Source: Bacilli bacterium
GTDB taxonomy: Bacteria > Bacillota_I > Bacilli_A > RF39 > UBA660
NCBI GenBank assembly: GCA_016293205.1
Contig: JAEDES010000004.1
Location: 4,321-68,320, forward strand
Direction of reading: 5' to 3'
Length of the DNA: 64,000 nt
Of this stretch, positions 1 to 64,000 are shown piece by piece (position 1 is the first letter of the stretch; each line of letters begins with the position of its first letter). The position numbers were made by a program, and so were the translations under genes. The notes under the pieces were generated by a model that had not been told where the DNA came from, ran no database searches, and worked only from the letters and a program-made list of their open reading frames with translations.

Positions 1-172
1 CCATGTCTGTTTTTGCATATTTTCCATACTTATATGCATATACAATATCTTCATCTTTTATTTTGGGGAACAGTTCCTTTAGTAAATCTTGTAGTAATAA
101 ATTCTGAATCTTATATGGTCTTCCATTTATATTAGAAATAAATATTTGCTCATTTTGAAATCCATTTATCAT
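1..172 (-). CDS. hypothetical protein, first 57 codons only (gene runs off the left edge)
   Basis: ATG at 170-172 (minus), 4 nt after GGAGGTG (177-183). The frame is open to position 1. Translation: MINGFQNEQIFISNINGRPYKIQNLLLQDLLKELFPKIKDEDIVYAYKYGKYAKTDM. It does not look like frr, which normally follows pyrH. Confidence 0.45.
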   Translation of the reverse strand, partial: MINGFQNEQIFISNINGRPYKIQNLLLQDLLKELFPKIKDEDIVYAYKYGKYAKTDM

Positions 173-257
173 ATTACACCTCCAATTATATTATTAGCAA
201 AAAAAAGAAAGTTCTACACTCTCTTTTAGTTTATTAGCATATAAATATTTATTTTGT

Positions 258-280
258 AAAAAAGAGTTTAAAACTCTTTT
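258..280 (-). terminator. rho-independent terminator after pyrH
   Basis: Minus strand reads AAAAGAGTTT-T-AAACTCTTTT followed by TTAC. The palindromic stem abuts the pyrH stop codon. Confidence 0.6.
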
Positions 281-981
281 TAATTTTCTACTATTGTACC
301 AATTTCTTTTCCATCTATTAGTTTCTTTAAATTTCCTTTTTCATTTATATCAAATACTATTATTGGAATATTATTATCCATACATAATGATGTTGCTGTT
401 GTATCCATAACATTTAATTTTTTATTTAATACTTCTAAGTATGTTATTCTATCAATCTTTTCAGCATCATCATGTTTCTTTGGATCTTTTGTATAAATTC
501 CATCTACATTAGTTGCTTTTAATACAGCTTCGGCACCTATTTCTGCTGCTCTTAAAGCTGCTGCTGTATCTGTTGAGAAGAATGGTGATCCTGTTCCACA
601 CCCAAATACTACTACTCTATTCTTTGTTAAATGTTTTATTGCTCTATCCTTAATGTAGTATTCTGCTATTTGACGCATCTCAACTCCTGTTTGTACTCTT
701 ACATCTTGATTTAATTGTTTAAACGCATCTCCTATTGCTAAGGCGTTCATTGTTGTTCCTAACATTCCAATATAGTCAGAAGTGCATCTATCCATTTGTT
801 GATTACTTCTTCCTCTCCAGAAGTTTCCACCTCCTACTACGATTGCCACTTCAACACCTTTTGCTGCGATTTCTTTTATTTCACTACATATTTCTAATAC
901 TTTATCAAAATCAATTCCTGTTTTTTTATCTCCTGCTAGAGATTCACCACTTAATTTAATTAGTATTCTTTTGTATTTCAT
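280..981 (-). CDS. pyrH: UMP kinase
   Basis: KRILIKLSGESLAG and VVGGGNFWRG motifs of the amino-acid-kinase-fold UMP kinase. Start moved to the ATG at 979-981 (MKYKR), 5 nt after GGAGG. The track start at 993 is a TTG lying at the edge of that RBS. Confidence 0.93.
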   Translation of the reverse strand: MKYKRILIKLSGESLAGDKKTGIDFDKVLEICSEIKEIAAKGVEVAIVVGGGNFWRGRSNQQMDRCTSDYIGMLGTTMNALAIGDAFKQLNQDVRVQTGVEMRQIAEYYIKDRAIKHLTKNRVVVFGCGTGSPFFSTDTAAALRAAEIGAEAVLKATNVDGIYTKDPKKHDDAEKIDRITYLEVLNKKLNVMDTTATSLCMDNNIPIIVFDINEKGNLKKLIDGKEIGTIVEN

Positions 982-989
982 ATTTTCCT

Positions 990-1029
990 CCAAAAAAAGA
1001 CTTATTACTCAAATACGAATAATAAGTCT
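990..1029 (-). terminator. intrinsic terminator or attenuator immediately upstream of the pyrH RBS
   Basis: Minus strand: AGACTTATTA (1029-1020), 12-nt loop, TAATAAGTCT (1007-998), then a T-run (997-992) running straight into GGAGG-AAAAT-ATG of pyrH. Confidence 0.6.
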
Positions 1030-1073
1030 AAATAATAAAAAGGAGAAATTGATGTAATAGTTGTTTTCATCAT
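1005..1073 (-). CDS. 22-codon leader-type small ORF (MMKTTITSISPFYYLDLLFVFE)
   Basis: ATG at 1071-1073, 5 nt after GGAGGAG. The stop codon (1005-1007) lies inside the 3' arm of the terminator hairpin. Not in the ORF track because it is too short. Confidence 0.3.
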   Translation of the reverse strand: MMKTTITSISPFYYLDLLFVFE

Positions 1074-1093
1074 ATTATCTCCTCCTTTTTTAT

Positions 1094-1122
1094 ATCATAC
1101 CCTAAATAATTAAATTATTCAA
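1094..1122 (-). promoter_or_regulatory. sigma-A type promoter driving the leader ORF and pyrH
   Basis: Minus strand: TTGAAT (1122-1117), 17 nt, TATGAT (1099-1094). Confidence 0.5.
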
Positions 1123-1269
1123 TTATTTTATCGAGTATAGATAATTTCTCTATATTTAAATTATTTTTTCCTACTCCTAAAAATATATTTGGTTTAGTAT
1201 TTGGTCCATGATAGTCTGAACCTCCACTGATCAATAAATTATATTTATTTGCCAAGTACAACACAAGTT
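1115..1269 (-). pseudogene. C-terminal remnant (~50 codons) of a PHP-domain phosphoesterase
   Basis: Minus-frame translation LVLYLANKYNLLISGGSDYHGPNTKPNIFLGVGKNNLNIEKLSILDKIIE*. GGSDYHG is the C-terminal metal-binding motif of PHP-domain proteins. An in-frame stop lies just upstream, and there is no start codon or N-terminal domain. Confidence 0.5.
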
Positions 1270-1556
1270 ATTAACTCATCTTTTTCAGTCAATTATGTTG
1301 CTAGTAGATATAATGTTGTTTTAAACCCTTGTATTGAACTTGCTAGTTATTCATTAGCAGTTCAGTTTGCAAAGATTGGTATGGGTATAGGTTATGCAAC
1401 ACTTGAATATATACAAAAGAACTTGATAATAAAGAACTATTTGAATTAGATGTTTGTGATATACCTAGTCGTTTTATTGCAATTGGTTTATGTAAAAATA
1501 CTGTACCTAATTTCAGTACAAAGAAATTATTAGAAATTATAAATAAAAAAAGATAA
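1249..1556 (+). pseudogene. remnant of a LysR-type regulator (C-terminal effector-domain fragment, frameshifted)
   Basis: ELASYSLAVQFAKIGMGIGYATLEYIQK continues in another frame as KELDNKELFELDVCDIPSRFIAIGLCKNTVPNFSTKKLLEIINKKR*. The frame change falls at the A-run around 1414-1420. No HTH domain is present. Confidence 0.5.
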
Positions 1557-1572
1557 TTTTAGAGATTATCTT
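1550..1572. terminator. bidirectional hairpin between the LysR remnant and dxs
   Basis: AAGATAAT-TTTAGAG-ATTATCTT, flanked by T-runs on both strands. It overlaps the dxs stop codon. Confidence 0.55.
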
Positions 1573-3421
1573 TTATTTTGTTATAAATAGAATCTATATC
1601 TAGTTCTAGTTTTTCTAGTACTTTATTTCTATTTCCTTGTTCTATGAATTTATCTTCTATAGCGAAACATTTAATATTTGCTTTATAGTTATTGTTTTGT
1701 GCGTATGCACAAAGTCTTTCTCCTAATGAACCAATACTTGATACTTCTTCATATATAAAGATAGGTTTATTTGTATTTAATATTTCATTAAACATAGACT
1801 TATCAAATGGTTTTATATATCTTGCATTTACTATACTGATATCTATTTTATCTTCTTTTAGCTTTTCTCTTATTGCTTTGGCATTTTCTATGAAATCTCC
1901 ATATGTAATAAGTGTTGCATCTTTTCCATCTTCTAGTTTATCCCATGTACCAAGTTTTATCTTTTTAGGAGTTGTTTCTTGATATACTATTTTTGATCTT
2001 GAGTATCTAATTGCAACTGGTTTATTTAATTCAAAGGCTGTATATAACATATCATTTGATTCTATCGAATTATGTGGTGCCATTATCACCAAATTAGGAA
2101 TATGTTGTAAAAAGGCTATATCATAAATACCTTGATGAGTTTCTCCGTCATCTCCAACAATTCCTGCTCTATCTATTCCGATTACTACCGGTTGATTCAT
2201 TCTAGCAATATCTTGTTGTACTTGATCATATCCTCTTTGTAAGAATGTTGAATAAATTGATACAAAAGGTTTCTTTCCTTCTATAGCCATAGCATTTGCT
2301 AAAACTAGAGCATGCTCTTCTGCTATTCCTACATCTATAAATCTTTTGGGATAAGTTGCTTTAAAGTTATTTAATTTTGCTCCATTTGCCATTGCTGGAG
2401 TTATTGCAATAATATCTTCATCTTTTTTTGCTAAATTAATTAGTTGTTTTGATATTACTTCACTCCAACTTATCTTATCTGTATCACTTGAAATTGTTTT
2501 TCCTGTTTCTATATCAAATGCTGATATTCCATGCCATTTTCCTTCTTTATCATTTTCTGCGTGAACATAACCTTTTCCTTTTTCAGTAATTACATGTAAT
2601 AGTACTGGATGATCTGCTTTTTTTGCTATTTCTAAGTAAGTTTCTAATTCATCAAAATCATGTCCATTTATTGGTCCATAATAATCAAAACCAAATTCTT
2701 CAAATAATGCTCCTTCTTTTACATACATTTTCTTTAATGTATCTTTTGTAAAACTTACAAATTTATTTAATGGATTTCCAATGAATGGAATCATTTTTAT
2801 AATATTTTTTGTATGTTTTTTTGCTTTAGCATATTTAAAATTACTTCTGATTTTATCTAACATATTGTTTATTGCACCAACATTTTTAGAAATACTCATT
2901 TCATTATCATTAAGAATTACAATTAATGGTGTTTTTAGGCTACCAATATGATTTAAGGCTTCATAGGCAAGTCCATTTCCAATTGAACCATCCCCTATTA
3001 CAGCAACGACATTATATTTCTTTTTATTCATATCTCTCGCAAGAGCATATCCTAATGCTGCAGATAGGCTTGTTGATGAGTGACCTGCTTCATATACATC
3101 ATGAATGCTTTCTTTTCTTTTTTGAAAACCAGATAGACCGTTCATTTGACGTAGCTTATCAAAATCTTTTGCTCTACCAGTTAGTATTTTATGTGTATAC
3201 GATTGATGTCCAACATCAAATATTATTTTATCTTTTGGACTATCAAATACTTTATGAATTGCAATTGTTAAATCAACAATACCTAAGTTTGAGGAAACAT
3301 GTCCTCCTGTTTTAGATATTTTTTCTATTAAAAATTTTCTTATATCCTCACTTAGTTTTTCTAAGTCTTTCTTTTTTAATTTCTTTAAAAATTTGGGATT
3401 TTGTATATCAAGTATATTCAT
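1559..3421 (-). CDS. dxs: 1-deoxy-D-xylulose-5-phosphate synthase
   Basis: 620 aa. GHQSYTHKILTGR, GHSSTSLSAALG and IGDGSIGNGLAYEALN (ThDP-binding) motifs. GGAGGT RBS. Confidence 0.95.
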   Translation of the reverse strand: MNILDIQNPKFLKKLKKKDLEKLSEDIRKFLIEKISKTGGHVSSNLGIVDLTIAIHKVFDSPKDKIIFDVGHQSYTHKILTGRAKDFDKLRQMNGLSGFQKRKESIHDVYEAGHSSTSLSAALGYALARDMNKKKYNVVAVIGDGSIGNGLAYEALNHIGSLKTPLIVILNDNEMSISKNVGAINNMLDKIRSNFKYAKAKKHTKNIIKMIPFIGNPLNKFVSFTKDTLKKMYVKEGALFEEFGFDYYGPINGHDFDELETYLEIAKKADHPVLLHVITEKGKGYVHAENDKEGKWHGISAFDIETGKTISSDTDKISWSEVISKQLINLAKKDEDIIAITPAMANGAKLNNFKATYPKRFIDVGIAEEHALVLANAMAIEGKKPFVSIYSTFLQRGYDQVQQDIARMNQPVVIGIDRAGIVGDDGETHQGIYDIAFLQHIPNLVIMAPHNSIESNDMLYTAFELNKPVAIRYSRSKIVYQETTPKKIKLGTWDKLEDGKDATLITYGDFIENAKAIREKLKEDKIDISIVNARYIKPFDKSMFNEILNTNKPIFIYEEVSSIGSLGERLCAYAQNNNYKANIKCFAIEDKFIEQGNRNKVLEKLELDIDSIYNKIKDNL

Positions 3422-3443
3422 GTTACCTCCTGCTCCCCTATTT

Positions 3444-4052
3444 TTATTTCTTTTTAAAATGTGTGTGATCTACTCCGCAGATAGGACAAATAAATCCTTC
3501 TGGCACTTCTCCTTTATGTTGATATCCACAAACGTCACATACATATACATCATCTTCTACTTTTTCTTCAATATATGTTGGAGCGTTTTTTGGAGCTTTT
3601 CCTTTTACTACTTCATGATAATATTTATAAGTCATAGGTATATTATCATTTTCTTTTTTTGCATCAATTACTCTTCCTAAAAAGATATCGTGTGTTTCGC
3701 AGTCAATTATATCTACTACTTCACAAATTAAATATCCTATTGTTTGTTTTTTCAATACTTTTATATTATTTATTTCTTCATATTCAAAGTTTTCAAATTT
3801 ATTGTTTTCTTTTGATGATGAGAATCCAAATACTGAGATTAGATTTGGATTAGTCTTTTCTGAAATAATTGATACAGCAAATTTCTTTTCTTTCTTTATT
3901 TGTTCATTTGTATAATTATTTTTATTTAAGCTAATGGAGATTATTGGATTTTCACTTGTGATTTGAGTCATTGTGTTAATAATACAACCTGCATTTTGTG
4001 TTGTTACTACATACATTCCGTATGATACATCTCTAAAAATACTTTTATCCAT
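3444..4052 (-). CDS. flavin reductase-like domain fused to a C-terminal rubredoxin (high-molecular-weight rubredoxin type)
   Basis: N-terminal FMN-binding split-barrel-like region. C-terminal YVCDVCGYQHKGEVPEGFICPICGVDH carries two CxxC pairs. Confidence 0.8.
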   Translation of the reverse strand: MDKSIFRDVSYGMYVVTTQNAGCIINTMTQITSENPIISISLNKNNYTNEQIKKEKKFAVSIISEKTNPNLISVFGFSSSKENNKFENFEYEEINNIKVLKKQTIGYLICEVVDIIDCETHDIFLGRVIDAKKENDNIPMTYKYYHEVVKGKAPKNAPTYIEEKVEDDVYVCDVCGYQHKGEVPEGFICPICGVDHTHFKKK

Positions 4053-4053
4053 A

Positions 4054-4803
4054 TTACATCACTAGTCCTCCATCAACTTGAATAATTGTTCCTGTTGTGA
4101 ACTTAGATAAGTCACTTGCAAGATATAAATATGCTCCTGCTAGATCTGTTGGTTCAGCCATTTTGTTTAGTGGAGTCATTCTTAATAATCCTTGTTTCAT
4201 TTCTTCTGTAACAATATTCATCATATCTGTTGCTACTACACCAGGAGCTACTGCATTTACTCTTATGTTATACATACCTAGTTCTTTTGCTAAAGATTTT
4301 GTTAATCCATTGATAGCAAATTTGCTTGATGCATATGCAGCTTGATTTCTTGAACCATAAGTTCCAACCATAGATGATGTATTGATAATACTTCCACCTG
4401 TTTCTTTCATATGTTTTACTACTTCTCTTGTTAATGATACTACTCCAAAAAAGTTAATTTGGAACATTTCCATAAATTGTTCGTCAGTTGAATCTAATAA
4501 AGATACATTTGAAGTAATTCCTGCATTATTTACTAATACATCAATTCTTTCCCATTTATTTATTACTTCATCTACTGATGATTTCATACTACTGTTGTCT
4601 TTCATATTTAGTCCAATACCCATAATATTATCATCTGTTAGATTTAATTCCTCTCTCATTTTTGTTACTGCTTTTTCAGCATTTTCTTTTGTAGAACCAC
4701 AGATAACTACTTTAGCATTATTTTCTAGAAATAATCTTGCAATTGAGTTACCTATACCTCTTGTGCTTCCTGTTATTAAAGCTACTTTATTTTCTAAATT
4801 CAT
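4054..4803 (-). CDS. short-chain dehydrogenase/reductase, FabG-like
   Basis: TGSTRGIG cofactor motif, NNAG, and the YASSK catalytic YxxxK. GGAGG RBS. Confidence 0.85.
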   Translation of the reverse strand: MNLENKVALITGSTRGIGNSIARLFLENNAKVVICGSTKENAEKAVTKMREELNLTDDNIMGIGLNMKDNSSMKSSVDEVINKWERIDVLVNNAGITSNVSLLDSTDEQFMEMFQINFFGVVSLTREVVKHMKETGGSIINTSSMVGTYGSRNQAAYASSKFAINGLTKSLAKELGMYNIRVNAVAPGVVATDMMNIVTEEMKQGLLRMTPLNKMAEPTDLAGAYLYLASDLSKFTTGTIIQVDGGLVM

Positions 4804-4833
4804 ATATTAATCCTCCTTATTTGTCTTATTTTT

Positions 4834-4870
4834 ATTATATCACAGATTATTTATATTGGTATGATATAAT
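4834..4870. promoter_or_regulatory. divergent pair of extended -10 elements (SDR operon on minus, M16 pair on plus)
   Basis: ATTATATCA (4834-4842, which reads TGATATAAT on minus) and TGATATAAT (4862-4870, plus). Together they form a perfect 9-bp inverted repeat spaced by 19 bp. The -35 boxes are poor. Confidence 0.45.
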
Positions 4871-4886
4871 TATGTTGAGGTGTATT

Positions 4887-6134
4887 ATGAAAAGAATAAT
4901 TGATAAGAATTTATTTTTTGTTAAGAATAAAGATTTTCATACTATTGTAATTAGAGTTATATTTCCTATGTATGAGTTTGAAAAAGACTTAGCTACTTCA
5001 ATATTATTTTCTCCACTTGTAAGTTATATGAATGAAGAATATGATACTGAGGATAAATTTTATAGAGAAAAACAAAAGAAATATATATTAAATACAAATG
5101 TTACTAGAAATATTGTTGGCAATAATGCTTTTGTTTCTTATAATATGATAATTCCTGATGTAGATAGTTTAAAAGAAGATTATTTAGATGAACAATTTGA
5201 ATTATTTGAGAAAATGATTTACCATCCTAAAATTATTGATGGTGGATTTGATGAGTTTGAATTTGAAAGAGAAAGAAAAGATTTAAAACAAAGAATTGCT
5301 AATGGGATGAAGAATTTACAAGTATATCATTCTGTAAAATTAATGGAATATATTGATACTATTGGTGTTATTAGCAGAAGTATTAGTAATCATCAAGAGT
5401 TAATAGATGAAGCCACTAGATATGAAGTTTACGAGTTTTATAAACATAATATTTTAAACAATAGTCCTGTTGTCTTTGTATTTGGTAATTTTGATGATGA
5501 AAAAGTTACTTCTTTATGTAAAAAATATTTATTAAAAAATAAAGTTATTTCATATGATGAAGATTACAATCATTTCTTAGAACCTAGAGATGAAGTTAAT
5601 TTTATTCATGAAAAAAGTAATTTTAAAGATTCTGTTTTATCATTAGTTTATAAAGTTAAAAATATGACTGAGGATGATTTTATTAAATTATCACTTGTAA
5701 GTGGATTACTTTCATCTGGGTCTTCTAGATTATTGATGAAGAAACTTAGAGATGAAGAAGAAATTGTTTATTCTGCAAGTTCTGGGGCAATTGTAAGATC
5801 TGGTGTTTTAATTATTGATTGCTTTATAAATAAAAATAATAAAGATTTAGCATTTTCAAAAGTTAAAGAGGTTATGGAATCTTTAAAAAATACTGAGTTT
5901 ATTAAACCTTTCTTAGAAAATATTGTTGAAAGATCTAGATTAAATCAACTTAGATTGTTAGATGATAAGACTTCTTTATTAGATGATGTGGTTGTTAAAG
6001 AATTAGGTATTGATATTACTAGTAAAGAAAGACATGAATTAATTAAAAATATTTCTAGTGAAGAAATTAGTGATTTTATGGATAGTCTTGTTTTAGATAC
6101 AGTTTATTTTCTTGAGGAGGAAGAACATGAGTAA
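4887..6134 (+). CDS. M16-family peptidase-like protein lacking the HxxEH zinc motif (probable non-catalytic partner)
   Basis: Start moved to the ATG at 4887 (MKRIIDKN), 4 nt after GAGGTG (4877-4882); the track N-terminus from 4737 runs back through the divergent promoter region. M16-like length and an 8-nt overlap (ATGAGTAA) with the next gene. Confidence 0.7.
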   Translation: MKRIIDKNLFFVKNKDFHTIVIRVIFPMYEFEKDLATSILFSPLVSYMNEEYDTEDKFYREKQKKYILNTNVTRNIVGNNAFVSYNMIIPDVDSLKEDYLDEQFELFEKMIYHPKIIDGGFDEFEFERERKDLKQRIANGMKNLQVYHSVKLMEYIDTIGVISRSISNHQELIDEATRYEVYEFYKHNILNNSPVVFVFGNFDDEKVTSLCKKYLLKNKVISYDEDYNHFLEPRDEVNFIHEKSNFKDSVLSLVYKVKNMTEDDFIKLSLVSGLLSSGSSRLLMKKLRDEEEIVYSASSGAIVRSGVLIIDCFINKNNKDLAFSKVKEVMESLKNTEFIKPFLENIVERSRLNQLRLLDDKTSLLDDVVVKELGIDITSKERHELIKNISSEEISDFMDSLVLDTVYFLEEEEHE

Positions 6135-7371
6135 GATTGAGAAAGTTACTTTAGATAATGGTTTAGATATATACTTTTATTTAGATAAAAAAAGACATTC
6201 TGTTTTCTTCCAACATATTACTAAGTTTGGTGGTGCAACTAAGGATTTTATTAGTAATGGTAAGACTTATCATATTCAAGATGGTATTGCTCATATATTA
6301 GAACACTATATTGTAGAAGAAAACAAATATGGTAACTTTTTAAAGTTATTGGGAGAAGCACAAATGAGTACTAATGCCTCTACTCATTTAGATATGACTA
6401 GATTTTATTTTAGTGCAGTAGAAAATGTAGAGTTTGGTATTAGAACATTATTAAAAGGTATATATGCTCCTTTATTTGATGAAGAAAGACTAACTCGAAT
6501 AAAAGGACCTATTTATCAAGAACTTAGGGGTCGTTCTAATAATAAGTTTTATGGATTAAATATGAAAACTTATGATACTATTTTTAATCATTTTAAGTTT
6601 AGAAGTGTTGGTGGTACTTTAGAAGAAGTTGAAAGGACAACAATAGATGATCTTAAACTATGTTTTGAAACTTTTTATCAACCTAGTAATCAATTTATTG
6701 TAGTTGGTGGAAATTTTAATAAAGATGAAATACTCGAAATTATAAAAGATGAGTATAATAAGCTCGACATAAAAAAGATAGACTTTGAAGTTCTAAAACT
6801 AGAAGAAACTGATGAAGTTAATAATGAGTATCATGAGATTGAATTTCCTACTGGAGAAAATTATTTAGAAGTTAATTATAAAATTAATTTGGATAAATAT
6901 ACTAATGATGAAGCTTTGAAATTAGACTTTTATTTTAACTTTTTCTTTAAGATGTTTTTTAGTATAACTTCTCCTTTATATAATAAATTAGTTAAAGAAG
7001 AAATTATTACTGATGGATTATCTTGTGGTATAAGTAAAGTTAATAATTACATTGTTGCATCTATGGGAACACATACAAGTAAGATGGATAGATTAAAAGA
7101 TGAAATTATTAAGACAGTAAAAGAATTAAAGGATTTCGATGAAGAGAAATTTGAATTAGACAAAAAACAGGTCATTTTAAGTATAATCTTAAGAGAAGAA
7201 AATATTGGATCAACTGTTATGCCTTTTGTTAATAATATAGTTATGTATAATTGTGATTATCCAGATAGTGTTGAGCAAGTAATGAGTTATACATATGATG
7301 ATTTTGTTAAAACTATTAAAGAAATAGATTTTAGTAATTATAGTGTTGGAGTTATAAAAAATAAAGAATAA
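6127..7371 (+). CDS. M16-family zinc peptidase (pitrilysin-like), catalytic subunit
   Basis: HILEH (HxxEH) at 6292-6306. Start at the ATG at 6127 after GAGGAGG. Confidence 0.8.
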   Translation: MSKIEKVTLDNGLDIYFYLDKKRHSVFFQHITKFGGATKDFISNGKTYHIQDGIAHILEHYIVEENKYGNFLKLLGEAQMSTNASTHLDMTRFYFSAVENVEFGIRTLLKGIYAPLFDEERLTRIKGPIYQELRGRSNNKFYGLNMKTYDTIFNHFKFRSVGGTLEEVERTTIDDLKLCFETFYQPSNQFIVVGGNFNKDEILEIIKDEYNKLDIKKIDFEVLKLEETDEVNNEYHEIEFPTGENYLEVNYKINLDKYTNDEALKLDFYFNFFFKMFFSITSPLYNKLVKEEIITDGLSCGISKVNNYIVASMGTHTSKMDRLKDEIIKTVKELKDFDEEKFELDKKQVILSIILREENIGSTVMPFVNNIVMYNCDYPDSVEQVMSYTYDDFVKTIKEIDFSNYSVGVIKNKE

Positions 7372-7384
7372 TCATTTTTTGTGA

Positions 7385-7921
7385 TTATTCTTTTTTTAAT
7401 AATATATCTTCTATTTCTTTCCATGATGATACTCTTATTTCATCAGTTAGTTCATCATTATAATTATGCCATGCTGAGAAAAGATATTTTTCTTTAGCAC
7501 CTTGTAAGTTCTTTTTACGATCATCGATTGCAATATCAAAATTTAATAAAGTCTTATTTGTTGTAAATATGTATTTTGAGGCTGGAATAAATGGTAAGTT
7601 TTCTTGTAAGTATTCATATTTATATTTTAAGTTAGATGCTGAGATATCATGTTCTTGATCCCATAAATATGAAGTTACAATATAAATATCATATTCTTCA
7701 TTTAATTTTTTTAGTACTTCATAGGCATCTTTGATAAGTGGTGCACCTTCATATAAAGCGTTTTTTCTTAATTTATTCCAAAATGATTGTTTATTTTCAA
7801 TTAGATTTTGTAAATAAAATGTGTCCCCTACTTTTATTTCTCTTCCAATTTCATCACTGATTATTTTTAAAACATTTCCATCAGTTATGACATTGTCCAT
7901 ATCTATCATTAGTGTTTTCAT
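7385..7921 (-). CDS. HAD-superfamily 5'(3')-deoxyribonucleotidase-like protein
   Basis: N-terminal MIDMDNVITDG (DxDxV/T nucleophile motif). ~178 aa, the usual size of NT5C/YorS-like proteins. Confidence 0.65.
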   Translation of the reverse strand: MKTLMIDMDNVITDGNVLKIISDEIGREIKVGDTFYLQNLIENKQSFWNKLRKNALYEGAPLIKDAYEVLKKLNEEYDIYIVTSYLWDQEHDISASNLKYKYEYLQENLPFIPASKYIFTTNKTLLNFDIAIDDRKKNLQGAKEKYLFSAWHNYNDELTDEIRVSSWKEIEDILLKKE

Positions 7922-8058
7922 GTTGCCTCCTTAATTATTTTTATATTATATCATATGATATTTATAATTCTAGTTAATATTGACAAGTTTACATATTGAT
8001 TTACTTTGTGTATTGTTAAAAAAATATATTTATTTTATTATATTATTAAGGTGATAAT

Positions 8059-8898
8059 ATGAGTTATAAAGATGAATTAGTAGTAGATAAAAAGAAGGAA
8101 AAACATAAAAAAAGAAGAAAGAATAGTTCTAATGAAGTATTAAATGTCTTTATAGTTTTATTTATATTTGTAGCATGTATGAGTGTTTTTTATGTTGTAA
8201 TTACTAGATTAGAAGATACTAATAACGATGGTAGATTAATTGATGAATTATTTAAAGGTAAAATGGAAGAACTTGATTTAACTAATGAAGATGTTAGTAT
8301 GTTATATAATATTTTTGCTGAAGATAGTCAGTTAAAATTAGAATATGGTGAAAAGATTAATAAAAGTATTCATTCTAAATTATTCTTTACATTTAATGCT
8401 TTAAGAGAAGAATTTAAAGAAGTTAGTTGTGATGAAATGGGATTAGTTATTTTATATGATGAATCTAATTATGTAAGTGCAATGTGCTCTATGGATTTTC
8501 AAGAAACTGATAAAATCGAAAATAAAGAAAAAGAAATTAGAACAAGAACAACTTATGGTATAAGCGAAAAGAAATTTAAGAAAAAATATAAAGAATTATT
8601 TGGTGAAGATGCTGAATATAAAAAATTAGATTTTGAACATAGTTTAGGTCAAATAATGCATTATGATTCTAGAAGTGATATGTATGTTAAATACTATAAT
8701 GAAGTTGAATCAAATACTGAAGTTATTAGTGCAGCATTTAAAGATGCTACATTAAGAAGTAATGAGTTAACTATTGGTATAAATTATGTTACAACTACAA
8801 TGGCTGGTGCTAAAAGAGAATACTATGTTAATTATACTTTTAAGAAACTTGATGACCATAAATATAAATTTTTAGAAAGAAAAGAAGTTGATAACTAG
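8059..8898 (+). CDS. hypothetical membrane-anchored protein
   Basis: Basic N-terminus, one TM helix (VFIVLFIFVACMSVFYVVI), then a soluble domain. AAGGTGA RBS. Confidence 0.6.
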   Translation: MSYKDELVVDKKKEKHKKRRKNSSNEVLNVFIVLFIFVACMSVFYVVITRLEDTNNDGRLIDELFKGKMEELDLTNEDVSMLYNIFAEDSQLKLEYGEKINKSIHSKLFFTFNALREEFKEVSCDEMGLVILYDESNYVSAMCSMDFQETDKIENKEKEIRTRTTYGISEKKFKKKYKELFGEDAEYKKLDFEHSLGQIMHYDSRSDMYVKYYNEVESNTEVISAAFKDATLRSNELTIGINYVTTTMAGAKREYYVNYTFKKLDDHKYKFLERKEVDN

Positions 8899-8916
8899 AA
8901 ATAGTTATCTTTTTTT
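8890..8916 (+). terminator. rho-independent terminator
   Basis: GATAACT-AGAAAT-AGTTATC followed by T7. It overlaps the stop codon. Confidence 0.75.
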
Positions 8917-8961
8917 GTATATATTTTTTATTTTGTTTAATACTATTATTGGAGGGATAAT

Positions 8962-9402
8962 ATGGAGAAGGAAGATAATAATATAAAAGTATTAGATGAA
9001 GCGAATAAAGGTTGTTGTATGGGAAGAGATGCCTTAGAAGTAATTATGGAAAAGTCAGATAATAAAGAATTTAATGAGTGTTTAAAAAAATATTATGATT
9101 AATACGATAAAATAAGTAATAAGATGGAAGATCTATATGATGAGTTTAGTAATGAAGAAATAGATGAAACTTCCAAGATGGAAAAGACTATGACTTGGTA
9201 TGGTATAAATATGAGAACAATGATGGATGATTCTACTTCTAAGTATGCTGAATTAATATTGCAAGGTGCTAATATGGGGATTATTGAAGGTAGAAGATTA
9301 TTAAATCATAATAAAGAGATTGATAGTGAAGTTAATAAGGTTGTAGATGAATTTGTAAAGATGCAAGAAAAGATGGTTGAAGAATTAAAAGAATATTTGT
9401 AG
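8962..9402 (+). pseudogene. helical-bundle (possibly DUF2383/ferritin-like) protein gene interrupted by an in-frame TAA at 9100-9102
   Basis: The ATG at 8962 has a strong GGAGGG RBS. The reading frame is identical on both sides of the TAA. The downstream ATG at 9124 has no RBS. Confidence 0.45.
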
Positions 9403-9425
9403 AGTTTACTACTCTACTTTTTATT
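9399..9425 (+). terminator. rho-independent terminator
   Basis: GTAGAGT-TTACT-ACTCTAC followed by TTTTTATTT. Confidence 0.8.
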
Positions 9426-9461
9426 TGTCTTAATATGATATAATTTTTATAGGTGATTTGA

Positions 9462-10142
9462 ATGTATATAATTCAAAAGAATTTAAATAGACTTAGTAAT
9501 TATCAACCTACTTTCTTTTTAGATCCTAAAGAACAAAATGAATTAAAAAGAAAATTAAAGAAAGATGAATATAAAGTATTTAAGCCTTTTAATGATAGTG
9601 AAAAAGTAATTTTTTATATAGATGAAGAGCCTGAAGTTATTTTATATGAAATTAAATCTAAACAAGAATTAAGACATCAAGATATACTAGGTACTATGTA
9701 TTCATTAAATATATCTCCAGAAATGTTTGGAGATATTATTCTTTATGATGGTAGATATTTTATATATGTTCTTAAGTTATTTCAAAACTATTTTGAGATG
9801 AATTTTACTAAAGTAAGAAATAGTTCTGTAGAATTAGTAAGTTTAGATATTTCATATTTAGAAGATTATGAAAGAGATTACGAAGAAATTGAATTAATTG
9901 TATCTAGTGAAAGAATTGATACTGTTATAAGTAGTATTATTCATTCTAATAGAAATGTTATAAAAGATAAAATTAAAGATAAAGAGATTTTATTAAATCA
10001 TGATTTATTAAAGAATAATTCTTATATATTAAAATCAGGAGATGTTTTTAGTATTAGGAAATTTGGTAAATATAAATATGTTGGAATTATTAAGAGTACA
10101 AAAAAAGATAACTATATTGTTAAGTGCTTAAAATACTTATAA
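9462..10142 (+). CDS. YlmH-like S4-domain RNA-binding protein
   Basis: Central HQDILGTMYSLNISPEMFGDI and a C-terminal S4-like segment (RIDTVISSIIHSNRNVIKDKIKDKEILLNH). TGATATAAT at 9436-9444 upstream. Confidence 0.65.
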   Translation: MYIIQKNLNRLSNYQPTFFLDPKEQNELKRKLKKDEYKVFKPFNDSEKVIFYIDEEPEVILYEIKSKQELRHQDILGTMYSLNISPEMFGDIILYDGRYFIYVLKLFQNYFEMNFTKVRNSSVELVSLDISYLEDYERDYEEIELIVSSERIDTVISSIIHSNRNVIKDKIKDKEILLNHDLLKNNSYILKSGDVFSIRKFGKYKYVGIIKSTKKDNYIVKCLKYL

Positions 10143-10145
10143 TAG

Positions 10146-10973
10146 TTATCTTTTTTTAGTGTAGACAAATATACCTGCTTTAGAGTCTGGAAATTGTTCA
10201 AATGTTATATTTTCGTCTTGAAAGAAGTCTTTAACTTTGTCAGATAAATCATATGAATATGATATAGTTTCTCCACCTACTCTTAGAGGGAGTCTTCTTA
10301 ATAATTCTTTATGATGATGTGGATTATTATAATTCCATATATTAGATAAGTTTATAAAATCATAGTCTTGATCAAAATCCATTGTATAAATATTACCTTC
10401 TTTTGTTTTAAGAGAAATTGCTGGGATTAACTCTCTTAAACGATAATAGTTTTCTTTTGTAAGATATGGGTTTTGTCTAATATGGTATGAAGGAATTACT
10501 GTTTCTCTTGAAAACATTGATGATTCATAAATGTCATACCAATCAAAGTATGAAAATAAACTATCCCAAAACTCTTTATCATCTTTTGGTAGAGAATTTG
10601 ATATTTTATCGTACATGTCATCATATATTTCAGATGTTGTGGTTGATTCAAAGAAGAAGTATATAAATTCTTCATATGATAAATTTAGGACTGCTGCTAG
10701 TTTTAAATATAAAAAATATTTAGGAAAACGGCTTATATCAAATGCTGTTATTGAATTTGGAGAGACAAGCATACTATTTAATACTTGATCTGATGAACCT
10801 AATGTTGTAAGTATATCTTTTTTTCCTAATATGTGATGTTGATAATCTACTTGTTTTTCATTAGTTCCTTTATAAATTACTGAAGTATTATGAAAAGCAG
10901 TACCATTTATATTACTTTTTGAACCGCTTACAAGTTGCTGAGCTATTATAATATCTTGATGTAATTTATTCAT
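10146..10973 (-). CDS. hypothetical protein, possible DUF3419/BtaA-like SAM-dependent enzyme
   Basis: NEKQVDYQHHILGKKDILTTLGSSDQVLNSMLVSPNSITAFDISRFPKYFLYLKLAAVLNLSYEEF resembles the N-terminal pattern of DUF3419 as I remember it. Own TGCTATAAT element at 10997-11005. Confidence 0.4.
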   Translation of the reverse strand: MNKLHQDIIIAQQLVSGSKSNINGTAFHNTSVIYKGTNEKQVDYQHHILGKKDILTTLGSSDQVLNSMLVSPNSITAFDISRFPKYFLYLKLAAVLNLSYEEFIYFFFESTTTSEIYDDMYDKISNSLPKDDKEFWDSLFSYFDWYDIYESSMFSRETVIPSYHIRQNPYLTKENYYRLRELIPAISLKTKEGNIYTMDFDQDYDFINLSNIWNYNNPHHHKELLRRLPLRVGGETISYSYDLSDKVKDFFQDENITFEQFPDSKAGIFVYTKKR

Positions 10974-11027
10974 AGTCTTTCTCCTTTTTAGTGGTTATTA
11001 TAGCATATTAAAGCAAATTAAAAAAAC

Positions 11028-11540
11028 TTATTTTAGTTTTCTGCCGTGTAGGCACCAGAAATAAAATAAGTTACAATTAAATCTAAATGGCGGTTTTAAA
11101 TATGAATAAAATTCCATATTTGATTTATCATATTCACCTTTTGCGAAATCTTCAAAATTATTTCTAAAATAGTCTAATATTTCACTTAGTGAGTTGTATT
11201 CATGAATACCTTTTTGGTTTTGCCATGAGGCTTCAAACCAATACCATTTATTATTATAATTAAATACTGTAAATGTATGACATGGTAATTTTCTGTGTTT
11301 TTTTAATACTGCAAAGATTGTTTTATGTTTAATTTTTCTTTTCTTAAAGTATTTTCTTTGTAATTCACACATTTCCCAGCAAATCGCATGATTTGTTTTT
11401 TCAATATTTTTTACAGATTGCATTTTATAATCTTTCACGAAGTTTCCTTCTGTTAGTTTTTCATGTAGTTGACCATTCTTTGTATGCCATCCATATTTTA
11501 TATCTTTTATATCACTATAAAACTTTTTTATGTTTATCAT
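11028..11540 (-). CDS. hypothetical protein, possible transglutaminase-like/papain-fold cysteine enzyme
   Basis: Candidate Cys (HAICWEMCE) and His (CHTFTVF...WYWFEASW) arrangement. 4-nt ATGA overlap with the upstream gene. Confidence 0.35.
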   Translation of the reverse strand: MINIKKFYSDIKDIKYGWHTKNGQLHEKLTEGNFVKDYKMQSVKNIEKTNHAICWEMCELQRKYFKKRKIKHKTIFAVLKKHRKLPCHTFTVFNYNNKWYWFEASWQNQKGIHEYNSLSEILDYFRNNFEDFAKGEYDKSNMEFYSYLKPPFRFNCNLFYFWCLHGRKLK

Positions 11541-11797
11541 TTTACTAAAGATTCTTCCTTTATCTTTATTAATGCTTGCGCTAATTGGTCACCACATGAA
11601 GTCTTTTTAAAATTACATGTTATTCCTTGTAATTTATTTATTATAGTATCAATATCTTGTCCTTCTACTAATGAAGATACTGCTTTTAAATTTCCATTAC
11701 ATCCACCAGTATATTTTACATTATAGATTTTATTATCTTTTATATCAAAATCTATTTCTGTTGAACATACACCTGATGTTTTATATGTATGATGCAT
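11537..11797 (-). CDS. TSCPD-domain small 4-Cys protein (TIGR03905-like)
   Basis: 86 aa: GVCSTEIDFDI...YTGGCNGNLKAVSSLVEG...GITCNFKKTSCGDQLAQAL. Confidence 0.7.
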   Translation of the reverse strand: MHHTYKTSGVCSTEIDFDIKDNKIYNVKYTGGCNGNLKAVSSLVEGQDIDTIINKLQGITCNFKKTSCGDQLAQALIKIKEESLVK

Positions 11798-11798
11798 A

Positions 11799-13031
11799 TT
11801 ATTTACCTCCTTTTAATTTTTTTAATAATTTAATTAGGTAATACTCCTTTTTAAGCGGTAATTCGAATTCACCAATAAGTTCTTCTACATAACCATTAAA
11901 TCTTCTCTTAAATTCGTATATTCCATAGTCTTTTGGATGTTCATTGATGTTTGCAGGAATACCATAAAAATTATGCTTTTTAAAATTGTGTTCTATTCCA
12001 TATTTGATTAATTCCCATTGAATTATGTATTGAGAATTAAATCTCATATATTCTTCATAGTTTCCACCAGCTAAATAGATAACTTCAGGATCAATTAAGA
12101 TAAACATTGAGCCAGATAAGGTAATAATATCTTTTCCTGTTGTTTTCATTATTTCTTTAGCTTCATCTATTCTTTTATCTAAACTTTCAATTTCACTAAT
12201 TATATTATTTCTTTGACCTTCATTATCCTTGTCATCTTTTAACTTAGATAGTTTTTCTTCTTTTTCTTGTTTTGTTTCTTTTAATTTTTCTATATATTCT
12301 TTTAAATTAAGTTCTGTTACATAATATTTAACTTCATTTGAATCATGAAATAAATCATACATATTTTGGTAGTATTCAAGATTACGTACAGCGAAGTTTT
12401 TTCTTGCACCTGTTTTTTCCATAATATTTTGGAATCTATCTAATTCGTCATATGATAACTCAGTCATTGTTATACCTAGTTTTTCGGCTTTACGAATAGT
12501 ATTTCTTGTACTAGATTGCATTTCTTTTAAGATTTGTTCTTCTGATTTACCTTCTAGTCCTAGAGAGAACATCCAACCTACTTGTTCCATATTTTCATTT
12601 TTTACTTTTTTAAATCCAAGTGATGTTAAGTATTCTACTACATGAGAATTATCTTCTCCCCCTTCTACTATGTCACCATTAATATCTCTTTGTTTGTAGA
12701 TTACATAAGGATCAATTCTTAGGATATATCCATTTTTTGACTTTGCAAACTCTTTTACTTTTTCTACAAAGAATGTTAATAATTCTTTATTATTGTAATC
12801 TAGTAGAAATCCTCTTGGTGAATAAAATTCATTTACATTAAATTTCCTTTTATGGGATAAAAGTAATGCTGCAGCAACTACTTTTTTATTTTCCTTTACT
12901 CCTACAAAGTATGATTTCCAATTTGTTTTTTCTCTTAATTTAGCAATTTTAGGAGCGGAAAGGAAAGTTTTTTGCGGATGATTTTCCCAAAATTTTTGAT
13001 ATTCTTTTTCTGTTAATTCTACAAAGTCCAT
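11799..13031 (-). CDS. FemAB/MurM-family peptidoglycan interpeptide-bridge aminoacyltransferase
   Basis: 410 aa. N-terminal FLSAPKIAKLRE...FYSPRGFLLDY, a central coiled-coil insertion (KEYIEKLKETKQEKEEKLSKL...) and C-terminal NFYGI...GIYEFKRRFNG. Confidence 0.85.
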   Translation of the reverse strand: MDFVELTEKEYQKFWENHPQKTFLSAPKIAKLREKTNWKSYFVGVKENKKVVAAALLLSHKRKFNVNEFYSPRGFLLDYNNKELLTFFVEKVKEFAKSKNGYILRIDPYVIYKQRDINGDIVEGGEDNSHVVEYLTSLGFKKVKNENMEQVGWMFSLGLEGKSEEQILKEMQSSTRNTIRKAEKLGITMTELSYDELDRFQNIMEKTGARKNFAVRNLEYYQNMYDLFHDSNEVKYYVTELNLKEYIEKLKETKQEKEEKLSKLKDDKDNEGQRNNIISEIESLDKRIDEAKEIMKTTGKDIITLSGSMFILIDPEVIYLAGGNYEEYMRFNSQYIIQWELIKYGIEHNFKKHNFYGIPANINEHPKDYGIYEFKRRFNGYVEELIGEFELPLKKEYYLIKLLKKLKGGK

Positions 13032-13032
13032 A

Positions 13033-13923
13033 TTAAATAATCTCCTCGTCCTCTATGTCTACTTCCCTTTTAACTTCTTTTTTCTTTGGTTCTTCTTTTT
13101 TAATTTCAACCTTTTTAGGTTCTTGTTTAACTACTTTTTTAGGTTCTTCTTTCTTAGTTGTCTTCTTAGTAGTTTTCTTTGGCTCTTCTTTTTTTGTTGT
13201 CTTCTTTTGTTCTGGTAACATCTTAGACATCTTATCTAATTTTTTCTTAGTACTTTTTACTGTTTCATCTATTACATCATCTAGATTGTCAACAATCTTA
13301 TCTTTATCTAAAATAGTAAAGATTAATAAGAAAATCATAATCATTAATAATATTAATGTTGCGAATAATATTATATTAAAGTATTCTCTTTTATCTTGAG
13401 TTGTATCTAAATAGCTGTTTGTTAAATAATTTTCAAAATTTTCAGATGTTATTTCTATTTTGTTTTCTTTTGGTAAGAAATTGTCAATATTATTTAGTGC
13501 CATCTCTTTTAGTTCTTCACTTATGATAGATGGATATCCATATACTTTTAATGGTTCTGGTTCTTCAGTAATTCTTTCATATGAGTAATCAATTATATCT
13601 TTATATTTTGCATAATTATCTTCGTCTATAGCGACTAAATAAGTTCTCCATTCACCAGTGTCATCTAATTCTATTACAAAGTGAATTCCAATATTTTCTT
13701 CTTCATAATATGCAAATTTTTCAGACATACGTGAAATTTCAATATATGAATATTCTTCCACTGATTCTACTTCTGACCAGCGTACCATATTATTTTTTTG
13801 CTCAAATAGTTTGTATGAACATACAAATAGTATCATTATTACTATTAAGTATACAGTACATGCTAAAAACTTAATTATTAATCTTTTTTCATTAACCTTT
13901 TTCTTCTTTTTTGTTTTTTTCAT
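13033..13923 (-). CDS. membrane protein with a Lys/Glu/Pro/Thr-rich repetitive C-terminal tail
   Basis: Two TM helices flank a ~150-aa loop. The tail reads KKTTKKEEPKKTTKKTTKKEEPKKVVKQEPKKVEIKKEEPKKKEVK. Confidence 0.6.
   Translation of the reverse strand: MKKTKKKKKVNEKRLIIKFLACTVYLIVIMILFVCSYKLFEQKNNMVRWSEVESVEEYSYIEISRMSEKFAYYEEENIGIHFVIELDDTGEWRTYLVAIDEDNYAKYKDIIDYSYERITEEPEPLKVYGYPSIISEELKEMALNNIDNFLPKENKIEITSENFENYLTNSYLDTTQDKREYFNIILFATLILLMIMIFLLIFTILDKDKIVDNLDDVIDETVKSTKKKLDKMSKMLPEQKKTTKKEEPKKTTKKTTKKEEPKKVVKQEPKKVEIKKEEPKKKEVKREVDIEDEEII
13036..13221 (-). repeat. low-complexity coding repeat (KKxEEPKK units)
   Basis: Reiterated cttcttt/ttcttagt-type units in the DNA; imperfect short tandem units in the protein. 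Confidence 0.6.
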
Positions 13924-13954
13924 ATTTGTTTACCTCTACTATCTAATAATACCA

Positions 13955-13984
13955 TAAAAATAAAAATCTAGGAATATCCTAGAC
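13955..13984 (-). terminator. rho-independent terminator
   Basis: TCTAGGA-ATA-TCCTAGA, followed on the minus strand by TTTTTATTTTT. Confidence 0.6.
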
Positions 13985-13996
13985 TTAATATTTAAT

Positions 13997-14797
13997 TTAT
14001 TCTGTTATTTTTTTTAATTTAAGAGTGAATCTTTCTATCCATTTATGATCATCTCTATCTTTAATATATAAGAATCCAAATATTGAGAATATTGTAGCTC
14101 CTATAAAGTTTACGAATAAGTCTTTCATAGTATCAATTATTCCAATATCTAGGTATCCTTCTATTACTAATTTTTCTCCATTATTATATGTTATTTCAGT
14201 TTTATCTATGTTGTCTACGACTATCATTTCATTATTTTTATCAAGATGCTTTGTTTGAAAAACTTCAACAATACGATCTTTTTGCATATCTTGTTTAAAA
14301 TAATAATCTGCAGTAAATTCAAAGAATTCCCACATTACTCCAACTGTCATAGAAAAGCAAAATGATACTAATGCTACAAAGACAGGAGTCATATTAATAT
14401 GAAATTTATCTGTCCTATTTAAAATATCTACTGTAGAAAACCCTACTGCGGCACATAAAAATCCATTTAGCGTATGTAACATTGTATCCCAATGCTCAAA
14501 TATTCCATAGAAGTTTTGAATTTCTCCACATATTTCAGCAGCATATATGAATAAGTAAACAATTATTTCTAATGTTTGAGGCATTTCAATCTTAAATGTT
14601 CTAGAAAATGATCCTGGGAATGTGAATAGTACTAATGTTAAGATACATAAGAATACGTTATTCCAGTTTCCATGCATTGCTTGCGCTACTGCTGATACTA
14701 TTACTAAAAATCTTAATACAATGTAAACAATTATAGTCGTTCTTCTATTTTGAAGTTTTTTTCTTATCTCTTCTTTATTTTGATTTGCTTTTTTCAT
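13997..14797 (-). CDS. polytopic membrane protein, function unknown
   Basis: Five to six hydrophobic helices plus a C-terminal soluble segment. 1-nt overlap with the upstream lipid kinase gene. Confidence 0.6.
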   Translation of the reverse strand: MKKANQNKEEIRKKLQNRRTTIIVYIVLRFLVIVSAVAQAMHGNWNNVFLCILTLVLFTFPGSFSRTFKIEMPQTLEIIVYLFIYAAEICGEIQNFYGIFEHWDTMLHTLNGFLCAAVGFSTVDILNRTDKFHINMTPVFVALVSFCFSMTVGVMWEFFEFTADYYFKQDMQKDRIVEVFQTKHLDKNNEMIVVDNIDKTEITYNNGEKLVIEGYLDIGIIDTMKDLFVNFIGATIFSIFGFLYIKDRDDHKWIERFTLKLKKITE

Positions 14798-15729
14798 TAC
14801 TCCATTTCTTCTCCTTCAAATAAATATACTAAATTATCTTTAGGTGTCATCATCTTCATGCATTTTTCTACACCAAATGTAAATTTTGTTGTAGCGGTTT
14901 TATATTCTTCTCCATCAATACACCATGATGTTTTTGGTGGATCAAGAAATTCTATTTCAAAATTATTTGTTGAATAATAAGTAATACCAGGAACATATTT
15001 TATGTCTCTTGTACTTATCATTACTAATAGTTTTAATAATTCTTTTTTATTTTTGGCACTTGCCATTGCAACTTCAAATTTATTATCATCAAGTTTCATA
15101 TCGAAATAAATATCATTTACACCAGCTACTCTTGATGAGTTTGTTATAAAGAAGAAAGCATAGTTTCCTTCGTGTGTTTCCCCATCTATTGTATATTTGA
15201 CATCATAAGTATGAATTTTATTTCTTAGTTGTTTTAATCCATACATGATGTAGGCAATTTTACCATATTTCTTTTTTAATTCTCTTGGAGTATTATAAGC
15301 CATGTCTATATAGTCGCCTAAACAAGCAACATATATAAATGGTGTATCATTTATAGAACATACATCTATTTTTTTTGGTTTTCCACTTAAAAGTAATTCT
15401 AAGTTTTTTACCATATTTTTTGTATATCCATACATGTTGGCAACATCATTTGTACTTCCCATAGGTAAATTAGCAATAACTAGTTTTTTATCACGACGCA
15501 TATTTCCAGTTACTACTTCATTTAATGTTCCGTCTCCTCCAGCACTAATTACCAAATCAATATCATTTGGCAGATTTTCAATTATTTCAGAGGCATGGTT
15601 TTTGCGTTCAGTAAACATGATTTCAGTTTCGTAACTATATTTTCTTAAAATGTCATAAAATTCTTTGTATCCAGAAAGTTTTTTTGCTTTTCCACTTTCT
15701 GGATTCATTATAATTACACTTTTTTTCAT
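14797..15729 (-). CDS. diacylglycerol kinase-family lipid kinase (DagK/YegS-like)
   Basis: IIMNPESGK and SAGGDGTLNEV motifs. Start moved to the ATG at 15727-15729 (MKKSV) after GAGGGA. TGATATAAT at 15755-15763. Confidence 0.85.
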   Translation of the reverse strand: MKKSVIIMNPESGKAKKLSGYKEFYDILRKYSYETEIMFTERKNHASEIIENLPNDIDLVISAGGDGTLNEVVTGNMRRDKKLVIANLPMGSTNDVANMYGYTKNMVKNLELLLSGKPKKIDVCSINDTPFIYVACLGDYIDMAYNTPRELKKKYGKIAYIMYGLKQLRNKIHTYDVKYTIDGETHEGNYAFFFITNSSRVAGVNDIYFDMKLDDNKFEVAMASAKNKKELLKLLVMISTRDIKYVPGITYYSTNNFEIEFLDPPKTSWCIDGEEYKTATTKFTFGVEKCMKMMTPKDNLVYLFEGEEME

Positions 15730-15825
15730 GAATCCCTCAACTCCTAACAAGATTATTATATCATTATTTTTTATTTTTACTATATTTTTATATTATTTCA
15801 CATAATCATCAAAAAAGAATTATGA

Positions 15826-16206
15826 CTATTCATCATAATTCCATAATCCAAGTTTTCCTTTTATTGGGATTGGCTTATCATACTTCTTTACATTTTCTAA
15901 TTTCCAAGCGTATGTTTCTACATGATTACTTCTACCATATACTATAGGATCTATATCACGTAGTTCTTTATTAAATTTTTCATCCACTAAGATACAATCT
16001 ACTAATTCTGCTTCTCCTATTATGGCACCTAATTCATAATTACAATTATATGATTCAAATCTTTTGACCATATCTTTTTCTAGAGACATTCCAGCATGTA
16101 TTAATATTTTTCCTCGATATTTGGTTTTCCAACTTCTAAATTCATATTTCTTATAACCATCTACTATAAGAGATGCCCATGGTTGTTTTATGGTTAGTGC
16201 TTTCAT
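15826..16206 (-). CDS. ASCH-domain protein
   Basis: MKALTIKQPWASLIVDGYKKYEFRSWKTKYRGKILIHAG is the typical ASCH/PUA-like N-terminus. Begins 1 nt after the GT2 gene stop. Confidence 0.8.
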   Translation of the reverse strand: MKALTIKQPWASLIVDGYKKYEFRSWKTKYRGKILIHAGMSLEKDMVKRFESYNCNYELGAIIGEAELVDCILVDEKFNKELRDIDPIVYGRSNHVETYAWKLENVKKYDKPIPIKGKLGLWNYDE

Positions 16207-16207
16207 T

Positions 16208-17557
16208 TTATATTTTTACTTTCAATACATATTTTTTTGTTGATATATAATTTATTATCATTATAATACAAGATGTGAAACTTTTTCTTATAAAATTTTG
16301 ATTAAAAACACTAAATATTATATTGATTAATATATCTGTAAGTAATATGAATGAGTTATTAATTAAATATCTATTTTTTCTTAAAATTAATCTTCTACTG
16401 CATGACAATTTGATTGATATAGTTTCAAACATGATTGATATTATTGTTGAAATTATGGATGCAATCATATAATTAGTTATTGATAAGTTTAATATTAGAA
16501 AAGAAATTATATTAACAATACATGATAAAAACATAATAATTAGTAATAAATTATTTACAATTATTTCATATATTTTGTTTAAATAAGGCTTTTTTGCCAT
16601 TCTATATTTAATTATAGAAAATAATCTATGTCTATCTTTGAAAAATAAATACAATAGTTTTGTTTGTTTTTTATATTTTTTAGACATTACTGGATTTTCT
16701 TCTAACATTTTGTTATATAAATCCATTTGTTTGTTTCTTTTATATGCATCTAATGAACCATAATATATCCACTTTTTGATATCCCTGAAATAATCTTCAT
16801 CTAAATTAAATTCTTTATCTACAGCTTTGTAAAAATTATAGTACTTATATCCATATTTTAGGAAAAATTCATCCTGTTTTCCTGGCTGACTTGTTAACCA
16901 CCACATTCCTGCTTCGTGCCTTCTATATTTAGACATGGGTTTTTCTATTAGTTTTGCTTTACTATTATGAATGTGATATAAATGAACAAAAAAGTCACCC
17001 GGAATTACATCTTTTGGAAAAACTTCTTTAAATGAATTTTCTTTTCTAAATTTCCATCTATATACAATAGTGTTTGTTACTATGGGATTATCTTTAGATA
17101 TATCATCAAATGTAAAAACTGTTTTACCCAAGTTTAGTGGAAAAATTTCTTCTTCTTTACTTTTATTTTGCCAAAAAATTGTTGTTTGATGAAAACATAT
17201 ATTAAAATCTTTATTTTTATCTAAAAAATCTACTTGTTGTTGAAGTTTTGTATCATCGGTCCAAAAATCATCTCCATCACATAAAGCAACATACTCTGTG
17301 TGTATACCATTTAAGGTTTCTATAAAATTATCCATTGGTCCTAAATTTTTTTTTCGATAAATAGGTTTTACAATATCAGGATATTTTTGTTGGTATTCTT
17401 TTAATATTTTGCGAGTATTATCTGTTGAACAGTCATCACTAACAATTACTTGAAATGGAAAATTTGTTTTCTGATTTACAATCCCATTCAAGCATTGAGC
17501 TATATAGTTTTCTTGATTATATGTTGGAACTGATACTGTTAATTTATACTTCACCAT
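16208..17557 (-). CDS. GT2 glycosyltransferase fused to a C-terminal GtrA-like four-helix membrane module
   Basis: VSVPTYNQENYI...VSDDCSTDNT...DGDDFW (GT-A with DxD). The last ~125 aa are hydrophobic and end INYISTKKYVLKV, a GtrA-like C-terminus. Start at the ATG at 17555-17557 after AGGTGA. Confidence 0.75.
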   Translation of the reverse strand: MVKYKLTVSVPTYNQENYIAQCLNGIVNQKTNFPFQVIVSDDCSTDNTRKILKEYQQKYPDIVKPIYRKKNLGPMDNFIETLNGIHTEYVALCDGDDFWTDDTKLQQQVDFLDKNKDFNICFHQTTIFWQNKSKEEEIFPLNLGKTVFTFDDISKDNPIVTNTIVYRWKFRKENSFKEVFPKDVIPGDFFVHLYHIHNSKAKLIEKPMSKYRRHEAGMWWLTSQPGKQDEFFLKYGYKYYNFYKAVDKEFNLDEDYFRDIKKWIYYGSLDAYKRNKQMDLYNKMLEENPVMSKKYKKQTKLLYLFFKDRHRLFSIIKYRMAKKPYLNKIYEIIVNNLLLIIMFLSCIVNIISFLILNLSITNYMIASIISTIISIMFETISIKLSCSRRLILRKNRYLINNSFILLTDILINIIFSVFNQNFIRKSFTSCIIMIINYISTKKYVLKVKI

Positions 17558-18110
17558 TATTTTCACCTATTCGCTTTACTAACTGTTTTATATTTTTTTC
17601 TCGAGGTTTAATAGTTTTTACTGGTATACCTACATTTATTGTCCATTCATCTAGTGATTTATTTACAAAGGAAAAACTACCTGTTGCTGCGCCTTCGTGT
17701 AATGTTACATTAGGTAGAACTATACTGTTTGCTCCTAACTGAGAGTAATCACACATTTTTATTGGACCTTTAATCACATTTGTTAATTCTTCAGGTACCA
17801 TTGGACTAATCATATATTCTCCTGAAAAATCATCAGTTGCACTAAAAAGAGTACATCGTGGTGAGCAACCACAATAATCTCCTATTTCAATTGTTCCTCC
17901 TCCATATAATGCTGTGTATGCCGATATATGAACGTAATTTCCTATTGTAATATTGCCTGATAAGATACAAAAATCATCTATTCTCACATTATTTCCTATT
18001 TTAATTTTATTAGCACCATATATGCTTGCTTTCTTACTTATTGATACATTATCTCCTATTGATGCTAGTCCCAATTCTTTCAGTTCTTCCTTTGTATAAT
18101 AACTACTCAT
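17544..18110 (-). CDS. left-handed beta-helix (hexapeptide-repeat) acyl/acetyltransferase
   Basis: Repeated [LIV]G-x4 units: IGDNVSISKKASIYGANKIKIGNNVRIDDFCILSGNITIGNYVHI. Confidence 0.8.
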   Translation of the reverse strand: MSSYYTKEELKELGLASIGDNVSISKKASIYGANKIKIGNNVRIDDFCILSGNITIGNYVHISAYTALYGGGTIEIGDYCGCSPRCTLFSATDDFSGEYMISPMVPEELTNVIKGPIKMCDYSQLGANSIVLPNVTLHEGAATGSFSFVNKSLDEWTINVGIPVKTIKPREKNIKQLVKRIGENNGEV

Positions 18111-18124
18111 ATATTACTCCTTAC

Positions 18125-19720
18125 CTACTTATTTATTTTTAATATATTCTTAATATAATCTATTTTTTCCTGTTTATTTTCTGGGCCTAATACTTTAATT
18201 TGCTCTGGCTTACAATATTTTTTTTCAATTAAAACATCTTTAATTTTTTTACTATCTACGATAAATGATTTAAATAAAGGTGACATAACTGCATTATGTA
18301 ATTGATGCATTATGGTCATATCATCATAGTTTAATTTGTCATCTTTTGACAAAGTTATTATAAATGGTATTTTATAGCGTTCTATTATTTTTAAATTATT
18401 ATATCTAAATCTTGTAAAACTTTGTAAAGTTATAAATATAGCTAAATTTTTTTTTGAATTTTTTCTATAAATATCTAATAGATCATCCGATTTTGCACTG
18501 ATGGCTAAGTTACTTATTTTTTTATTTTTTCTATTAAATGCTTTTATCTTATCTTGTTCAGCATTTGAAATAACTAATACTCTACTAAAATTTGACCAAT
18601 AATTTTTAATTTCATCACATTTTGGTGATTCCTCTTCTATATATGATTCATCAAATATGTACAATGAATCTTTTCTTTTAATAGAATTAAATTTTTTTAA
18701 TGCTATTCTATATAATATTCTATAGAAATCTTTTTTTATGATGAAATTTTTATTATTTTTAATAAAGCTTATATTATTTTCAGCAAAACTATTCTTTGTG
18801 TCCTTTAATATATTTTTTGATAACGACTTTAAATATTCTTCTAAGAATGGTGTTCTTGTAGCATATTTAAACCAAACTTCTGCTTTTGTGCAATCTGGAT
18901 TTTTCCATGGTTTTATCCTAGTTGCATAGTGCAGTTGTATCGGATGTTCCATTGCTTCTTTTATTTCTTTATATGTATAATTACTATCTGTTTGCATATC
19001 TTCGTCTGTTTGATAATAATCCCACATATAACTGCAAGCAACGTATGCTAATGGTAGATGTTTAATTTTTCCATAACAGCATATATTAAATATATCCTGT
19101 TCCATTTGGTTTAATCTATAGCCATTGTTAGCAAAGAAATTTATAAACACTTCTTCCATGTTATCTTTTCTAATTTTTTTTAAATTAGCTACTAAGTAAC
19201 CGCCACAAATAGTACCAATTTTCTTTATTTCTTCTTCAGTCCACTTTTCTTTATATGTTTCTAAATAATTATTAATTTTACCTATTGGCTTTACTCCTGC
19301 AAGATAGCAATCTTCATTACAATCAAATTCAGTATAGCTTTTTGATATATCACCAACGAAAACTACATCTACATCACTTACAATTATTTTGTCATATTGT
19401 GGAAAAATAGAAGCTATTAATATTTTATACATTACTTCTTTTGAAAAATGACCTTCACTATATGCTTTTTTCCATAAATCTTCAAATCTATGTTCCATAT
19501 TTATAAAATCTAATTTTGCTATATTACTATAGTCTTTTATTGTTTCTTGTAGTTTAATTTGCTGATATTTGTTTATATCAGAATGTAATATAAAAAAATG
19601 ATAATCATAATTTTTATCAGCATTTTCTAATATTGATAAGAAAGTTACCGCCGCTGGTATAACATAATTTTTATCAAAACAAAACATCACTGGTATTTCC
19701 ATTTTATTATTTTTAGACAT
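18125..19720 (-). CDS. GT8-family glycosyltransferase with a C-terminal extra domain homologous to the N-terminal half of the neighbouring GT4
   Basis: FCFDKNYVIPAAVTFLS and SDVDVVF (DxD) in the N-terminal 300 aa. The C-terminal ~185 aa align with residues ~35-240 of ORF 19738-21066. AAGGAGGG RBS. Confidence 0.75.
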   Translation of the reverse strand: MSKNNKMEIPVMFCFDKNYVIPAAVTFLSILENADKNYDYHFFILHSDINKYQQIKLQETIKDYSNIAKLDFINMEHRFEDLWKKAYSEGHFSKEVMYKILIASIFPQYDKIIVSDVDVVFVGDISKSYTEFDCNEDCYLAGVKPIGKINNYLETYKEKWTEEEIKKIGTICGGYLVANLKKIRKDNMEEVFINFFANNGYRLNQMEQDIFNICCYGKIKHLPLAYVACSYMWDYYQTDEDMQTDSNYTYKEIKEAMEHPIQLHYATRIKPWKNPDCTKAEVWFKYATRTPFLEEYLKSLSKNILKDTKNSFAENNISFIKNNKNFIIKKDFYRILYRIALKKFNSIKRKDSLYIFDESYIEEESPKCDEIKNYWSNFSRVLVISNAEQDKIKAFNRKNKKISNLAISAKSDDLLDIYRKNSKKNLAIFITLQSFTRFRYNNLKIIERYKIPFIITLSKDDKLNYDDMTIMHQLHNAVMSPLFKSFIVDSKKIKDVLIEKKYCKPEQIKVLGPENKQEKIDYIKNILKINK

Positions 19721-19737
19721 ATTTTGCCCTCCTTCAC

Positions 19738-21066
19738 TTACTTATTTGTCTTTTCTTTCATTATTTCTTTTAAAAGATTTGACCTTTCATAAACCTGTTT
19801 TTCAAGAGAATAAATTCTTTTTGCTTTTTTACATCCACTTGTTGCAATTTCTTTTATTTTTTGTTTATTTAGATAAAAATATTCTATCGTTTTAGCTACT
19901 TTAGTGGCATCTAAATCAGTAATAATGATATCTTTATCAGGTGTAAATTTTATATTTTGCTTTAATTCGTCGGATGCTATTAATAGCAATCCATTAAGCA
20001 TAGCTTCTGAAGCACTAGCAGTAGGAAAACCATCAAATGCACCTTTACTAAGCAATGAACTTCTATTTAACGAAATAAATATGTCTTTATCCTTATAAAA
20101 ATCCATAAACCAATCTGTTCTTTGGGGACCATAAAAGGTTATATTTTCTTTTATATCTGAAACATTTATATCCGATTCATCAAATGGTCCTACTACATGA
20201 AATTTTATGTTCTTATATTTATTCACTAGTTTTTTTGCTATATTTATAAATAAGTCATAGCCCTTATCTAAACCTTTTTCCATATATTTGTAAGCACAAA
20301 AGCAAATATCTAATGTATCTTTTTCTTTCGAGTAATATATCTTATTTCTAATATCAACATTTAACTGTTTTGGTGAAGTAACGACTCCATATATCATTTT
20401 AATTTTGTCACTACGGCAAAGTTTTTTTTCTAATAAATATCTTCTAGTAACTTGTTGAGTAACAATTACTTTTTTAAACAGTTTTGAAGACATTGCTTTG
20501 CGTAATATTTCATCAGAATTTTCATTATTTAAAGCAAATCCTCCTCCTGGATACAATGTAAATACAAATGGAATACTATATTCCTCTAATAATATTAAAT
20601 TATTATGATATGAGTTTATTATATTTTGTATAAATGTTATAATTGCAAGATTCTTATTAGCATTTTTAGCTATTCTTTTTAGAAATCTTTTTTCTATATT
20701 ATTTAGAGGTAAAATAATAAACTTATCCTTTCTATCTTTATATTTCTTTTGATATTTATCTATTATTTCTTCAATCGTGTCATTTACTTTTAATGCTGGT
20801 AGAGACGTTCCAGTTGTTAATACTATCACATTTTCAAATTCTTTAAAATAGTGTTGATATTCAGTATATCTAAAACTTGATAAATCACATGGAAAGACAT
20901 CATCAAAAATATACAATATATCTTTATTTTTTAGTTTTTTTGAAAGACTTTTTAGATTAATAATTCTTGCTAGTAATTTGTAAAAACTTTTATTAAAAAG
21001 AAATAGTGGATTTCGTTTAATGTATCTAAGAATATAAAATATTCTAGTATTTCTAAATCTATTCAA
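19738..21066 (-). CDS. GT4 (GT-B fold) glycosyltransferase
   Basis: C-terminal GFPTASASEAMLNGLLLIASD (EX7E-type region). The start codon appears to be TTG (21064-21066), and no alternative ATG lies nearby. Confidence 0.7.
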   Translation of the reverse strand: MNRFRNTRIFYILRYIKRNPLFLFNKSFYKLLARIINLKSLSKKLKNKDILYIFDDVFPCDLSSFRYTEYQHYFKEFENVIVLTTGTSLPALKVNDTIEEIIDKYQKKYKDRKDKFIILPLNNIEKRFLKRIAKNANKNLAIITFIQNIINSYHNNLILLEEYSIPFVFTLYPGGGFALNNENSDEILRKAMSSKLFKKVIVTQQVTRRYLLEKKLCRSDKIKMIYGVVTSPKQLNVDIRNKIYYSKEKDTLDICFCAYKYMEKGLDKGYDLFINIAKKLVNKYKNIKFHVVGPFDESDINVSDIKENITFYGPQRTDWFMDFYKDKDIFISLNRSSLLSKGAFDGFPTASASEAMLNGLLLIASDELKQNIKFTPDKDIIITDLDATKVAKTIEYFYLNKQKIKEIATSGCKKAKRIYSLEKQVYERSNLLKEIMKEKTNK

Positions 21067-21086
21067 CCTTTTTTATCCTTTATTTA

Positions 21087-22166
21087 TTATCTTTTTATTG
21101 TCTTTCTTATTACCTTACAAATTTCTTTTACATTTTCATCTTCTAAATCGGGATATAGGGGTAGACAAGCAATTCTTCTGGATACATCTTCTGAAACAGG
21201 ACATGGTTCATATGTTGCTAAATATGGTAATTCATTAAGTGTCGGATAAAAATATCTTCTTGGAAATATTTCTTCTTTATGTAAGGCATCAAATACACTT
21301 AATAATTCTTCCTCATTTCTAAATATTACTGGATAATATGCATAGTTATATTTCAAGTTTTCTACTTCTGCCGGTCTATCAAGTTGACCTTCTAATAGTA
21401 AGTCATACAATTCACTTATTTTTTTTCTTCTTTCAATTACTTGATCAATGTAAGGATAATTTGCTAATCCCATTGCTGCATGAAATTCACTAGATTTTGC
21501 GTTTATTCCTACTTCTTGATAATTTTCTCCTACAAAACCAAACTTTTTCATTAAATCTAATTTTTTATCCACGTCTTGATTATTAGTTATACATGCTCCT
21601 CCCTCAATAGTATGATAGACTTTTGTTGCGTGAAAACTGCATGTAGAAACATCGCCATATGATAACAATGATTTCCCCTCATATTCTGTTCCAAACGCAT
21701 GTGCAGCATCATAGATAACCTTAATATTATGTTTATCAGCTATTTCTTTTATTTTTTTTACATCACATGGATATCCAAATACGTGTACTGCCATTATTGC
21801 TTTTGTTTTATCAGTTATTTTATCTTCAATTTTAGAGGGATCTATTTCTAATGTTTTTGGATCAATGTCAACAAATACTGGTGTGCAATGTTCCCATAGA
21901 ATTGATGTTGTAGTTGCTGCAAAAGAAAATGGGGTTGTTATTATTTCGCCTTCTTTTATATCTAGTGCATGTATTGCCAATTGTAGAGCAATTGTTCCAT
22001 TATTTACATAATGAAAGTATGGAACATTTAAAAAGTTTTTTAGTTTTTTTTCTAATTCTTGTACGCAAGGTCCTTGATTAGTTAAATAACCAGATTCCCA
22101 TATTTTTTTTATATATGCTTCATATTCTTCATATGGAGGCATAAAACTTTTTGTTACGTTTATCAT
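21087..22166 (-). CDS. DegT/DnrJ/EryC1/StrS-family PLP-dependent sugar aminotransferase
   Basis: GYLTNQGPCVQELE, DAAHAFG and SFHATKVYHTIEGG (PLP lysine). Confidence 0.9.
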   Translation of the reverse strand: MINVTKSFMPPYEEYEAYIKKIWESGYLTNQGPCVQELEKKLKNFLNVPYFHYVNNGTIALQLAIHALDIKEGEIITTPFSFAATTTSILWEHCTPVFVDIDPKTLEIDPSKIEDKITDKTKAIMAVHVFGYPCDVKKIKEIADKHNIKVIYDAAHAFGTEYEGKSLLSYGDVSTCSFHATKVYHTIEGGACITNNQDVDKKLDLMKKFGFVGENYQEVGINAKSSEFHAAMGLANYPYIDQVIERRKKISELYDLLLEGQLDRPAEVENLKYNYAYYPVIFRNEEELLSVFDALHKEEIFPRRYFYPTLNELPYLATYEPCPVSEDVSRRIACLPLYPDLEDENVKEICKVIRKTIKR

Positions 22167-22176
22167 ATTTATCTCC

Positions 22177-23181
22177 TTATGCCTTATAACTTTCTTTATA
22201 TTTTCCTGTTTTTATATTATTTATCCAATCTTGGTTAGAAACATACCAATCGATTGTTTCTTTTATTCCATCTTCAAAATTATATGTTCTTTCCCAACCA
22301 AGTTCTTTTTCAACTTTTGATGAATCAATTGCGTACCTTAAATCATGTCCAGGTCTATCAGTTACAAATGTTATTAAACTTTCTGGTTTATTAAGTTGCT
22401 TTAGTATTGTTTTTACAACATCTAAATTTGTTCTTTCGCTATGTCCGCCTAAATTGTAAACCTCACCGATTTTTCCATTTCTTAAGATTAAATCTACTCC
22501 AACATTATGATCGTGTACATGAATCCAATCTCTAACATTTTCGCCTTTTCCGTATACTGGAATTGGTTCATCATTTAACGCTTTACTTATTACTACTGGA
22601 ATAAGTTTTTCCGGAAATTGATATGCTCCATAGTTGTTTGAACATCTTGAAATAGTTGCTGGAAAATTAAACGTTCTGCAATATGCCAATACAAGCAAAT
22701 CAGCACTTGCTTTAGATGCAGAATAAGGACTTGATGTATGAATTGGATTATTTTCAGTAAATAGTAGGTCAGTTCTATCTAATGGTAAATCTCCATATAC
22801 TTCGTCAGTTGATACTTGATGATATCTTTTAACATCATGTCTTCTGCATGCATCCATTAGTGTTTGTGTTCCAATGATATTAGTTGTTAAGAATATACTT
22901 GGATTTTTGATAGAATTATCAACGTGACTTTCAGCTGCAAAATTAATTACAGCATCAAACTTTTCTTCATCAAATAATTTTTCTACTAACTCTTTGTCTG
23001 TTATATCTCCTTTAACAAATTTAAAATTTTTCTTATCAGCAATTGGTTTTAAGTTTTCATAGTTACCAGCATATGTTAATGCATCTAAACATACATAAAA
23101 GTCTTCTTCATACTTATTAACTACATAATGTAGGTAATTACTTCCTATAAACCCTGCTCCACCTGTTACTAATATTTTCAT
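22177..23181 (-). CDS. rfbB: dTDP-glucose 4,6-dehydratase
   Basis: GGAGFIGSN, STDEVYGD, YSASKA (YxxxK), and RPGHDLRYAID near the C-terminus. Confidence 0.95.
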   Translation of the reverse strand: MKILVTGGAGFIGSNYLHYVVNKYEEDFYVCLDALTYAGNYENLKPIADKKNFKFVKGDITDKELVEKLFDEEKFDAVINFAAESHVDNSIKNPSIFLTTNIIGTQTLMDACRRHDVKRYHQVSTDEVYGDLPLDRTDLLFTENNPIHTSSPYSASKASADLLVLAYCRTFNFPATISRCSNNYGAYQFPEKLIPVVISKALNDEPIPVYGKGENVRDWIHVHDHNVGVDLILRNGKIGEVYNLGGHSERTNLDVVKTILKQLNKPESLITFVTDRPGHDLRYAIDSSKVEKELGWERTYNFEDGIKETIDWYVSNQDWINNIKTGKYKESYKA

Positions 23182-23225
23182 AAATTACCTCCTTATTAGC
23201 TTTGGCATTTTAAAGCTATATATTT

Positions 23226-23253
23226 ATTATACTATATTTATCATATCTATCAA
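23226..23253 (-). promoter_or_regulatory. promoter of the rfbB-to-ASCH unit
   Basis: Minus strand: TTGATA (23253-23248), 16 nt, TATAAT (23231-23226). A 7-bp stem (TAGCTTT...AAAGCTA) lies between the promoter and the RBS. Confidence 0.55.
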
Positions 23254-23453
23254 AGAAAAAAGTTGAATACTATCTTTAAAAGGAATCCTATAAAGAGATA
23301 TTTAGTAAAAAGAGAAACAAATTTTACGGTTTTTATCACGTACTTTTTACACAAATTATGTAATATGAATTGATCTTGTGAAGTAATTGATACAATAAAA
23401 ACTAGAATTTTTATAGTCAAGCTAAAGATATTAGAATAAAAAATGTGCTAATA

Positions 23454-23486
23454 AAAATGACTTCGATAAAATACCGAAATCATTTT
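23454..23486 (-). terminator. terminator after the 844-aa membrane protein gene
   Basis: AAATGATTTCG-loop-CGAAGTCATTT (10 of 11 bp paired), followed by a T-rich run on minus. Confidence 0.55.
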
Positions 23487-23557
23487 ATTTGCTTCTATTA
23501 TTTAAAATTTACCTTTTAATTAATCTTAAAAGTGTAATGATTTTTAAGTAATATATT

Positions 23558-26092
23558 TTAATTATCTATTAGCAGTAAAAATATTTCTGATGCTGTCCAC
23601 ATGTGTGATAAATATAAGTTTTTTTCACAATAATATTTTGAAACAAAGCATTCATTTTTTATTTTTCCTGGTGTTGTTGTATCTCCACCTTCATAACTCA
23701 ATGGGTATATTTCATCTAAAATATACACTGTACCATATTGTTTATAATGATATGATGCCCAACTTAAATATGGATATATTCTCGAATCAAATGGTTCGGA
23801 TGTGCTAATTCGATCAGAGTACCAAGTTAGCATTGCATATCCATCATCAAATTTTGGAGGAGTTAAATCGAGATTAATGCCTACTTTTTTTGCTCCATAT
23901 AGTGCAAGAACAGTTGGATAATATTTTTGGACTAATCCATCTACATTCCCTTCAATGGTTCCATCAGATGATTTTAGGTGCTCAATTTCTCTGATAATTT
24001 CTTTGACTAAATCATCACGCTTAACACCTGTTGCTCCAATCATATATAATAGTTCCCCTAAGTTATCTGTTTCATCAATATCTTCACTTCTCGAATTATC
24101 ATATATTTTTGTTTCTTTTTGTAACCATGGTACCAAAAGGCTCGTATTGTTTGTATATTCTAATACCATTGTACCTAGCATTCCATCCCTATACCATGGT
24201 GTTGTATACCCAAATAAATTAGGTTTTGGTACACTCCCATCTATATTAAATAATATTTCTTGATGTAATACTTTTAATACCTCTGAAAATTCATGATCTT
24301 TAAATTCTGGTAAATTTATTTTTAAATTACCTTTACTAAATGTTTCCACTTTATTATTGTCATCAATGAAAACGCCTTCTTCATTTTCATATATTTTAAT
24401 TATATTTCCATCTTTTTGTTTTAATAAAACCGTATACTCATTTGGAATAATTAATTCTTCTTCATATTCATATTTTCTCAGAACTTCCTGAGTTTTTAAA
24501 TCTATTAGCTTTCCTTTTTTATAAACAACTTTTCTACGATCTGCCATTCCAAAGAAAAATATTTGTAATTTTTCATCTCTATCTGAATAAGTTCTAATCA
24601 TATGAGTGTTTTTCATTTCTTTTAGTTGATTGATATAAATTCTTAGCTTATTACTATATGCACAGTATTCATCACAATTAGTTTGAACTGGTTTAGTATT
24701 AAGAATTTTATATCCCATAAGAGAAGAAATAATGATTATTAGTATTGTTAGTAAAGCAAATACTTTTTTCTTATTAAGCGTTAATAATACAATCAATATC
24801 ATCGAAATACTTATTATAATTATTGGAAGTGCTCTTACATTTTCAATTGGATTATATAACGGATATAAAGTTTTTATTGAAATATATATACTTCTTAAAC
24901 TGCATATAATTATAAAAAATATTATTCCAAAAACAATTTTTCTATCTTTTAAATTATATAATTTATTTAATACATAGGCAGTTAATAAAATAATTAAAAA
25001 ATTATAATGCGTCATATATAAAAATGCAATATTATTTCCGTAGAATAAATGGAGTGTGAAGTTAAATATATATGTTAGTAGCATAGCATAATATATTTTG
25101 TTTTTCTTTAAATTAATTTTTTCTTTAACTATATAATAAATGTTTAAACCATAGAATAGTATTGCCATAATAATAGAAATAATTGTTTCATATATAGAAT
25201 TTGTAAATATCATATAAACACCTGTTTTGGGAATAGTTAACTTAAACAAGTTGAATGTGTCAGCAAAATTTGAGTTTAATACATTTATTATTTTCTTAAA
25301 TGAAATGTCATATGTTATATAAATAGATTCTGCTTTTGCACCGTGAAAAATGTCATATAGCATTGTATTAAAGAAGTTTGGGGCAGTTGGCCATACCAAA
25401 TTTTGTAAATCTGCTAAAAATACAGAACAAATTACAGAACATGAAATAATAAATAATGATTTTAAAAATCTTTGATCAACTTTTTTATTTAAAAATACTA
25501 TAAAGAATATAACAATAATAAATTGAATGAAATTTGTTATTGTTACTGCAATACTTCCTATTCCTAATAATATTAATATTATCATATCATTAAAGTTCAT
25601 TGGTTTATCTACTTTATGTATAGCATAGTACCATAATAGAACAAGAAATAGTTGTGCATATACATATGTTTCTATTGATGACGAAAAAATTAGTTGAGCA
25701 TAATTAAATATAAATGCAATTATTAATATATTAATTAGAGATTGTTTTTTTGTTATTTTTTCTAGTATTTTATATACTATAACTGCTGATGTTGCAGTTA
25801 TTATGCTTTGAATTAATGGTATTGTTAACGAAAAGTCATTTATGCTTAGATTAATTATTCTAACTAATGGCTGAAATAATATTACAAATAATGGATGTAC
25901 TGAAACTCTTGAGTGATTGTATGCTCGCGATGTTAAATCTCCTAATACTCTTGGACAATCCATATCAAATAAAACATTCCAAAATTTTGATGTTCCTAAA
26001 TAATATGTAATAACTAAACCTAATAAAAAATAAATGATAAAACTTGTCAGAAATATCAGAATTTCTTTCTTATACTTTTTTATAAATTTCAT
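23558..26092 (-). CDS. large polytopic membrane protein (about 12-14 TM, GT-C-like layout) with a ~380-aa C-terminal domain carrying GH15-like six-hairpin motifs
   Basis: Hydrophobic N-terminal 460 aa. The C-terminal domain contains TPWYRDGMLG, DNLGELLYM and SHMWTASEIFLLL. It is monocistronic, sitting between a promoter and a terminator. Confidence 0.6.
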   Translation of the reverse strand: MKFIKKYKKEILIFLTSFIIYFLLGLVITYYLGTSKFWNVLFDMDCPRVLGDLTSRAYNHSRVSVHPLFVILFQPLVRIINLSINDFSLTIPLIQSIITATSAVIVYKILEKITKKQSLINILIIAFIFNYAQLIFSSSIETYVYAQLFLVLLWYYAIHKVDKPMNFNDMIILILLGIGSIAVTITNFIQFIIVIFFIVFLNKKVDQRFLKSLFIISCSVICSVFLADLQNLVWPTAPNFFNTMLYDIFHGAKAESIYITYDISFKKIINVLNSNFADTFNLFKLTIPKTGVYMIFTNSIYETIISIIMAILFYGLNIYYIVKEKINLKKNKIYYAMLLTYIFNFTLHLFYGNNIAFLYMTHYNFLIILLTAYVLNKLYNLKDRKIVFGIIFFIIICSLRSIYISIKTLYPLYNPIENVRALPIIIISISMILIVLLTLNKKKVFALLTILIIIISSLMGYKILNTKPVQTNCDEYCAYSNKLRIYINQLKEMKNTHMIRTYSDRDEKLQIFFFGMADRRKVVYKKGKLIDLKTQEVLRKYEYEEELIIPNEYTVLLKQKDGNIIKIYENEEGVFIDDNNKVETFSKGNLKINLPEFKDHEFSEVLKVLHQEILFNIDGSVPKPNLFGYTTPWYRDGMLGTMVLEYTNNTSLLVPWLQKETKIYDNSRSEDIDETDNLGELLYMIGATGVKRDDLVKEIIREIEHLKSSDGTIEGNVDGLVQKYYPTVLALYGAKKVGINLDLTPPKFDDGYAMLTWYSDRISTSEPFDSRIYPYLSWASYHYKQYGTVYILDEIYPLSYEGGDTTTPGKIKNECFVSKYYCEKNLYLSHMWTASEIFLLLIDN

Positions 26093-26120
26093 ATTAATCC
26101 TCCAAAAATAAATATAGTTT

Positions 26121-26148
26121 AATTATATCACTTTAACTATTGTTGTGA
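26121..26148 (-). promoter_or_regulatory. promoter of the 844-aa membrane protein gene
   Basis: Minus strand: TTCACA (26148-26143), 16 nt, TGATATAAT extended -10 (26129-26121). Confidence 0.65.
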
Positions 26149-26171
26149 AATAAAAAAGGGCTTTGGCCCTT
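26145..26171 (-). terminator. rho-independent terminator after rfbA
   Basis: AAAGGGC-CAAA-GCCCTTT followed by TTTTTTATTT on minus. Confidence 0.85.
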
Positions 26172-26180
26172 TAAAGATTT

Positions 26181-27047
26181 CTAATCTTTTGCTATTTCCA
26201 TTAGATATTTTCCATAATCGCTAGCTTTTAATTCTTTAGCTCTTTCTAATAATTTTTCTTTATCAATAAATCCTTTGTGGTAGGCAATTTCTTCTAAGCA
26301 AGCAATGTATAATCCTTGTTGAGATTGTACTGCTTCAACAAATGCAGATGCTTTTTGCATATTTTCTGGTGTTCCAGTATCTAGCCAAGCCATTCCTCTA
26401 CCAAGCAATTTAACTTTTAATTGCTTTCTGTTCAAATATTCATTATTAATAGCCGTAATTTCAATTTCATTTCTTTTTGATGGCTTAACATTTTTTGCAA
26501 TTTCAATTACGTCATTATCGTAGAAATATAAGCCTGGAACAGCATAGTTTGATTTAGGCTCTTCTGGTTTTTCTTCAATTGAAAGAACGTTTCCTTTATC
26601 ATCAAATTCTACTACACCGAATGCTTTTGGATTTCTAACTGGGTATCCAAATATTGTGGCACCTTTTTTTCTTTTTATAGCGTCTTCTATAGCTATAGTA
26701 ATACCGCCACCATAGAATATGTTATCACCTAAAATAAGGCATACACTATCTTTTCCAATAAACTCTTCTCCTATTATGAATGCATCCGCTAAGCCTCTAG
26801 GCTCTAATTGAATCTTATATGATAAGTTGATTCCAAAGTTACTTCCATCACCTAATAGTTCCTCATATGCTGGTGTATCTTTTGGTGTTGATATAATTAG
26901 AATATCTTTTATTCCAGCTAACATAAGAACTGATAACGGATAATAGATCATTGGTTTATCATATATCGGTAATAATTGCTTTGATGTCATCATTGTCATG
27001 GGATATAGTCTAGTACCTTTTCCTCCTGCTAAAATAATTCCTTTCAT
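26181..27047 (-). CDS. rfbA: glucose-1-phosphate thymidylyltransferase
   Basis: [18 protein letters not shown] and LGDNIFYG. Start moved to the ATG at 27045-27047, preceded by an AGGAG RBS. Confidence 0.95.
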
Positions 27048-27070
27048 TTTTGTATCTCCTTTCAAAAAAA

Positions 27071-27805
27071 TCATTTCATTTGTTTATTATAATATTCATT
27101 ACAAATTTCTTTTGCACTACCTATTTTAACTAATGTTCCATTTTCAATCCATACTACTCTATCACATAATTCTTTAATTGATTCAAGTGAATGTGATACA
27201 TATAATACAGTTGTTCCTCCTTTGATCATTTCCATCATTTTATTTTTACTTTTTTCTTGAAATTTAATATCACCAACTGATAATATTTCGTCAACAATTA
27301 ATATTTCTGGTTCTACTACAGTAGCGATAGAAAAAGCTAATTTAGCAATCATTCCTGAAGAGAAGTTTTTAACTGGTACATCCAAAAAATCTTTTAGTTC
27401 TGAAAATTCTACTATTTCGTTGAATTTTTCGTCTATGAATTTTTTAGAATACCCTAAAATTGCCCCATTTAAATAAATATTTTCTCTAGCAGTTAATTCA
27501 AGGTCAAAACCAGCACCTAATTCTATCATTGGCGAAATAACGCCATTTACTGTTACTTTTCCTTTAGTTGGTTTCATAACTCCACTTACTACTTTAAGTA
27601 AAGTTGATTTTCCAGCACCATTACTTCCAATTAACCCAATTACCTCGCCTGGTTTTACATCAAAAGAAATGTTTTTCAACGCCCAAAAATCAGTTTTCTT
27701 TGGTCTTCTTTTTCTATCAAATATTGAAATGAATGCTTCTTTTATGGAGAAGTTTTTTTCAATACCTAAGTTAAATTTCATCGATACATTTTCTATTTTA
27801 ATCAT
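27071..27805 (-). CDS. tagH: ABC transporter ATP-binding protein, TagH/Wzt-type polysaccharide or teichoic-acid exporter
   Basis: Walker [10 protein letters not shown], signature FSSGM, Walker B ILIVDE. No C-terminal carbohydrate-binding extension. Confidence 0.88.
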
Positions 27806-27818
27806 TTAATAACTCCTC

Positions 27819-28631
27819 TTAAATATAATATATAAATTTGTCTTGTTTTTTCTTAAATACTATTGTTCCAACAACTAATGCAATTATTGCATAAACAACA
27901 CATAATATTAGGTTTAATGCTGATGGGCAATTTCCATATAGAACAATACTTCTTGTTGCTGTCAAGAATTGATATAATGGATTAAATTGAAATAAGAATT
28001 GTAATTTATCTGGTATAATTTCTATGCTATAAAATATTGGAGTAAAGTATTGCCATATAGTTGTAATAATTCCATAGATATAGAAAATATCTCTTAAAAA
28101 AACTGATGTGCATGCTAAAAATAATCCTATTCCTATTGTGAACAAGAATAAGCATAAAAATATTAGTGGTAATAATAAATAATAAAAATTAATCGATGCC
28201 GGATATGTACCTAAACCGAATTGTGTTAATATAATTATTGCAAACCAAGGTATTAATGTTAAAAGAAAATTTATTCCTACAAATAAACATTTTCCCAACG
28301 GAAATATGTATTTTGGAATATAAACCTTATTTATTAAACTAAAATTAGTAACAACTGAAACCATCGCGACACTTGTTGCTTCACTGAAGTATTGAAACAT
28401 AATAATTCCTGTCATTAAATACACTAAATAGTTAATTCCTTCAACTTGAAATCTAAACATATTTGAGAATACTAACGCCATTACTGCCATCATTAGAATT
28501 GGATACAGTAAGCTCCATAAAATTCCTAATACTGATCTTTTATATTTAACTTTAAAATCTCTTAAGATTAATTGACTCATTAGAAATTTAAATCTTTTAA
28601 AGTTTGCCATTATGTTTTTAAATGTTGTCAT
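27819..28631 (-). CDS. tagG: ABC-2 type transporter permease, TagG/Wzm-type
   Basis: 270 aa with six TM helices. The N-terminal LILRDFKVKYKRSVLGILWSLLYP motif is typical of ABC-2 polysaccharide exporters. Confidence 0.85.
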   Translation of the reverse strand: MTTFKNIMANFKRFKFLMSQLILRDFKVKYKRSVLGILWSLLYPILMMAVMALVFSNMFRFQVEGINYLVYLMTGIIMFQYFSEATSVAMVSVVTNFSLINKVYIPKYIFPLGKCLFVGINFLLTLIPWFAIIILTQFGLGTYPASINFYYLLLPLIFLCLFLFTIGIGLFLACTSVFLRDIFYIYGIITTIWQYFTPIFYSIEIIPDKLQFLFQFNPLYQFLTATRSIVLYGNCPSALNLILCVVYAIIALVVGTIVFKKKQDKFIYYI

Positions 28632-28665
28632 TTTACATCTCCTCTAATTACCTATGACTATTAAA

Positions 28666-28695
28666 ATTATATCATAATAAAACATTTATAGTCAA
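28666..28695 (-). promoter_or_regulatory. internal promoter for tagG-tagH-rfbA
   Basis: Minus strand: TTGACT (28695-28690), 18 nt, TGATATAAT extended -10 (28674-28666). It is preceded by a 10-of-11 bp hairpin at 28696-28724. Confidence 0.7.
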
Positions 28696-28729
28696 ATGAC
28701 CATAGGTGATTATCCTATAGTCATTGTAT

Positions 28730-29686
28730 TTATTTATCTTCTAAATTCTCAGAAATTATATATCTTGGTCTTGCTTTTGTTTCTTGATACATCTTTCCAA
28801 TATATTCTCCGATTATTCCAATACAAATCATTTGTATTCCACCTATAAACCAAATTGAAATTGATAAGAATGTCCATCCATCAACTGTATTTCCTAATAT
28901 CTTTTGTACAATAGAATATATCATAATTGCGATACTTACAAATAAAATAATAAATCCAAGAACACATATAAATCTTAAAGGTTTTGTACTAAATGATGTA
29001 ATTCCATCCCATGCAAAATTTAACATTTTCTTTAATGGATATTTAGATTCTCCTGCAAATCTTTCATTTCTTTCATAATAAACAATATCAGATTTAAATC
29101 CTACTAAAGGAAACATTCCTCTTAAAAATAAATTTACTTCTTTGTAATTTGAAAATTCTTCTAATACTCTTTTAGATGTTAGTCGATAATCTGCATGATT
29201 ATATACGCAATCTACTCCTAATTTTTTCATTACCTTGTAGAAACCTTCTGCTGTTACTCTCTTAAAGAATGTATCTTTCTTTCTGGCACTTCTCACACCA
29301 TAAACAATTTCGCATCCTTCATGATATTTATCAATCATTGCTTCTATTGCATTAATATCATCTTGAAGATCTGCATCCATACTAATTACTACATCAGCAT
29401 AGTTTTTAGCAGTCATTAGTCCACCTAGTAAGGCATTTTGATGACCCCTATTTCTTGATAGCGTAATTCCAGTAAATAATTCTTCTTTTTCATTTATTTC
29501 TTTAATTAGTTCCCAAGTCTTATCTTTTGAACCATCATTGACATACATTACTCTACTTTTGTTAGATATTTTCTTCGCTTTTATCATTGCTTGTAATTTT
29601 GTTTTTAATTGTTTTGTAGTTTCATGTAAAACTTCTTCTTCGTTATAACACGGAATTACTAAATATAGAATAGTATCTTTCTTCAT
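28730..29686 (-). CDS. GtrB/CsbB-type GT2 polyprenyl-phosphate glycosyltransferase
   Basis: LVIPCYNEEEVL, NDGSKD, DADLQDD, and two C-terminal TM helices. Start at the ATG at 29684-29686 after GAGGTGA. Confidence 0.85.
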   Translation of the reverse strand: MKKDTILYLVIPCYNEEEVLHETTKQLKTKLQAMIKAKKISNKSRVMYVNDGSKDKTWELIKEINEKEELFTGITLSRNRGHQNALLGGLMTAKNYADVVISMDADLQDDINAIEAMIDKYHEGCEIVYGVRSARKKDTFFKRVTAEGFYKVMKKLGVDCVYNHADYRLTSKRVLEEFSNYKEVNLFLRGMFPLVGFKSDIVYYERNERFAGESKYPLKKMLNFAWDGITSFSTKPLRFICVLGFIILFVSIAIMIYSIVQKILGNTVDGWTFLSISIWFIGGIQMICIGIIGEYIGKMYQETKARPRYIISENLEDK

Positions 29687-29819
29687 CTTTCTCACCTCAA
29701 TAATTTTCATTTCTTTTATCTCATTAGCTATAGTCTTGTTTTCAAACTAAAATATTATAGTAAATATTGATATAAATACTACTAAAAATATACTGTATAA
29801 TTTATTTTTTAAATTATCA

Positions 29820-31910
29820 CTACTTTCTTAATAAAAATTGTAGTACTTTATTATCTTTATCATCTGTTGCAACAAAGTTTGTAATAAAAGTAGCACATTC
29901 TTTTCCTTCAAATTGTTTAAAAGTTTTGTAACTATCTGCATATTGGGGTTCATTATTCTTATAATTTAAATATGTATTTTTTAATGATCTATAAAACTCA
30001 TTAAAATTTGTCATAAATGCTAATAATAAAATAACTATTAAGAATTTTTGTTTTAAGAATACTTTTTTATCTTTCTTATTTATTTCATCTAAATATTTTA
30101 GTACTAATATATATAATACTAATAATAATGGAATTGTTGCCCTATTTCCTAAATCTGCTCCGCCAATGTAAAATAGTGGGGCTATTGTAAAAAATAGGAA
30201 ACACATAATAATTTGTTTATAATTCTTTTTATTAATTATTATTATGTATATGAAAAATTCTAAAACTATAAAGGCTATGTAGTTAATTAGAACTTCTTTT
30301 AAATTACCATTATTTATTGCATCTACTATTCTCATTCCTTTTAAAGACTCATTTAATGTATACATGAACACAACTGGTAATACAGAAATACATCCAAAAA
30401 AGTTCTCTATAGTTAATAATGATTTAATTCTGTCAAAATCAATAAACTTATCTAATCTTTTTCCAAAAATTATATAAGTAAATATTAAGTATAAAAATCC
30501 TAGCATTGGAAATGGTCCATATGGAACTAATAAGGCAAAGTAAAATCCACATTTCCTATAATCTTTTTCTTGTAAGAATAGCATTACTAATATCCATGTT
30601 GGTATGCTTTGATTAAACACCCAAAATAGTTGAGTAATAAAGCTAGACATACAGAATGATCCCATAGATGTATCTATATGAGTTGTACCAATAGCAGGTA
30701 GAGTCGAATGATAATAGTAATTTTGAATAACTAAATGTCCTATAATATTTAATCCACCAAAGGCAATAAATATAAAGAAATATCTATATTTTATATTTTT
30801 CATAAATCTCACCAAGTAATAGAAAAATATAAGTGTTCCTATTGTTTGCCATAATAACATAAATAATGATCCAACTTTAAATCCTAATATTTTTCCAACA
30901 GCTGCTCCTGGTAACCAAAAAGCAAAGTAATAATTTAAAAATCCTGCATTTCCAAATATTTTACTTTCATATGCAAGGTTGGAATAATCATATCTTACTG
31001 GCCATGAATTATAGATAAGGTCTTTAAAAATTGCGTTTCTTCCGTGATAATCCCAATTTTGTTGAAATATTCCACCAGCTCCTGACATTAAATTTAATAC
31101 AATTATCATCAATACAAAAAATATTATTTTTTTCTTATTAAATATTGTTTGGTATTCTTCTTGAGTTAGTGGTTTAAACTTTTTTATCGTTAAGTATGTT
31201 GCCGTAAACAACATTATTATACAAGGAATAGAAATTAGTCTATTAAACCAAAAGAATAATTGCATTGATATTGGAATAACTAAATATAATAGACCAAATA
31301 TCAATAAATATTTATCCCAGTTAATTTTTTTTTTAATATTTCCTTCTCTATCATCTTTTAAATCGTAGATAGTATTCTTTTTTACTAAATATGCATCAAT
31401 AGATAAATCCATCATTGGCTTATCTGACATTGAATCTGAATAAAAAGCTTTTAAATTTTTATACTCTGTCTCTTCTAAAAATCTCTTCACCTTTTCTTTA
31501 CCATGACAATTTTTTGATTCAAATTTTCCTGTGTACTTATTTACTTTTGTTGCAATTATTTTTACTTTTAATTTTTTTTCTAATGGTTTAAGTAAAAATT
31601 CAGGCGACGCTGAAATAATTACATCAGATTTATCTTTTTGTTTTAAATACCATTGTTTAATTTTAGAGTAGTTAATTTTCCAAAAATCTTTAATGTAATC
31701 ATCTACATTATCAATTCTTTTTAAAAACGAGAAAATATATTCTTTACATTTTGTTTTATCTATTAATCCTAATATATATAAAATTAGTCCATATATTTGA
31801 ATGGGTAGATTTAAAAGCACTTTTTTATTTCTTTTAACTGAATATAAATAAAAGTCTACACTTGAGTCTCCATCATATATTGTTTCATCAAAATCATATC
31901 CATTTATCAT
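29820..31910 (-). CDS. HAD-family phosphatase domain (N-terminal ~195 aa) fused to a ~500-aa polytopic membrane domain (putative GT-C-like transferase)
   Basis: HAD motifs DFDETIYDG (DxDxT), ISASP, and K...YSDSMSDKP. About 13 hydrophobic helices follow. ATGA overlap with the upstream UbiA-like gene. Confidence 0.7.
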   Translation of the reverse strand: MINGYDFDETIYDGDSSVDFYLYSVKRNKKVLLNLPIQIYGLILYILGLIDKTKCKEYIFSFLKRIDNVDDYIKDFWKINYSKIKQWYLKQKDKSDVIISASPEFLLKPLEKKLKVKIIATKVNKYTGKFESKNCHGKEKVKRFLEETEYKNLKAFYSDSMSDKPMMDLSIDAYLVKKNTIYDLKDDREGNIKKKINWDKYLLIFGLLYLVIPISMQLFFWFNRLISIPCIIMLFTATYLTIKKFKPLTQEEYQTIFNKKKIIFFVLMIIVLNLMSGAGGIFQQNWDYHGRNAIFKDLIYNSWPVRYDYSNLAYESKIFGNAGFLNYYFAFWLPGAAVGKILGFKVGSLFMLLWQTIGTLIFFYYLVRFMKNIKYRYFFIFIAFGGLNIIGHLVIQNYYYHSTLPAIGTTHIDTSMGSFCMSSFITQLFWVFNQSIPTWILVMLFLQEKDYRKCGFYFALLVPYGPFPMLGFLYLIFTYIIFGKRLDKFIDFDRIKSLLTIENFFGCISVLPVVFMYTLNESLKGMRIVDAINNGNLKEVLINYIAFIVLEFFIYIIIINKKNYKQIIMCFLFFTIAPLFYIGGADLGNRATIPLLLVLYILVLKYLDEINKKDKKVFLKQKFLIVILLLAFMTNFNEFYRSLKNTYLNYKNNEPQYADSYKTFKQFEGKECATFITNFVATDDKDNKVLQFLLRK

Positions 31911-32779
31911 AATAAATATAGCACTCCCCCCATAATTAAGACATATAATATAACGGTCCCAATCAATATCTTATCACCTAGTATTACTTCTATTGGATCT
32001 CCATGCGAATCCTTTTCAATATTAAGACTATATAATTGTAATATAACTAATACTAATGGTACTGTCCAAAATAAGTAATCATTTCCTATTCTAGTGATTG
32101 TGGTAGGATCTACACACCACAATGTATAAGATACTACTGCTAAAGCTAAAGAAACATACATATTTTTATCTAAAAATTCTTTATTATATAGTTCTAGTAC
32201 TTTTCTACTTTTTTCTCCATTTTTAATAATTTCGTTTCTTCTTTTACCAAAACCTAAATAAAATGATCCAAAAATTATCATTAAATATAACCATTTCGAT
32301 ACTTCAATATCATTAACTATTCCACCATACATCACTCTAAATAAGAATCCTGAAACCAAAATAACAACATCAATTATTGGTATGTGTTTTAGCCATTTGC
32401 TATATAAGATATTTAATATTAAATACACTACTGGTATTATTGCAATACCAATATTGTTATTTTTAATATAAGTAATTGTTATCATTGCTAACAATAGCAA
32501 TGATAACACAAATATTATGTTATAAGCATTTTTTATACTTATAGCACCTGATGCTAGTGGCCTATTCTTTTTTACAGGATGACTTCGATCCTTTTCTATA
32601 TCATTAATGTCATTTATTATATATACAATTGATGATGTAAATGAAAATATAAAAAAAGCTATTGTTGTTGTTAAAAGATAATTTAAATTAAATATATTTT
32701 TACTAAAGAATATTGGTAAAAAAACTAGCCCATTTTTAAGCCAATGCTTTACCCTAATTAGTTTAACGTATTTTTTCAT
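31907..32779 (-). CDS. UbiA-superfamily prenyltransferase resembling polyprenyl-phosphate 5-phosphoribosyltransferase (DPPR synthase type)
   Basis: IINDINDIEKDRSHPVKKNRPLASG plus eight to nine TM helices. Start at the ATG at 32777-32779, 7 nt after GGAGGT; the track start is a GTG two codons upstream. Confidence 0.75.
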   Translation of the reverse strand: MKKYVKLIRVKHWLKNGLVFLPIFFSKNIFNLNYLLTTTIAFFIFSFTSSIVYIINDINDIEKDRSHPVKKNRPLASGAISIKNAYNIIFVLSLLLLAMITITYIKNNNIGIAIIPVVYLILNILYSKWLKHIPIIDVVILVSGFLFRVMYGGIVNDIEVSKWLYLMIIFGSFYLGFGKRRNEIIKNGEKSRKVLELYNKEFLDKNMYVSLALAVVSYTLWCVDPTTITRIGNDYLFWTVPLVLVILQLYSLNIEKDSHGDPIEVILGDKILIGTVILYVLIMGGVLYLL

Positions 32780-35462
32780 TTGCACTTACCTCCAGTCTGT
32801 TATGATACATAACTTTTTTATTTACTTCTGATAATTCTATTGCTCTTGTGTATCTAATTTTTTTATCATTCAAATTGTAATAAAATCCATATAGTTCGGG
32901 CTTAACTAATTTAACTTGTGGATTATCCATTTTTTGAAGTGTTTTTATGTCTCTTTCTACTTCAATAAAATATCTAATATGCAAATAATTGGTTGCAAAA
33001 AAAACTAATGTGTTTAATCCTATCGCTCCAATTATTAGTAATATACCTACATATGAAATAATTTTGTTTTTAAAATATTTTACTGTAATTGTCGCTAATA
33101 AAATAGTTCCAATTACATATAAATACATTTGTGGTACATATCTTGCCCACCAATATTCACCTACTAATATCATAGAAATAATTATTGTTGCGATGGATAA
33201 AAAAACATATTTAATACTTTCTTTTTCATTCTTAACCAATTTAATTAAACATATTATAAAAACTATTGTTGAAAATATAAATATTAATGCAAAAAATGGC
33301 CCGAACCCTGCTATTCTTACATCTGGTGAAAGTAATTCACTTATTTCACTTTTATATAGTTGAGTTGGTAACTTTAACTTTGGTTCTTTTCCACTGTCTT
33401 GTAATATGTTTTGCGTTTGTGAGAATAGTGACCAAATAAACTTTTGTGGTCGAGATATTTTACTGAATATAGCTGGTTGCATTGTTGTAATGATATCAAC
33501 TTTATCTTTTCCTATTAATGGATACAACGGATTTATATGATCAATGGTATTCTTTACATATGAATTGGCACCTACTAAAAATACTGCTATACCAAAAACA
33601 ATAATGAAGTTTCTTGTTATTATTAAAAACTTGTTCCAAAAGTCTTTTTCTTTTAAATATTTAAATAACCAATAAAAATAGAACACTGCGGCAATTACTC
33701 CTGAATATAATAAACCAGTAAATTTTAAATTTACAAAAATGGAAGCGGTTGCTGCTATCATAAACCATATTAAATTATTTTGTTTTTTCATTGGATTTAT
33801 TGTAAATAATAGTAACAATTCGATTGCAAATAATATTCCCATCAGACTATCTAAATAATATGTAAATATTTGAGATAGTGTTATTGGATTTAGTGCAATT
33901 AATATAGATATTAATATTGAAAAGAACTTAGAAGTAACTTCTTTTAAAATATTATAAATTACTAATACTAGTACAATTGATAATAATAAAGTAATGCATT
34001 TTCCGCTTTCAATATTACCAGTCATACTATAAATAGCTGCTGCACTAATCCAAGTTGCTTTTGGATAATGTTCCATCCACAAATCTAATCTAGTTTCTTT
34101 TTCAATTGGAATCACATTATTATTCGTTTTTTGAAAGTCTCTTACATCTTCATATAATGGATTCCATCCATTTTTTATAAACGCAATGGATGACTTATGA
34201 TAGCTATTTCCGTCTTCTGTTAAATCATATGTATGATTATATATAAATGGTAATAATATCATCAATAGTAAGTAAATAATTGATATTATGAATTTGCTTT
34301 TTTTTGAATTATTACTCTTACAGATGTACATAATCATAGGTACAGCAATTGCTATAGTTTGAATAACAGGAAGCACTTTTGTAATACCTAATATTTGTAA
34401 TACTGAATACACCGTTAGTACAATAAAAAAATATGATAATATCATTGCACTTAACTGAAATGATGGTGATGTAGTTACGTTATTTATAATTTCGTCAATA
34501 TTTTTTTTTGATGTTTTTTCTTTCTTAAAATGATAATAATTACAATAAATCTTAGTTAATATTTTATTCTTTTCAATCGTTCTTTTTAATATACTTCTAT
34601 TTTCATAATACTTATTATCTTTATAATCAGGTATATTTTTTTCCATATATGAAAATGCTTCATTTATAAATCTATTTCCGATTTTGCTATCTTTTTGCAC
34701 TCTTTGTTGAATTGTATAATTTGTTAAAATTCTTACAGTTAGTTTATTCACAACTTCTGTTAATTCTTTATTTTTTTTAAAATTTTTTCTTATGATATCA
34801 ACAATTTTTATAATATCAAATACTCTTTCATCTCTTATAGTTGTTTCACTATTACTATGAATAACATAATAGTGAAGATATTCATTTAACTTAGAGATTT
34901 TATTGGCATTTTTAATTATTTCAGTAACAAATGGTGTGTCTTCATATTTTAATTCTTCATTAAATCTTGTATTGTTTTTATCAATCAATTCTCTTTTTAT
35001 TAGTTTATTACATGGCCCTAAATTGATATCTAACAATAGATTGGGATTTTCTTTTAATGATGACGATTTAAAATTATTAATAGTAACTTCTTTTAATGTT
35101 TCTTCTACTCTATAAAAATCAAATACTACTAAATCAGATTTTTCTTTTAGTGCTTTATTATATAATTTTTCACAAGCATTAATATCTAAGTAATCATCAC
35201 TATCTAAGAACATTAGATATTTACCCGTAGCTTTATCTATTCCAAAGTTTCTTGTTTTACCAATACCTTGATTTTTATTTTTAAAGTATTTAATTCTTTT
35301 ATCTTTATAAGATTTTATTATATCTTCTGATGAATCTGTTGAACCATCATTTATAAGAATAAATTCTAATTCCTTTTTTGTTTGATTTACTAATGAATCA
35401 ATACATTTATTTAGATATTTTTCTGCGTTATAAATTGGAACAATAATACTTATATCTTTCAT
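32763..35462 (-). CDS. GT2 glycosyltransferase (N-terminal ~300 aa) fused to a ~560-aa polytopic membrane domain
   Basis: IIVPIYNAEKYL, NDGSTD and LDSDDYL (DxD). About 13-15 TM helices follow. Confidence 0.75.
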   Translation of the reverse strand: MKDISIIVPIYNAEKYLNKCIDSLVNQTKKELEFILINDGSTDSSEDIIKSYKDKRIKYFKNKNQGIGKTRNFGIDKATGKYLMFLDSDDYLDINACEKLYNKALKEKSDLVVFDFYRVEETLKEVTINNFKSSSLKENPNLLLDINLGPCNKLIKRELIDKNNTRFNEELKYEDTPFVTEIIKNANKISKLNEYLHYYVIHSNSETTIRDERVFDIIKIVDIIRKNFKKNKELTEVVNKLTVRILTNYTIQQRVQKDSKIGNRFINEAFSYMEKNIPDYKDNKYYENRSILKRTIEKNKILTKIYCNYYHFKKEKTSKKNIDEIINNVTTSPSFQLSAMILSYFFIVLTVYSVLQILGITKVLPVIQTIAIAVPMIMYICKSNNSKKSKFIISIIYLLLMILLPFIYNHTYDLTEDGNSYHKSSIAFIKNGWNPLYEDVRDFQKTNNNVIPIEKETRLDLWMEHYPKATWISAAAIYSMTGNIESGKCITLLLSIVLVLVIYNILKEVTSKFFSILISILIALNPITLSQIFTYYLDSLMGILFAIELLLLFTINPMKKQNNLIWFMIAATASIFVNLKFTGLLYSGVIAAVFYFYWLFKYLKEKDFWNKFLIITRNFIIVFGIAVFLVGANSYVKNTIDHINPLYPLIGKDKVDIITTMQPAIFSKISRPQKFIWSLFSQTQNILQDSGKEPKLKLPTQLYKSEISELLSPDVRIAGFGPFFALIFIFSTIVFIICLIKLVKNEKESIKYVFLSIATIIISMILVGEYWWARYVPQMYLYVIGTILLATITVKYFKNKIISYVGILLIIGAIGLNTLVFFATNYLHIRYFIEVERDIKTLQKMDNPQVKLVKPELYGFYYNLNDKKIRYTRAIELSEVNKKVMYHNRLEVSANEKIR

Positions 35463-35477
35463 AAGATCCCTACTTTC

Positions 35478-36398
35478 TTATTTAGTTAATTTATAAAATA
35501 ACTTAGGTGAAATTTTTAAGAATTGTTTTTTTATTTTTCTTGGTAATGTATCTACTAATAAGTTATCATATACTTTTTCTTCTTTTAATTTTTTCTTAAA
35601 TTCTTTATAATCTTTCCCCTTTAATTCACATATCTTAAGAATAGCACTGTTAGCAGCAAAGCTTTTAAATACTTTTGAATCTAATTTTGTTTTATTTATT
35701 TCTGATACTAAATATTTATAATGTTCAAACATATCAGATACTTTTTTCTTTACTTTGTCATAATCCTTATTGTTCATTGTACTCATAGGTCTTTGAACAT
35801 AGTTATATCCAATATATTCAATACTATTAACTACATTAGCTTTTATAATTATTAATGGAATTAATCCATAGTCTTCATGAACCATACCTTGCTTAAACGC
35901 AAATTTATTTTTATTCCAGTAATCTCTTTTAATAGCATATGGACAAGCAGCATCTACAATACGATATTTACATATTTCGGTGAAGGCATCTACTCCATTT
36001 AAACCTGAGAATCCTTTTTCATTATGTTCTAAGATGCCATCTTGCCCTTCGTAAATTTCTTGCATTTGGAATCTTACAACATCTGGATTATTTTTAAGAC
36101 TTTTATTAATTTCTTTTAATAAATCTTTTCTCCAATAATCATCTGAATCTAAAAATATTAAATATTCTCCTGATGCTTTTTTTATTCCATTATTTCTAGC
36201 TGCACTTTGTCCTTGATTTTTTTGTTCTATTATTTTTACATCATATTTTTTTACAATATCCATGCTATTATCTGGTGTCCCATCATTAACAACAATTACT
36301 TCAAAGTCTTTATATGTCTGATTAAAAACACTATCAAGACATTTCTTAATATATTTTTCCACGTTATATACTGGAATAATTATACTGAACTTTGGCAT
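35478..36398 (-). CDS. GT2 glycosyltransferase
   Basis: IIIPVYNVEKYI, NDGTPD and LDSDDYW. The start codon shares 1 nt with the stop of the upstream gene. Confidence 0.85.
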   Translation of the reverse strand: MPKFSIIIPVYNVEKYIKKCLDSVFNQTYKDFEVIVVNDGTPDNSMDIVKKYDVKIIEQKNQGQSAARNNGIKKASGEYLIFLDSDDYWRKDLLKEINKSLKNNPDVVRFQMQEIYEGQDGILEHNEKGFSGLNGVDAFTEICKYRIVDAACPYAIKRDYWNKNKFAFKQGMVHEDYGLIPLIIIKANVVNSIEYIGYNYVQRPMSTMNNKDYDKVKKKVSDMFEHYKYLVSEINKTKLDSKVFKSFAANSAILKICELKGKDYKEFKKKLKEEKVYDNLLVDTLPRKIKKQFLKISPKLFYKLTK

Positions 36399-38710
36399 TA
36401 TATCACCTCATCAAACATTTCTTCAAATTTTAACATTTTTTTATTTTGAACTTTATTTAAGTCAATTGATTTTACTTTACTATTTTTATTTAAAATTTCT
36501 TTTACTTCTTCTACCATTTTCTTTTCATCTTTAGATACTATAAAAGCATAATCTTTTCCCATATTTATTGCATCATCAGATACATCAATTGTTGTAATAA
36601 TTTTCTTATTTAGAACAATTGCCTCTAGATATGTTACTGGGAATCCTTCATAGTCAGATGTTAAAATAATGTAATCTGCTTGTTTCATATATGGATATGG
36701 ATTTGATTTTTTTCCAAAAAACGTTACTCTAGAAGTAATTTTATTTTTCTTTGTATATTCCTCATACATCTTTCTATCTGGTCCATCTCCAATAATCCAT
36801 AGTTCCATATTTTTTATTTCTTTTACTAGGTTTAATGCTCTAGTAAGTTTTTTAGAATGATCTTCTAATCTTCCTACAAATACAAATAATTTATGATTAT
36901 TATTTTTCTTTATATCAATTTCCTCTTTACTTGTTATCTTTATTGAGTCTATATCTATAAAGTTATTAATTGTTATTGATTTTTCAATCATATTCGGATA
37001 ATATTCTAAAAAGTCATTTTTTGATTCATTTGATACAAATATAAGTCTTTTGAATTTTTCGATATTTCTCGTATCAAAGAATTGTCTAAATTCTTTTTCA
37101 TCTTTATAAATATATGTATAGTTACTATGAACATAGAAGGCATTATTTTTTGATGAAACTAGTGCTAATTTGTTAGCACTGTAACTATAAGTTGCATAAC
37201 AACAACTAAAGTCATAGTTTTGATAATTTAAAATAGTATATATTAACTTTCTATACATATTTGTAACTTTTCTAATAATTACATTTTTGTGATTTGAAAC
37301 TTTTAATTCAGTTATATTTGCTTTAGAAATAATCTTTGGTAAGAATATACCTTTCTTTTCTTCTAATACTACATCAACATTATATTTGTCATAATTAATT
37401 CTATTTAATAAATTTACTAAAGCTTTTTCTATTCCGCCTATATCAAAATTTACTGCAGCAAACATTAAATCTTTTTTATTTCTTTTTGCTAACATAACAA
37501 TAATTACTGCTGCTATAAAGCTAACTGCTGGACCTGTAATTATATGACCTGTAAACATTGATAATATAATTATTAATAGTAATGAAACTAATCTCATGCA
37601 TCTATTAAAATCAGTTTTTTGTTTATCTTTTAAAACATTAAATAATACATAAACATAAATTCCAAAGTATAAGATAAACCCAATAAAACCATGTGAATAA
37701 TATATATCAAAATAATCCATTTCTACTGCTTTTTGTAATTTATTGTCTTGTGTATATCCAATTCCAAATATTTTTTCATATACCGAAGAATCTTTGTATA
37801 GTTCATTTTTATCTTCTAAAAAAGTTAATCTCTGACTAAATATAAAATGATCAATTAATTCATATTCAGTGAATACTTCAAATACATTATCAACTTCAAG
37901 AAAGTCTAAATGTACTTCAATATTTTTATAAAAATTTGTTTTTGGTAAAACTAACATTAAACTGATAAATCCAATAATTATTAATACTAAAGAATATACA
38001 ATTGGCTTATATGTTTTTTTCTTTATACAATGATAAAAATAATACATAAATATTGTTCCAAGAGTTATACATAACGATAATAAAGGTGTTTTTGTACCCA
38101 TCATTAGTATTACTACAAGGAATATAATTAACATTAATGTTTTCATTAGATATTTATTTTTTCCAGCTAAAAGAATAAACATAAATGGTGTTAATAAAGA
38201 AATAATTCCACTTATTTCATTTGCAGAGTTATAAAAACCTAATGTCCCGGCTTTTGTAATTTCATATGTTTTAAATCCGAAGTTAAATATTGTTGGAATA
38301 AATATACATATTAAATAAGTAAATAATGTTACTACTAAAGTTAAATTATTAATTTTAATTTTATCTCTTAATTCATATAATGAAATTAAAATAATAGGAA
38401 AATAGAAAGCTTTTACTAAACCTTGTATTTCTGCAAAATAACTTCCATCTTTATAAATAATAATTCCAATCAAATAAAGTATGGAGTAAAAGATAATACT
38501 TATATATACCCATAAACTTAATTTCTTTTTAAAGACAAATGTTGTTACATACATAATTAGTGCTAAAAATAATATTCTAATTATAATTCCTACTGTTATG
38601 TTGAAATCAAATAGGTTTACACATAATCCTGTTATTAAATCCAATATTGGTTGTAAAAGTATAAAGAAACTTACAATCTTACTTATATTTTTTTCAAGAA
38701 ATTTATTCAT
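36398..38710 (-). CDS. O-antigen ligase/polymerase-like (Wzy_C-type) membrane domain fused to a C-terminal GT4 glycosyltransferase
   Basis: About 11 TM helices with LMMGTKTPLLS and DIYYSHGFIGFILYFG (Wzy_C-like). The C-terminal domain has FVGRLEDHSKK...SDYEGFPVTYLEAI (GT4). Confidence 0.7.
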   Translation of the reverse strand: MNKFLEKNISKIVSFFILLQPILDLITGLCVNLFDFNITVGIIIRILFLALIMYVTTFVFKKKLSLWVYISIIFYSILYLIGIIIYKDGSYFAEIQGLVKAFYFPIILISLYELRDKIKINNLTLVVTLFTYLICIFIPTIFNFGFKTYEITKAGTLGFYNSANEISGIISLLTPFMFILLAGKNKYLMKTLMLIIFLVVILMMGTKTPLLSLCITLGTIFMYYFYHCIKKKTYKPIVYSLVLIIIGFISLMLVLPKTNFYKNIEVHLDFLEVDNVFEVFTEYELIDHFIFSQRLTFLEDKNELYKDSSVYEKIFGIGYTQDNKLQKAVEMDYFDIYYSHGFIGFILYFGIYVYVLFNVLKDKQKTDFNRCMRLVSLLLIIILSMFTGHIITGPAVSFIAAVIIVMLAKRNKKDLMFAAVNFDIGGIEKALVNLLNRINYDKYNVDVVLEEKKGIFLPKIISKANITELKVSNHKNVIIRKVTNMYRKLIYTILNYQNYDFSCCYATYSYSANKLALVSSKNNAFYVHSNYTYIYKDEKEFRQFFDTRNIEKFKRLIFVSNESKNDFLEYYPNMIEKSITINNFIDIDSIKITSKEEIDIKKNNNHKLFVFVGRLEDHSKKLTRALNLVKEIKNMELWIIGDGPDRKMYEEYTKKNKITSRVTFFGKKSNPYPYMKQADYIILTSDYEGFPVTYLEAIVLNKKIITTIDVSDDAINMGKDYAFIVSKDEKKMVEEVKEILNKNSKVKSIDLNKVQNKKMLKFEEMFDEVI

Positions 38711-38748
38711 CTACTCCACCCTCTAAAAAAAAGCATTTTCCTTTTTTT

Positions 38749-38777
38749 ATTATATCATTTATGAAATTACTTGTAAA
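38749..38777 (-). promoter_or_regulatory. promoter of the 38710-to-28730 glycosylation unit
   Basis: Minus strand: TTTACA (38777-38772), 17 nt, TGATATAAT extended -10 (38757-38749). Confidence 0.7.
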
Positions 38778-38785
38778 ACAATAAT

Positions 38786-38809
38786 AGTTCATATCAGTTG
38801 ATATGAACT
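38786..38809 (-). terminator. hairpin terminator after the GtrII-like gene
   Basis: Perfect AGTTCATATCA-GT-TGATATGAACT palindrome overlapping the TAG stop, followed on minus by ATTATTGTTTT. Confidence 0.55.
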
Positions 38810-40343
38810 ATCCTAACTTAACAACTAGAATATCATCTATATATTTAATACTTCCTTTATTTGGATATACTGGCATATTATTAATTTCCCATTGTTCTAT
38901 TTTATCTAAATATGGATTCTCTATTATATTTATATTAGCATATTGAAACATTTTAAGATAATAGTCATAGCGACCATATTCTCCTACATATAAAGAAAAA
39001 TCTTCTCCTGCGCCGGTTATTCTTCTTAGATTATCTGTTGCATTGTTAAATTCTATATTCATATTAGGGGACCCCTCTATGACAACTTTTGTTTTATTTG
39101 GAATATAGTCCTCAAAACTTTCAATACTATATATTACTCTATTCATATAGCTTTGCGTTTTTTCCTCAGCTATTTCTTTCATCATATATAAAGTGTTTGC
39201 CATTCTTACATTTCCTAATAAAATTATTGTTATAAGAGTAATACTTATCATCTTCAGTTTGTTATGTTTTTTATTATCAAAAATATATATTAATATAATA
39301 AATAAATTAGTTAACCACAAAGAGTAATGCATTAAATCATGACTCATACCATTTGTTAGTATTCTTGATATGTTCATTGAAAATGGTAGTAAAAAGATTA
39401 ATAATAATATTAGTATTTTTTCTTTTACTTTTATATTTTTGCTAAATACTTTACTTAAAATTATATATCCCGCTCCAACTATTAATACTATATTAATTAG
39501 TATTGTAATGATATCTGGATATAATGATGCTGGATAAATTATCGTTTTAATAGTATATAAATAACATAAAATTGTCTCTCTAATTATTTCAATCAAAGAC
39601 ATTTTGAATATAGTATCTAAAGAGTTATATGTTCCAGATGTTACACTTTTTTTAAATATAATTGGAATTAATTTTAATATTATAATATATATTAATCCTG
39701 CTAGAATAATCATTAATATTGCTCTTAACCCATTATTAAATACTGTTTTAAAATCTTCTTTTTTCAATAAATCTATTATTGAAACTATCATTATTAATGA
39801 TATAGCCATGGATAAATAACTCTGATATAAACCTAGCGATATAAATAATGGTATTGTTCCATATAGATACCCTTTTTTATGTTTTCTCCATAAAAATACA
39901 GCAATGACTGATGACATCATTGCAAACATATCAACATCCATATCTTCAATAAACACTCCGCATAAACTTATCATCGTAACATTTGCAACTAAAATACCTG
40001 GAGTTATAATTTTCATAATATGATTATCTTTATCAATATCAAATATTTTTAATATTAATATACTGGATATTGCAATATAGATTAACGATATAATTCCAAT
40101 TAACCAAGGAACAACTAATATTCCTCTTGTTAGATATATATATGTTGGATATAATATTCGTCCTAGCGATATTTTCCAATCAATTAGTCCATCATTTATA
40201 ATCGATTCCATAAGTGAGTCATGTGACAATGCACTATTTGCAAACATAAATCCATGGGTTATTATTCCCCATATAAATGTAATTATAAATATTGTTATTA
40301 TATAATTCTTTTCTTTTTTAATATAATTAAGTGCTTCTTTCAT
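38808..40343 (-). CDS. polytopic membrane protein, GtrII/glucosyl-transferase-II-like (putative extracytoplasmic GT-C type transferase)
   Basis: About 12 TM helices. The N-terminal ...GIITHGFMFANSALSHDSL... resembles that family as I remember it. Start moved to the ATG at 40341-40343 (MKEALNY), 7 nt after AAGGAG. Confidence 0.5.
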   Translation of the reverse strand: MKEALNYIKKEKNYIITIFIITFIWGIITHGFMFANSALSHDSLMESIINDGLIDWKISLGRILYPTYIYLTRGILVVPWLIGIISLIYIAISSILILKIFDIDKDNHIMKIITPGILVANVTMISLCGVFIEDMDVDMFAMMSSVIAVFLWRKHKKGYLYGTIPLFISLGLYQSYLSMAISLIMIVSIIDLLKKEDFKTVFNNGLRAILMIILAGLIYIIILKLIPIIFKKSVTSGTYNSLDTIFKMSLIEIIRETILCYLYTIKTIIYPASLYPDIITILINIVLIVGAGYIILSKVFSKNIKVKEKILILLLIFLLPFSMNISRILTNGMSHDLMHYSLWLTNLFIILIYIFDNKKHNKLKMISITLITIILLGNVRMANTLYMMKEIAEEKTQSYMNRVIYSIESFEDYIPNKTKVVIEGSPNMNIEFNNATDNLRRITGAGEDFSLYVGEYGRYDYYLKMFQYANINIIENPYLDKIEQWEINNMPVYPNKGSIKYIDDILVVKLG

Positions 40344-40362
40344 AAGTATACTCCTTATATAC

Positions 40363-40390
40363 ATTATAACATTATTATTTTCTTTGTAAA
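40363..40390 (-). promoter_or_regulatory. promoter of the GtrII-like gene
   Basis: Minus strand: TTTACA (40390-40385), 16 nt, TGTTATAAT extended -10 (40371-40363). Confidence 0.6.
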
Positions 40391-40480
40391 CTTTTGTGTA
40401 ACTTATAGTGTTTATATTTATATTTTTTTCTTCTTATTATATAATGATATTAGTAAAAATATATAAGATTGAGGTGAAAC

Positions 40481-42442
40481 ATGAGCAAGAAGAAAAAGAA
40501 AAAAAATAATCAAAATACTTCTGTCGAAGAAGTTAAAATAGAAGAAGAAATTCAAGAAACCGAGGAATCTATCGATGAGGATAACCTAACTGCAGTAGAA
40601 GATAATTCTAGTGATGAGATCATTGCAAATGAGGAAGAAGATATTTCTAATGAAGAGATTATTGAATATGAAGAAGAAGTTCCTGATGTTGTTGCTACTA
40701 AGGTAGTTAATGATAAAAAGAAATATGATCCTACTATGTGTAATATGTTACTTATCTTTGTGTTATTATGTAGTTTAGGTCATTTAGTTGGTAAATTAAT
40801 AATTGGAGATGATGTTATTATGAACTTAATTGGTTCGATGATTTTACTTTTATTCTCTATGGCATTTATCTTACTTGGATTTAATTCTGGTAAGAGAAAA
40901 AAGAAATATGTTATACTTGGTTCTTTCTTATTAATATTATTCTTTGTATTTAGTTTAGGAAGTAGTTATTTTAATATTAATAATCAAGTAATTGACTTTT
41001 CTAATATGAAGTTAAATGAAGCAATTAAATGGTTTGAAAAGAATGATATTGAATTAGTTCAAACATATGAGTATAGTGATATGATTGATGAATATCATGT
41101 TATTGCTCAAGATGTTAAAGCTGGTAGTTTAATAAAAAATACTAAGTCTATTACTCTATCTATTAGTGAAGGTCCTAATCCAAATAAGATGGTTGCAATT
41201 CCAAGTATGGTTGGATGGACAAGCGAACAAGTATTAGATTTTATACTTAAGAATAAATTAACTAATGTTAATGTATCATTTATTGTATCTGAAGGAATGA
41301 CTGATACAGTTATTAAACAAAGTAAAGTTGGAAATCTTGCAAGAAATGAAAAATTAGAAATTGAATTTTCTTTAGGAGAAGGAAATTCTTTAGAGGAGAT
41401 TAAATTAATTGATTTTAAAAAGAAATCTGAATTTGAAAGTATTTTCTATTTAAAGAAAAATCAAGTTAATTATGAAATTAAATATGCTTTCTCTAGTAGT
41501 ATTAAGAAAGGATATGTAATTAAACAAAGTATTGCTGCTGGAAAAACAGTTAACATAAAAAATGATAAAGTTGTTATTACAGTAAGTAAAGGTCCTGAAA
41601 TTAAGATTACTGAACTTAGAGGTATGTCGATGAGTGATATTACTGATTGGGTTATTAATAATAAATTAAAACTTGAATTTACTGATCAATATGATGATAG
41701 TACTAAAGAAAACCATGTTATTAGTGCAAACTACTCTAATGGGGATGTTGTTGAAGAAGGAACTGTTATTAAGATAGTTGTTTCTAAGGGTAAATTAGTA
41801 ATGCCTAAGTTTAATAATCTTAATGAATTTAGAGATTGGGTTAATAAATATAATATTAATTCTGAAGAAAAACATGAATTTAGTGATTCAGTTGCTATTG
41901 GTAATATTATTAGATTCTCTCATAAAGAAGGAGATGTTATTAAGAATACTGATACAGTTGTTGTTACAATTAGTGATGGTAAAAAGATTAGTGTTCCTAA
42001 TGTAGTTGGTATTAGTAAAGACAGTGCTGCTAGTAAATTAAAGAATGCTGGTCTAGGTTATAACTTTGTTTATAGTTATAGTGATAGTGTTGCAAAAGGA
42101 AATACAATTAGACAATCAATTAGCGCTGGTGCTGGAGTTAGTCAAGGAACAGTTGTTACAGTTACAGTAAGTAATGGTAAGAAACCTTATACTCCACCTG
42201 CTCCTACTACACCAAGTTGTGATAAATCTAAAGGTTCTGCTTTAAATATCCAATATGGTTCATCTGGTAGTCAAACAGTATCAATGATTAAGCAAATGAA
42301 TCCAAATCATAAGTTCTCATTTAATTATGTTACATCTTGTCCTAATGGAAGTATCGCTCCTGGATCTGTATGTAATGGAGATTTGCTTGATGGTGTATGG
42401 AAAAACTATTGTGATACTATAACAGTTACAATTATTAAGTAA
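40481..42442 (+). CDS. membrane protein with six tandem PASTA domains and a C-terminal 4-Cys domain; no kinase or PBP domain
   Basis: Acidic cytoplasmic tail, three TM helices, then six ~65-aa repeats ending in ...SxG. The last repeat reads VPNVVGISKDSAASKLKNAGLGYNFVYSYSDSVAKGNTIRQSISAGAGVSQGTVVTVTVSNG. GAGGTGA RBS. Confidence 0.8.
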   Translation: MSKKKKKKNNQNTSVEEVKIEEEIQETEESIDEDNLTAVEDNSSDEIIANEEEDISNEEIIEYEEEVPDVVATKVVNDKKKYDPTMCNMLLIFVLLCSLGHLVGKLIIGDDVIMNLIGSMILLLFSMAFILLGFNSGKRKKKYVILGSFLLILFFVFSLGSSYFNINNQVIDFSNMKLNEAIKWFEKNDIELVQTYEYSDMIDEYHVIAQDVKAGSLIKNTKSITLSISEGPNPNKMVAIPSMVGWTSEQVLDFILKNKLTNVNVSFIVSEGMTDTVIKQSKVGNLARNEKLEIEFSLGEGNSLEEIKLIDFKKKSEFESIFYLKKNQVNYEIKYAFSSSIKKGYVIKQSIAAGKTVNIKNDKVVITVSKGPEIKITELRGMSMSDITDWVINNKLKLEFTDQYDDSTKENHVISANYSNGDVVEEGTVIKIVVSKGKLVMPKFNNLNEFRDWVNKYNINSEEKHEFSDSVAIGNIIRFSHKEGDVIKNTDTVVVTISDGKKISVPNVVGISKDSAASKLKNAGLGYNFVYSYSDSVAKGNTIRQSISAGAGVSQGTVVTVTVSNGKKPYTPPAPTTPSCDKSKGSALNIQYGSSGSQTVSMIKQMNPNHKFSFNYVTSCPNGSIAPGSVCNGDLLDGVWKNYCDTITVTIIK

Positions 42443-42448
42443 TTAAAA

Positions 42449-42475
42449 AAGATAGAAATTATTCTATCTTTTTTG
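42449..42475 (+). terminator. rho-independent terminator of the PASTA gene
   Basis: AAGATAGAA-loop-TTCTATCTT followed by TTTT. Confidence 0.8.
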
Positions 42476-42505
42476 TATATAAAAATAGAGGATTACTCCT
42501 CTATT
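42476..42505 (-). terminator. rho-independent terminator of the 1174-aa gene
   Basis: AATAGAGGA-GTAA-TCCTCTATT followed by TTTTATA on minus. It overlaps the TAG stop. Confidence 0.8.
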
Positions 42506-45500
42506 TTGTTACTTTCATTTCTATTCTATTTCCCTTTGATAAGTTAATTGAGAATGAATAGTTTTTATCGTTAATTGTTTTCTTAACATTATCTAGACTT
42601 CTTCCAAGTTTTTCAGTAAATTCAGAATAATCTGTAATATTAGAACTTGTTGTTATATAGATAACATACTCTCCTACTGGGATGTCTGAAATATCTATTT
42701 TCTTATCAAACCATGCTTTTGTTTTATCTAAATTATCATCTACTGGTAAGAAGACTTGATAGTTTCCATTAGTAATACTATCTAGTGCTTTTGTATATTT
42801 CTTATATGTTGTTTTATCTTCAAATATAATATTTCTTGTTACTTTAGTATCTTTTGATAAGTTCATTCCATATGAATAACTGTTACCTCTTAGATATAAG
42901 TAATTATCACTAAATTCAAACTTAGTATATTTTGTATATTGATTATAAATATAAGAACTATTTTTATCTGCAATAGCTTCATCTCTTACTTTTAATTCTA
43001 CATATGAATTTGCAGTATCATAGTTATTACTGATTGTTGCTTCATTTGTAGTACTTTCTACTTTTGTAGCTTGTGGCTTATAAGAGTTGTTATTTACTAA
43101 TTCTTTTACATAATATTTATCAGTTTCCGCATAAGCATAGAATTGATAATTTCCTACAGGAAGTTTATCTACATCTACTTCTGCATTGAACCATGAGTAT
43201 GTATAATCTTTTCCATCTGGACTATAAACAGCTTTTGGAATATCTGCTTTATTTGTAATTCTTGTACCTTCTATTTTTACTTCTTCTTTTGTATCAATAT
43301 TTACAAAGATTAAAGTATATTTAATATCTACATTTAAATTATTATCAATTCCATAGATTGTTTCGTATCCTTGAATTAATAATTTATTATCTTTAGTCTT
43401 AATATAATTTAAATTGAATAGTCCGTTTGCTTCTACTTTTGTTTGTTCTTTAACTGTTATTGTAATTGTCTTTGTTACTGTTTGATTGAAACTATCAGTT
43501 ACTTGGTATGTTACTTGGTATGTTCCAACAATTTTTGTATTTACATTATTACTTGTTACTTTAATATTAGTTATATTTCCATCTTCTGGATCTGTTGCAG
43601 TTACTCCATCTAAGGCATTGAATGTTGAATTTAAATTTACGGTTTTATCTTTTGCATTAATAGATGGTTTTTGATTTTGTGTAACTGTTACTGTTATTTC
43701 TTTTATAACTGTTTCTTTCTTTGAATCAGCTACTTGATATTTTACTTTATATGTTCCAACAACTTTGTTATTAACATTACTTTCAACTACTTGAATACTT
43801 GATGTTAAATTTCCATCCTCTGGGTCTGTTGCAGTTACATCTTTTTTAGCATCAAAAGTTTGTCCTTGAACTATTGTTTTGTTTGATGCATTTATTACAG
43901 GTGGTTGGTTAGCAATCGTTGTTGTATAAAGACTATGTGTTACATATTTTTCGGCTGCTAGAGTCCATCCAAATTCATTTGATGTTCCACTTAAATTATA
44001 TGGAATCTTATACCATGTTTTGTCATCAACTTGTTTTGTTTCAAGGATTGGTACAATAGCGTACTTGTATAATCCACCTATTTTGGTACTTTCAGAATCC
44101 ACTGTATTGTAATTTACCCAAGTGTAGGCATTCATATCAGGTACATCAACTGATACTTTAGAATATTTACCTGCTACTTCTTTAATAGTATTTGCAGGTA
44201 CCCAATGTTCATCATTATTCATATAATCTGATGTTACTAAATATGATACTTCATTTTTATCTTCATCATATGCAATTGCATGAATAATTACATATCGATT
44301 ATTTAATAATTTTTGATTTTTTACTTGAGTTAATGTTGAATCATAATAATAAGAAGTTTCTTTTACTGATAATCCTATTTTTGGAGATAGAACTGTATCT
44401 TTAATCATTAAATCATATGTATAATTTTTATCTTGATATTCAAATACATCGTTAGGAGATTTATATCCATCTTTTGCTGTATTTATTCTTTTTACATATG
44501 ATGCTGGAATATAGGCATATGAATTCCAATTATAGTTTGAACCTTCTGGTAATTCATTGAAATTGGCATCTAAGTTTATGTCACTTACTACTTTATACCA
44601 TGTTGCATCTCCATTAATTGTTTCTCCTTCTTTTTCTCCGATGATAACAACTGCATCATCTTTTTCAGGATATGTGTATAGGAATTTTGAAGATGTTTTG
44701 GCATCTGTTCTAGCATCTACTGGTGCAGTTACTACTCCTAATTGATAATAGTTGTAGTCTTGTAATCCGAAAGCAGCATCCATAGAGTAATAGTTTGCAG
44801 CCATCTTTTCACTCCAATAAGTATCAGATGCATATTTAACGTTCATTCCAATTCCTTTGTCACCAAAGTGTGGGCCGAAATAACGCCAGTCTCTTGCATG
44901 AGCATATCCATAAGTAATCCATTTGTTTGCATATCCTAAAATACTACTTGCGAATGTTGCATACCATTTAGCAGATTCTCCTGGAGATGAGTCTACAGCA
45001 TCTAGTCCAAATCCATTATTTTTATTAATACTAATTGAACTCTTACCATTTCCTGTTTCATTTCTACTTAAACTTAATGATAATAACGCATTCGCTCCAT
45101 CTGCTTCTTGAGCGTGATAGTAGAATGTTCCCATTCCATATAATTTTGATCTTCCACTATAAGCAGTTGAACCAAATACATCTCCTGTATAATTTAGATT
45201 TTCCCTTATATATTTATCAATATTAATACTAGAGTAATTTGTTCTTGTATGATTTGATAAATACATATAATAGTTAAAATATTCTTTATCCTTATTTACA
45301 GCATTGTTAAAATTACCTGCTTTGTAATCTTTAATCATAGTTTTAATATCTTTATAAAAATAATGTCCGTCATAACTATAATATGTACCTGCTGTTAGCA
45401 TTTCTGGTTTTGGTCCAATTACACTTCCTCTTGAACCTGTATATACCTCTTGAATTTTATTTACATAATTATGTTTAATACTATCGTTTGTTACTGTATA

Positions 45501-46025
45501 ACTACTAGATGATTTTATCCATGTAATTGGGACTATTTCATAAGTCCATTGTCTAATCCAACCAGTAAAGTTACCAATCTTTACTTTAACATTCCATCCA
45601 TAATTATTATAAACTGTTTCAATATGTGCACCATCTACTCCACCATATAATGAACCATTATCCATATATGTATAAGTTCTATTATTATCACCAGCATTTT
45701 CATAGAAGTATGTTAGTGTCTCAGGATTCACTGTTAAATCTAGTAATGCAACATTCGCATCAACTATTTTTACTTTACCATCAACCATAGTCATAATTGC
45801 TAGATCGTCGGCGCCATTTGTTACCATAGCATTTTTAGCTTCACTATAACTGGCATAACAACCTACCTTGTCAATTACTCCATCACTATGAAATCCTGCT
45901 AATTCGTAAGCAGCACATAGATTTCTATCTTTGTAATTGTCTATTGAGTAGGCATCTACTTCTTTTATATTAAAACAGAATATAGTTAGAATAAAAGTTG
46001 TCATTAATAATAATCTTTTCTTCAT
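42501..46025 (-). CDS. secreted multidomain cell-wall protein: GH73-like N-acetylglucosaminidase region, SH3b-like segments, two Ig-like (DUF5011-type) repeats and two C-terminal repeat modules
   Basis: Signal peptide MKKRLLLMTTFILTIFCFNIKEVDA. SLSRNETGNGKSSISINKNNGFGLDA resembles the GH73 E-x-G-x-G...NN-x-FG motif. Tandem PPVINASNKT.../KPSINAKDKT... repeats. Confidence 0.7.
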   Translation of the reverse strand: MKKRLLLMTTFILTIFCFNIKEVDAYSIDNYKDRNLCAAYELAGFHSDGVIDKVGCYASYSEAKNAMVTNGADDLAIMTMVDGKVKIVDANVALLDLTVNPETLTYFYENAGDNNRTYTYMDNGSLYGGVDGAHIETVYNNYGWNVKVKIGNFTGWIRQWTYEIVPITWIKSSSSYTVTNDSIKHNYVNKIQEVYTGSRGSVIGPKPEMLTAGTYYSYDGHYFYKDIKTMIKDYKAGNFNNAVNKDKEYFNYYMYLSNHTRTNYSSINIDKYIRENLNYTGDVFGSTAYSGRSKLYGMGTFYYHAQEADGANALLSLSLSRNETGNGKSSISINKNNGFGLDAVDSSPGESAKWYATFASSILGYANKWITYGYAHARDWRYFGPHFGDKGIGMNVKYASDTYWSEKMAANYYSMDAAFGLQDYNYYQLGVVTAPVDARTDAKTSSKFLYTYPEKDDAVVIIGEKEGETINGDATWYKVVSDINLDANFNELPEGSNYNWNSYAYIPASYVKRINTAKDGYKSPNDVFEYQDKNYTYDLMIKDTVLSPKIGLSVKETSYYYDSTLTQVKNQKLLNNRYVIIHAIAYDEDKNEVSYLVTSDYMNNDEHWVPANTIKEVAGKYSKVSVDVPDMNAYTWVNYNTVDSESTKIGGLYKYAIVPILETKQVDDKTWYKIPYNLSGTSNEFGWTLAAEKYVTHSLYTTTIANQPPVINASNKTIVQGQTFDAKKDVTATDPEDGNLTSSIQVVESNVNNKVVGTYKVKYQVADSKKETVIKEITVTVTQNQKPSINAKDKTVNLNSTFNALDGVTATDPEDGNITNIKVTSNNVNTKIVGTYQVTYQVTDSFNQTVTKTITITVKEQTKVEANGLFNLNYIKTKDNKLLIQGYETIYGIDNNLNVDIKYTLIFVNIDTKEEVKIEGTRITNKADIPKAVYSPDGKDYTYSWFNAEVDVDKLPVGNYQFYAYAETDKYYVKELVNNNSYKPQATKVESTTNEATISNNYDTANSYVELKVRDEAIADKNSSYIYNQYTKYTKFEFSDNYLYLRGNSYSYGMNLSKDTKVTRNIIFEDKTTYKKYTKALDSITNGNYQVFLPVDDNLDKTKAWFDKKIDISDIPVGEYVIYITTSSNITDYSEFTEKLGRSLDNVKKTINDKNYSFSINLSKGNRIEMKVTK
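43452..43904 (-). repeat. tandem duplication (~234-nt period) encoding two Ig-like repeats
   Basis: ccatcttctggatctgttgcagttac (43579-43604) against ccatcctctgggtctgttgcagttac (43813-43838). Protein repeats: VTATDPEDGNLTS...VGTYKVKYQV and VTATDPEDGNITN...VGTYQVTYQV. Confidence 0.85.
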
Positions 46026-46157
46026 TAACCAATATCCTCCATCATATTTTATCTCAATTATATTATAACATTTTTGTCTATATAATCCTTTTCTTTTCTT
46101 TATTTAAAAATAAATTTTACATATTTTTACATAGATTTATTTTATATTTTAACAACC

Positions 46158-46186
46158 TTGATAAATTATCTTAAATTAGATATAAT
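46158..46186 (+). promoter_or_regulatory. promoter of the LCP gene
   Basis: TTGATA (46158-46163), 17 nt, TATAAT (46181-46186). Confidence 0.65.
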
Positions 46187-46220
46187 TTAAGGTAAGAGTA
46201 TAGGCTTAAGGAGGATGATT

Positions 46221-48296
46221 ATGACAAAGACAAAAGAAGAAAAACTTCAAGCTAAAGAAGAAAAGAAAAAATTAAAAGAGGAAAGGAAAATAAAGAAGAA
46301 AAAAACTACTAAGACTGATACTAAAGAGATAAAAAACCTAACTGCAGTAAAAGATAACTCTACTGATGAGGTACTTGAAAAGGTTAAAGAGAAGAAGTCC
46401 ATATTTAATTTCTTTTTAAAATTAATATTATTTATTACTATTATTTCTAGTATTTATACTATTTATAGTTTAACTTTATTAGATTCTATTGAAAATATGC
46501 TTCGTTATATAGCGATGGGTATTATTGCTTTTATTGATTTATTATTAATATTAAAAGTATTCCATAAGAGTAAGAAAAAGAAGAAAAGAAAGAAAAAAGT
46601 TGGTACGATGATATTTATGATTATCTATATAATTATTTGTATTATTGTTAGTATACTTATTAACTTTATATATAATGAAATATCTAAAATTAATAAAGAT
46701 GTTGTAACCTACTCTTCTAGTTTAGTTACTATGGCTACTAATAATGCTCAAAAGATTAGTGATATTAAGAATTATAAAATAGCAATATTAGATGATGAAA
46801 AATCTCCTGAAGGATATATTATTCCACAAGAGATTGTTAGTGAACATAATTTAAATGATGAAAATCAATTAGTAAAATATTCTGACTACTCTACTATGGT
46901 TGTTGATTTATATGCTGATGAAATCGATGCAATGCTTATTTCTAGTAGTTATGTTGAAATGTTTGAAGTAATTTCTGGATATGAAAATATTGCTACTGAT
47001 ACTAAAGTTATTATTAGTAAAGAAAAAGATATGAAAAAGACTGAAACATCTCAAAAGGAGATAGCTTCTTCTAATAAGTCAGTTACTGAACCATTTACTA
47101 TGTTATTAATGGGAATTGATTCTACTGCTGAAGTTTTAACTAAGAATGCTATTGCAAATGGAGATACATTAATCTTACTTACATTTAATCCTAAAACATT
47201 AAATGCAACTATGGTATCTATTCCAAGAGATAGTTACTTACCTATTGCATGTTGGCCTGGTAAAGATGAAAATAAGATTACTCATGCCGCTGCATATGGT
47301 AATGATTGTATGATGAATACAATTCAAGATTTCTTTGGAGTAAATATTGATTATTATGCAAAGATTAACTTTAAAGGTTTAGTTAAATTAGTTGATGCTG
47401 TTGGTGGTGTTGAAGTTGATGTACCTCATACCTTATGTACTGATAACTCTAACCGTGAAGACACAGTATGTATTCAAGCTGGTAGACAAACACTTAATGG
47501 TGAACAAGCATTAACTTTTGCAAGAAATAGAAAACAACTTGCTAATGGTGATTTTGGTAGAGCTGAACACCAACAAGAAATTATTATGGCTCTAATTAAT
47601 AAAATGAGAACAATTACTGAAGTATCTAAGTTTAGAACAATATTAAATACTGTTTCTAATAGTTTAGATACTAACCTTACTACTAAACAAATATTAGAAT
47701 TCTATAATGTTGGAAAAGATATTATTAAACGTAGTAGTGAACAATCTGATTTAATCAATATTCAACAAATGTTTTTAAGTGGTGCTGATCAAATGATTTA
47801 TGATGAACGTATGAGAATGGTTCTTTATAACTATGTACCTAATACAAGAAGTAGAGATGCAATTGTTCAAGCAATGAAAGAAAATCTAGAATTGGTACCT
47901 CATAAAAATATTACTGAATTTAGTTTCTCAATTAATAAAGTATATGAGAAGACCATTATTGGTAAAGGATATGCTACTACTGGTACTTATTCATTACTTC
48001 CAAGTTTTATTGGATTGTCTAAAGCTCAAGCTACTGCAAGAGCAGAATCACTTGGATTAAATTATGAATTTGTTGGTGATGGAGAAACTGTTATTAATCA
48101 AAATTATCCAGAAAGAAAAAGAATTGATAAGATTGGGAAAAATAAATTAGTATTAACATTAAATAAAAAAGTTGTTATAGAAGAAGATGATGAAGAGGAA
48201 GAATCAAAAGATAAGGAAACTTCAAAAGAAGATAAGCCTTCTAATGAAACTCCTAAAACAGAAGAACCTTCTACTCCATCAACTGAAACAGAGTAA
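46221..48296 (+). CDS. LytR-CpsA-Psr (LCP) family glycopolymer phosphotransferase with a C-terminal PASTA-like domain and an acidic/Ser-Thr-Pro tail
   Basis: LCP core: LLMGIDS, SIPRDSY, INFKGLVKLVDAVGGVEVDVP and LNGEQALTFARNRK...GDFGRAEHQQ. PASTA-like segment LPSFIGLSKAQATARAESLGLNYEFVGDGETVINQNYPE at 47997-48170. Start at the ATG at 46221, 6 nt after AAGGAGG. Confidence 0.85.
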   Translation: MTKTKEEKLQAKEEKKKLKEERKIKKKKTTKTDTKEIKNLTAVKDNSTDEVLEKVKEKKSIFNFFLKLILFITIISSIYTIYSLTLLDSIENMLRYIAMGIIAFIDLLLILKVFHKSKKKKKRKKKVGTMIFMIIYIIICIIVSILINFIYNEISKINKDVVTYSSSLVTMATNNAQKISDIKNYKIAILDDEKSPEGYIIPQEIVSEHNLNDENQLVKYSDYSTMVVDLYADEIDAMLISSSYVEMFEVISGYENIATDTKVIISKEKDMKKTETSQKEIASSNKSVTEPFTMLLMGIDSTAEVLTKNAIANGDTLILLTFNPKTLNATMVSIPRDSYLPIACWPGKDENKITHAAAYGNDCMMNTIQDFFGVNIDYYAKINFKGLVKLVDAVGGVEVDVPHTLCTDNSNREDTVCIQAGRQTLNGEQALTFARNRKQLANGDFGRAEHQQEIIMALINKMRTITEVSKFRTILNTVSNSLDTNLTTKQILEFYNVGKDIIKRSSEQSDLINIQQMFLSGADQMIYDERMRMVLYNYVPNTRSRDAIVQAMKENLELVPHKNITEFSFSINKVYEKTIIGKGYATTGTYSLLPSFIGLSKAQATARAESLGLNYEFVGDGETVINQNYPERKRIDKIGKNKLVLTLNKKVVIEEDDEEEESKDKETSKEDKPSNETPKTEEPSTPSTETE

Positions 48297-48300
48297 TAAG

Positions 48301-48325
48301 AAGATGACTTAGTCATCTTTTTTTA
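48301..48325 (+). terminator. rho-independent terminator of the LCP gene
   Basis: AAGATGAC-TTA-GTCATCTT followed by T6. Confidence 0.85.
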
Positions 48326-48335
48326 TATCTTTAAA

Positions 48336-48365
48336 CAAATAAAAATAGGCTTTTTAGCCTATTTT
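48336..48365 (-). terminator. rho-independent terminator of the LtaS unit
   Basis: AAAATAGGC-TAAAAA-GCCTATTTT followed by TATTTGTTT on minus. It overlaps the TAG stop. Confidence 0.75.
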
Positions 48366-48982
48366 AATTCTACTAGATATAATTTAATACCATCTTTAAT
48401 AAATGTTAATGCTGCGTTCTTTTGATATGATGAGAACTCTTCTGTTGTATAACTCCATCCTACATTTATCTTATATGCTTCATATTCAGTATTATTATAA
48501 ATATATGTAGTTTTTTTTGTTGCATTTATTAATATTTCATCTACTTCTGGAAGTTTTTGAGTTCTATCTCCATAAATGTTATTTTCAACATATTTATAAT
48601 AAGTATCTTCTGCGTTTACTAAAAAGTTTTGAATAGCATTTGGATGTACGAAGTCTAATCCTCCAACATCTGTTTTTGCACTTTTATCTGCTAATGAATA
48701 GAAATCATAAATAAACATTTCTGTTATTTTTTGTACATATAATTTTTCATCTACTTCTTTAGCTTTTAAAATATCTTCTAATTCTCTAAACATTGATTTA
48801 TATCTTTTTGTTTTAGTATCTTTTAGATGATAATCATATTTTTCAATTGTATTTAGTATTTTAACTTCATCAACTTTTGTAGTTTTTGGTTTTAATGTTA
48901 TAAATAATGCTACTACTGCTGCTATTAGTAATAATACTGCAATAATTATTATTACAATCTTTGGTCCTTTTTTTAATTTCAT
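48359..48982 (-). CDS. hypothetical membrane-anchored protein
   Basis: One N-terminal TM helix (IVIIIIAVLLLIAAVVALFI) followed by a soluble domain. 14-nt gap after ltaS. Confidence 0.55.
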   Translation of the reverse strand: MKLKKGPKIVIIIIAVLLLIAAVVALFITLKPKTTKVDEVKILNTIEKYDYHLKDTKTKRYKSMFRELEDILKAKEVDEKLYVQKITEMFIYDFYSLADKSAKTDVGGLDFVHPNAIQNFLVNAEDTYYKYVENNIYGDRTQKLPEVDEILINATKKTTYIYNNTEYEAYKINVGWSYTTEEFSSYQKNAALTFIKDGIKLYLVELK

Positions 48983-48996
48983 ATAAGTTCTCCTTT

Positions 48997-51072
48997 CTAT
49001 TCTTGGATATTTTTCATTTGACTTTCTTCTTTTGGATTTAATAAGTCAAATACAATTATGTCATTGGATACATCTAATAATTCAGTTGTATAAGCATTAT
49101 TCTTTTTAATTTCATCTTCGCTTATAGCTTCACCTGTTAGAGATAGATATTCTCCTTTTTGACTATTATAATATACTTTATTTGTTACCCAATTTCCATT
49201 AGGGAAAACTACTATGTTATTTTCTTTAATATTGAAAATATCATGACCTAGTTGATATTTGTTATAGAAACCTAACATATTACCAAGAGTTGGCATTACA
49301 TCATACATTCCCATAACGTTTGTAACTTCTTTATTCATTTCAGTTCCATCCATGTCTTTTGTCCAGATAATGAATGGTACTTTTCTTCCTAATTCATATT
49401 GATATGAATCATACTCTTTATAGTTTGGATCATCTTCATCTAAGATGTCATCATTTTCTTTATCATAGTTATATAGTAAATTGTAATCTTTCTTTGATAA
49501 ACGTGCATCATGGTCTCCGTAGATTATAAGCACTGTATTTTCTAATAGTCCTTCTGCATCTAATTTTTGGATAAATTCACCTAAAGCCTCATCAGCATAG
49601 TGATATGATTTAAAGTAATTTCCTAGTTTAGTTCCTTCCATATAAGGATATGTTACTTCTACTGGATTACCATTTTCATCTTGTACTGTTTCTTTTATAT
49701 CTACAGGGAATTCTCCATATTTATCTACATCTGAGAATGGTGTATGGTTTGTTAACATAATTAATAATCCATACCATGATTCATGTTTTTTATTAATCTT
49801 TTTAATTTTTTCAACTGATTGTTCAAAGAATGATTTATCATTTAGACCAAGTCCAATTACATCTTCTTCAGGTACTTTGTAGTCTGCTTTACTGTAGAAT
49901 CTATCATAACCTAAACTTTGATGCATTGTTCTTCTGTTCCAGAAGTCTGCATTATTAGCATGCATACTAAATGTATAATATCCTTTTTCTTTTAAAAGAC
50001 TTGGTGTTGATATATATTTTCTATTTGAGTATGATACAAATGCAGTTCCACTCTTTGTAGGCATTAGAGATGTATTATAAGTTAACTCTGCATCACTACT
50101 TGTACCTACACTTACTTGTGAATAGAAGTTTGAAAAATACATTCCTTCACTTACTAATTTATTTAAAGTTGGAGTTACTTCTTGTCCATTAAATGTCATT
50201 CCAATAGCGTTTGCTTGCATACTTTCTGCATGAATTGCAATAACATTTTTTCCTTCAAATATATTTGTATATTTATTTGTTTGAACTTCGTCTTTTCCTT
50301 CAAAGTATTGTTCAAATTTTGTTTTGGCTTTATCATATCCAAACATTGAATTAATCTTTGGTTGAATTGATACAATCAAGTCATTTCCTTGATATACATA
50401 TATACCGAATCTCATTACTATGTATTCTTTATTCCATTGTTTTGCAAATCTTGATACATCTAGAGTTGTCATTGTTAGTAAAAATAAAATAGCAAGGGCA
50501 AATCCTACAGATGCTGTCTTTAAAGAACGCTTCTTTCTTTCTGATTTTACTTCTACTCTTTTATAATAATTTGTTTTCTTTAATTTTAAATGTACATAAT
50601 ACATTGTAATTGGTGAAAGAATATAAATTAAATCTTTTAATTGTAAGACGTTTTCTACTACTGCATCTCCTACTGCACCAACATATTGTGTTAGTGATAA
50701 CATTGAAATTGATGCGAATGATGTATAGAAAGTATAATAAACAGAATTTATCATACATATTGCAGTTAAGAAAATATTCATTCCCATGTAATATGCAAAA
50801 CGATGTTTTGGTTTAAATAAATATCCTAATGATCCTAATATAATTACAACTGCTAAATCTGCTATTATTGGTTTAATTGATAAGTAATTTTCTAAGGTGT
50901 TCATGCAGAAGAATCTTAATAAAGTTGAAGATAAAACAGTTGTTAGAACAAAAGTAATAAATAAGATATTATTTTTAAAATACTCTTTATGTAAATTTTC
51001 TGTTTTTACTCTTTTTATATATTTTTTTATTTTGTCTTTTGTTTTCTTTAAGCTAACTTTTAATCTCTTCAT
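48997..51072 (-). CDS. ltaS: lipoteichoic acid synthase family protein (LtaS-type sulfatase-fold glycerophosphotransferase)
   Basis: Five N-terminal TM helices, then an extracellular sulfatase-fold domain with AIHAESMQ, GTSSDAE and LTNHTPF. Confidence 0.88.
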   Translation of the reverse strand: MKRLKVSLKKTKDKIKKYIKRVKTENLHKEYFKNNILFITFVLTTVLSSTLLRFFCMNTLENYLSIKPIIADLAVVIILGSLGYLFKPKHRFAYYMGMNIFLTAICMINSVYYTFYTSFASISMLSLTQYVGAVGDAVVENVLQLKDLIYILSPITMYYVHLKLKKTNYYKRVEVKSERKKRSLKTASVGFALAILFLLTMTTLDVSRFAKQWNKEYIVMRFGIYVYQGNDLIVSIQPKINSMFGYDKAKTKFEQYFEGKDEVQTNKYTNIFEGKNVIAIHAESMQANAIGMTFNGQEVTPTLNKLVSEGMYFSNFYSQVSVGTSSDAELTYNTSLMPTKSGTAFVSYSNRKYISTPSLLKEKGYYTFSMHANNADFWNRRTMHQSLGYDRFYSKADYKVPEEDVIGLGLNDKSFFEQSVEKIKKINKKHESWYGLLIMLTNHTPFSDVDKYGEFPVDIKETVQDENGNPVEVTYPYMEGTKLGNYFKSYHYADEALGEFIQKLDAEGLLENTVLIIYGDHDARLSKKDYNLLYNYDKENDDILDEDDPNYKEYDSYQYELGRKVPFIIWTKDMDGTEMNKEVTNVMGMYDVMPTLGNMLGFYNKYQLGHDIFNIKENNIVVFPNGNWVTNKVYYNSQKGEYLSLTGEAISEDEIKKNNAYTTELLDVSNDIIVFDLLNPKEESQMKNIQE

Positions 51073-51094
51073 TATCTTATACCTCGCTTATTTT

Positions 51095-51123
51095 ATTATA
51101 TCACTAGGTGGATGTTTTTTCAA
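51095..51123 (-). promoter_or_regulatory. promoter of ltaS
   Basis: Minus strand: TTGAAA (51123-51118), 17 nt, TGATATAAT extended -10 (51103-51095). Confidence 0.7.
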
Positions 51124-51127
51124 TTAT

Positions 51128-51160
51128 TTATAAAAAAGAAAAAAGAATCAAGTGATTCTT
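51128..51160 (-). terminator. rho-independent terminator after the YihY-family gene
   Basis: AAGAATCA-CT-TGATTCTT followed by TTTTCTTTTTT on minus. Confidence 0.7.
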
Positions 51161-51988
51161 TTATTCAATATTTTCTTGTTGTTTTAAGTGATATTCTCCA
51201 GCATTTAGACCCATACCTAAAACAAAGATATATGATAAGATATAAACCCATAATAGTAATACTAAAATATTTGAAATACTTCCATAAAATATTGAGTAAC
51301 TTGCAAATGTTCCAATATAGAATGAATATATTTCTGTTGCTAGAACCCAACCTATTGTTGTGAATATTGCTCCTTTTCTAGTTGTTATACTAGCTACTTT
51401 TTCATCAGGTGCTATTGTATATAATAGACGAATATTTCCATATAGGATGAAAATAGTAATTGGATATTTTAATAATTGATAGATTTGATAGATTATTTCT
51501 ATTGGTTTAAAATCTTCTAAATAGTATCTTAATAAGGCAAAGATTGTATCTCCACATACTGGTACTATAAATAAGAATAAGAATAATCCTAACATAATGA
51601 ATATCATCATTATAGCTTTTAATCTTCTTTTTAAAATACTATCTGGTTCTAATTTATATATTTCGTTTGATGTTATTATCATCGAGTGTGTTCCATTGGA
51701 TGCTAATAGGAATGCTGATATAAAGAAGACTGCGATATTAAAGTTAAATCCTTGTCCTCCTAATATGTCTGTTAAAACATCGGCAATATCTTTTGGAATT
51801 GATGAAGATATTGTTAATTTTACGGCATCCATTGGGATATTTAAACTATTTGTAATTACTCCAACTAAGGCTATTGTTGGAATTATTGACATAACAAGAA
51901 AAAAAGCAAGCTGACCAGGTAAAATCCTCATCTCTGGCTTTCTTATTATCTTGATAAGTTCTTTTAAAAAGCCTCTTGCTTGCTCCAT
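51161..51988 (-). CDS. YihY/BrkB-family membrane protein
   Basis: 275 aa with six TM helices. The N-terminal PGQLAFFLVMSIIPTIALV is typical of the family. Confidence 0.8.
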   Translation of the reverse strand: MEQARGFLKELIKIIRKPEMRILPGQLAFFLVMSIIPTIALVGVITNSLNIPMDAVKLTISSSIPKDIADVLTDILGGQGFNFNIAVFFISAFLLASNGTHSMIITSNEIYKLEPDSILKRRLKAIMMIFIMLGLFLFLFIVPVCGDTIFALLRYYLEDFKPIEIIYQIYQLLKYPITIFILYGNIRLLYTIAPDEKVASITTRKGAIFTTIGWVLATEIYSFYIGTFASYSIFYGSISNILVLLLWVYILSYIFVLGMGLNAGEYHLKQQENIE

Positions 51989-51999
51989 AATACTTTTTC

Positions 52000-54042
52000 C
52001 TACCTATATTCTTCTTTATTTGTAATCATTTCTAAAGTAGCTTCATTGATAGCATCATCTAATGTTTTAATTTCATCAGTGATCATGCTATAACCAATAG
52101 CTGCTCCAAATTCATGTGGAAGTGATTTCATTTCTTTTTCTAACTTCTTAGTGTATGTTGCGATTTGTCTATCACTATAACCTACTAAGTAGATTAAGAA
52201 TTCATTTCCGTCAGTTCTGATTACTTCACTATTTTCTAATTGAGTATTAACTAAAATACTTGCGGCTTTAATGATTAATTGGTCCCCTTCTTCGTGACCA
52301 TAGTTGTCATTAACATATTTAACATTGTTTAAGTCAACCATAACGATTGATTGTGGGAATACTTTGCAATCTTCCCATTCATTCATTTTAGCATTTAAAT
52401 AATTTCTATTCTTTAATGAAGTTAACATATCTGTATATTTGTGTCTATCAGATGCTTTAATCTTTTTAACTTCATTTTTCTTCTTTATAATTAACCAAAT
52501 TACTCCAAATGAAATTAATGGTATAAAGATAATTGCTAAAACAATTGTATATACTTGTTCAAATGTAGAATCTTCTAAGATTGAAGCATTCATTCTTTCA
52601 ATACCTGTATTTCTATAGTTATAGTAAGAATTTGTATTGATTATATAATTAAATAAATTAAAGAATGCTTTGTTATCTGATTTTACCATAAACTTATAAT
52701 CATTCATCATTGTATCTTTATAGATTAAGTTATAATCTTTAAATTTAGATTTTTGATAATGAGAATAGATTTCATAATCAACTACAATAAGATAATCTTC
52801 TGCTTTTTTAACTAAGTCATCTAAATTATCATATGTTTTTATTTTAGCTCGAGAATTATTACTAAAGTAATGATATAGTGAGTTATCTTCTAACATGATA
52901 ATTTTTTGTCCTTTTAAACTTTCGAATGATGTTACTACGTGATTATCTTTTTGTTTTCCTAGTACAACATAGTCTTCAATAAATGTTGATACTGTTGGAG
53001 TATATTTATTATTTGAAATGTTGTAGTAATCAAAGAATACATCTACATCACCTTTTTTAACAGCTTTTTCTAAAGCTTCTGGAGATGAATATTTCTTATA
53101 TTTGAAATTAATATTTGCTAAACGAGCAATTCTATCAACATATTCTCCAGCAATACCTGCTACTTTTCCATTTACTTTGATTTCATATGGTTCATTTTCA
53201 ATAAATCCATATACATAGTTTTTAGATATTAAAGATGCTTTTTCTTTAGCATTTAATTTATTAACATCTAAATAGAAATCTAAGTATGCAGCATTATATT
53301 CTTCTACATATTTTGTTAAACGCCATTTATTATAATATTTAGTTACAATCTTATTAAGTTTTTCATTATTATTACTTAATGTTAGAACAATAGTCTTTTG
53401 CATTTCATTAAAATAATAGTTAATTGAATATTTATCGTTTTCAATTACGTAGTTTAAATACATAATATTTGGAATGATAATCATATTTACTTCATTATTA
53501 TCTAATGATGTATATAGTTCTTCAATCTTTCCATATTTTTTATATGATAAGTTTGTTCCACTCTTTAAGTAATAACTTACATCTGATGCATCTTCATCAA
53601 ATACACCAATTGTCATATTCTTCATGTCTTTAATATGACTAATTCTTTGATATTCTTTACCTACTGCAATATAGTTATCAGTAAATAAATATAAATCTTT
53701 TTCTGATAGTTCTTCACCATTATCTAAAATTCTAATTCTAAAACTATCTGTTGTAGTCTCTGAACCTTTTAAGTATGGGATTAAGTTAAATTCTAAGTCG
53801 ATATCTTTTTGGAAGTCTTCTACGAAGTTAAAAATTAATCCTGAACCGTTTAATCCATATAATGGATAATCATTTACTACTTCAAAGTCATATGTTTGAT
53901 CTTTATTTGATTGTACCCATTGTTTTTCTTGGACTGTTAAGGTTGTTGTTTTATCTTGTTTATTATAATAACGATAGACAAAAAAGAAGGCTACTACAGC
54001 TATTATAAAAGCAAAGATTACTATATATAACTTTTTCTTCAT
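52000..54042 (-). CDS. membrane sensor with two periplasmic solute-binding-like domains and a C-terminal GGDEF domain whose signature is degenerate (DGNEF)
   Basis: TM, ~460-aa extracytoplasmic region, TM, then VDLNNVKYVNDNYGHEEGDQ...IRTDGNEFLIYL. The DGNEF codons lie at 52198-52212. Confidence 0.8.
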   Translation of the reverse strand: MKKKLYIVIFAFIIAVVAFFFVYRYYNKQDKTTTLTVQEKQWVQSNKDQTYDFEVVNDYPLYGLNGSGLIFNFVEDFQKDIDLEFNLIPYLKGSETTTDSFRIRILDNGEELSEKDLYLFTDNYIAVGKEYQRISHIKDMKNMTIGVFDEDASDVSYYLKSGTNLSYKKYGKIEELYTSLDNNEVNMIIIPNIMYLNYVIENDKYSINYYFNEMQKTIVLTLSNNNEKLNKIVTKYYNKWRLTKYVEEYNAAYLDFYLDVNKLNAKEKASLISKNYVYGFIENEPYEIKVNGKVAGIAGEYVDRIARLANINFKYKKYSSPEALEKAVKKGDVDVFFDYYNISNNKYTPTVSTFIEDYVVLGKQKDNHVVTSFESLKGQKIIMLEDNSLYHYFSNNSRAKIKTYDNLDDLVKKAEDYLIVVDYEIYSHYQKSKFKDYNLIYKDTMMNDYKFMVKSDNKAFFNLFNYIINTNSYYNYRNTGIERMNASILEDSTFEQVYTIVLAIIFIPLISFGVIWLIIKKKNEVKKIKASDRHKYTDMLTSLKNRNYLNAKMNEWEDCKVFPQSIVMVDLNNVKYVNDNYGHEEGDQLIIKAASILVNTQLENSEVIRTDGNEFLIYLVGYSDRQIATYTKKLEKEMKSLPHEFGAAIGYSMITDEIKTLDDAINEATLEMITNKEEYR

Positions 54043-54056
54043 CTTCTGTACTCCTT

Positions 54057-54503
54057 CTATGCTCTATCTTTTGTCCATGTAAATCCATCTTTATTTTGAT
54101 GTTTGTATCCAATAATTGGGAAATCAGTTGCATCTGTTTCTTTCTTTAAGAATACTTGTATATCATAGTAGTTTAATTGTTTTTCAGCAAATAATTCAAA
54201 GATTTTTTTAGAATTATCTTTAGCTACTGATGATGAAATATCAGGGTTAACAATCATTGTTATATTAATAATTCTTCCTGATGTTCTTACTTCTACTTTT
54301 GATACAAAATCTTTTAGTTTTTCTTGAATTTGTTTATCTAAATCTTCTGCTAGTTTAACTTCTTCAATACCGTCTAAACGATTACCATATATAGCTCCAC
54401 CACTTGGGTAAAGAATATTTTTTAGTTGAATTGCAGCTACTAAAGCTACTAAAAATACAGTAATAACTACAAGTAATTTTTTATTTCTTTTAATAAAATT
54501 CAT
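54057..54503 (-). CDS. hypothetical membrane-anchored protein
   Basis: One N-terminal TM helix followed by a ~115-aa soluble domain. First gene of the 54503-to-51161 unit. Confidence 0.55.
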   Translation of the reverse strand: MNFIKRNKKLLVVITVFLVALVAAIQLKNILYPSGGAIYGNRLDGIEEVKLAEDLDKQIQEKLKDFVSKVEVRTSGRIINITMIVNPDISSSVAKDNSKKIFELFAEKQLNYYDIQVFLKKETDATDFPIIGYKHQNKDGFTWTKDRA

Positions 54504-54525
54504 ATTATCACATCCTAGTATTTTT

Positions 54526-54554
54526 ATTATACACTATGTATTATTCTTTTTCAA
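54526..54554 (-). promoter_or_regulatory. promoter of the hypothetical-GGDEF-YihY unit
   Basis: Minus strand: TTGAAA (54554-54549), 17 nt, TATAAT (54531-54526). Confidence 0.65.
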
Positions 54555-54558
54555 TGAA

Positions 54559-55986
54559 CTATTTGTTCGATAATTCTTCTTTAAGAATTTCAGTTGCCAT
54601 TTGTGGATTTGCTGATCCTTTAGTTTCTTTCATTACTTGTCCCATGAAGAATTTTAAGGCTCTATCAGGACGTTCCTTATAATCAGCAATACCTTGTGGA
54701 TTTGCTTCAATTATTTTTACAATTACTTCTCTAATTGCAGAATCATCTGTTATATTTTCAATACCTGAGTCTTTAATTATTTTTTCAATTGAATCAGTTG
54801 ATTCTAAAATCTTATCAATAATATCTTTTAAGTTTTTACTTGTTAAAGTATTATCTTCCATATTTTTGATAAGTTCAATAAATCTTTCTTTTGTAAGAGT
54901 TGTATCTGTTATTACTTTTTCATTTTTATTTAAGTATGCAGATATATCTCCTAATAATAAGTTAGATGCTATTTTGAAGTTTGTATTATCTTCTAACATT
55001 GTATTGAAATAATCACTTAATGGTCTATTTTGAATTAACTTATTAGCGTTTATTTCAGATACTCCTTTAGATACATAAACTTCTCTTCTTTTATCTGGTA
55101 ACATTGGGATTGTTTTCTTTACTTCTTCAATCATTTCATCTGTTACATATAAGTATGGAATATCTGGTTCTGGGAAATATCGATAATCATTTCCTGTTTC
55201 CTTTACTCTCATTAGAACAGTATTGCCTAATTTATCATCATATCTTCTTGTTTGTTCTTGGAATGTTTCTCCTTTATCAAGAAGTTCTGCTTGACGAATA
55301 ATTTCTTTTTCGATACTTACTCCAACATTTGAGATTGAACCAATATTTTTAATTTCGCATTTTGTTCCGAATGGATCAGATTCATTTTTTCTAATAGATA
55401 CGTTAGCATCTGCTCTCATTGAACCTTCTTCCATCTTACAATCACTAATATCACTATAGAATAATAATTCTTTTAATTTTTCTAAGTATAATTTAGCTTC
55501 TTCTGCTGTTGCAATACATGGTTTAGTTACTATTTCAATTAGAGGTACTCCTGCTCTATTAAAGTCTAGAAGTGTTTTATTTCCTCTATGAGTAGACTTA
55601 CATGTATCTTCTTCAATATGCATTTCTAAGATCTCAATCTTTTTCTTTGTACCGTTTACATCAATTTCAACATATCCATCATATCCGATTGGAGTTCTAG
55701 ATTGAGTAATTTGATAGTTCTTTGAGTTATCTGGATAGAAATAATTCTTTCTATCAAAATGCATTTCTCTTCTTATTTTACAATTTAGGACTGTTGCTGC
55801 CTTAATTGCTAAGTTTACTACTTCTTTATTTAAAGTTGGTAGTGTTCCTGGATATCCTAAATCAATAACGTTTGTTAATGAGTTAGCCATTTCTCCATAA
55901 CCATTTACTGATGGTGAAAATATTTTTGTTTTTGTTTTTAATTCTACGTGTACTTCAATACCGATTGTTGGAATATAATTAGTCAT
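54559..55986 (-). CDS. gatB: aspartyl/glutamyl-tRNA amidotransferase subunit B
   Basis: IGIEVHVEL, LGYPGTLP and the C-terminal YqeY-like tail. Start at the ATG at 55984-55986 after GAGGTG, overlapping the gatA stop by 8 nt. Confidence 0.95.
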   Translation of the reverse strand: MTNYIPTIGIEVHVELKTKTKIFSPSVNGYGEMANSLTNVIDLGYPGTLPTLNKEVVNLAIKAATVLNCKIRREMHFDRKNYFYPDNSKNYQITQSRTPIGYDGYVEIDVNGTKKKIEILEMHIEEDTCKSTHRGNKTLLDFNRAGVPLIEIVTKPCIATAEEAKLYLEKLKELLFYSDISDCKMEEGSMRADANVSIRKNESDPFGTKCEIKNIGSISNVGVSIEKEIIRQAELLDKGETFQEQTRRYDDKLGNTVLMRVKETGNDYRYFPEPDIPYLYVTDEMIEEVKKTIPMLPDKRREVYVSKGVSEINANKLIQNRPLSDYFNTMLEDNTNFKIASNLLLGDISAYLNKNEKVITDTTLTKERFIELIKNMEDNTLTSKNLKDIIDKILESTDSIEKIIKDSGIENITDDSAIREVIVKIIEANPQGIADYKERPDRALKFFMGQVMKETKGSANPQMATEILKEELSNK

Positions 55987-57433
55987 TATTTTCACCTCTT
56001 ACTTCTAGGTTTAAGTTTAATTCTTTTTCAATGAAATTTGCTAATTGGTATATTTTTGCTTCTTCAAAAGAATTTCCTATGATATGTAATCCAATTGGCA
56101 TATGTTCTTTATCAAATCCTACTGGTACATTTAATCCTGGTAATCCAGCCATATTTACTGGAATTACTAGCACATCATCCATGAATGTTTTTCTTGGATC
56201 ATCCATTGAATCTGTTAAATTATATGCTGTTGTTGTTGTCGTTGGACCAATGATTAAATCATAATTTTCAAATACTTTTGTAAATTCTTTTTTCATATCA
56301 TCTCTAATTGATAGAGCTTTATTATAATATGTTTTGGCATTTTCACCACTTAGTAAATATGAACCGACCATGATTCTTCTTTTTACTTCGTTTCCAAATC
56401 CTTCTTGTCTTGTTCCATAGTATAAGTCTTCAATATTTTCTGGATTTTCTTTTGAATGACCATATCTAATTCCATCGAATCTTGCTAAGTTAGAACTTGC
56501 TTCTCCCATAGCAATAATTTGATATAGTGTTACAGCATTTTCTAAGTATTTTACATCTACATAGTCTACTACTGCTCCCTTATCTTTTAACATTTTAATT
56601 GTTTCTTCAATTTGAATTCTAATATTATCTTCAACGATATCACTCATAAAATAATTTGGAACTGCTATTTTCATGCCTTTAATATCTTGTCCAATTAATC
56701 TTGTGAAATCTTCAACTGGCTTGTTTGCAGATGTTAAGTCTTTTTCGTCTTTACCTACTATAGCATTTAGTAATAAAGCATTTTCATAAACATTTCTTGT
56801 CATTGGACCAATTTGGTCTAGACTTGAAGCAAATGCTACTAACCCATATCTAGAAATTCTTCCATATGTTGGTTTCATGCCTACGATTCCGCAGTAACTT
56901 GCAGGTTGTCTAATTGAACCTCCTGTGTCACTACCTAATGCTAGTGGTACATCACGAGAGGCAATAGTTGTTGCTGATCCTCCTGATGATCCTCCAGATA
57001 TTTTTTCATTATTCCATGGGTTTTTTGGTGCTCCAAAATAACTTGTTCTACTTGATGAACCCATTGCAAATTCATCCATATTTGTTTTACCGATAATAAT
57101 CATATTCTTTTCTTTTAATTTTTCTACAATTGTAGCATCATATATTGGAGTAAAGTTATCTAACATATGAGATGCACATGTAGTTCTTAATCCTTTTGTT
57201 ATGATATTATCTTTAACTGCTATTGGTATTCCAAACAATACATTATCTACTTCTTTATCTTCTAATTCTTTTGCTTGTTTTAAAGCTTCTTCTTTATTTA
57301 AAGTAATGTATGCATTTAAATCTTTATTTTCTTCAATTCTTGCAAATGCTTCTTCTACTAAATCAATTGGCTTAATTGTTTTACTTTTTAATAGTTCGTG
57401 TAATTCTTCTATGCTTTTATCTAAATATCTCAT
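55979..57433 (-). CDS. gatA: aspartyl/glutamyl-tRNA amidotransferase subunit A
   Basis: Amidase signature GGSSGGSA...GSDTGGSIRQPA. Start at the ATG at 57431-57433 after GAGGAGG. Confidence 0.95.
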   Translation of the reverse strand: MRYLDKSIEELHELLKSKTIKPIDLVEEAFARIEENKDLNAYITLNKEEALKQAKELEDKEVDNVLFGIPIAVKDNIITKGLRTTCASHMLDNFTPIYDATIVEKLKEKNMIIIGKTNMDEFAMGSSSRTSYFGAPKNPWNNEKISGGSSGGSATTIASRDVPLALGSDTGGSIRQPASYCGIVGMKPTYGRISRYGLVAFASSLDQIGPMTRNVYENALLLNAIVGKDEKDLTSANKPVEDFTRLIGQDIKGMKIAVPNYFMSDIVEDNIRIQIEETIKMLKDKGAVVDYVDVKYLENAVTLYQIIAMGEASSNLARFDGIRYGHSKENPENIEDLYYGTRQEGFGNEVKRRIMVGSYLLSGENAKTYYNKALSIRDDMKKEFTKVFENYDLIIGPTTTTTAYNLTDSMDDPRKTFMDDVLVIPVNMAGLPGLNVPVGFDKEHMPIGLHIIGNSFEEAKIYQLANFIEKELNLNLEVRGENND

Positions 57434-57434
57434 A

Positions 57435-57737
57435 TTAAGCCTCCTCACTAATTACAACTGGAACTTCAATATAATTTCCACTGTGACGCGGAGCGTTTTC
57501 CACTACTTCTTTTGGATTTAACATTTCTTTTGATGTGTCTTCTCTTAATGTTGTTGGCGCATACCAACTAGCAATTAAAATTTCATCATCATATCCTTTA
57601 ACGTCATTTATTTTTTCAACATCATTTAAAAGCTGCTTTAACTGTACTTGGTATCTTTCTATCTCTTCTTCTGTAATTTTTATACGAGCTAGTTCTGCTA
57701 CATGTAGTACTTCTTCTCTTGTTAACTTTTCTTCCAT
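57435..57737 (-). CDS. gatC: aspartyl/glutamyl-tRNA amidotransferase subunit C
   Basis: 100 aa: EVLHVAELARIKITEEE...LREDT. Sits immediately upstream of gatA. Confidence 0.9.
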   Translation of the reverse strand: MEEKLTREEVLHVAELARIKITEEEIERYQVQLKQLLNDVEKINDVKGYDDEILIASWYAPTTLREDTSKEMLNPKEVVENAPRHSGNYIEVPVVISEEA

Positions 57738-57763
57738 GATGGTTTCCTCCCTTAACTTTCCTT

Positions 57764-57772
57764 ATTATATCA
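57764..57772 (-). promoter_or_regulatory. extended -10 element upstream of gatCAB
   Basis: TGATATAAT on the minus strand, ~25 nt upstream of the GGGAGG RBS. The -35 box is weak. Confidence 0.45.
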
Positions 57773-57810
57773 CAGTTTTGTTATATACAAAACGAGATAT
57801 AAGTATTTTT

Positions 57811-57842
57811 TCAAAAAAAATAAGAGTTTTTCAACTCTTATT
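57811..57842 (-). terminator. rho-independent terminator
   Basis: AATAAGAGTT-GAAA-AACTCTTATT followed by T8 on minus. It overlaps the stop codon. Confidence 0.8.
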
Positions 57843-58635
57843 ATTCAATTATTCCTTTTATGAAACATCCTTCTAATTCAATAGTATTTGGTTCTGTTTC
57901 AGTTTTTGCTTTAAATACTTTAGCAGTTCCTAATAAATGAACTTTTTCTCCCGCATTATATGTAGACATAATTACTTCATCAGTTAAATTTCCTTTTACA
58001 AGTAATGAATATTTTCCGCCAGCATCAACATATTCAATTTCTACTAATTTCTTTTCTTCATCTATTTTAGAAATTTCTCCAATTACTTCTAAGTATTGAT
58101 TATGGAATTTTTTACTTACAACATTTTTATCTCTTTCAAATTCTAATGCTAAGTCTAGAACATCAATTTTTGTAGATACTACTGAGTATGGCATAAACCA
58201 AGATCCTACTACTTTACCTTTACGACCTTCAGTTACATTATAATTTATTACTTTATAACCTAATCCATAATATACTCTAGTTCCACCATCTTTGTATGTT
58301 TTAAAATTAATAGCAAAGAATGGTCCTGAGTCGTATCTTGCTACAGCAATTACATCTACTGCAGTAATAATTAATAATACTACGATAATTCCAAATACGG
58401 CATTAATAATCTTTCTATAAAACTCATTTTGATCTTTTAATTTCTTTTTACTTTTACGACGTGTAGTTTTTTTCTTTTTTGGTTTTTCTTCTACTTCATC
58501 TTCATCGTCATCAAAATCTAGTTCTTCATAATCTTCATCTAGATCCAAATCATCTTCTTTATATTCTTCTAATCCTTTGATTTTTGTTCTCTTCTTTGTT
58601 TTTTGTGTTTTGTTTTTAGCTGCTACTTTTTTCAT
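57841..58635 (-). CDS. hypothetical membrane-anchored protein with a charged low-complexity N-terminus
   Basis: Basic then acidic N-terminal tail (DLDLDEDYEELDFDDDEDEVEE), one TM helix, and a ~160-aa beta-rich domain. Confidence 0.55.
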   Translation of the reverse strand: MKKVAAKNKTQKTKKRTKIKGLEEYKEDDLDLDEDYEELDFDDDEDEVEEKPKKKKTTRRKSKKKLKDQNEFYRKIINAVFGIIVVLLIITAVDVIAVARYDSGPFFAINFKTYKDGGTRVYYGLGYKVINYNVTEGRKGKVVGSWFMPYSVVSTKIDVLDLALEFERDKNVVSKKFHNQYLEVIGEISKIDEEKKLVEIEYVDAGGKYSLLVKGNLTDEVIMSTYNAGEKVHLLGTAKVFKAKTETEPNTIELEGCFIKGIIE

Positions 58636-58694
58636 ATTTTCACCTCTCTACTATAGGCACATTGTACCATATTTTTTTTATTATTACAATGTAA

Positions 58695-60680
<1,986 letters not shown>

Positions 60681-61817
60681 CTATCCTCTTTGTCTTTCTT
60701 TTCTTATGTCTCCTAGTGTATCATGAGAATAATATTTAGGATCCATAATATCTATTATTTCGTCTAAGTTATTATTACTTAAATAGAAATCAGCATTCTC
60801 TGCAGAAAACACTCCTCTATTAGAATCTATTATTTTAATTCTTCCATCTTCTATAGATACAATCGCTCCTTCAGAAAATGATATTTCTTGATTAACAAAA
60901 ATATCTGCATGTATTAGTTTATTTTCTTTGTATGTATCTTCTGATATTTTTCCTTGATCTAGAAGCATTTTTTGTTTTCTTAAATATATTTCTGCTATTC
61001 GTTTACGTAGTGCTTTAAATTCTTTTTCTTTTTGTTCTATTGGTACTGGTTTAGTATGTAACTTATCAAAATCTCTTAAAAATGTAATTATTTCTTCCAC
61101 TGATGCATACTTTGTTAATTCTTGTATCAATCCATATAAATCAGCTTCAAAATATAATTTTTCCATTTTTACTCTACCAATAATTTTTTCAAATTCATAT
61201 GCAATGCTTTGTTCATGTAAGTATGAATCATCAAAATAATCTGGAAAGAAATGTTGTTGATTAAGATGTTCTGTATATCCTTCGTTTAAAGCTATTCCAA
61301 GATTAGTTTTTGTTTTTTTATTTATTTGCTGAAATCCACAACATAATACTTGATCGTCTTCTTTGCTTGTTGCCATATGTAATAGTTCATGGGCAATAAT
61401 ATTTCTTAATTTATGTTCATTTTTATCAACAACATACATTTTATTTCTTCTTTGATCATATTCTGCTGCTGTTGATTCTCCAGATAATAAAATATTTAAA
61501 TAATCAAGTAAATCTTTTCTTCTTTCTTTTATTTTTAGAGTTTTAAAATTCTTATAAAAAAGTGATAAATTACAGTGACCAAATTTACTATCTAGAAGTT
61601 CATAAAATTCTGAGACCATCTTATTGTATTTATCAAAATGTAAGTATTGATTTATTTGATAATTACCATGATAAACTTGTGCAGTTTGAGCTACTATTTG
61701 ACCTATTTGCGGTTCTTTTTTTATAGTTGTTTTTTCTGGAATATGCGAAAATACTGATAAAAAAATATTTATTGCAATTGGTAATTCTCTTTCATTAATT
61801 ATTCCTTGTTTTACCAT
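60681..61817 (-). CDS. hypothetical protein with HExxH...NEGxxE motifs (putative gluzincin-type metallopeptidase)
   Basis: HELLH at 61377-61391, then LNEGYTEHL 29 residues later. Start moved to the ATG at 61815-61817 (MVKQG) after AGGTGA; the track N-terminus overlaps the upstream gene. Confidence 0.55.
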   Translation of the reverse strand: MVKQGIINERELPIAINIFLSVFSHIPEKTTIKKEPQIGQIVAQTAQVYHGNYQINQYLHFDKYNKMVSEFYELLDSKFGHCNLSLFYKNFKTLKIKERRKDLLDYLNILLSGESTAAEYDQRRNKMYVVDKNEHKLRNIIAHELLHMATSKEDDQVLCCGFQQINKKTKTNLGIALNEGYTEHLNQQHFFPDYFDDSYLHEQSIAYEFEKIIGRVKMEKLYFEADLYGLIQELTKYASVEEIITFLRDFDKLHTKPVPIEQKEKEFKALRKRIAEIYLRKQKMLLDQGKISEDTYKENKLIHADIFVNQEISFSEGAIVSIEDGRIKIIDSNRGVFSAENADFYLSNNNLDEIIDIMDPKYYSHDTLGDIRKERQRG

Positions 61818-61887
61818 GTTATCACCTATAAATATTATATCATTTTTAGTATATAAAAAGAAGATATTTGACATATCTTCTTTTGTT

Positions 61888-62805
61888 TTATTTTTCCCAT
61901 AAATGATTTGGATATTCATTAATATCAACTAAGTTTTTAATTGATGCTTTTACATTATCCATATCCTCACGATAAGTTACACCATACCATGTTGAAGTTG
62001 TTTTTAATGCTTTACATGTAGCATATTTATCTTCAATTGCATTAAATAATACATCTGGAATTAAATATTCACATTTTTCTAAGTTATCTTTATTAGCATC
62101 TAAGAAAGCTGGAAATCCATCTTCAATATATTCAAAAACACTTGGAGTGAATAATAACATATTCATTGATACTGTATCATCTTCTTGTACTTCGAATGCA
62201 GGTTGTCCACTTAATGGAGTTGCAATAATTTTATCATCAACTCTTTGTACTGAACTTTCTGTTAGTTTTACTAACGAATCTCCTGATACTTCACATACCC
62301 CACGTTTTACTGAACCATTTTCTGTAATTGTATTTTTTACTAAGTATCCTACCATTCCATATGGATAAGGTCTTTCATCTTTTAGTTCTTTTAAGAATTT
62401 AGCACCTTGCATGAAGGCATCTCTTCCATAGAAATCATCGGCATTAATAATCATGAATGGTTCATGAACATTATTTTTACAACATAAAATAGCATGTGCA
62501 GTTCCTAATGGTTTAACTCTATCAGCAGGCATTTCATATCCTGTTGGAAGGTTATCATTCTTTTGGAAACAGTATTCTACATTGATATGAGGTTCAACTC
62601 TTGCACCAATTGTTTCTTTAAAAATATCATAATTTTCTTCTTTAATTAAGAAAACAATTTTTGTAAACCCTGCTTTAATAGCATCATATACAGAGTAGTC
62701 AATAATAAACTCTCCATTAGGTCCCATTGGTTCAATTTGTTTTAGTCCTCCAAATCTACTTCCCATTCCGGCAGCTAAAATAACTAGTGTAATATCTTTA
62801 TTCAT
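61888..62805 (-). CDS. sugar-phosphate nucleotidyltransferase family protein
   Basis: LVILAAGMGSRFGGLKQIEPMG (G-x-G-t-R-type NTP-transferase loop). 305 aa. Confidence 0.72.
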   Translation of the reverse strand: MNKDITLVILAAGMGSRFGGLKQIEPMGPNGEFIIDYSVYDAIKAGFTKIVFLIKEENYDIFKETIGARVEPHINVEYCFQKNDNLPTGYEMPADRVKPLGTAHAILCCKNNVHEPFMIINADDFYGRDAFMQGAKFLKELKDERPYPYGMVGYLVKNTITENGSVKRGVCEVSGDSLVKLTESSVQRVDDKIIATPLSGQPAFEVQEDDTVSMNMLLFTPSVFEYIEDGFPAFLDANKDNLEKCEYLIPDVLFNAIEDKYATCKALKTTSTWYGVTYREDMDNVKASIKNLVDINEYPNHLWEK

Positions 62806-62825
62806 AATATTCCTCCTTTTACTAA

Positions 62826-64000
62826 TTATACTTTTGATAGCTTTTTATGATTTTTCATTAGTTTCTTTATTCCATGTGGATGTTTGAATGCAACACTTAC
62901 TAATGTATTTGTTACTTCAACAATTTTACCAGTTCCAAATGTTTCGTGATATACGAAGTCACCCACTTGGTAATCCACGTCTTCTTCCCTAAATACTTCT
63001 TTTTTATCTATCTTTTCTACTTTTTGTGGTATTTCATCTTTAACATTTGATTCCATTAAGTCAGCAGGAATCTCACTTATAAATCTACTTACTGGATTAA
63101 TTTGTTCTTTACCGAATAAAGTACGGCGACGTGCATTTATTAGATGTAGATCATCTTTTGCTCTTGTTATAGCTACATAACATAGTCGTCTTTCTTCTTC
63201 TAGTTCAGAATTTTCCATTAGTGAATTCATATGTGGGAAGATTCCTTCTTCCATACCAACTACGAATACATGATTAAATTCTAGTCCTTTTACTGAGTGA
63301 ACAGTCATTAAAGAAATTCTATTTGGATCATCTTTATATTCTTCTACATCACTTATTAAACTAATCTCTAATAAGAAATCTTCTAATGATATTAATCCTT
63401 CTCTTTCTTCAAATGATTTTGTAATAGATTTAAATTCTTCTAAGTTTTCTAGACGAACTTCTGCTTCTAAGGATTTTTCTGATTCAAGTTCTGCTCTTAA
63501 TCCAGAAGCATCTAGTACTTTATCAATTAATTCTGTAAGAGTTAGTTCATCTGATAATAGTTTTAATTTTTCAATTGTTGATTTAAATTCTAATTCTTTT
63601 CCAGAAGATATTGCTTCATAAATACTTGTTCCATTTAAGTCAGCTTGTTCTGTTAGATTTTCAATTGTTTTTAAACCAATTCCTCTTTTTGGAGTGTTAA
63701 TAACTCTTAATAAACTAACATTGTCTTTTGAATTATGAATAAGTCTTAAGTATGCAATTAAGTCTTTAATTTCTTTTCTTGAATAGAAATAGAAACTTCC
63801 AATTACCCTATATGGTAAATTCTCTTTTAACATTTCTTCTTCAAGTACACGAGATTGTGCATTAGTTCTATATAGAACAGATATATCTTGATATTCAGTT
63901 CCTCTATTTACTAATTCTTTTACTTTTCTTATTACATATTGAGCTTCATCTCTTTCATTATATGCTCTATAGTATTTTATCTTTTCTCCTACACCTCTAT
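62826..64000 (-). CDS. pcrA: ATP-dependent DNA helicase PcrA/UvrD, C-terminal part (5' end beyond the right edge)
   Basis: The frame stays open to 64000, past the track ATG at 63833. Translation includes ...YRTNAQSRVLEEEMLKENLPYRVIGSFYFYSRKEIKD, VHSVKGLEF, YVAITRAK and the C-terminal HETFGTGKIVEV. Confidence 0.9.
   Translation of the reverse strand, partial: RGVGEKIKYYRAYNERDEAQYVIRKVKELVNRGTEYQDISVLYRTNAQSRVLEEEMLKENLPYRVIGSFYFYSRKEIKDLIAYLRLIHNSKDNVSLLRVINTPKRGIGLKTIENLTEQADLNGTSIYEAISSGKELEFKSTIEKLKLLSDELTLTELIDKVLDASGLRAELESEKSLEAEVRLENLEEFKSITKSFEEREGLISLEDFLLEISLISDVEEYKDDPNRISLMTVHSVKGLEFNHVFVVGMEEGIFPHMNSLMENSELEEERRLCYVAITRAKDDLHLINARRRTLFGKEQINPVSRFISEIPADLMESNVKDEIPQKVEKIDKKEVFREEDVDYQVGDFVYHETFGTGKIVEVTNTLVSVAFKHPHGIKKLMKNHKKLSKV

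Follow-up and report, generated by a model that had tools for sequence, protein, structure and literature searches.

The mycobacterial decaprenyl-phosphate-arabinose pathway comprises the decaprenyl-phosphate phosphoribosyltransferase (DPPRS) Rv3806c, the PAP2 phosphatase Rv3807c, DprE1/DprE2, the GtrA-like protein Rv3789, and the Aft and Emb GT-C enzymes. Three-component hexose glycosylation of the GtrA/GtrB/GtrC type is found in Shigella and Salmonella and, as CsbB/YfhO and PgfS/PgfM, in Firmicutes. A PRPP-dependent polyprenyl-P-ribofuranose synthase is combined with a HAD phosphatase, a flippase, and a GT-C enzyme in the Gram-negative systems described by Kelly et al. (PNAS 2024; PMC11127046); this three-component system was characterized in Citrobacter and predicted in Gram-positive Bacillus, and its parts in Citrobacter youngae O1/O2 are ORF15 (a PRP-PPPRS), ORF14 (a MATE flippase), and ORF12 (a GT-C/GT136 enzyme). 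As far as they are outlined in that paper, the cytoplasmic gPRT-PRP ribofuranosyltransferases of Kelly et al. 2022 are soluble enzymes from which the glycan receives beta-Ribf directly, while still in the cytoplasm (PMC11127046). The original prediction for the DNA analyzed here, that a pathway of this type had not been characterized in low-GC Gram-positive wall polysaccharide synthesis, has been overtaken as far as novelty is concerned, both by the 2024 work on Citrobacter and Bacillus (PMC11127046) and by PGAP, which already names the homologues on Lactococcus plasmids 'decaprenyl-phosphate phosphoribosyltransferase' and 'HAD-IB family phosphatase'. The kind of pathway is therefore known; what is new here is that the phosphatase HAD is fused to a putative consumer instead of the synthase, that this HAD is mobile, that there are extra candidate consumers, and that the membrane domain of the fusion, termed Y, is undescribed.

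The window, by which we mean the entire 64-kb stretch of DNA analyzed, contains a wall-glycan locus of a gut Firmicute, and a UbiA-type gene is embedded in its wall-glycan operon. This gene (31907..32779, minus strand) is assigned by its matches to the DPPR-synthase family of UbiA-type PPPRS, and its TGA stop shares an ATGA with the start codon of a gene for a 696-aa fusion (29820-31910, minus strand), which consists of a HAD-IB phosphatase domain (aa 1-185; 31356..31910) followed by membrane domain Y (aa 186-696 plus the stop; 29820..31355). Both ORFs thus have the coordinates, strand, and overlap originally reported. Upstream, a gene for an 899-aa protein overlaps the start of the UbiA gene by 17 nt, and the two overlaps together imply that the three genes are translationally coupled. 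Our main reading, to which we assign a probability of roughly 60%, is that the locus is a Firmicute version of an extracytoplasmic pentofuranosylation pathway with the HAD fused to the transferase Y. The UbiA-type enzyme would move ribose-5-phosphate from PRPP to undecaprenyl phosphate at the cytoplasmic face, as its homology to Rv3806c and ORF15 suggests, and the N-terminal HAD-IB domain of the coupled protein would strip the 5-phosphate to give Und-P-ribofuranose, a step to which the domain type, the intact catalytic motifs, the strict synteny, and the ORF15 precedent all point. The lipid-linked sugar would then cross to the outer face, where the HAD-fused Y would transfer ribofuranose to the wall glycan, and a PMT_2-like domain (X) and a DUF6080-like protein (Z) would probably transfer ribofuranose as well. 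The acceptor glycan would be built on Und-PP, exported by the Wzm/Wzt-type ABC-2 transporter recognized from ORF translations (27071..28631, minus strand), and anchored by an LCP enzyme; ABC_tran and ABC2_membrane genes like those of the window are also found in three related loci (L001, L003, and L094).

For the UbiA-type protein, the program-called ORF begins at GTG 32785, and ATG 32779, which is preceded by GGAGG 9 nt upstream, is the likelier start and yields 290 aa. The Asp-rich motif N58-D-I-N-D62-I-E-K-D66...R75PLASG is present exactly as first quoted and keeps NDxxDxxxD (N58, D59, D62, D66), while G180-K-R-R-N-E185 of loop IV lines up with GKRYAEL of Rv3806c, with K181-R182...E185 conserved; the loop II NDxxDxxxD and loop IV R...E residues are essential or conserved in Rv3806c and ORF15, and in ORF15 the counterparts of the catalytic N/D residues are essential (PMC11127046). 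The Rv3806c motif cited in the original prediction, LVNDVRDVEADREHPTKRFRPIAAG, is indeed found in PDB 8j8j (M. tuberculosis Rv3806c), a structure that aligns with the window protein end to end (residues 6-287, E=3.2e-39). Pfam UbiA (PF01040) scores 72 bits and the NCBIfam model NF008978 ('decaprenyl-phosphate phosphoribosyltransferase') 218.2 bits against a cut-off of 207, and two further models, NF008977 (217.6 bits, cut-off 234) and NF008976 (168.6 bits, cut-off 474), do not reach their cut-offs. A PRPP synthetase gene lies directly upstream of UbiA-HAD in each of the nine TM7-G3 loci whose flanks are long enough to tell. By sequence, the protein is a clear homologue of the M. tuberculosis decaprenyl-phosphate phosphoribosyltransferase, and a PRPP-dependent activity would be expected of it.

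The HAD domain matches PF12710 (66 bits) and TIGR01488 (48.6 bits, cut-off 45), and its four motifs are complete (D6xD8xT10, S100 in ISASP, K138, and D159/D163), in agreement with the full motif set ascribed earlier to the N-terminal ~195 aa. The HMM matches of the UbiA-type protein and of the HAD are well outside what chance would produce. Its best Foldseek match is 3fvv (E=1.6e-4), SerB-type HADs are matched as well, and it is 52% identical to a standalone Lactococcus HAD adjoining a PPPRS. We predict that it is a cytoplasmic polyprenyl-P-ribose-5-P 5-phosphatase, and for the earlier proposal that a cytoplasmic HAD takes the place of the PAP2 phosphatase the PRP domain of ORF15 is a direct precedent, established by experiment (PMC11127046). 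BLAST detected no similarity between the window HAD and an ORF15-type N-terminal PRP/HAD domain, and judged by sequence the two are of different lineages. In seven related loci (L001, L002, L003, L049, L090, L092, and L094) and in most of the 35 genome loci holding both genes, UbiA is followed by HAD, and the two frequently overlap by 4 bp. HAD domains 50-70% identical to that of the window are joined elsewhere to PMT_2, YfhO, DUF6080, X, F3, and Y domains, a triple HAD-GtrA-PMT_2 fusion comes after UbiA in L092, and a HAD-SGNH fusion exists with no UbiA in view. The HAD sequences do not cluster by fusion partner. The HAD is a mobile N-terminal module, and the membrane domains with which it has recombined come from at least six families.

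Beyond residue 190, the AF2 model of the fusion (pLDDT 92.4) contains about 12-13 helices of TM length, close to the 13 or so hydrophobic helices first counted. No Pfam match was found for Y in 49 members, nor a PDB sequence match, profile search included, and hhalign comparisons of Y with the PMT_2, YfhO, DUF6080, X, GtrII, and O-antigen-ligase sets all gave values below 4%. With the full-length model, Foldseek returned weak matches to STT3A (E=0.12, probability 0.90) and AftA (E=0.19, probability 0.87); with the Y-only model, AftA was matched at E=0.25, probability 0.63, and TM 0.32, and the remaining matches had a probability of at most 0.15 and TM of at most 0.17. AftA and STT3A, both GT-C enzymes, are the only Foldseek matches of Y above noise but stay below the usual same-fold level, and Y superimposes on its best structural matches with an rmsd of about 16 A and TM of about 0.3. 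Invariant or near-invariant residues of Y are Q284, D287, R291, N292, K340, E551, D586, R590, E638, and R641, and the top-conserved motif (Q284, N285, W286, D287, then R291 and N292) is part of a D/R/N-rich loop. This loop of 68 aa, with conserved D287, R291, and D297, is placed after TM3, whereas in canonical GT-C enzymes the conserved acidic loop follows TM1; in the model it is predicted to be extracytoplasmic because the HAD is cytoplasmic and the TM2-TM3 loop is K-rich. Standalone Y comes after UbiA and HAD in L003 and L049. The proposal that Y is a GT-C-like consumer is partly supported. Genomic equivalence speaks strongly for it: the same HAD is carried by domains of the PMT_2, YfhO, and DUF6080 types, and many loci offer no polytopic partner other than Y (10 of the 17 UbiA-linked loci without X and Z, counted within 6 kb). 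The best fold matches, to AftA and STT3A, have E>=0.12 with TM of about 0.3, and no profile link was found. We regard Y as an undescribed family and, in a role inferred from these data, as a putative extracytoplasmic polyprenyl-P-pentofuranose-dependent glycosyltransferase.

The window encodes two further candidate consumers, X and Z, that the original prediction did not mention. X (aa 321-899 of the 899-aa protein; 32763..34502, minus strand), a divergent PMT_2-like GT-C candidate directly upstream of and overlapping the synthase gene, follows an N-terminal cytoplasmic GT2 domain (34503..35462, minus strand; PF00535, 4.8e-38, aa 5-160), a fusion limited to its closest relatives (P0121-P0126). 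Its identity to the no-Pfam genes that sit immediately upstream of UbiA in L001 and L003 is 50% and 41%, respectively, its hhalign probability against the PMT_2-type set is 92.7% (E=4e-7), and PF13231 is matched in 9 of 24 X-family members. HAD-X fusions are found elsewhere, and X accompanies nearly all close Y relatives. Z (844 aa; 23558..26092, minus strand), the third candidate, has no Pfam or NCBIfam match itself, shares 31% identity over about 900 aa with the membrane portion of two HAD-DUF6080 fusions (P0087 and P0092), and reaches 71-88% against the PMT_2-type set in hhalign; Z, Y, and X are adjacent in Saccharibacteria (TM7) loci. From their sequences, both X and Z belong to families that are also fused to the HAD elsewhere. 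A GtrB/PgfS-like polyprenyl-P-hexose synthase (28730..29710, minus strand; NF047588 PgfS 5.5e-72, ArnC-like 2.6e-42) and a GtrII-like protein (38808-40364; PF14264) form a separate hexose side-chain system. No window ORF of at least 100 aa matched the MATE, SMR/EamA, or GtrA families, and tblastn of two GtrA proteins against the window found nothing; among the relatives, L003, L090, and the Lactococcus version do have GtrA, and L092 has it as a module within a fusion. As originally noted, there is no DprE1/DprE2-like pair, and a search of the whole 64-kb window found no other pentose epimerase either; the locus has a single SDR, which is a true dTDP-glucose 4,6-dehydratase. With no epimerase gene in the window, ribofuranose is the default and most likely donor sugar.

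Three other explanations have to be weighed. The UbiA-like protein might be a conventional aromatic prenyltransferase (for quinones, heme, or other products), with the HAD an unrelated housekeeping phosphatase, but this has next to no probability: membership in the UbiA superfamily (PF01040) speaks for it, whereas DPPRS models score 168-218 bits and every other prenyltransferase model at most 54 bits, a gap that effectively refutes this identity, and the next PDB match after Rv3806c is UbiA 4od4 at E=1.4e-3 against 3e-39. The HMM and PDB sequence searches thus place the protein with DPPR synthases and not with quinone or heme prenyltransferases, as was first proposed, and the gene lies, translationally coupled, inside a wall-glycan operon and has PRPP synthetase linked to it in TM7. 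We also consider it unlikely that Y is a translocase (flippase or scramblase) for Und-P-ribofuranose and that X and Z are the real transferases, an arrangement in which the HAD would be fused to Y because dephosphorylation and flipping are consecutive. The lack of detected GtrA, MATE, and SMR genes in the window would fit a translocase, as would the GT-C profile links that X and Z have and Y lacks, the company that X keeps with nearly all close Y relatives, and the Z-Y-X cluster of TM7; however, Y is the sole nearby polytopic protein in the 10 of 17 loci mentioned above, and in Pseudoramibacter, where UbiA-HAD-Y is an isolated cassette outside any glycan locus, this explanation would leave no transferase. 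The direct fusion of the HAD to a GtrA-type module ahead of GT-C in L092 is what a translocase would suggest, but elsewhere the same HAD is joined to bona fide GT-C families without any flippase module in between. Foldseek gave no MOP-, MATE-, or SMR-like match above noise for Y, with GT-C enzymes alone standing out, and the strongest conservation lies in the predicted extracytoplasmic D/R/N-rich loop.

Finally, Y may be a general polymerase- or ligase-type protein of Wzy/WaaL-like function that acts on Und-PP-linked glycans, the HAD fusion being an accident of gene order and cassette recombination rather than a sign of ribose-donor use. We hold this to be quite improbable, since the window locus is ABC-transporter dependent and needs no Wzy, the UbiA-HAD-Y cassette of Pseudoramibacter stands outside any glycan locus, and hhalign against the O-antigen-ligase-like domain of the window was negative. 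Moreover, Y proteins of different phyla still share about 30% identity and many invariant residues, and Wzy proteins are without such conservation. The linkage data cut both ways: all Y relatives of at least 34% identity with enough flank are tightly UbiA-linked, but 41 of the 80 Y-family loci have no UbiA within 6 kb and lack the HAD, so that the Y family as a whole is not specific to a pentofuranose donor. The conserved residues of Y are identical in UbiA-linked and unlinked members, the neighbours of the Mediterraneibacter homologue are GT4, LicD, and GT2 genes, a setting in which one would look for a polymerase, and the HAD-SGNH fusion indicates that the HAD can join non-GT partners.

If the pentofuranosylation reading is correct, PRPP-derived lipid-linked pentofuranose donors would be widely used in wall and exopolysaccharide synthesis, in hosts that include uncultured gut Bacilli, Clostridia (Ruminococcus and Pseudoramibacter), dairy Lactococcus plasmids, and Saccharibacteria. 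To our knowledge, none of these has yet had genes linked to ribofuranosylation of its wall glycans. The conserved N-terminal HAD module (MINxYDFDxTIYDGDSS...) also serves as a bioinformatic tag that marks at least six polytopic families as candidate pentofuranosyltransferases, several of which (Y, X, and F3) are without any annotation, and it offers a concrete route to the functions of large 'hypothetical membrane protein' families, possibly new CAZy GT families. The recurrent absence of a flippase gene makes the membrane crossing of Und-P-sugars testable in a minimal three-gene cassette. A bolder idea, to which we give only a small chance, is that the HAD-membrane fusions are self-contained machines that dephosphorylate, translocate, and transfer; Y would found a new glycosyltransferase family with no sequence relationship to the GT-C enzymes known so far, would be handed Und-P-ribofuranose by its own cytoplasmic phosphatase domain, would move it through the membrane without a separate flippase and transfer it on the outside, and with X and Z would build an oligo- or poly-pentofuranosyl wall structure in gut Bacilli and Saccharibacteria. 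If true, Firmicutes and CPR would have their own parallel to arabinan assembly in mycobacteria rather than a decoration with single side chains.

Compared with known systems, the proposed pathway resembles the gPRT-PRP enzymes, as far as their published outline goes, in that the ribose ultimately comes from PRPP and the 5-phosphate is taken off by a HAD phosphatase, but here ribose would go first to polyprenyl phosphate. Like the Gtr-type hexose systems, of which the window holds a true example in its GtrB/PgfS-like and GtrII-like genes, it would employ a cytoplasm-made lipid-monophosphate sugar donor that is used outside by a polytopic transferase, and the fusion partners of the HAD include GT-C domains of the YfhO type; the Gtr-type synthase, however, is a GT2 enzyme using a UDP-sugar, whereas the window synthase is a UbiA-type PRPP user by homology, and the window pathway would require an additional phosphatase step. 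The mycobacterial pathway has a homologous first enzyme (E=3e-39), the same proposed course from lipid-P-ribose-5-P through dephosphorylation to extracytoplasmic GT-C transfer, several different polytopic transferases (candidates in the window), and, in AftA, the best, though weak, structural match of Y. It differs in having a PAP2 phosphatase in place of a HAD, in DprE1/E2, without which arabinose is not expected in the window, in a C50 carrier where that of the window is presumably C55, and in a GtrA-like gene, which was not found in the window, although the versions in Lactococcus and in L003/L092 have one. With the C. youngae system, the locus has in common a UbiA-type phosphoribosyltransferase, PRPP-dependent by homology in the window, in which the catalytic N/D motif is shared; a HAD-superfamily domain, in the window a putative 5-phosphatase, joined to one of the membrane proteins of the pathway; an ABC-transporter-exported glycan as the acceptor, to which large polytopic enzymes are predicted to transfer the sugar outside the cytoplasm; and no epimerase, which implies ribofuranose. 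In contrast to C. youngae, no MATE/SMR flippase gene was found in the window, the HAD is a HAD-IB domain dissimilar by BLAST to an ORF15-type domain, and no relation of Y to GT-C enzymes of the ArnT-like or GT136 type could be detected. The window HAD is carried by a putative consumer and that of Citrobacter by the synthase, up to three candidate consumers (Y, X, and Z) stand against one, and the host is Gram-positive, with a wall polysaccharide as the target.

The two open reading frames of the original prediction lie on the minus strand at the positions it gave, the UbiA-like gene (290 aa) at 31907-32779 and the HAD-membrane fusion (696 aa) at 29820-31910, and the stop of the first overlaps the start of the second as ATGA. 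The UbiA-like gene begins with an ATG at 32779, with GGAGG 9 nt upstream, and this start is in turn overlapped by the stop of the preceding 899-aa gene, so that all three genes are translationally coupled. Judged from its sequence, the UbiA-like protein is a homologue of decaprenyl-phosphate phosphoribosyltransferase (DPPRS). Among PDB sequences, it aligns end to end with the solved Mycobacterium tuberculosis enzyme Rv3806c (8j8j; E=3.2e-39), whose motif the original prediction gave correctly, and three NCBIfam DPPRS models score 168-218 bits, with NF008978 exceeding its curated cut-off. Residues N58, D59, D62, and D66 correspond to N247, D248, D251, and D255 of ORF15 from Citrobacter youngae, which are required for activity both in vitro and in vivo (Kelly et al., PMC11127046), and the K-R...E of loop IV is likewise kept. 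The closest relatives are from uncultured Bacilli and Erysipelotrichaceae gut MAGs and are at most 73% identical.

At its N terminus, the fusion is predicted to carry a complete HAD-IB phosphatase, based on a Pfam HAD match, a TIGR01488 score over the cut-off, the presence of all four catalytic motifs, and Foldseek matches to 3fvv and SerB-type structures. Used as a query, the fusion retrieved full-length relatives (55-73% identical), standalone copies of its membrane domain, Y, of ~500 aa, and many proteins that combine the same HAD (50-70% identical), always N-terminal and beginning MINxYDFDxTIYDGDSS, with a different membrane domain. These membrane domains cluster into six families: Y; X, which in the window forms the C-terminal part of the 899-aa protein; a PMT_2 type; a DUF6080 type, here termed Z; YfhO; and a small family, F3. 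The HADs of a single partner family are no more alike (57-70% identity for the six families) than those of different families (54-69%), and two tandem HAD fusions of one locus share 87% identity. This pattern points to one orthologous phosphatase module that has been recombined repeatedly. Two related loci (L008, 7001-8248; L009, 1541-2788) carry the module in a 415-aa fusion with an SGNH/GDSL hydrolase, with no UbiA gene in view in either; as the locus otherwise resembles L001, a UbiA-linked relative, the fusion may have been left behind by a deletion or may put the HAD to another use. A search of a phage collection matched a single unannotated 6.6-kb fragment.

Synteny of the HAD or its fusions with the synthase gene is strong. 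UbiA is followed by HAD-PMT_2 in L001, by HAD-YfhO in L002, by a separate 191-aa HAD and then a separate Y in L003-L005, and by a HAD-GtrA-PMT_2 triple fusion in L092; HAD-DUF6080 precedes UbiA as an isolated pair in L006 and L007, and L094 carries X, UbiA, HAD-Y, and HAD-F3. The triple fusion, directly 3' of UbiA (L092, 6001-8457), is a single 818-aa protein matching Pfam HAD, GtrA, and PMT_2 in that order, so that phosphatase, flippase-type module, and GT-C are arranged in pathway order. UbiA lies within 6 kb of a Y homologue in 39 of 80 species genomes, and UbiA and HAD are both present in 35 of the 80 that hold a Y homologue; the UbiA-linked set takes in every Y relative at least 34% identical whose flanking sequence is long enough. 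In Saccharibacteria (TM7-G3), the gene directly upstream of UbiA and HAD, opposite Z-Y-X, encodes PRPP synthetase, a linkage that counts as one observation because it comes from a single lineage. In these genomes (TM7-G3, Nanosyncoccus nanoralicus; L026-L036, e.g., L031, 3228-11737), the whole set forms one block, with Z, Y, and X adjoining on one strand and PRPP synthetase, UbiA, and HAD on the other, which is notable given how reduced saccharibacterial genomes are. The dairy EPS plasmid pF27D of Lactococcus cremoris (NZ_CP068515.2; L090, 10596-13715) encodes, in order, a 462-aa hypothetical membrane protein unrelated to X, Y, and Z, a polyprenyl-phosphate phosphoribosyltransferase (PPPRS; 47% identical), a HAD-IB phosphatase (52% identical), and an 83-aa GtrA, and it places the predicted pathway in a cultured, tractable host.

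The window has a GC content of ~25% and holds one long wall-glycan cluster on the minus strand, between roughly 40.4 and 13 kb. In transcription order, it comprises genes for a GtrII-like GT-C (38808-40364), a 770-aa fusion of an O-antigen-ligase-like domain (PF13425) with GT4/GT1 (36398-38710), a GT2, the 899-aa GT2-X protein (32763-35462), the UbiA-like protein, the HAD-membrane fusion, a GtrB/PgfS-like polyprenyl-phosphate-hexose synthase (28730-29710), Wzm and Wzt, RfbA, and the 844-aa protein Z (23558-26092), and it ends with RfbB, a DegT aminotransferase, and further GTs. The architecture of the 770-aa fusion also heads the related loci L001, L008, and L094, and the pathway in the window is ABC-transporter-dependent. 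The GtrB/PgfS-like synthase and the GtrII-like GT-C make up a second, hexose-based lipid-linked sugar system, for which the window contains no GtrA gene. Close to the cluster lies a gene for an LCP (LytR-CpsA-Psr) enzyme (46215-48296, plus strand) with a PASTA domain at its C terminus and a weak phosphonate-binding-like region; together with a 653-aa protein of four PASTA repeats with no kinase or transpeptidase Pfam match (40481-42442, plus strand), it represents an unusual PASTA architecture adjoining the locus. The window also encodes a sulfatase-family membrane protein of 691 aa whose domain type is LtaS-like (48997-51072, minus strand); its neighbours are a BrkB-like protein and a GGDEF protein that carries a solute-binding domain.

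As the original prediction had noted for the vicinity of the UbiA gene, no DprE1/DprE2-like pair is present, and this extends across the 64-kb window, which also has no GalE-like epimerase; in these 64 kb of genome, ribofuranose is thus the donor sugar predicted by default. An SDR at 22177-23181 considered as an ORF13-like epimerase is instead an RfbB equivalog (475 bits), paired with RfbA and the sole SDR in the cluster, and a FabG-like SDR at 4054-4803 was set aside, being 25 kb away among unrelated genes.

Y represents an undescribed family. A relaxed-threshold Pfam search with 49 members returned only noise, the single DUF6773 match (23.8 bits, below the cut-off of 27) not being common to other members, and PDB sequence and profile searches with the fusion and with Y found no match. 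AF2 models were confident (pLDDT 92; pTM 0.88 at full length and 0.92 for Y alone), and a GT-C fold, as originally proposed, is suggested by the top membrane matches but by none that is significant: run on the full-length model, Foldseek gave an appreciable probability to just two membrane matches, STT3A (0.90) and the arabinofuranosyltransferase AftA (0.87). When Y was re-modelled alone so that the HAD would not dominate, significance was no better; AftA alone stood out (probability 0.63, TM 0.32), all remaining matches having probabilities of at most 0.15 and TM of at most 0.17. A transferase role is nevertheless plausible, if unproven, on grounds of equivalence and necessity: Y holds the slot that other HAD fusions give to recognised GT-C families; in Pseudoramibacter, UbiA-HAD-Y stands as an isolated cassette; of the 17 UbiA-linked loci without X and Z, 10 have no polytopic ORF other than Y within 6 kb; and the motif that is conserved best in Y (S276-G-x-G-G...Q284-N-W-D287...R291-N292) falls within a loop of 68 residues. 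This loop should be extracytoplasmic, given that the HAD is cytoplasmic, that there are two hairpin helices, and that the TM2-TM3 loop is rich in lysine.

The window encodes more than one candidate consumer. X (the C-terminal 579 aa of the GT2 protein) is 50% and 41% identical to the gene without a Pfam match that precedes UbiA in L001 and L003, respectively, and its family is PMT_2-like (hhalign probability 92.7%; PF13231 match in 9 of 24 members), a PDB sequence and profile search giving only two chance-level GPCR matches (E 0.14-0.22). The GT2-X fusion is confined to the closest relatives, X being standalone or HAD-fused elsewhere, and it unusually combines a cytoplasmic Leloir GT and a GT-C on one polypeptide. 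Z is polytopic and has no Pfam or NCBIfam match; over ~900 aa, it shares 31% identity with the membrane portion of HAD-DUF6080 fusions, hhalign links it to PMT_2 at 71-88%, and it probably draws on the lipid-linked pentose as well, as a third consumer.

Homology, motifs, gene coupling, recurrent fusions, and synteny together suggest a route whose reaction steps we infer as follows. The UbiA enzyme would convert PRPP and Und-P to Und-P-Rib-5-P, the HAD would dephosphorylate this to Und-P-Ribf, and, following translocation across the membrane, Y would move ribofuranose onto the ABC-exported wall glycan, with X and Z probably acting likewise. The synthase assignment has one competitor, an ordinary prenyltransferase: the next-best PDB match is a 4-hydroxybenzoate prenyltransferase, at E=1.4e-3 against 3.2e-39 for 8j8j, and the quinone, heme, and chlorophyll models all score 54 bits or less. 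The protein does not cluster with quinone or heme prenyltransferases, and this reading is highly improbable.

Two other readings concern Y. It may itself be the flippase, which would fill a place left by the 64-kb window, where no GtrA, SMR/EamA, or MATE gene was found (a 126-aa ORF at 15826-16206 considered as GtrA is an ASCH-domain protein); GtrA is present in some related loci, once fused between HAD and GT-C. This role for Y is unlikely. Somewhat less likely still, Y could act as a polymerase or ligase-type enzyme, its fusion to the HAD being incidental. UbiA is missing from half of the loci of the Y family, and UbiA-unlinked members (e.g., in Mediterraneibacter) sit amid ordinary GT genes with the same conserved residues, so the family is broader than this pathway; when Y was compared by hhalign with six other membrane families (PMT_2, YfhO, DUF6080, X, and those of the GtrII and O-antigen-ligase domains in the window), no link emerged. 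A putative transferase remains the preferred reading of Y.

The pathway is known in principle from the system studied in Citrobacter youngae (Kelly, Duong, Nothof, Lowary, and Whitfield, PNAS 2024; PMC11127046). There, ORF15 combines an N-terminal HAD 'PRP' domain with a UbiA-type PPPRS and uses PRPP to make polyprenyl-P-ribofuranose, the flippase is predicted to be a MATE protein, and the sugar is added in the periplasm by ORF12, a GT-C enzyme and the founder of GT136; the donor is turned into Xylf or Araf by epimerases of the SDR or DprE1/E2 type. Candidate systems in other bacteria were also described, including a Gram-positive Bacillus and a phage that has the PRP as a separate gene, and Escherichia coli RHB45-C06 is among the SI entries (PMC11127046). 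The claim that such a pathway is uncharacterised in low-GC Gram-positives therefore stands for experiments in Firmicutes but not for the pathway as such, and the original interpretation, largely right on synthase and phosphatase and plausible though unproven on the fused domain, overstated its novelty. Literature searches on Firmicute, Lactococcus, and Saccharibacteria DPPRS homologues and on HAD-GT-C fusions found nothing beyond this study and its commentary, and no description of a HAD-transferase fusion or of Firmicute or Saccharibacteria versions of the pathway was found. The interest of the locus lies in a portable HAD that serves as a tag for several unannotated membrane families, in the undescribed family Y, and in the presence of several candidate consumers without a dedicated flippase in the window. 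In C. youngae ORF15, the HAD is fused to the synthase, whereas in the window it is fused to the putative transferase, and the locus is a new architectural form of a known kind of system.
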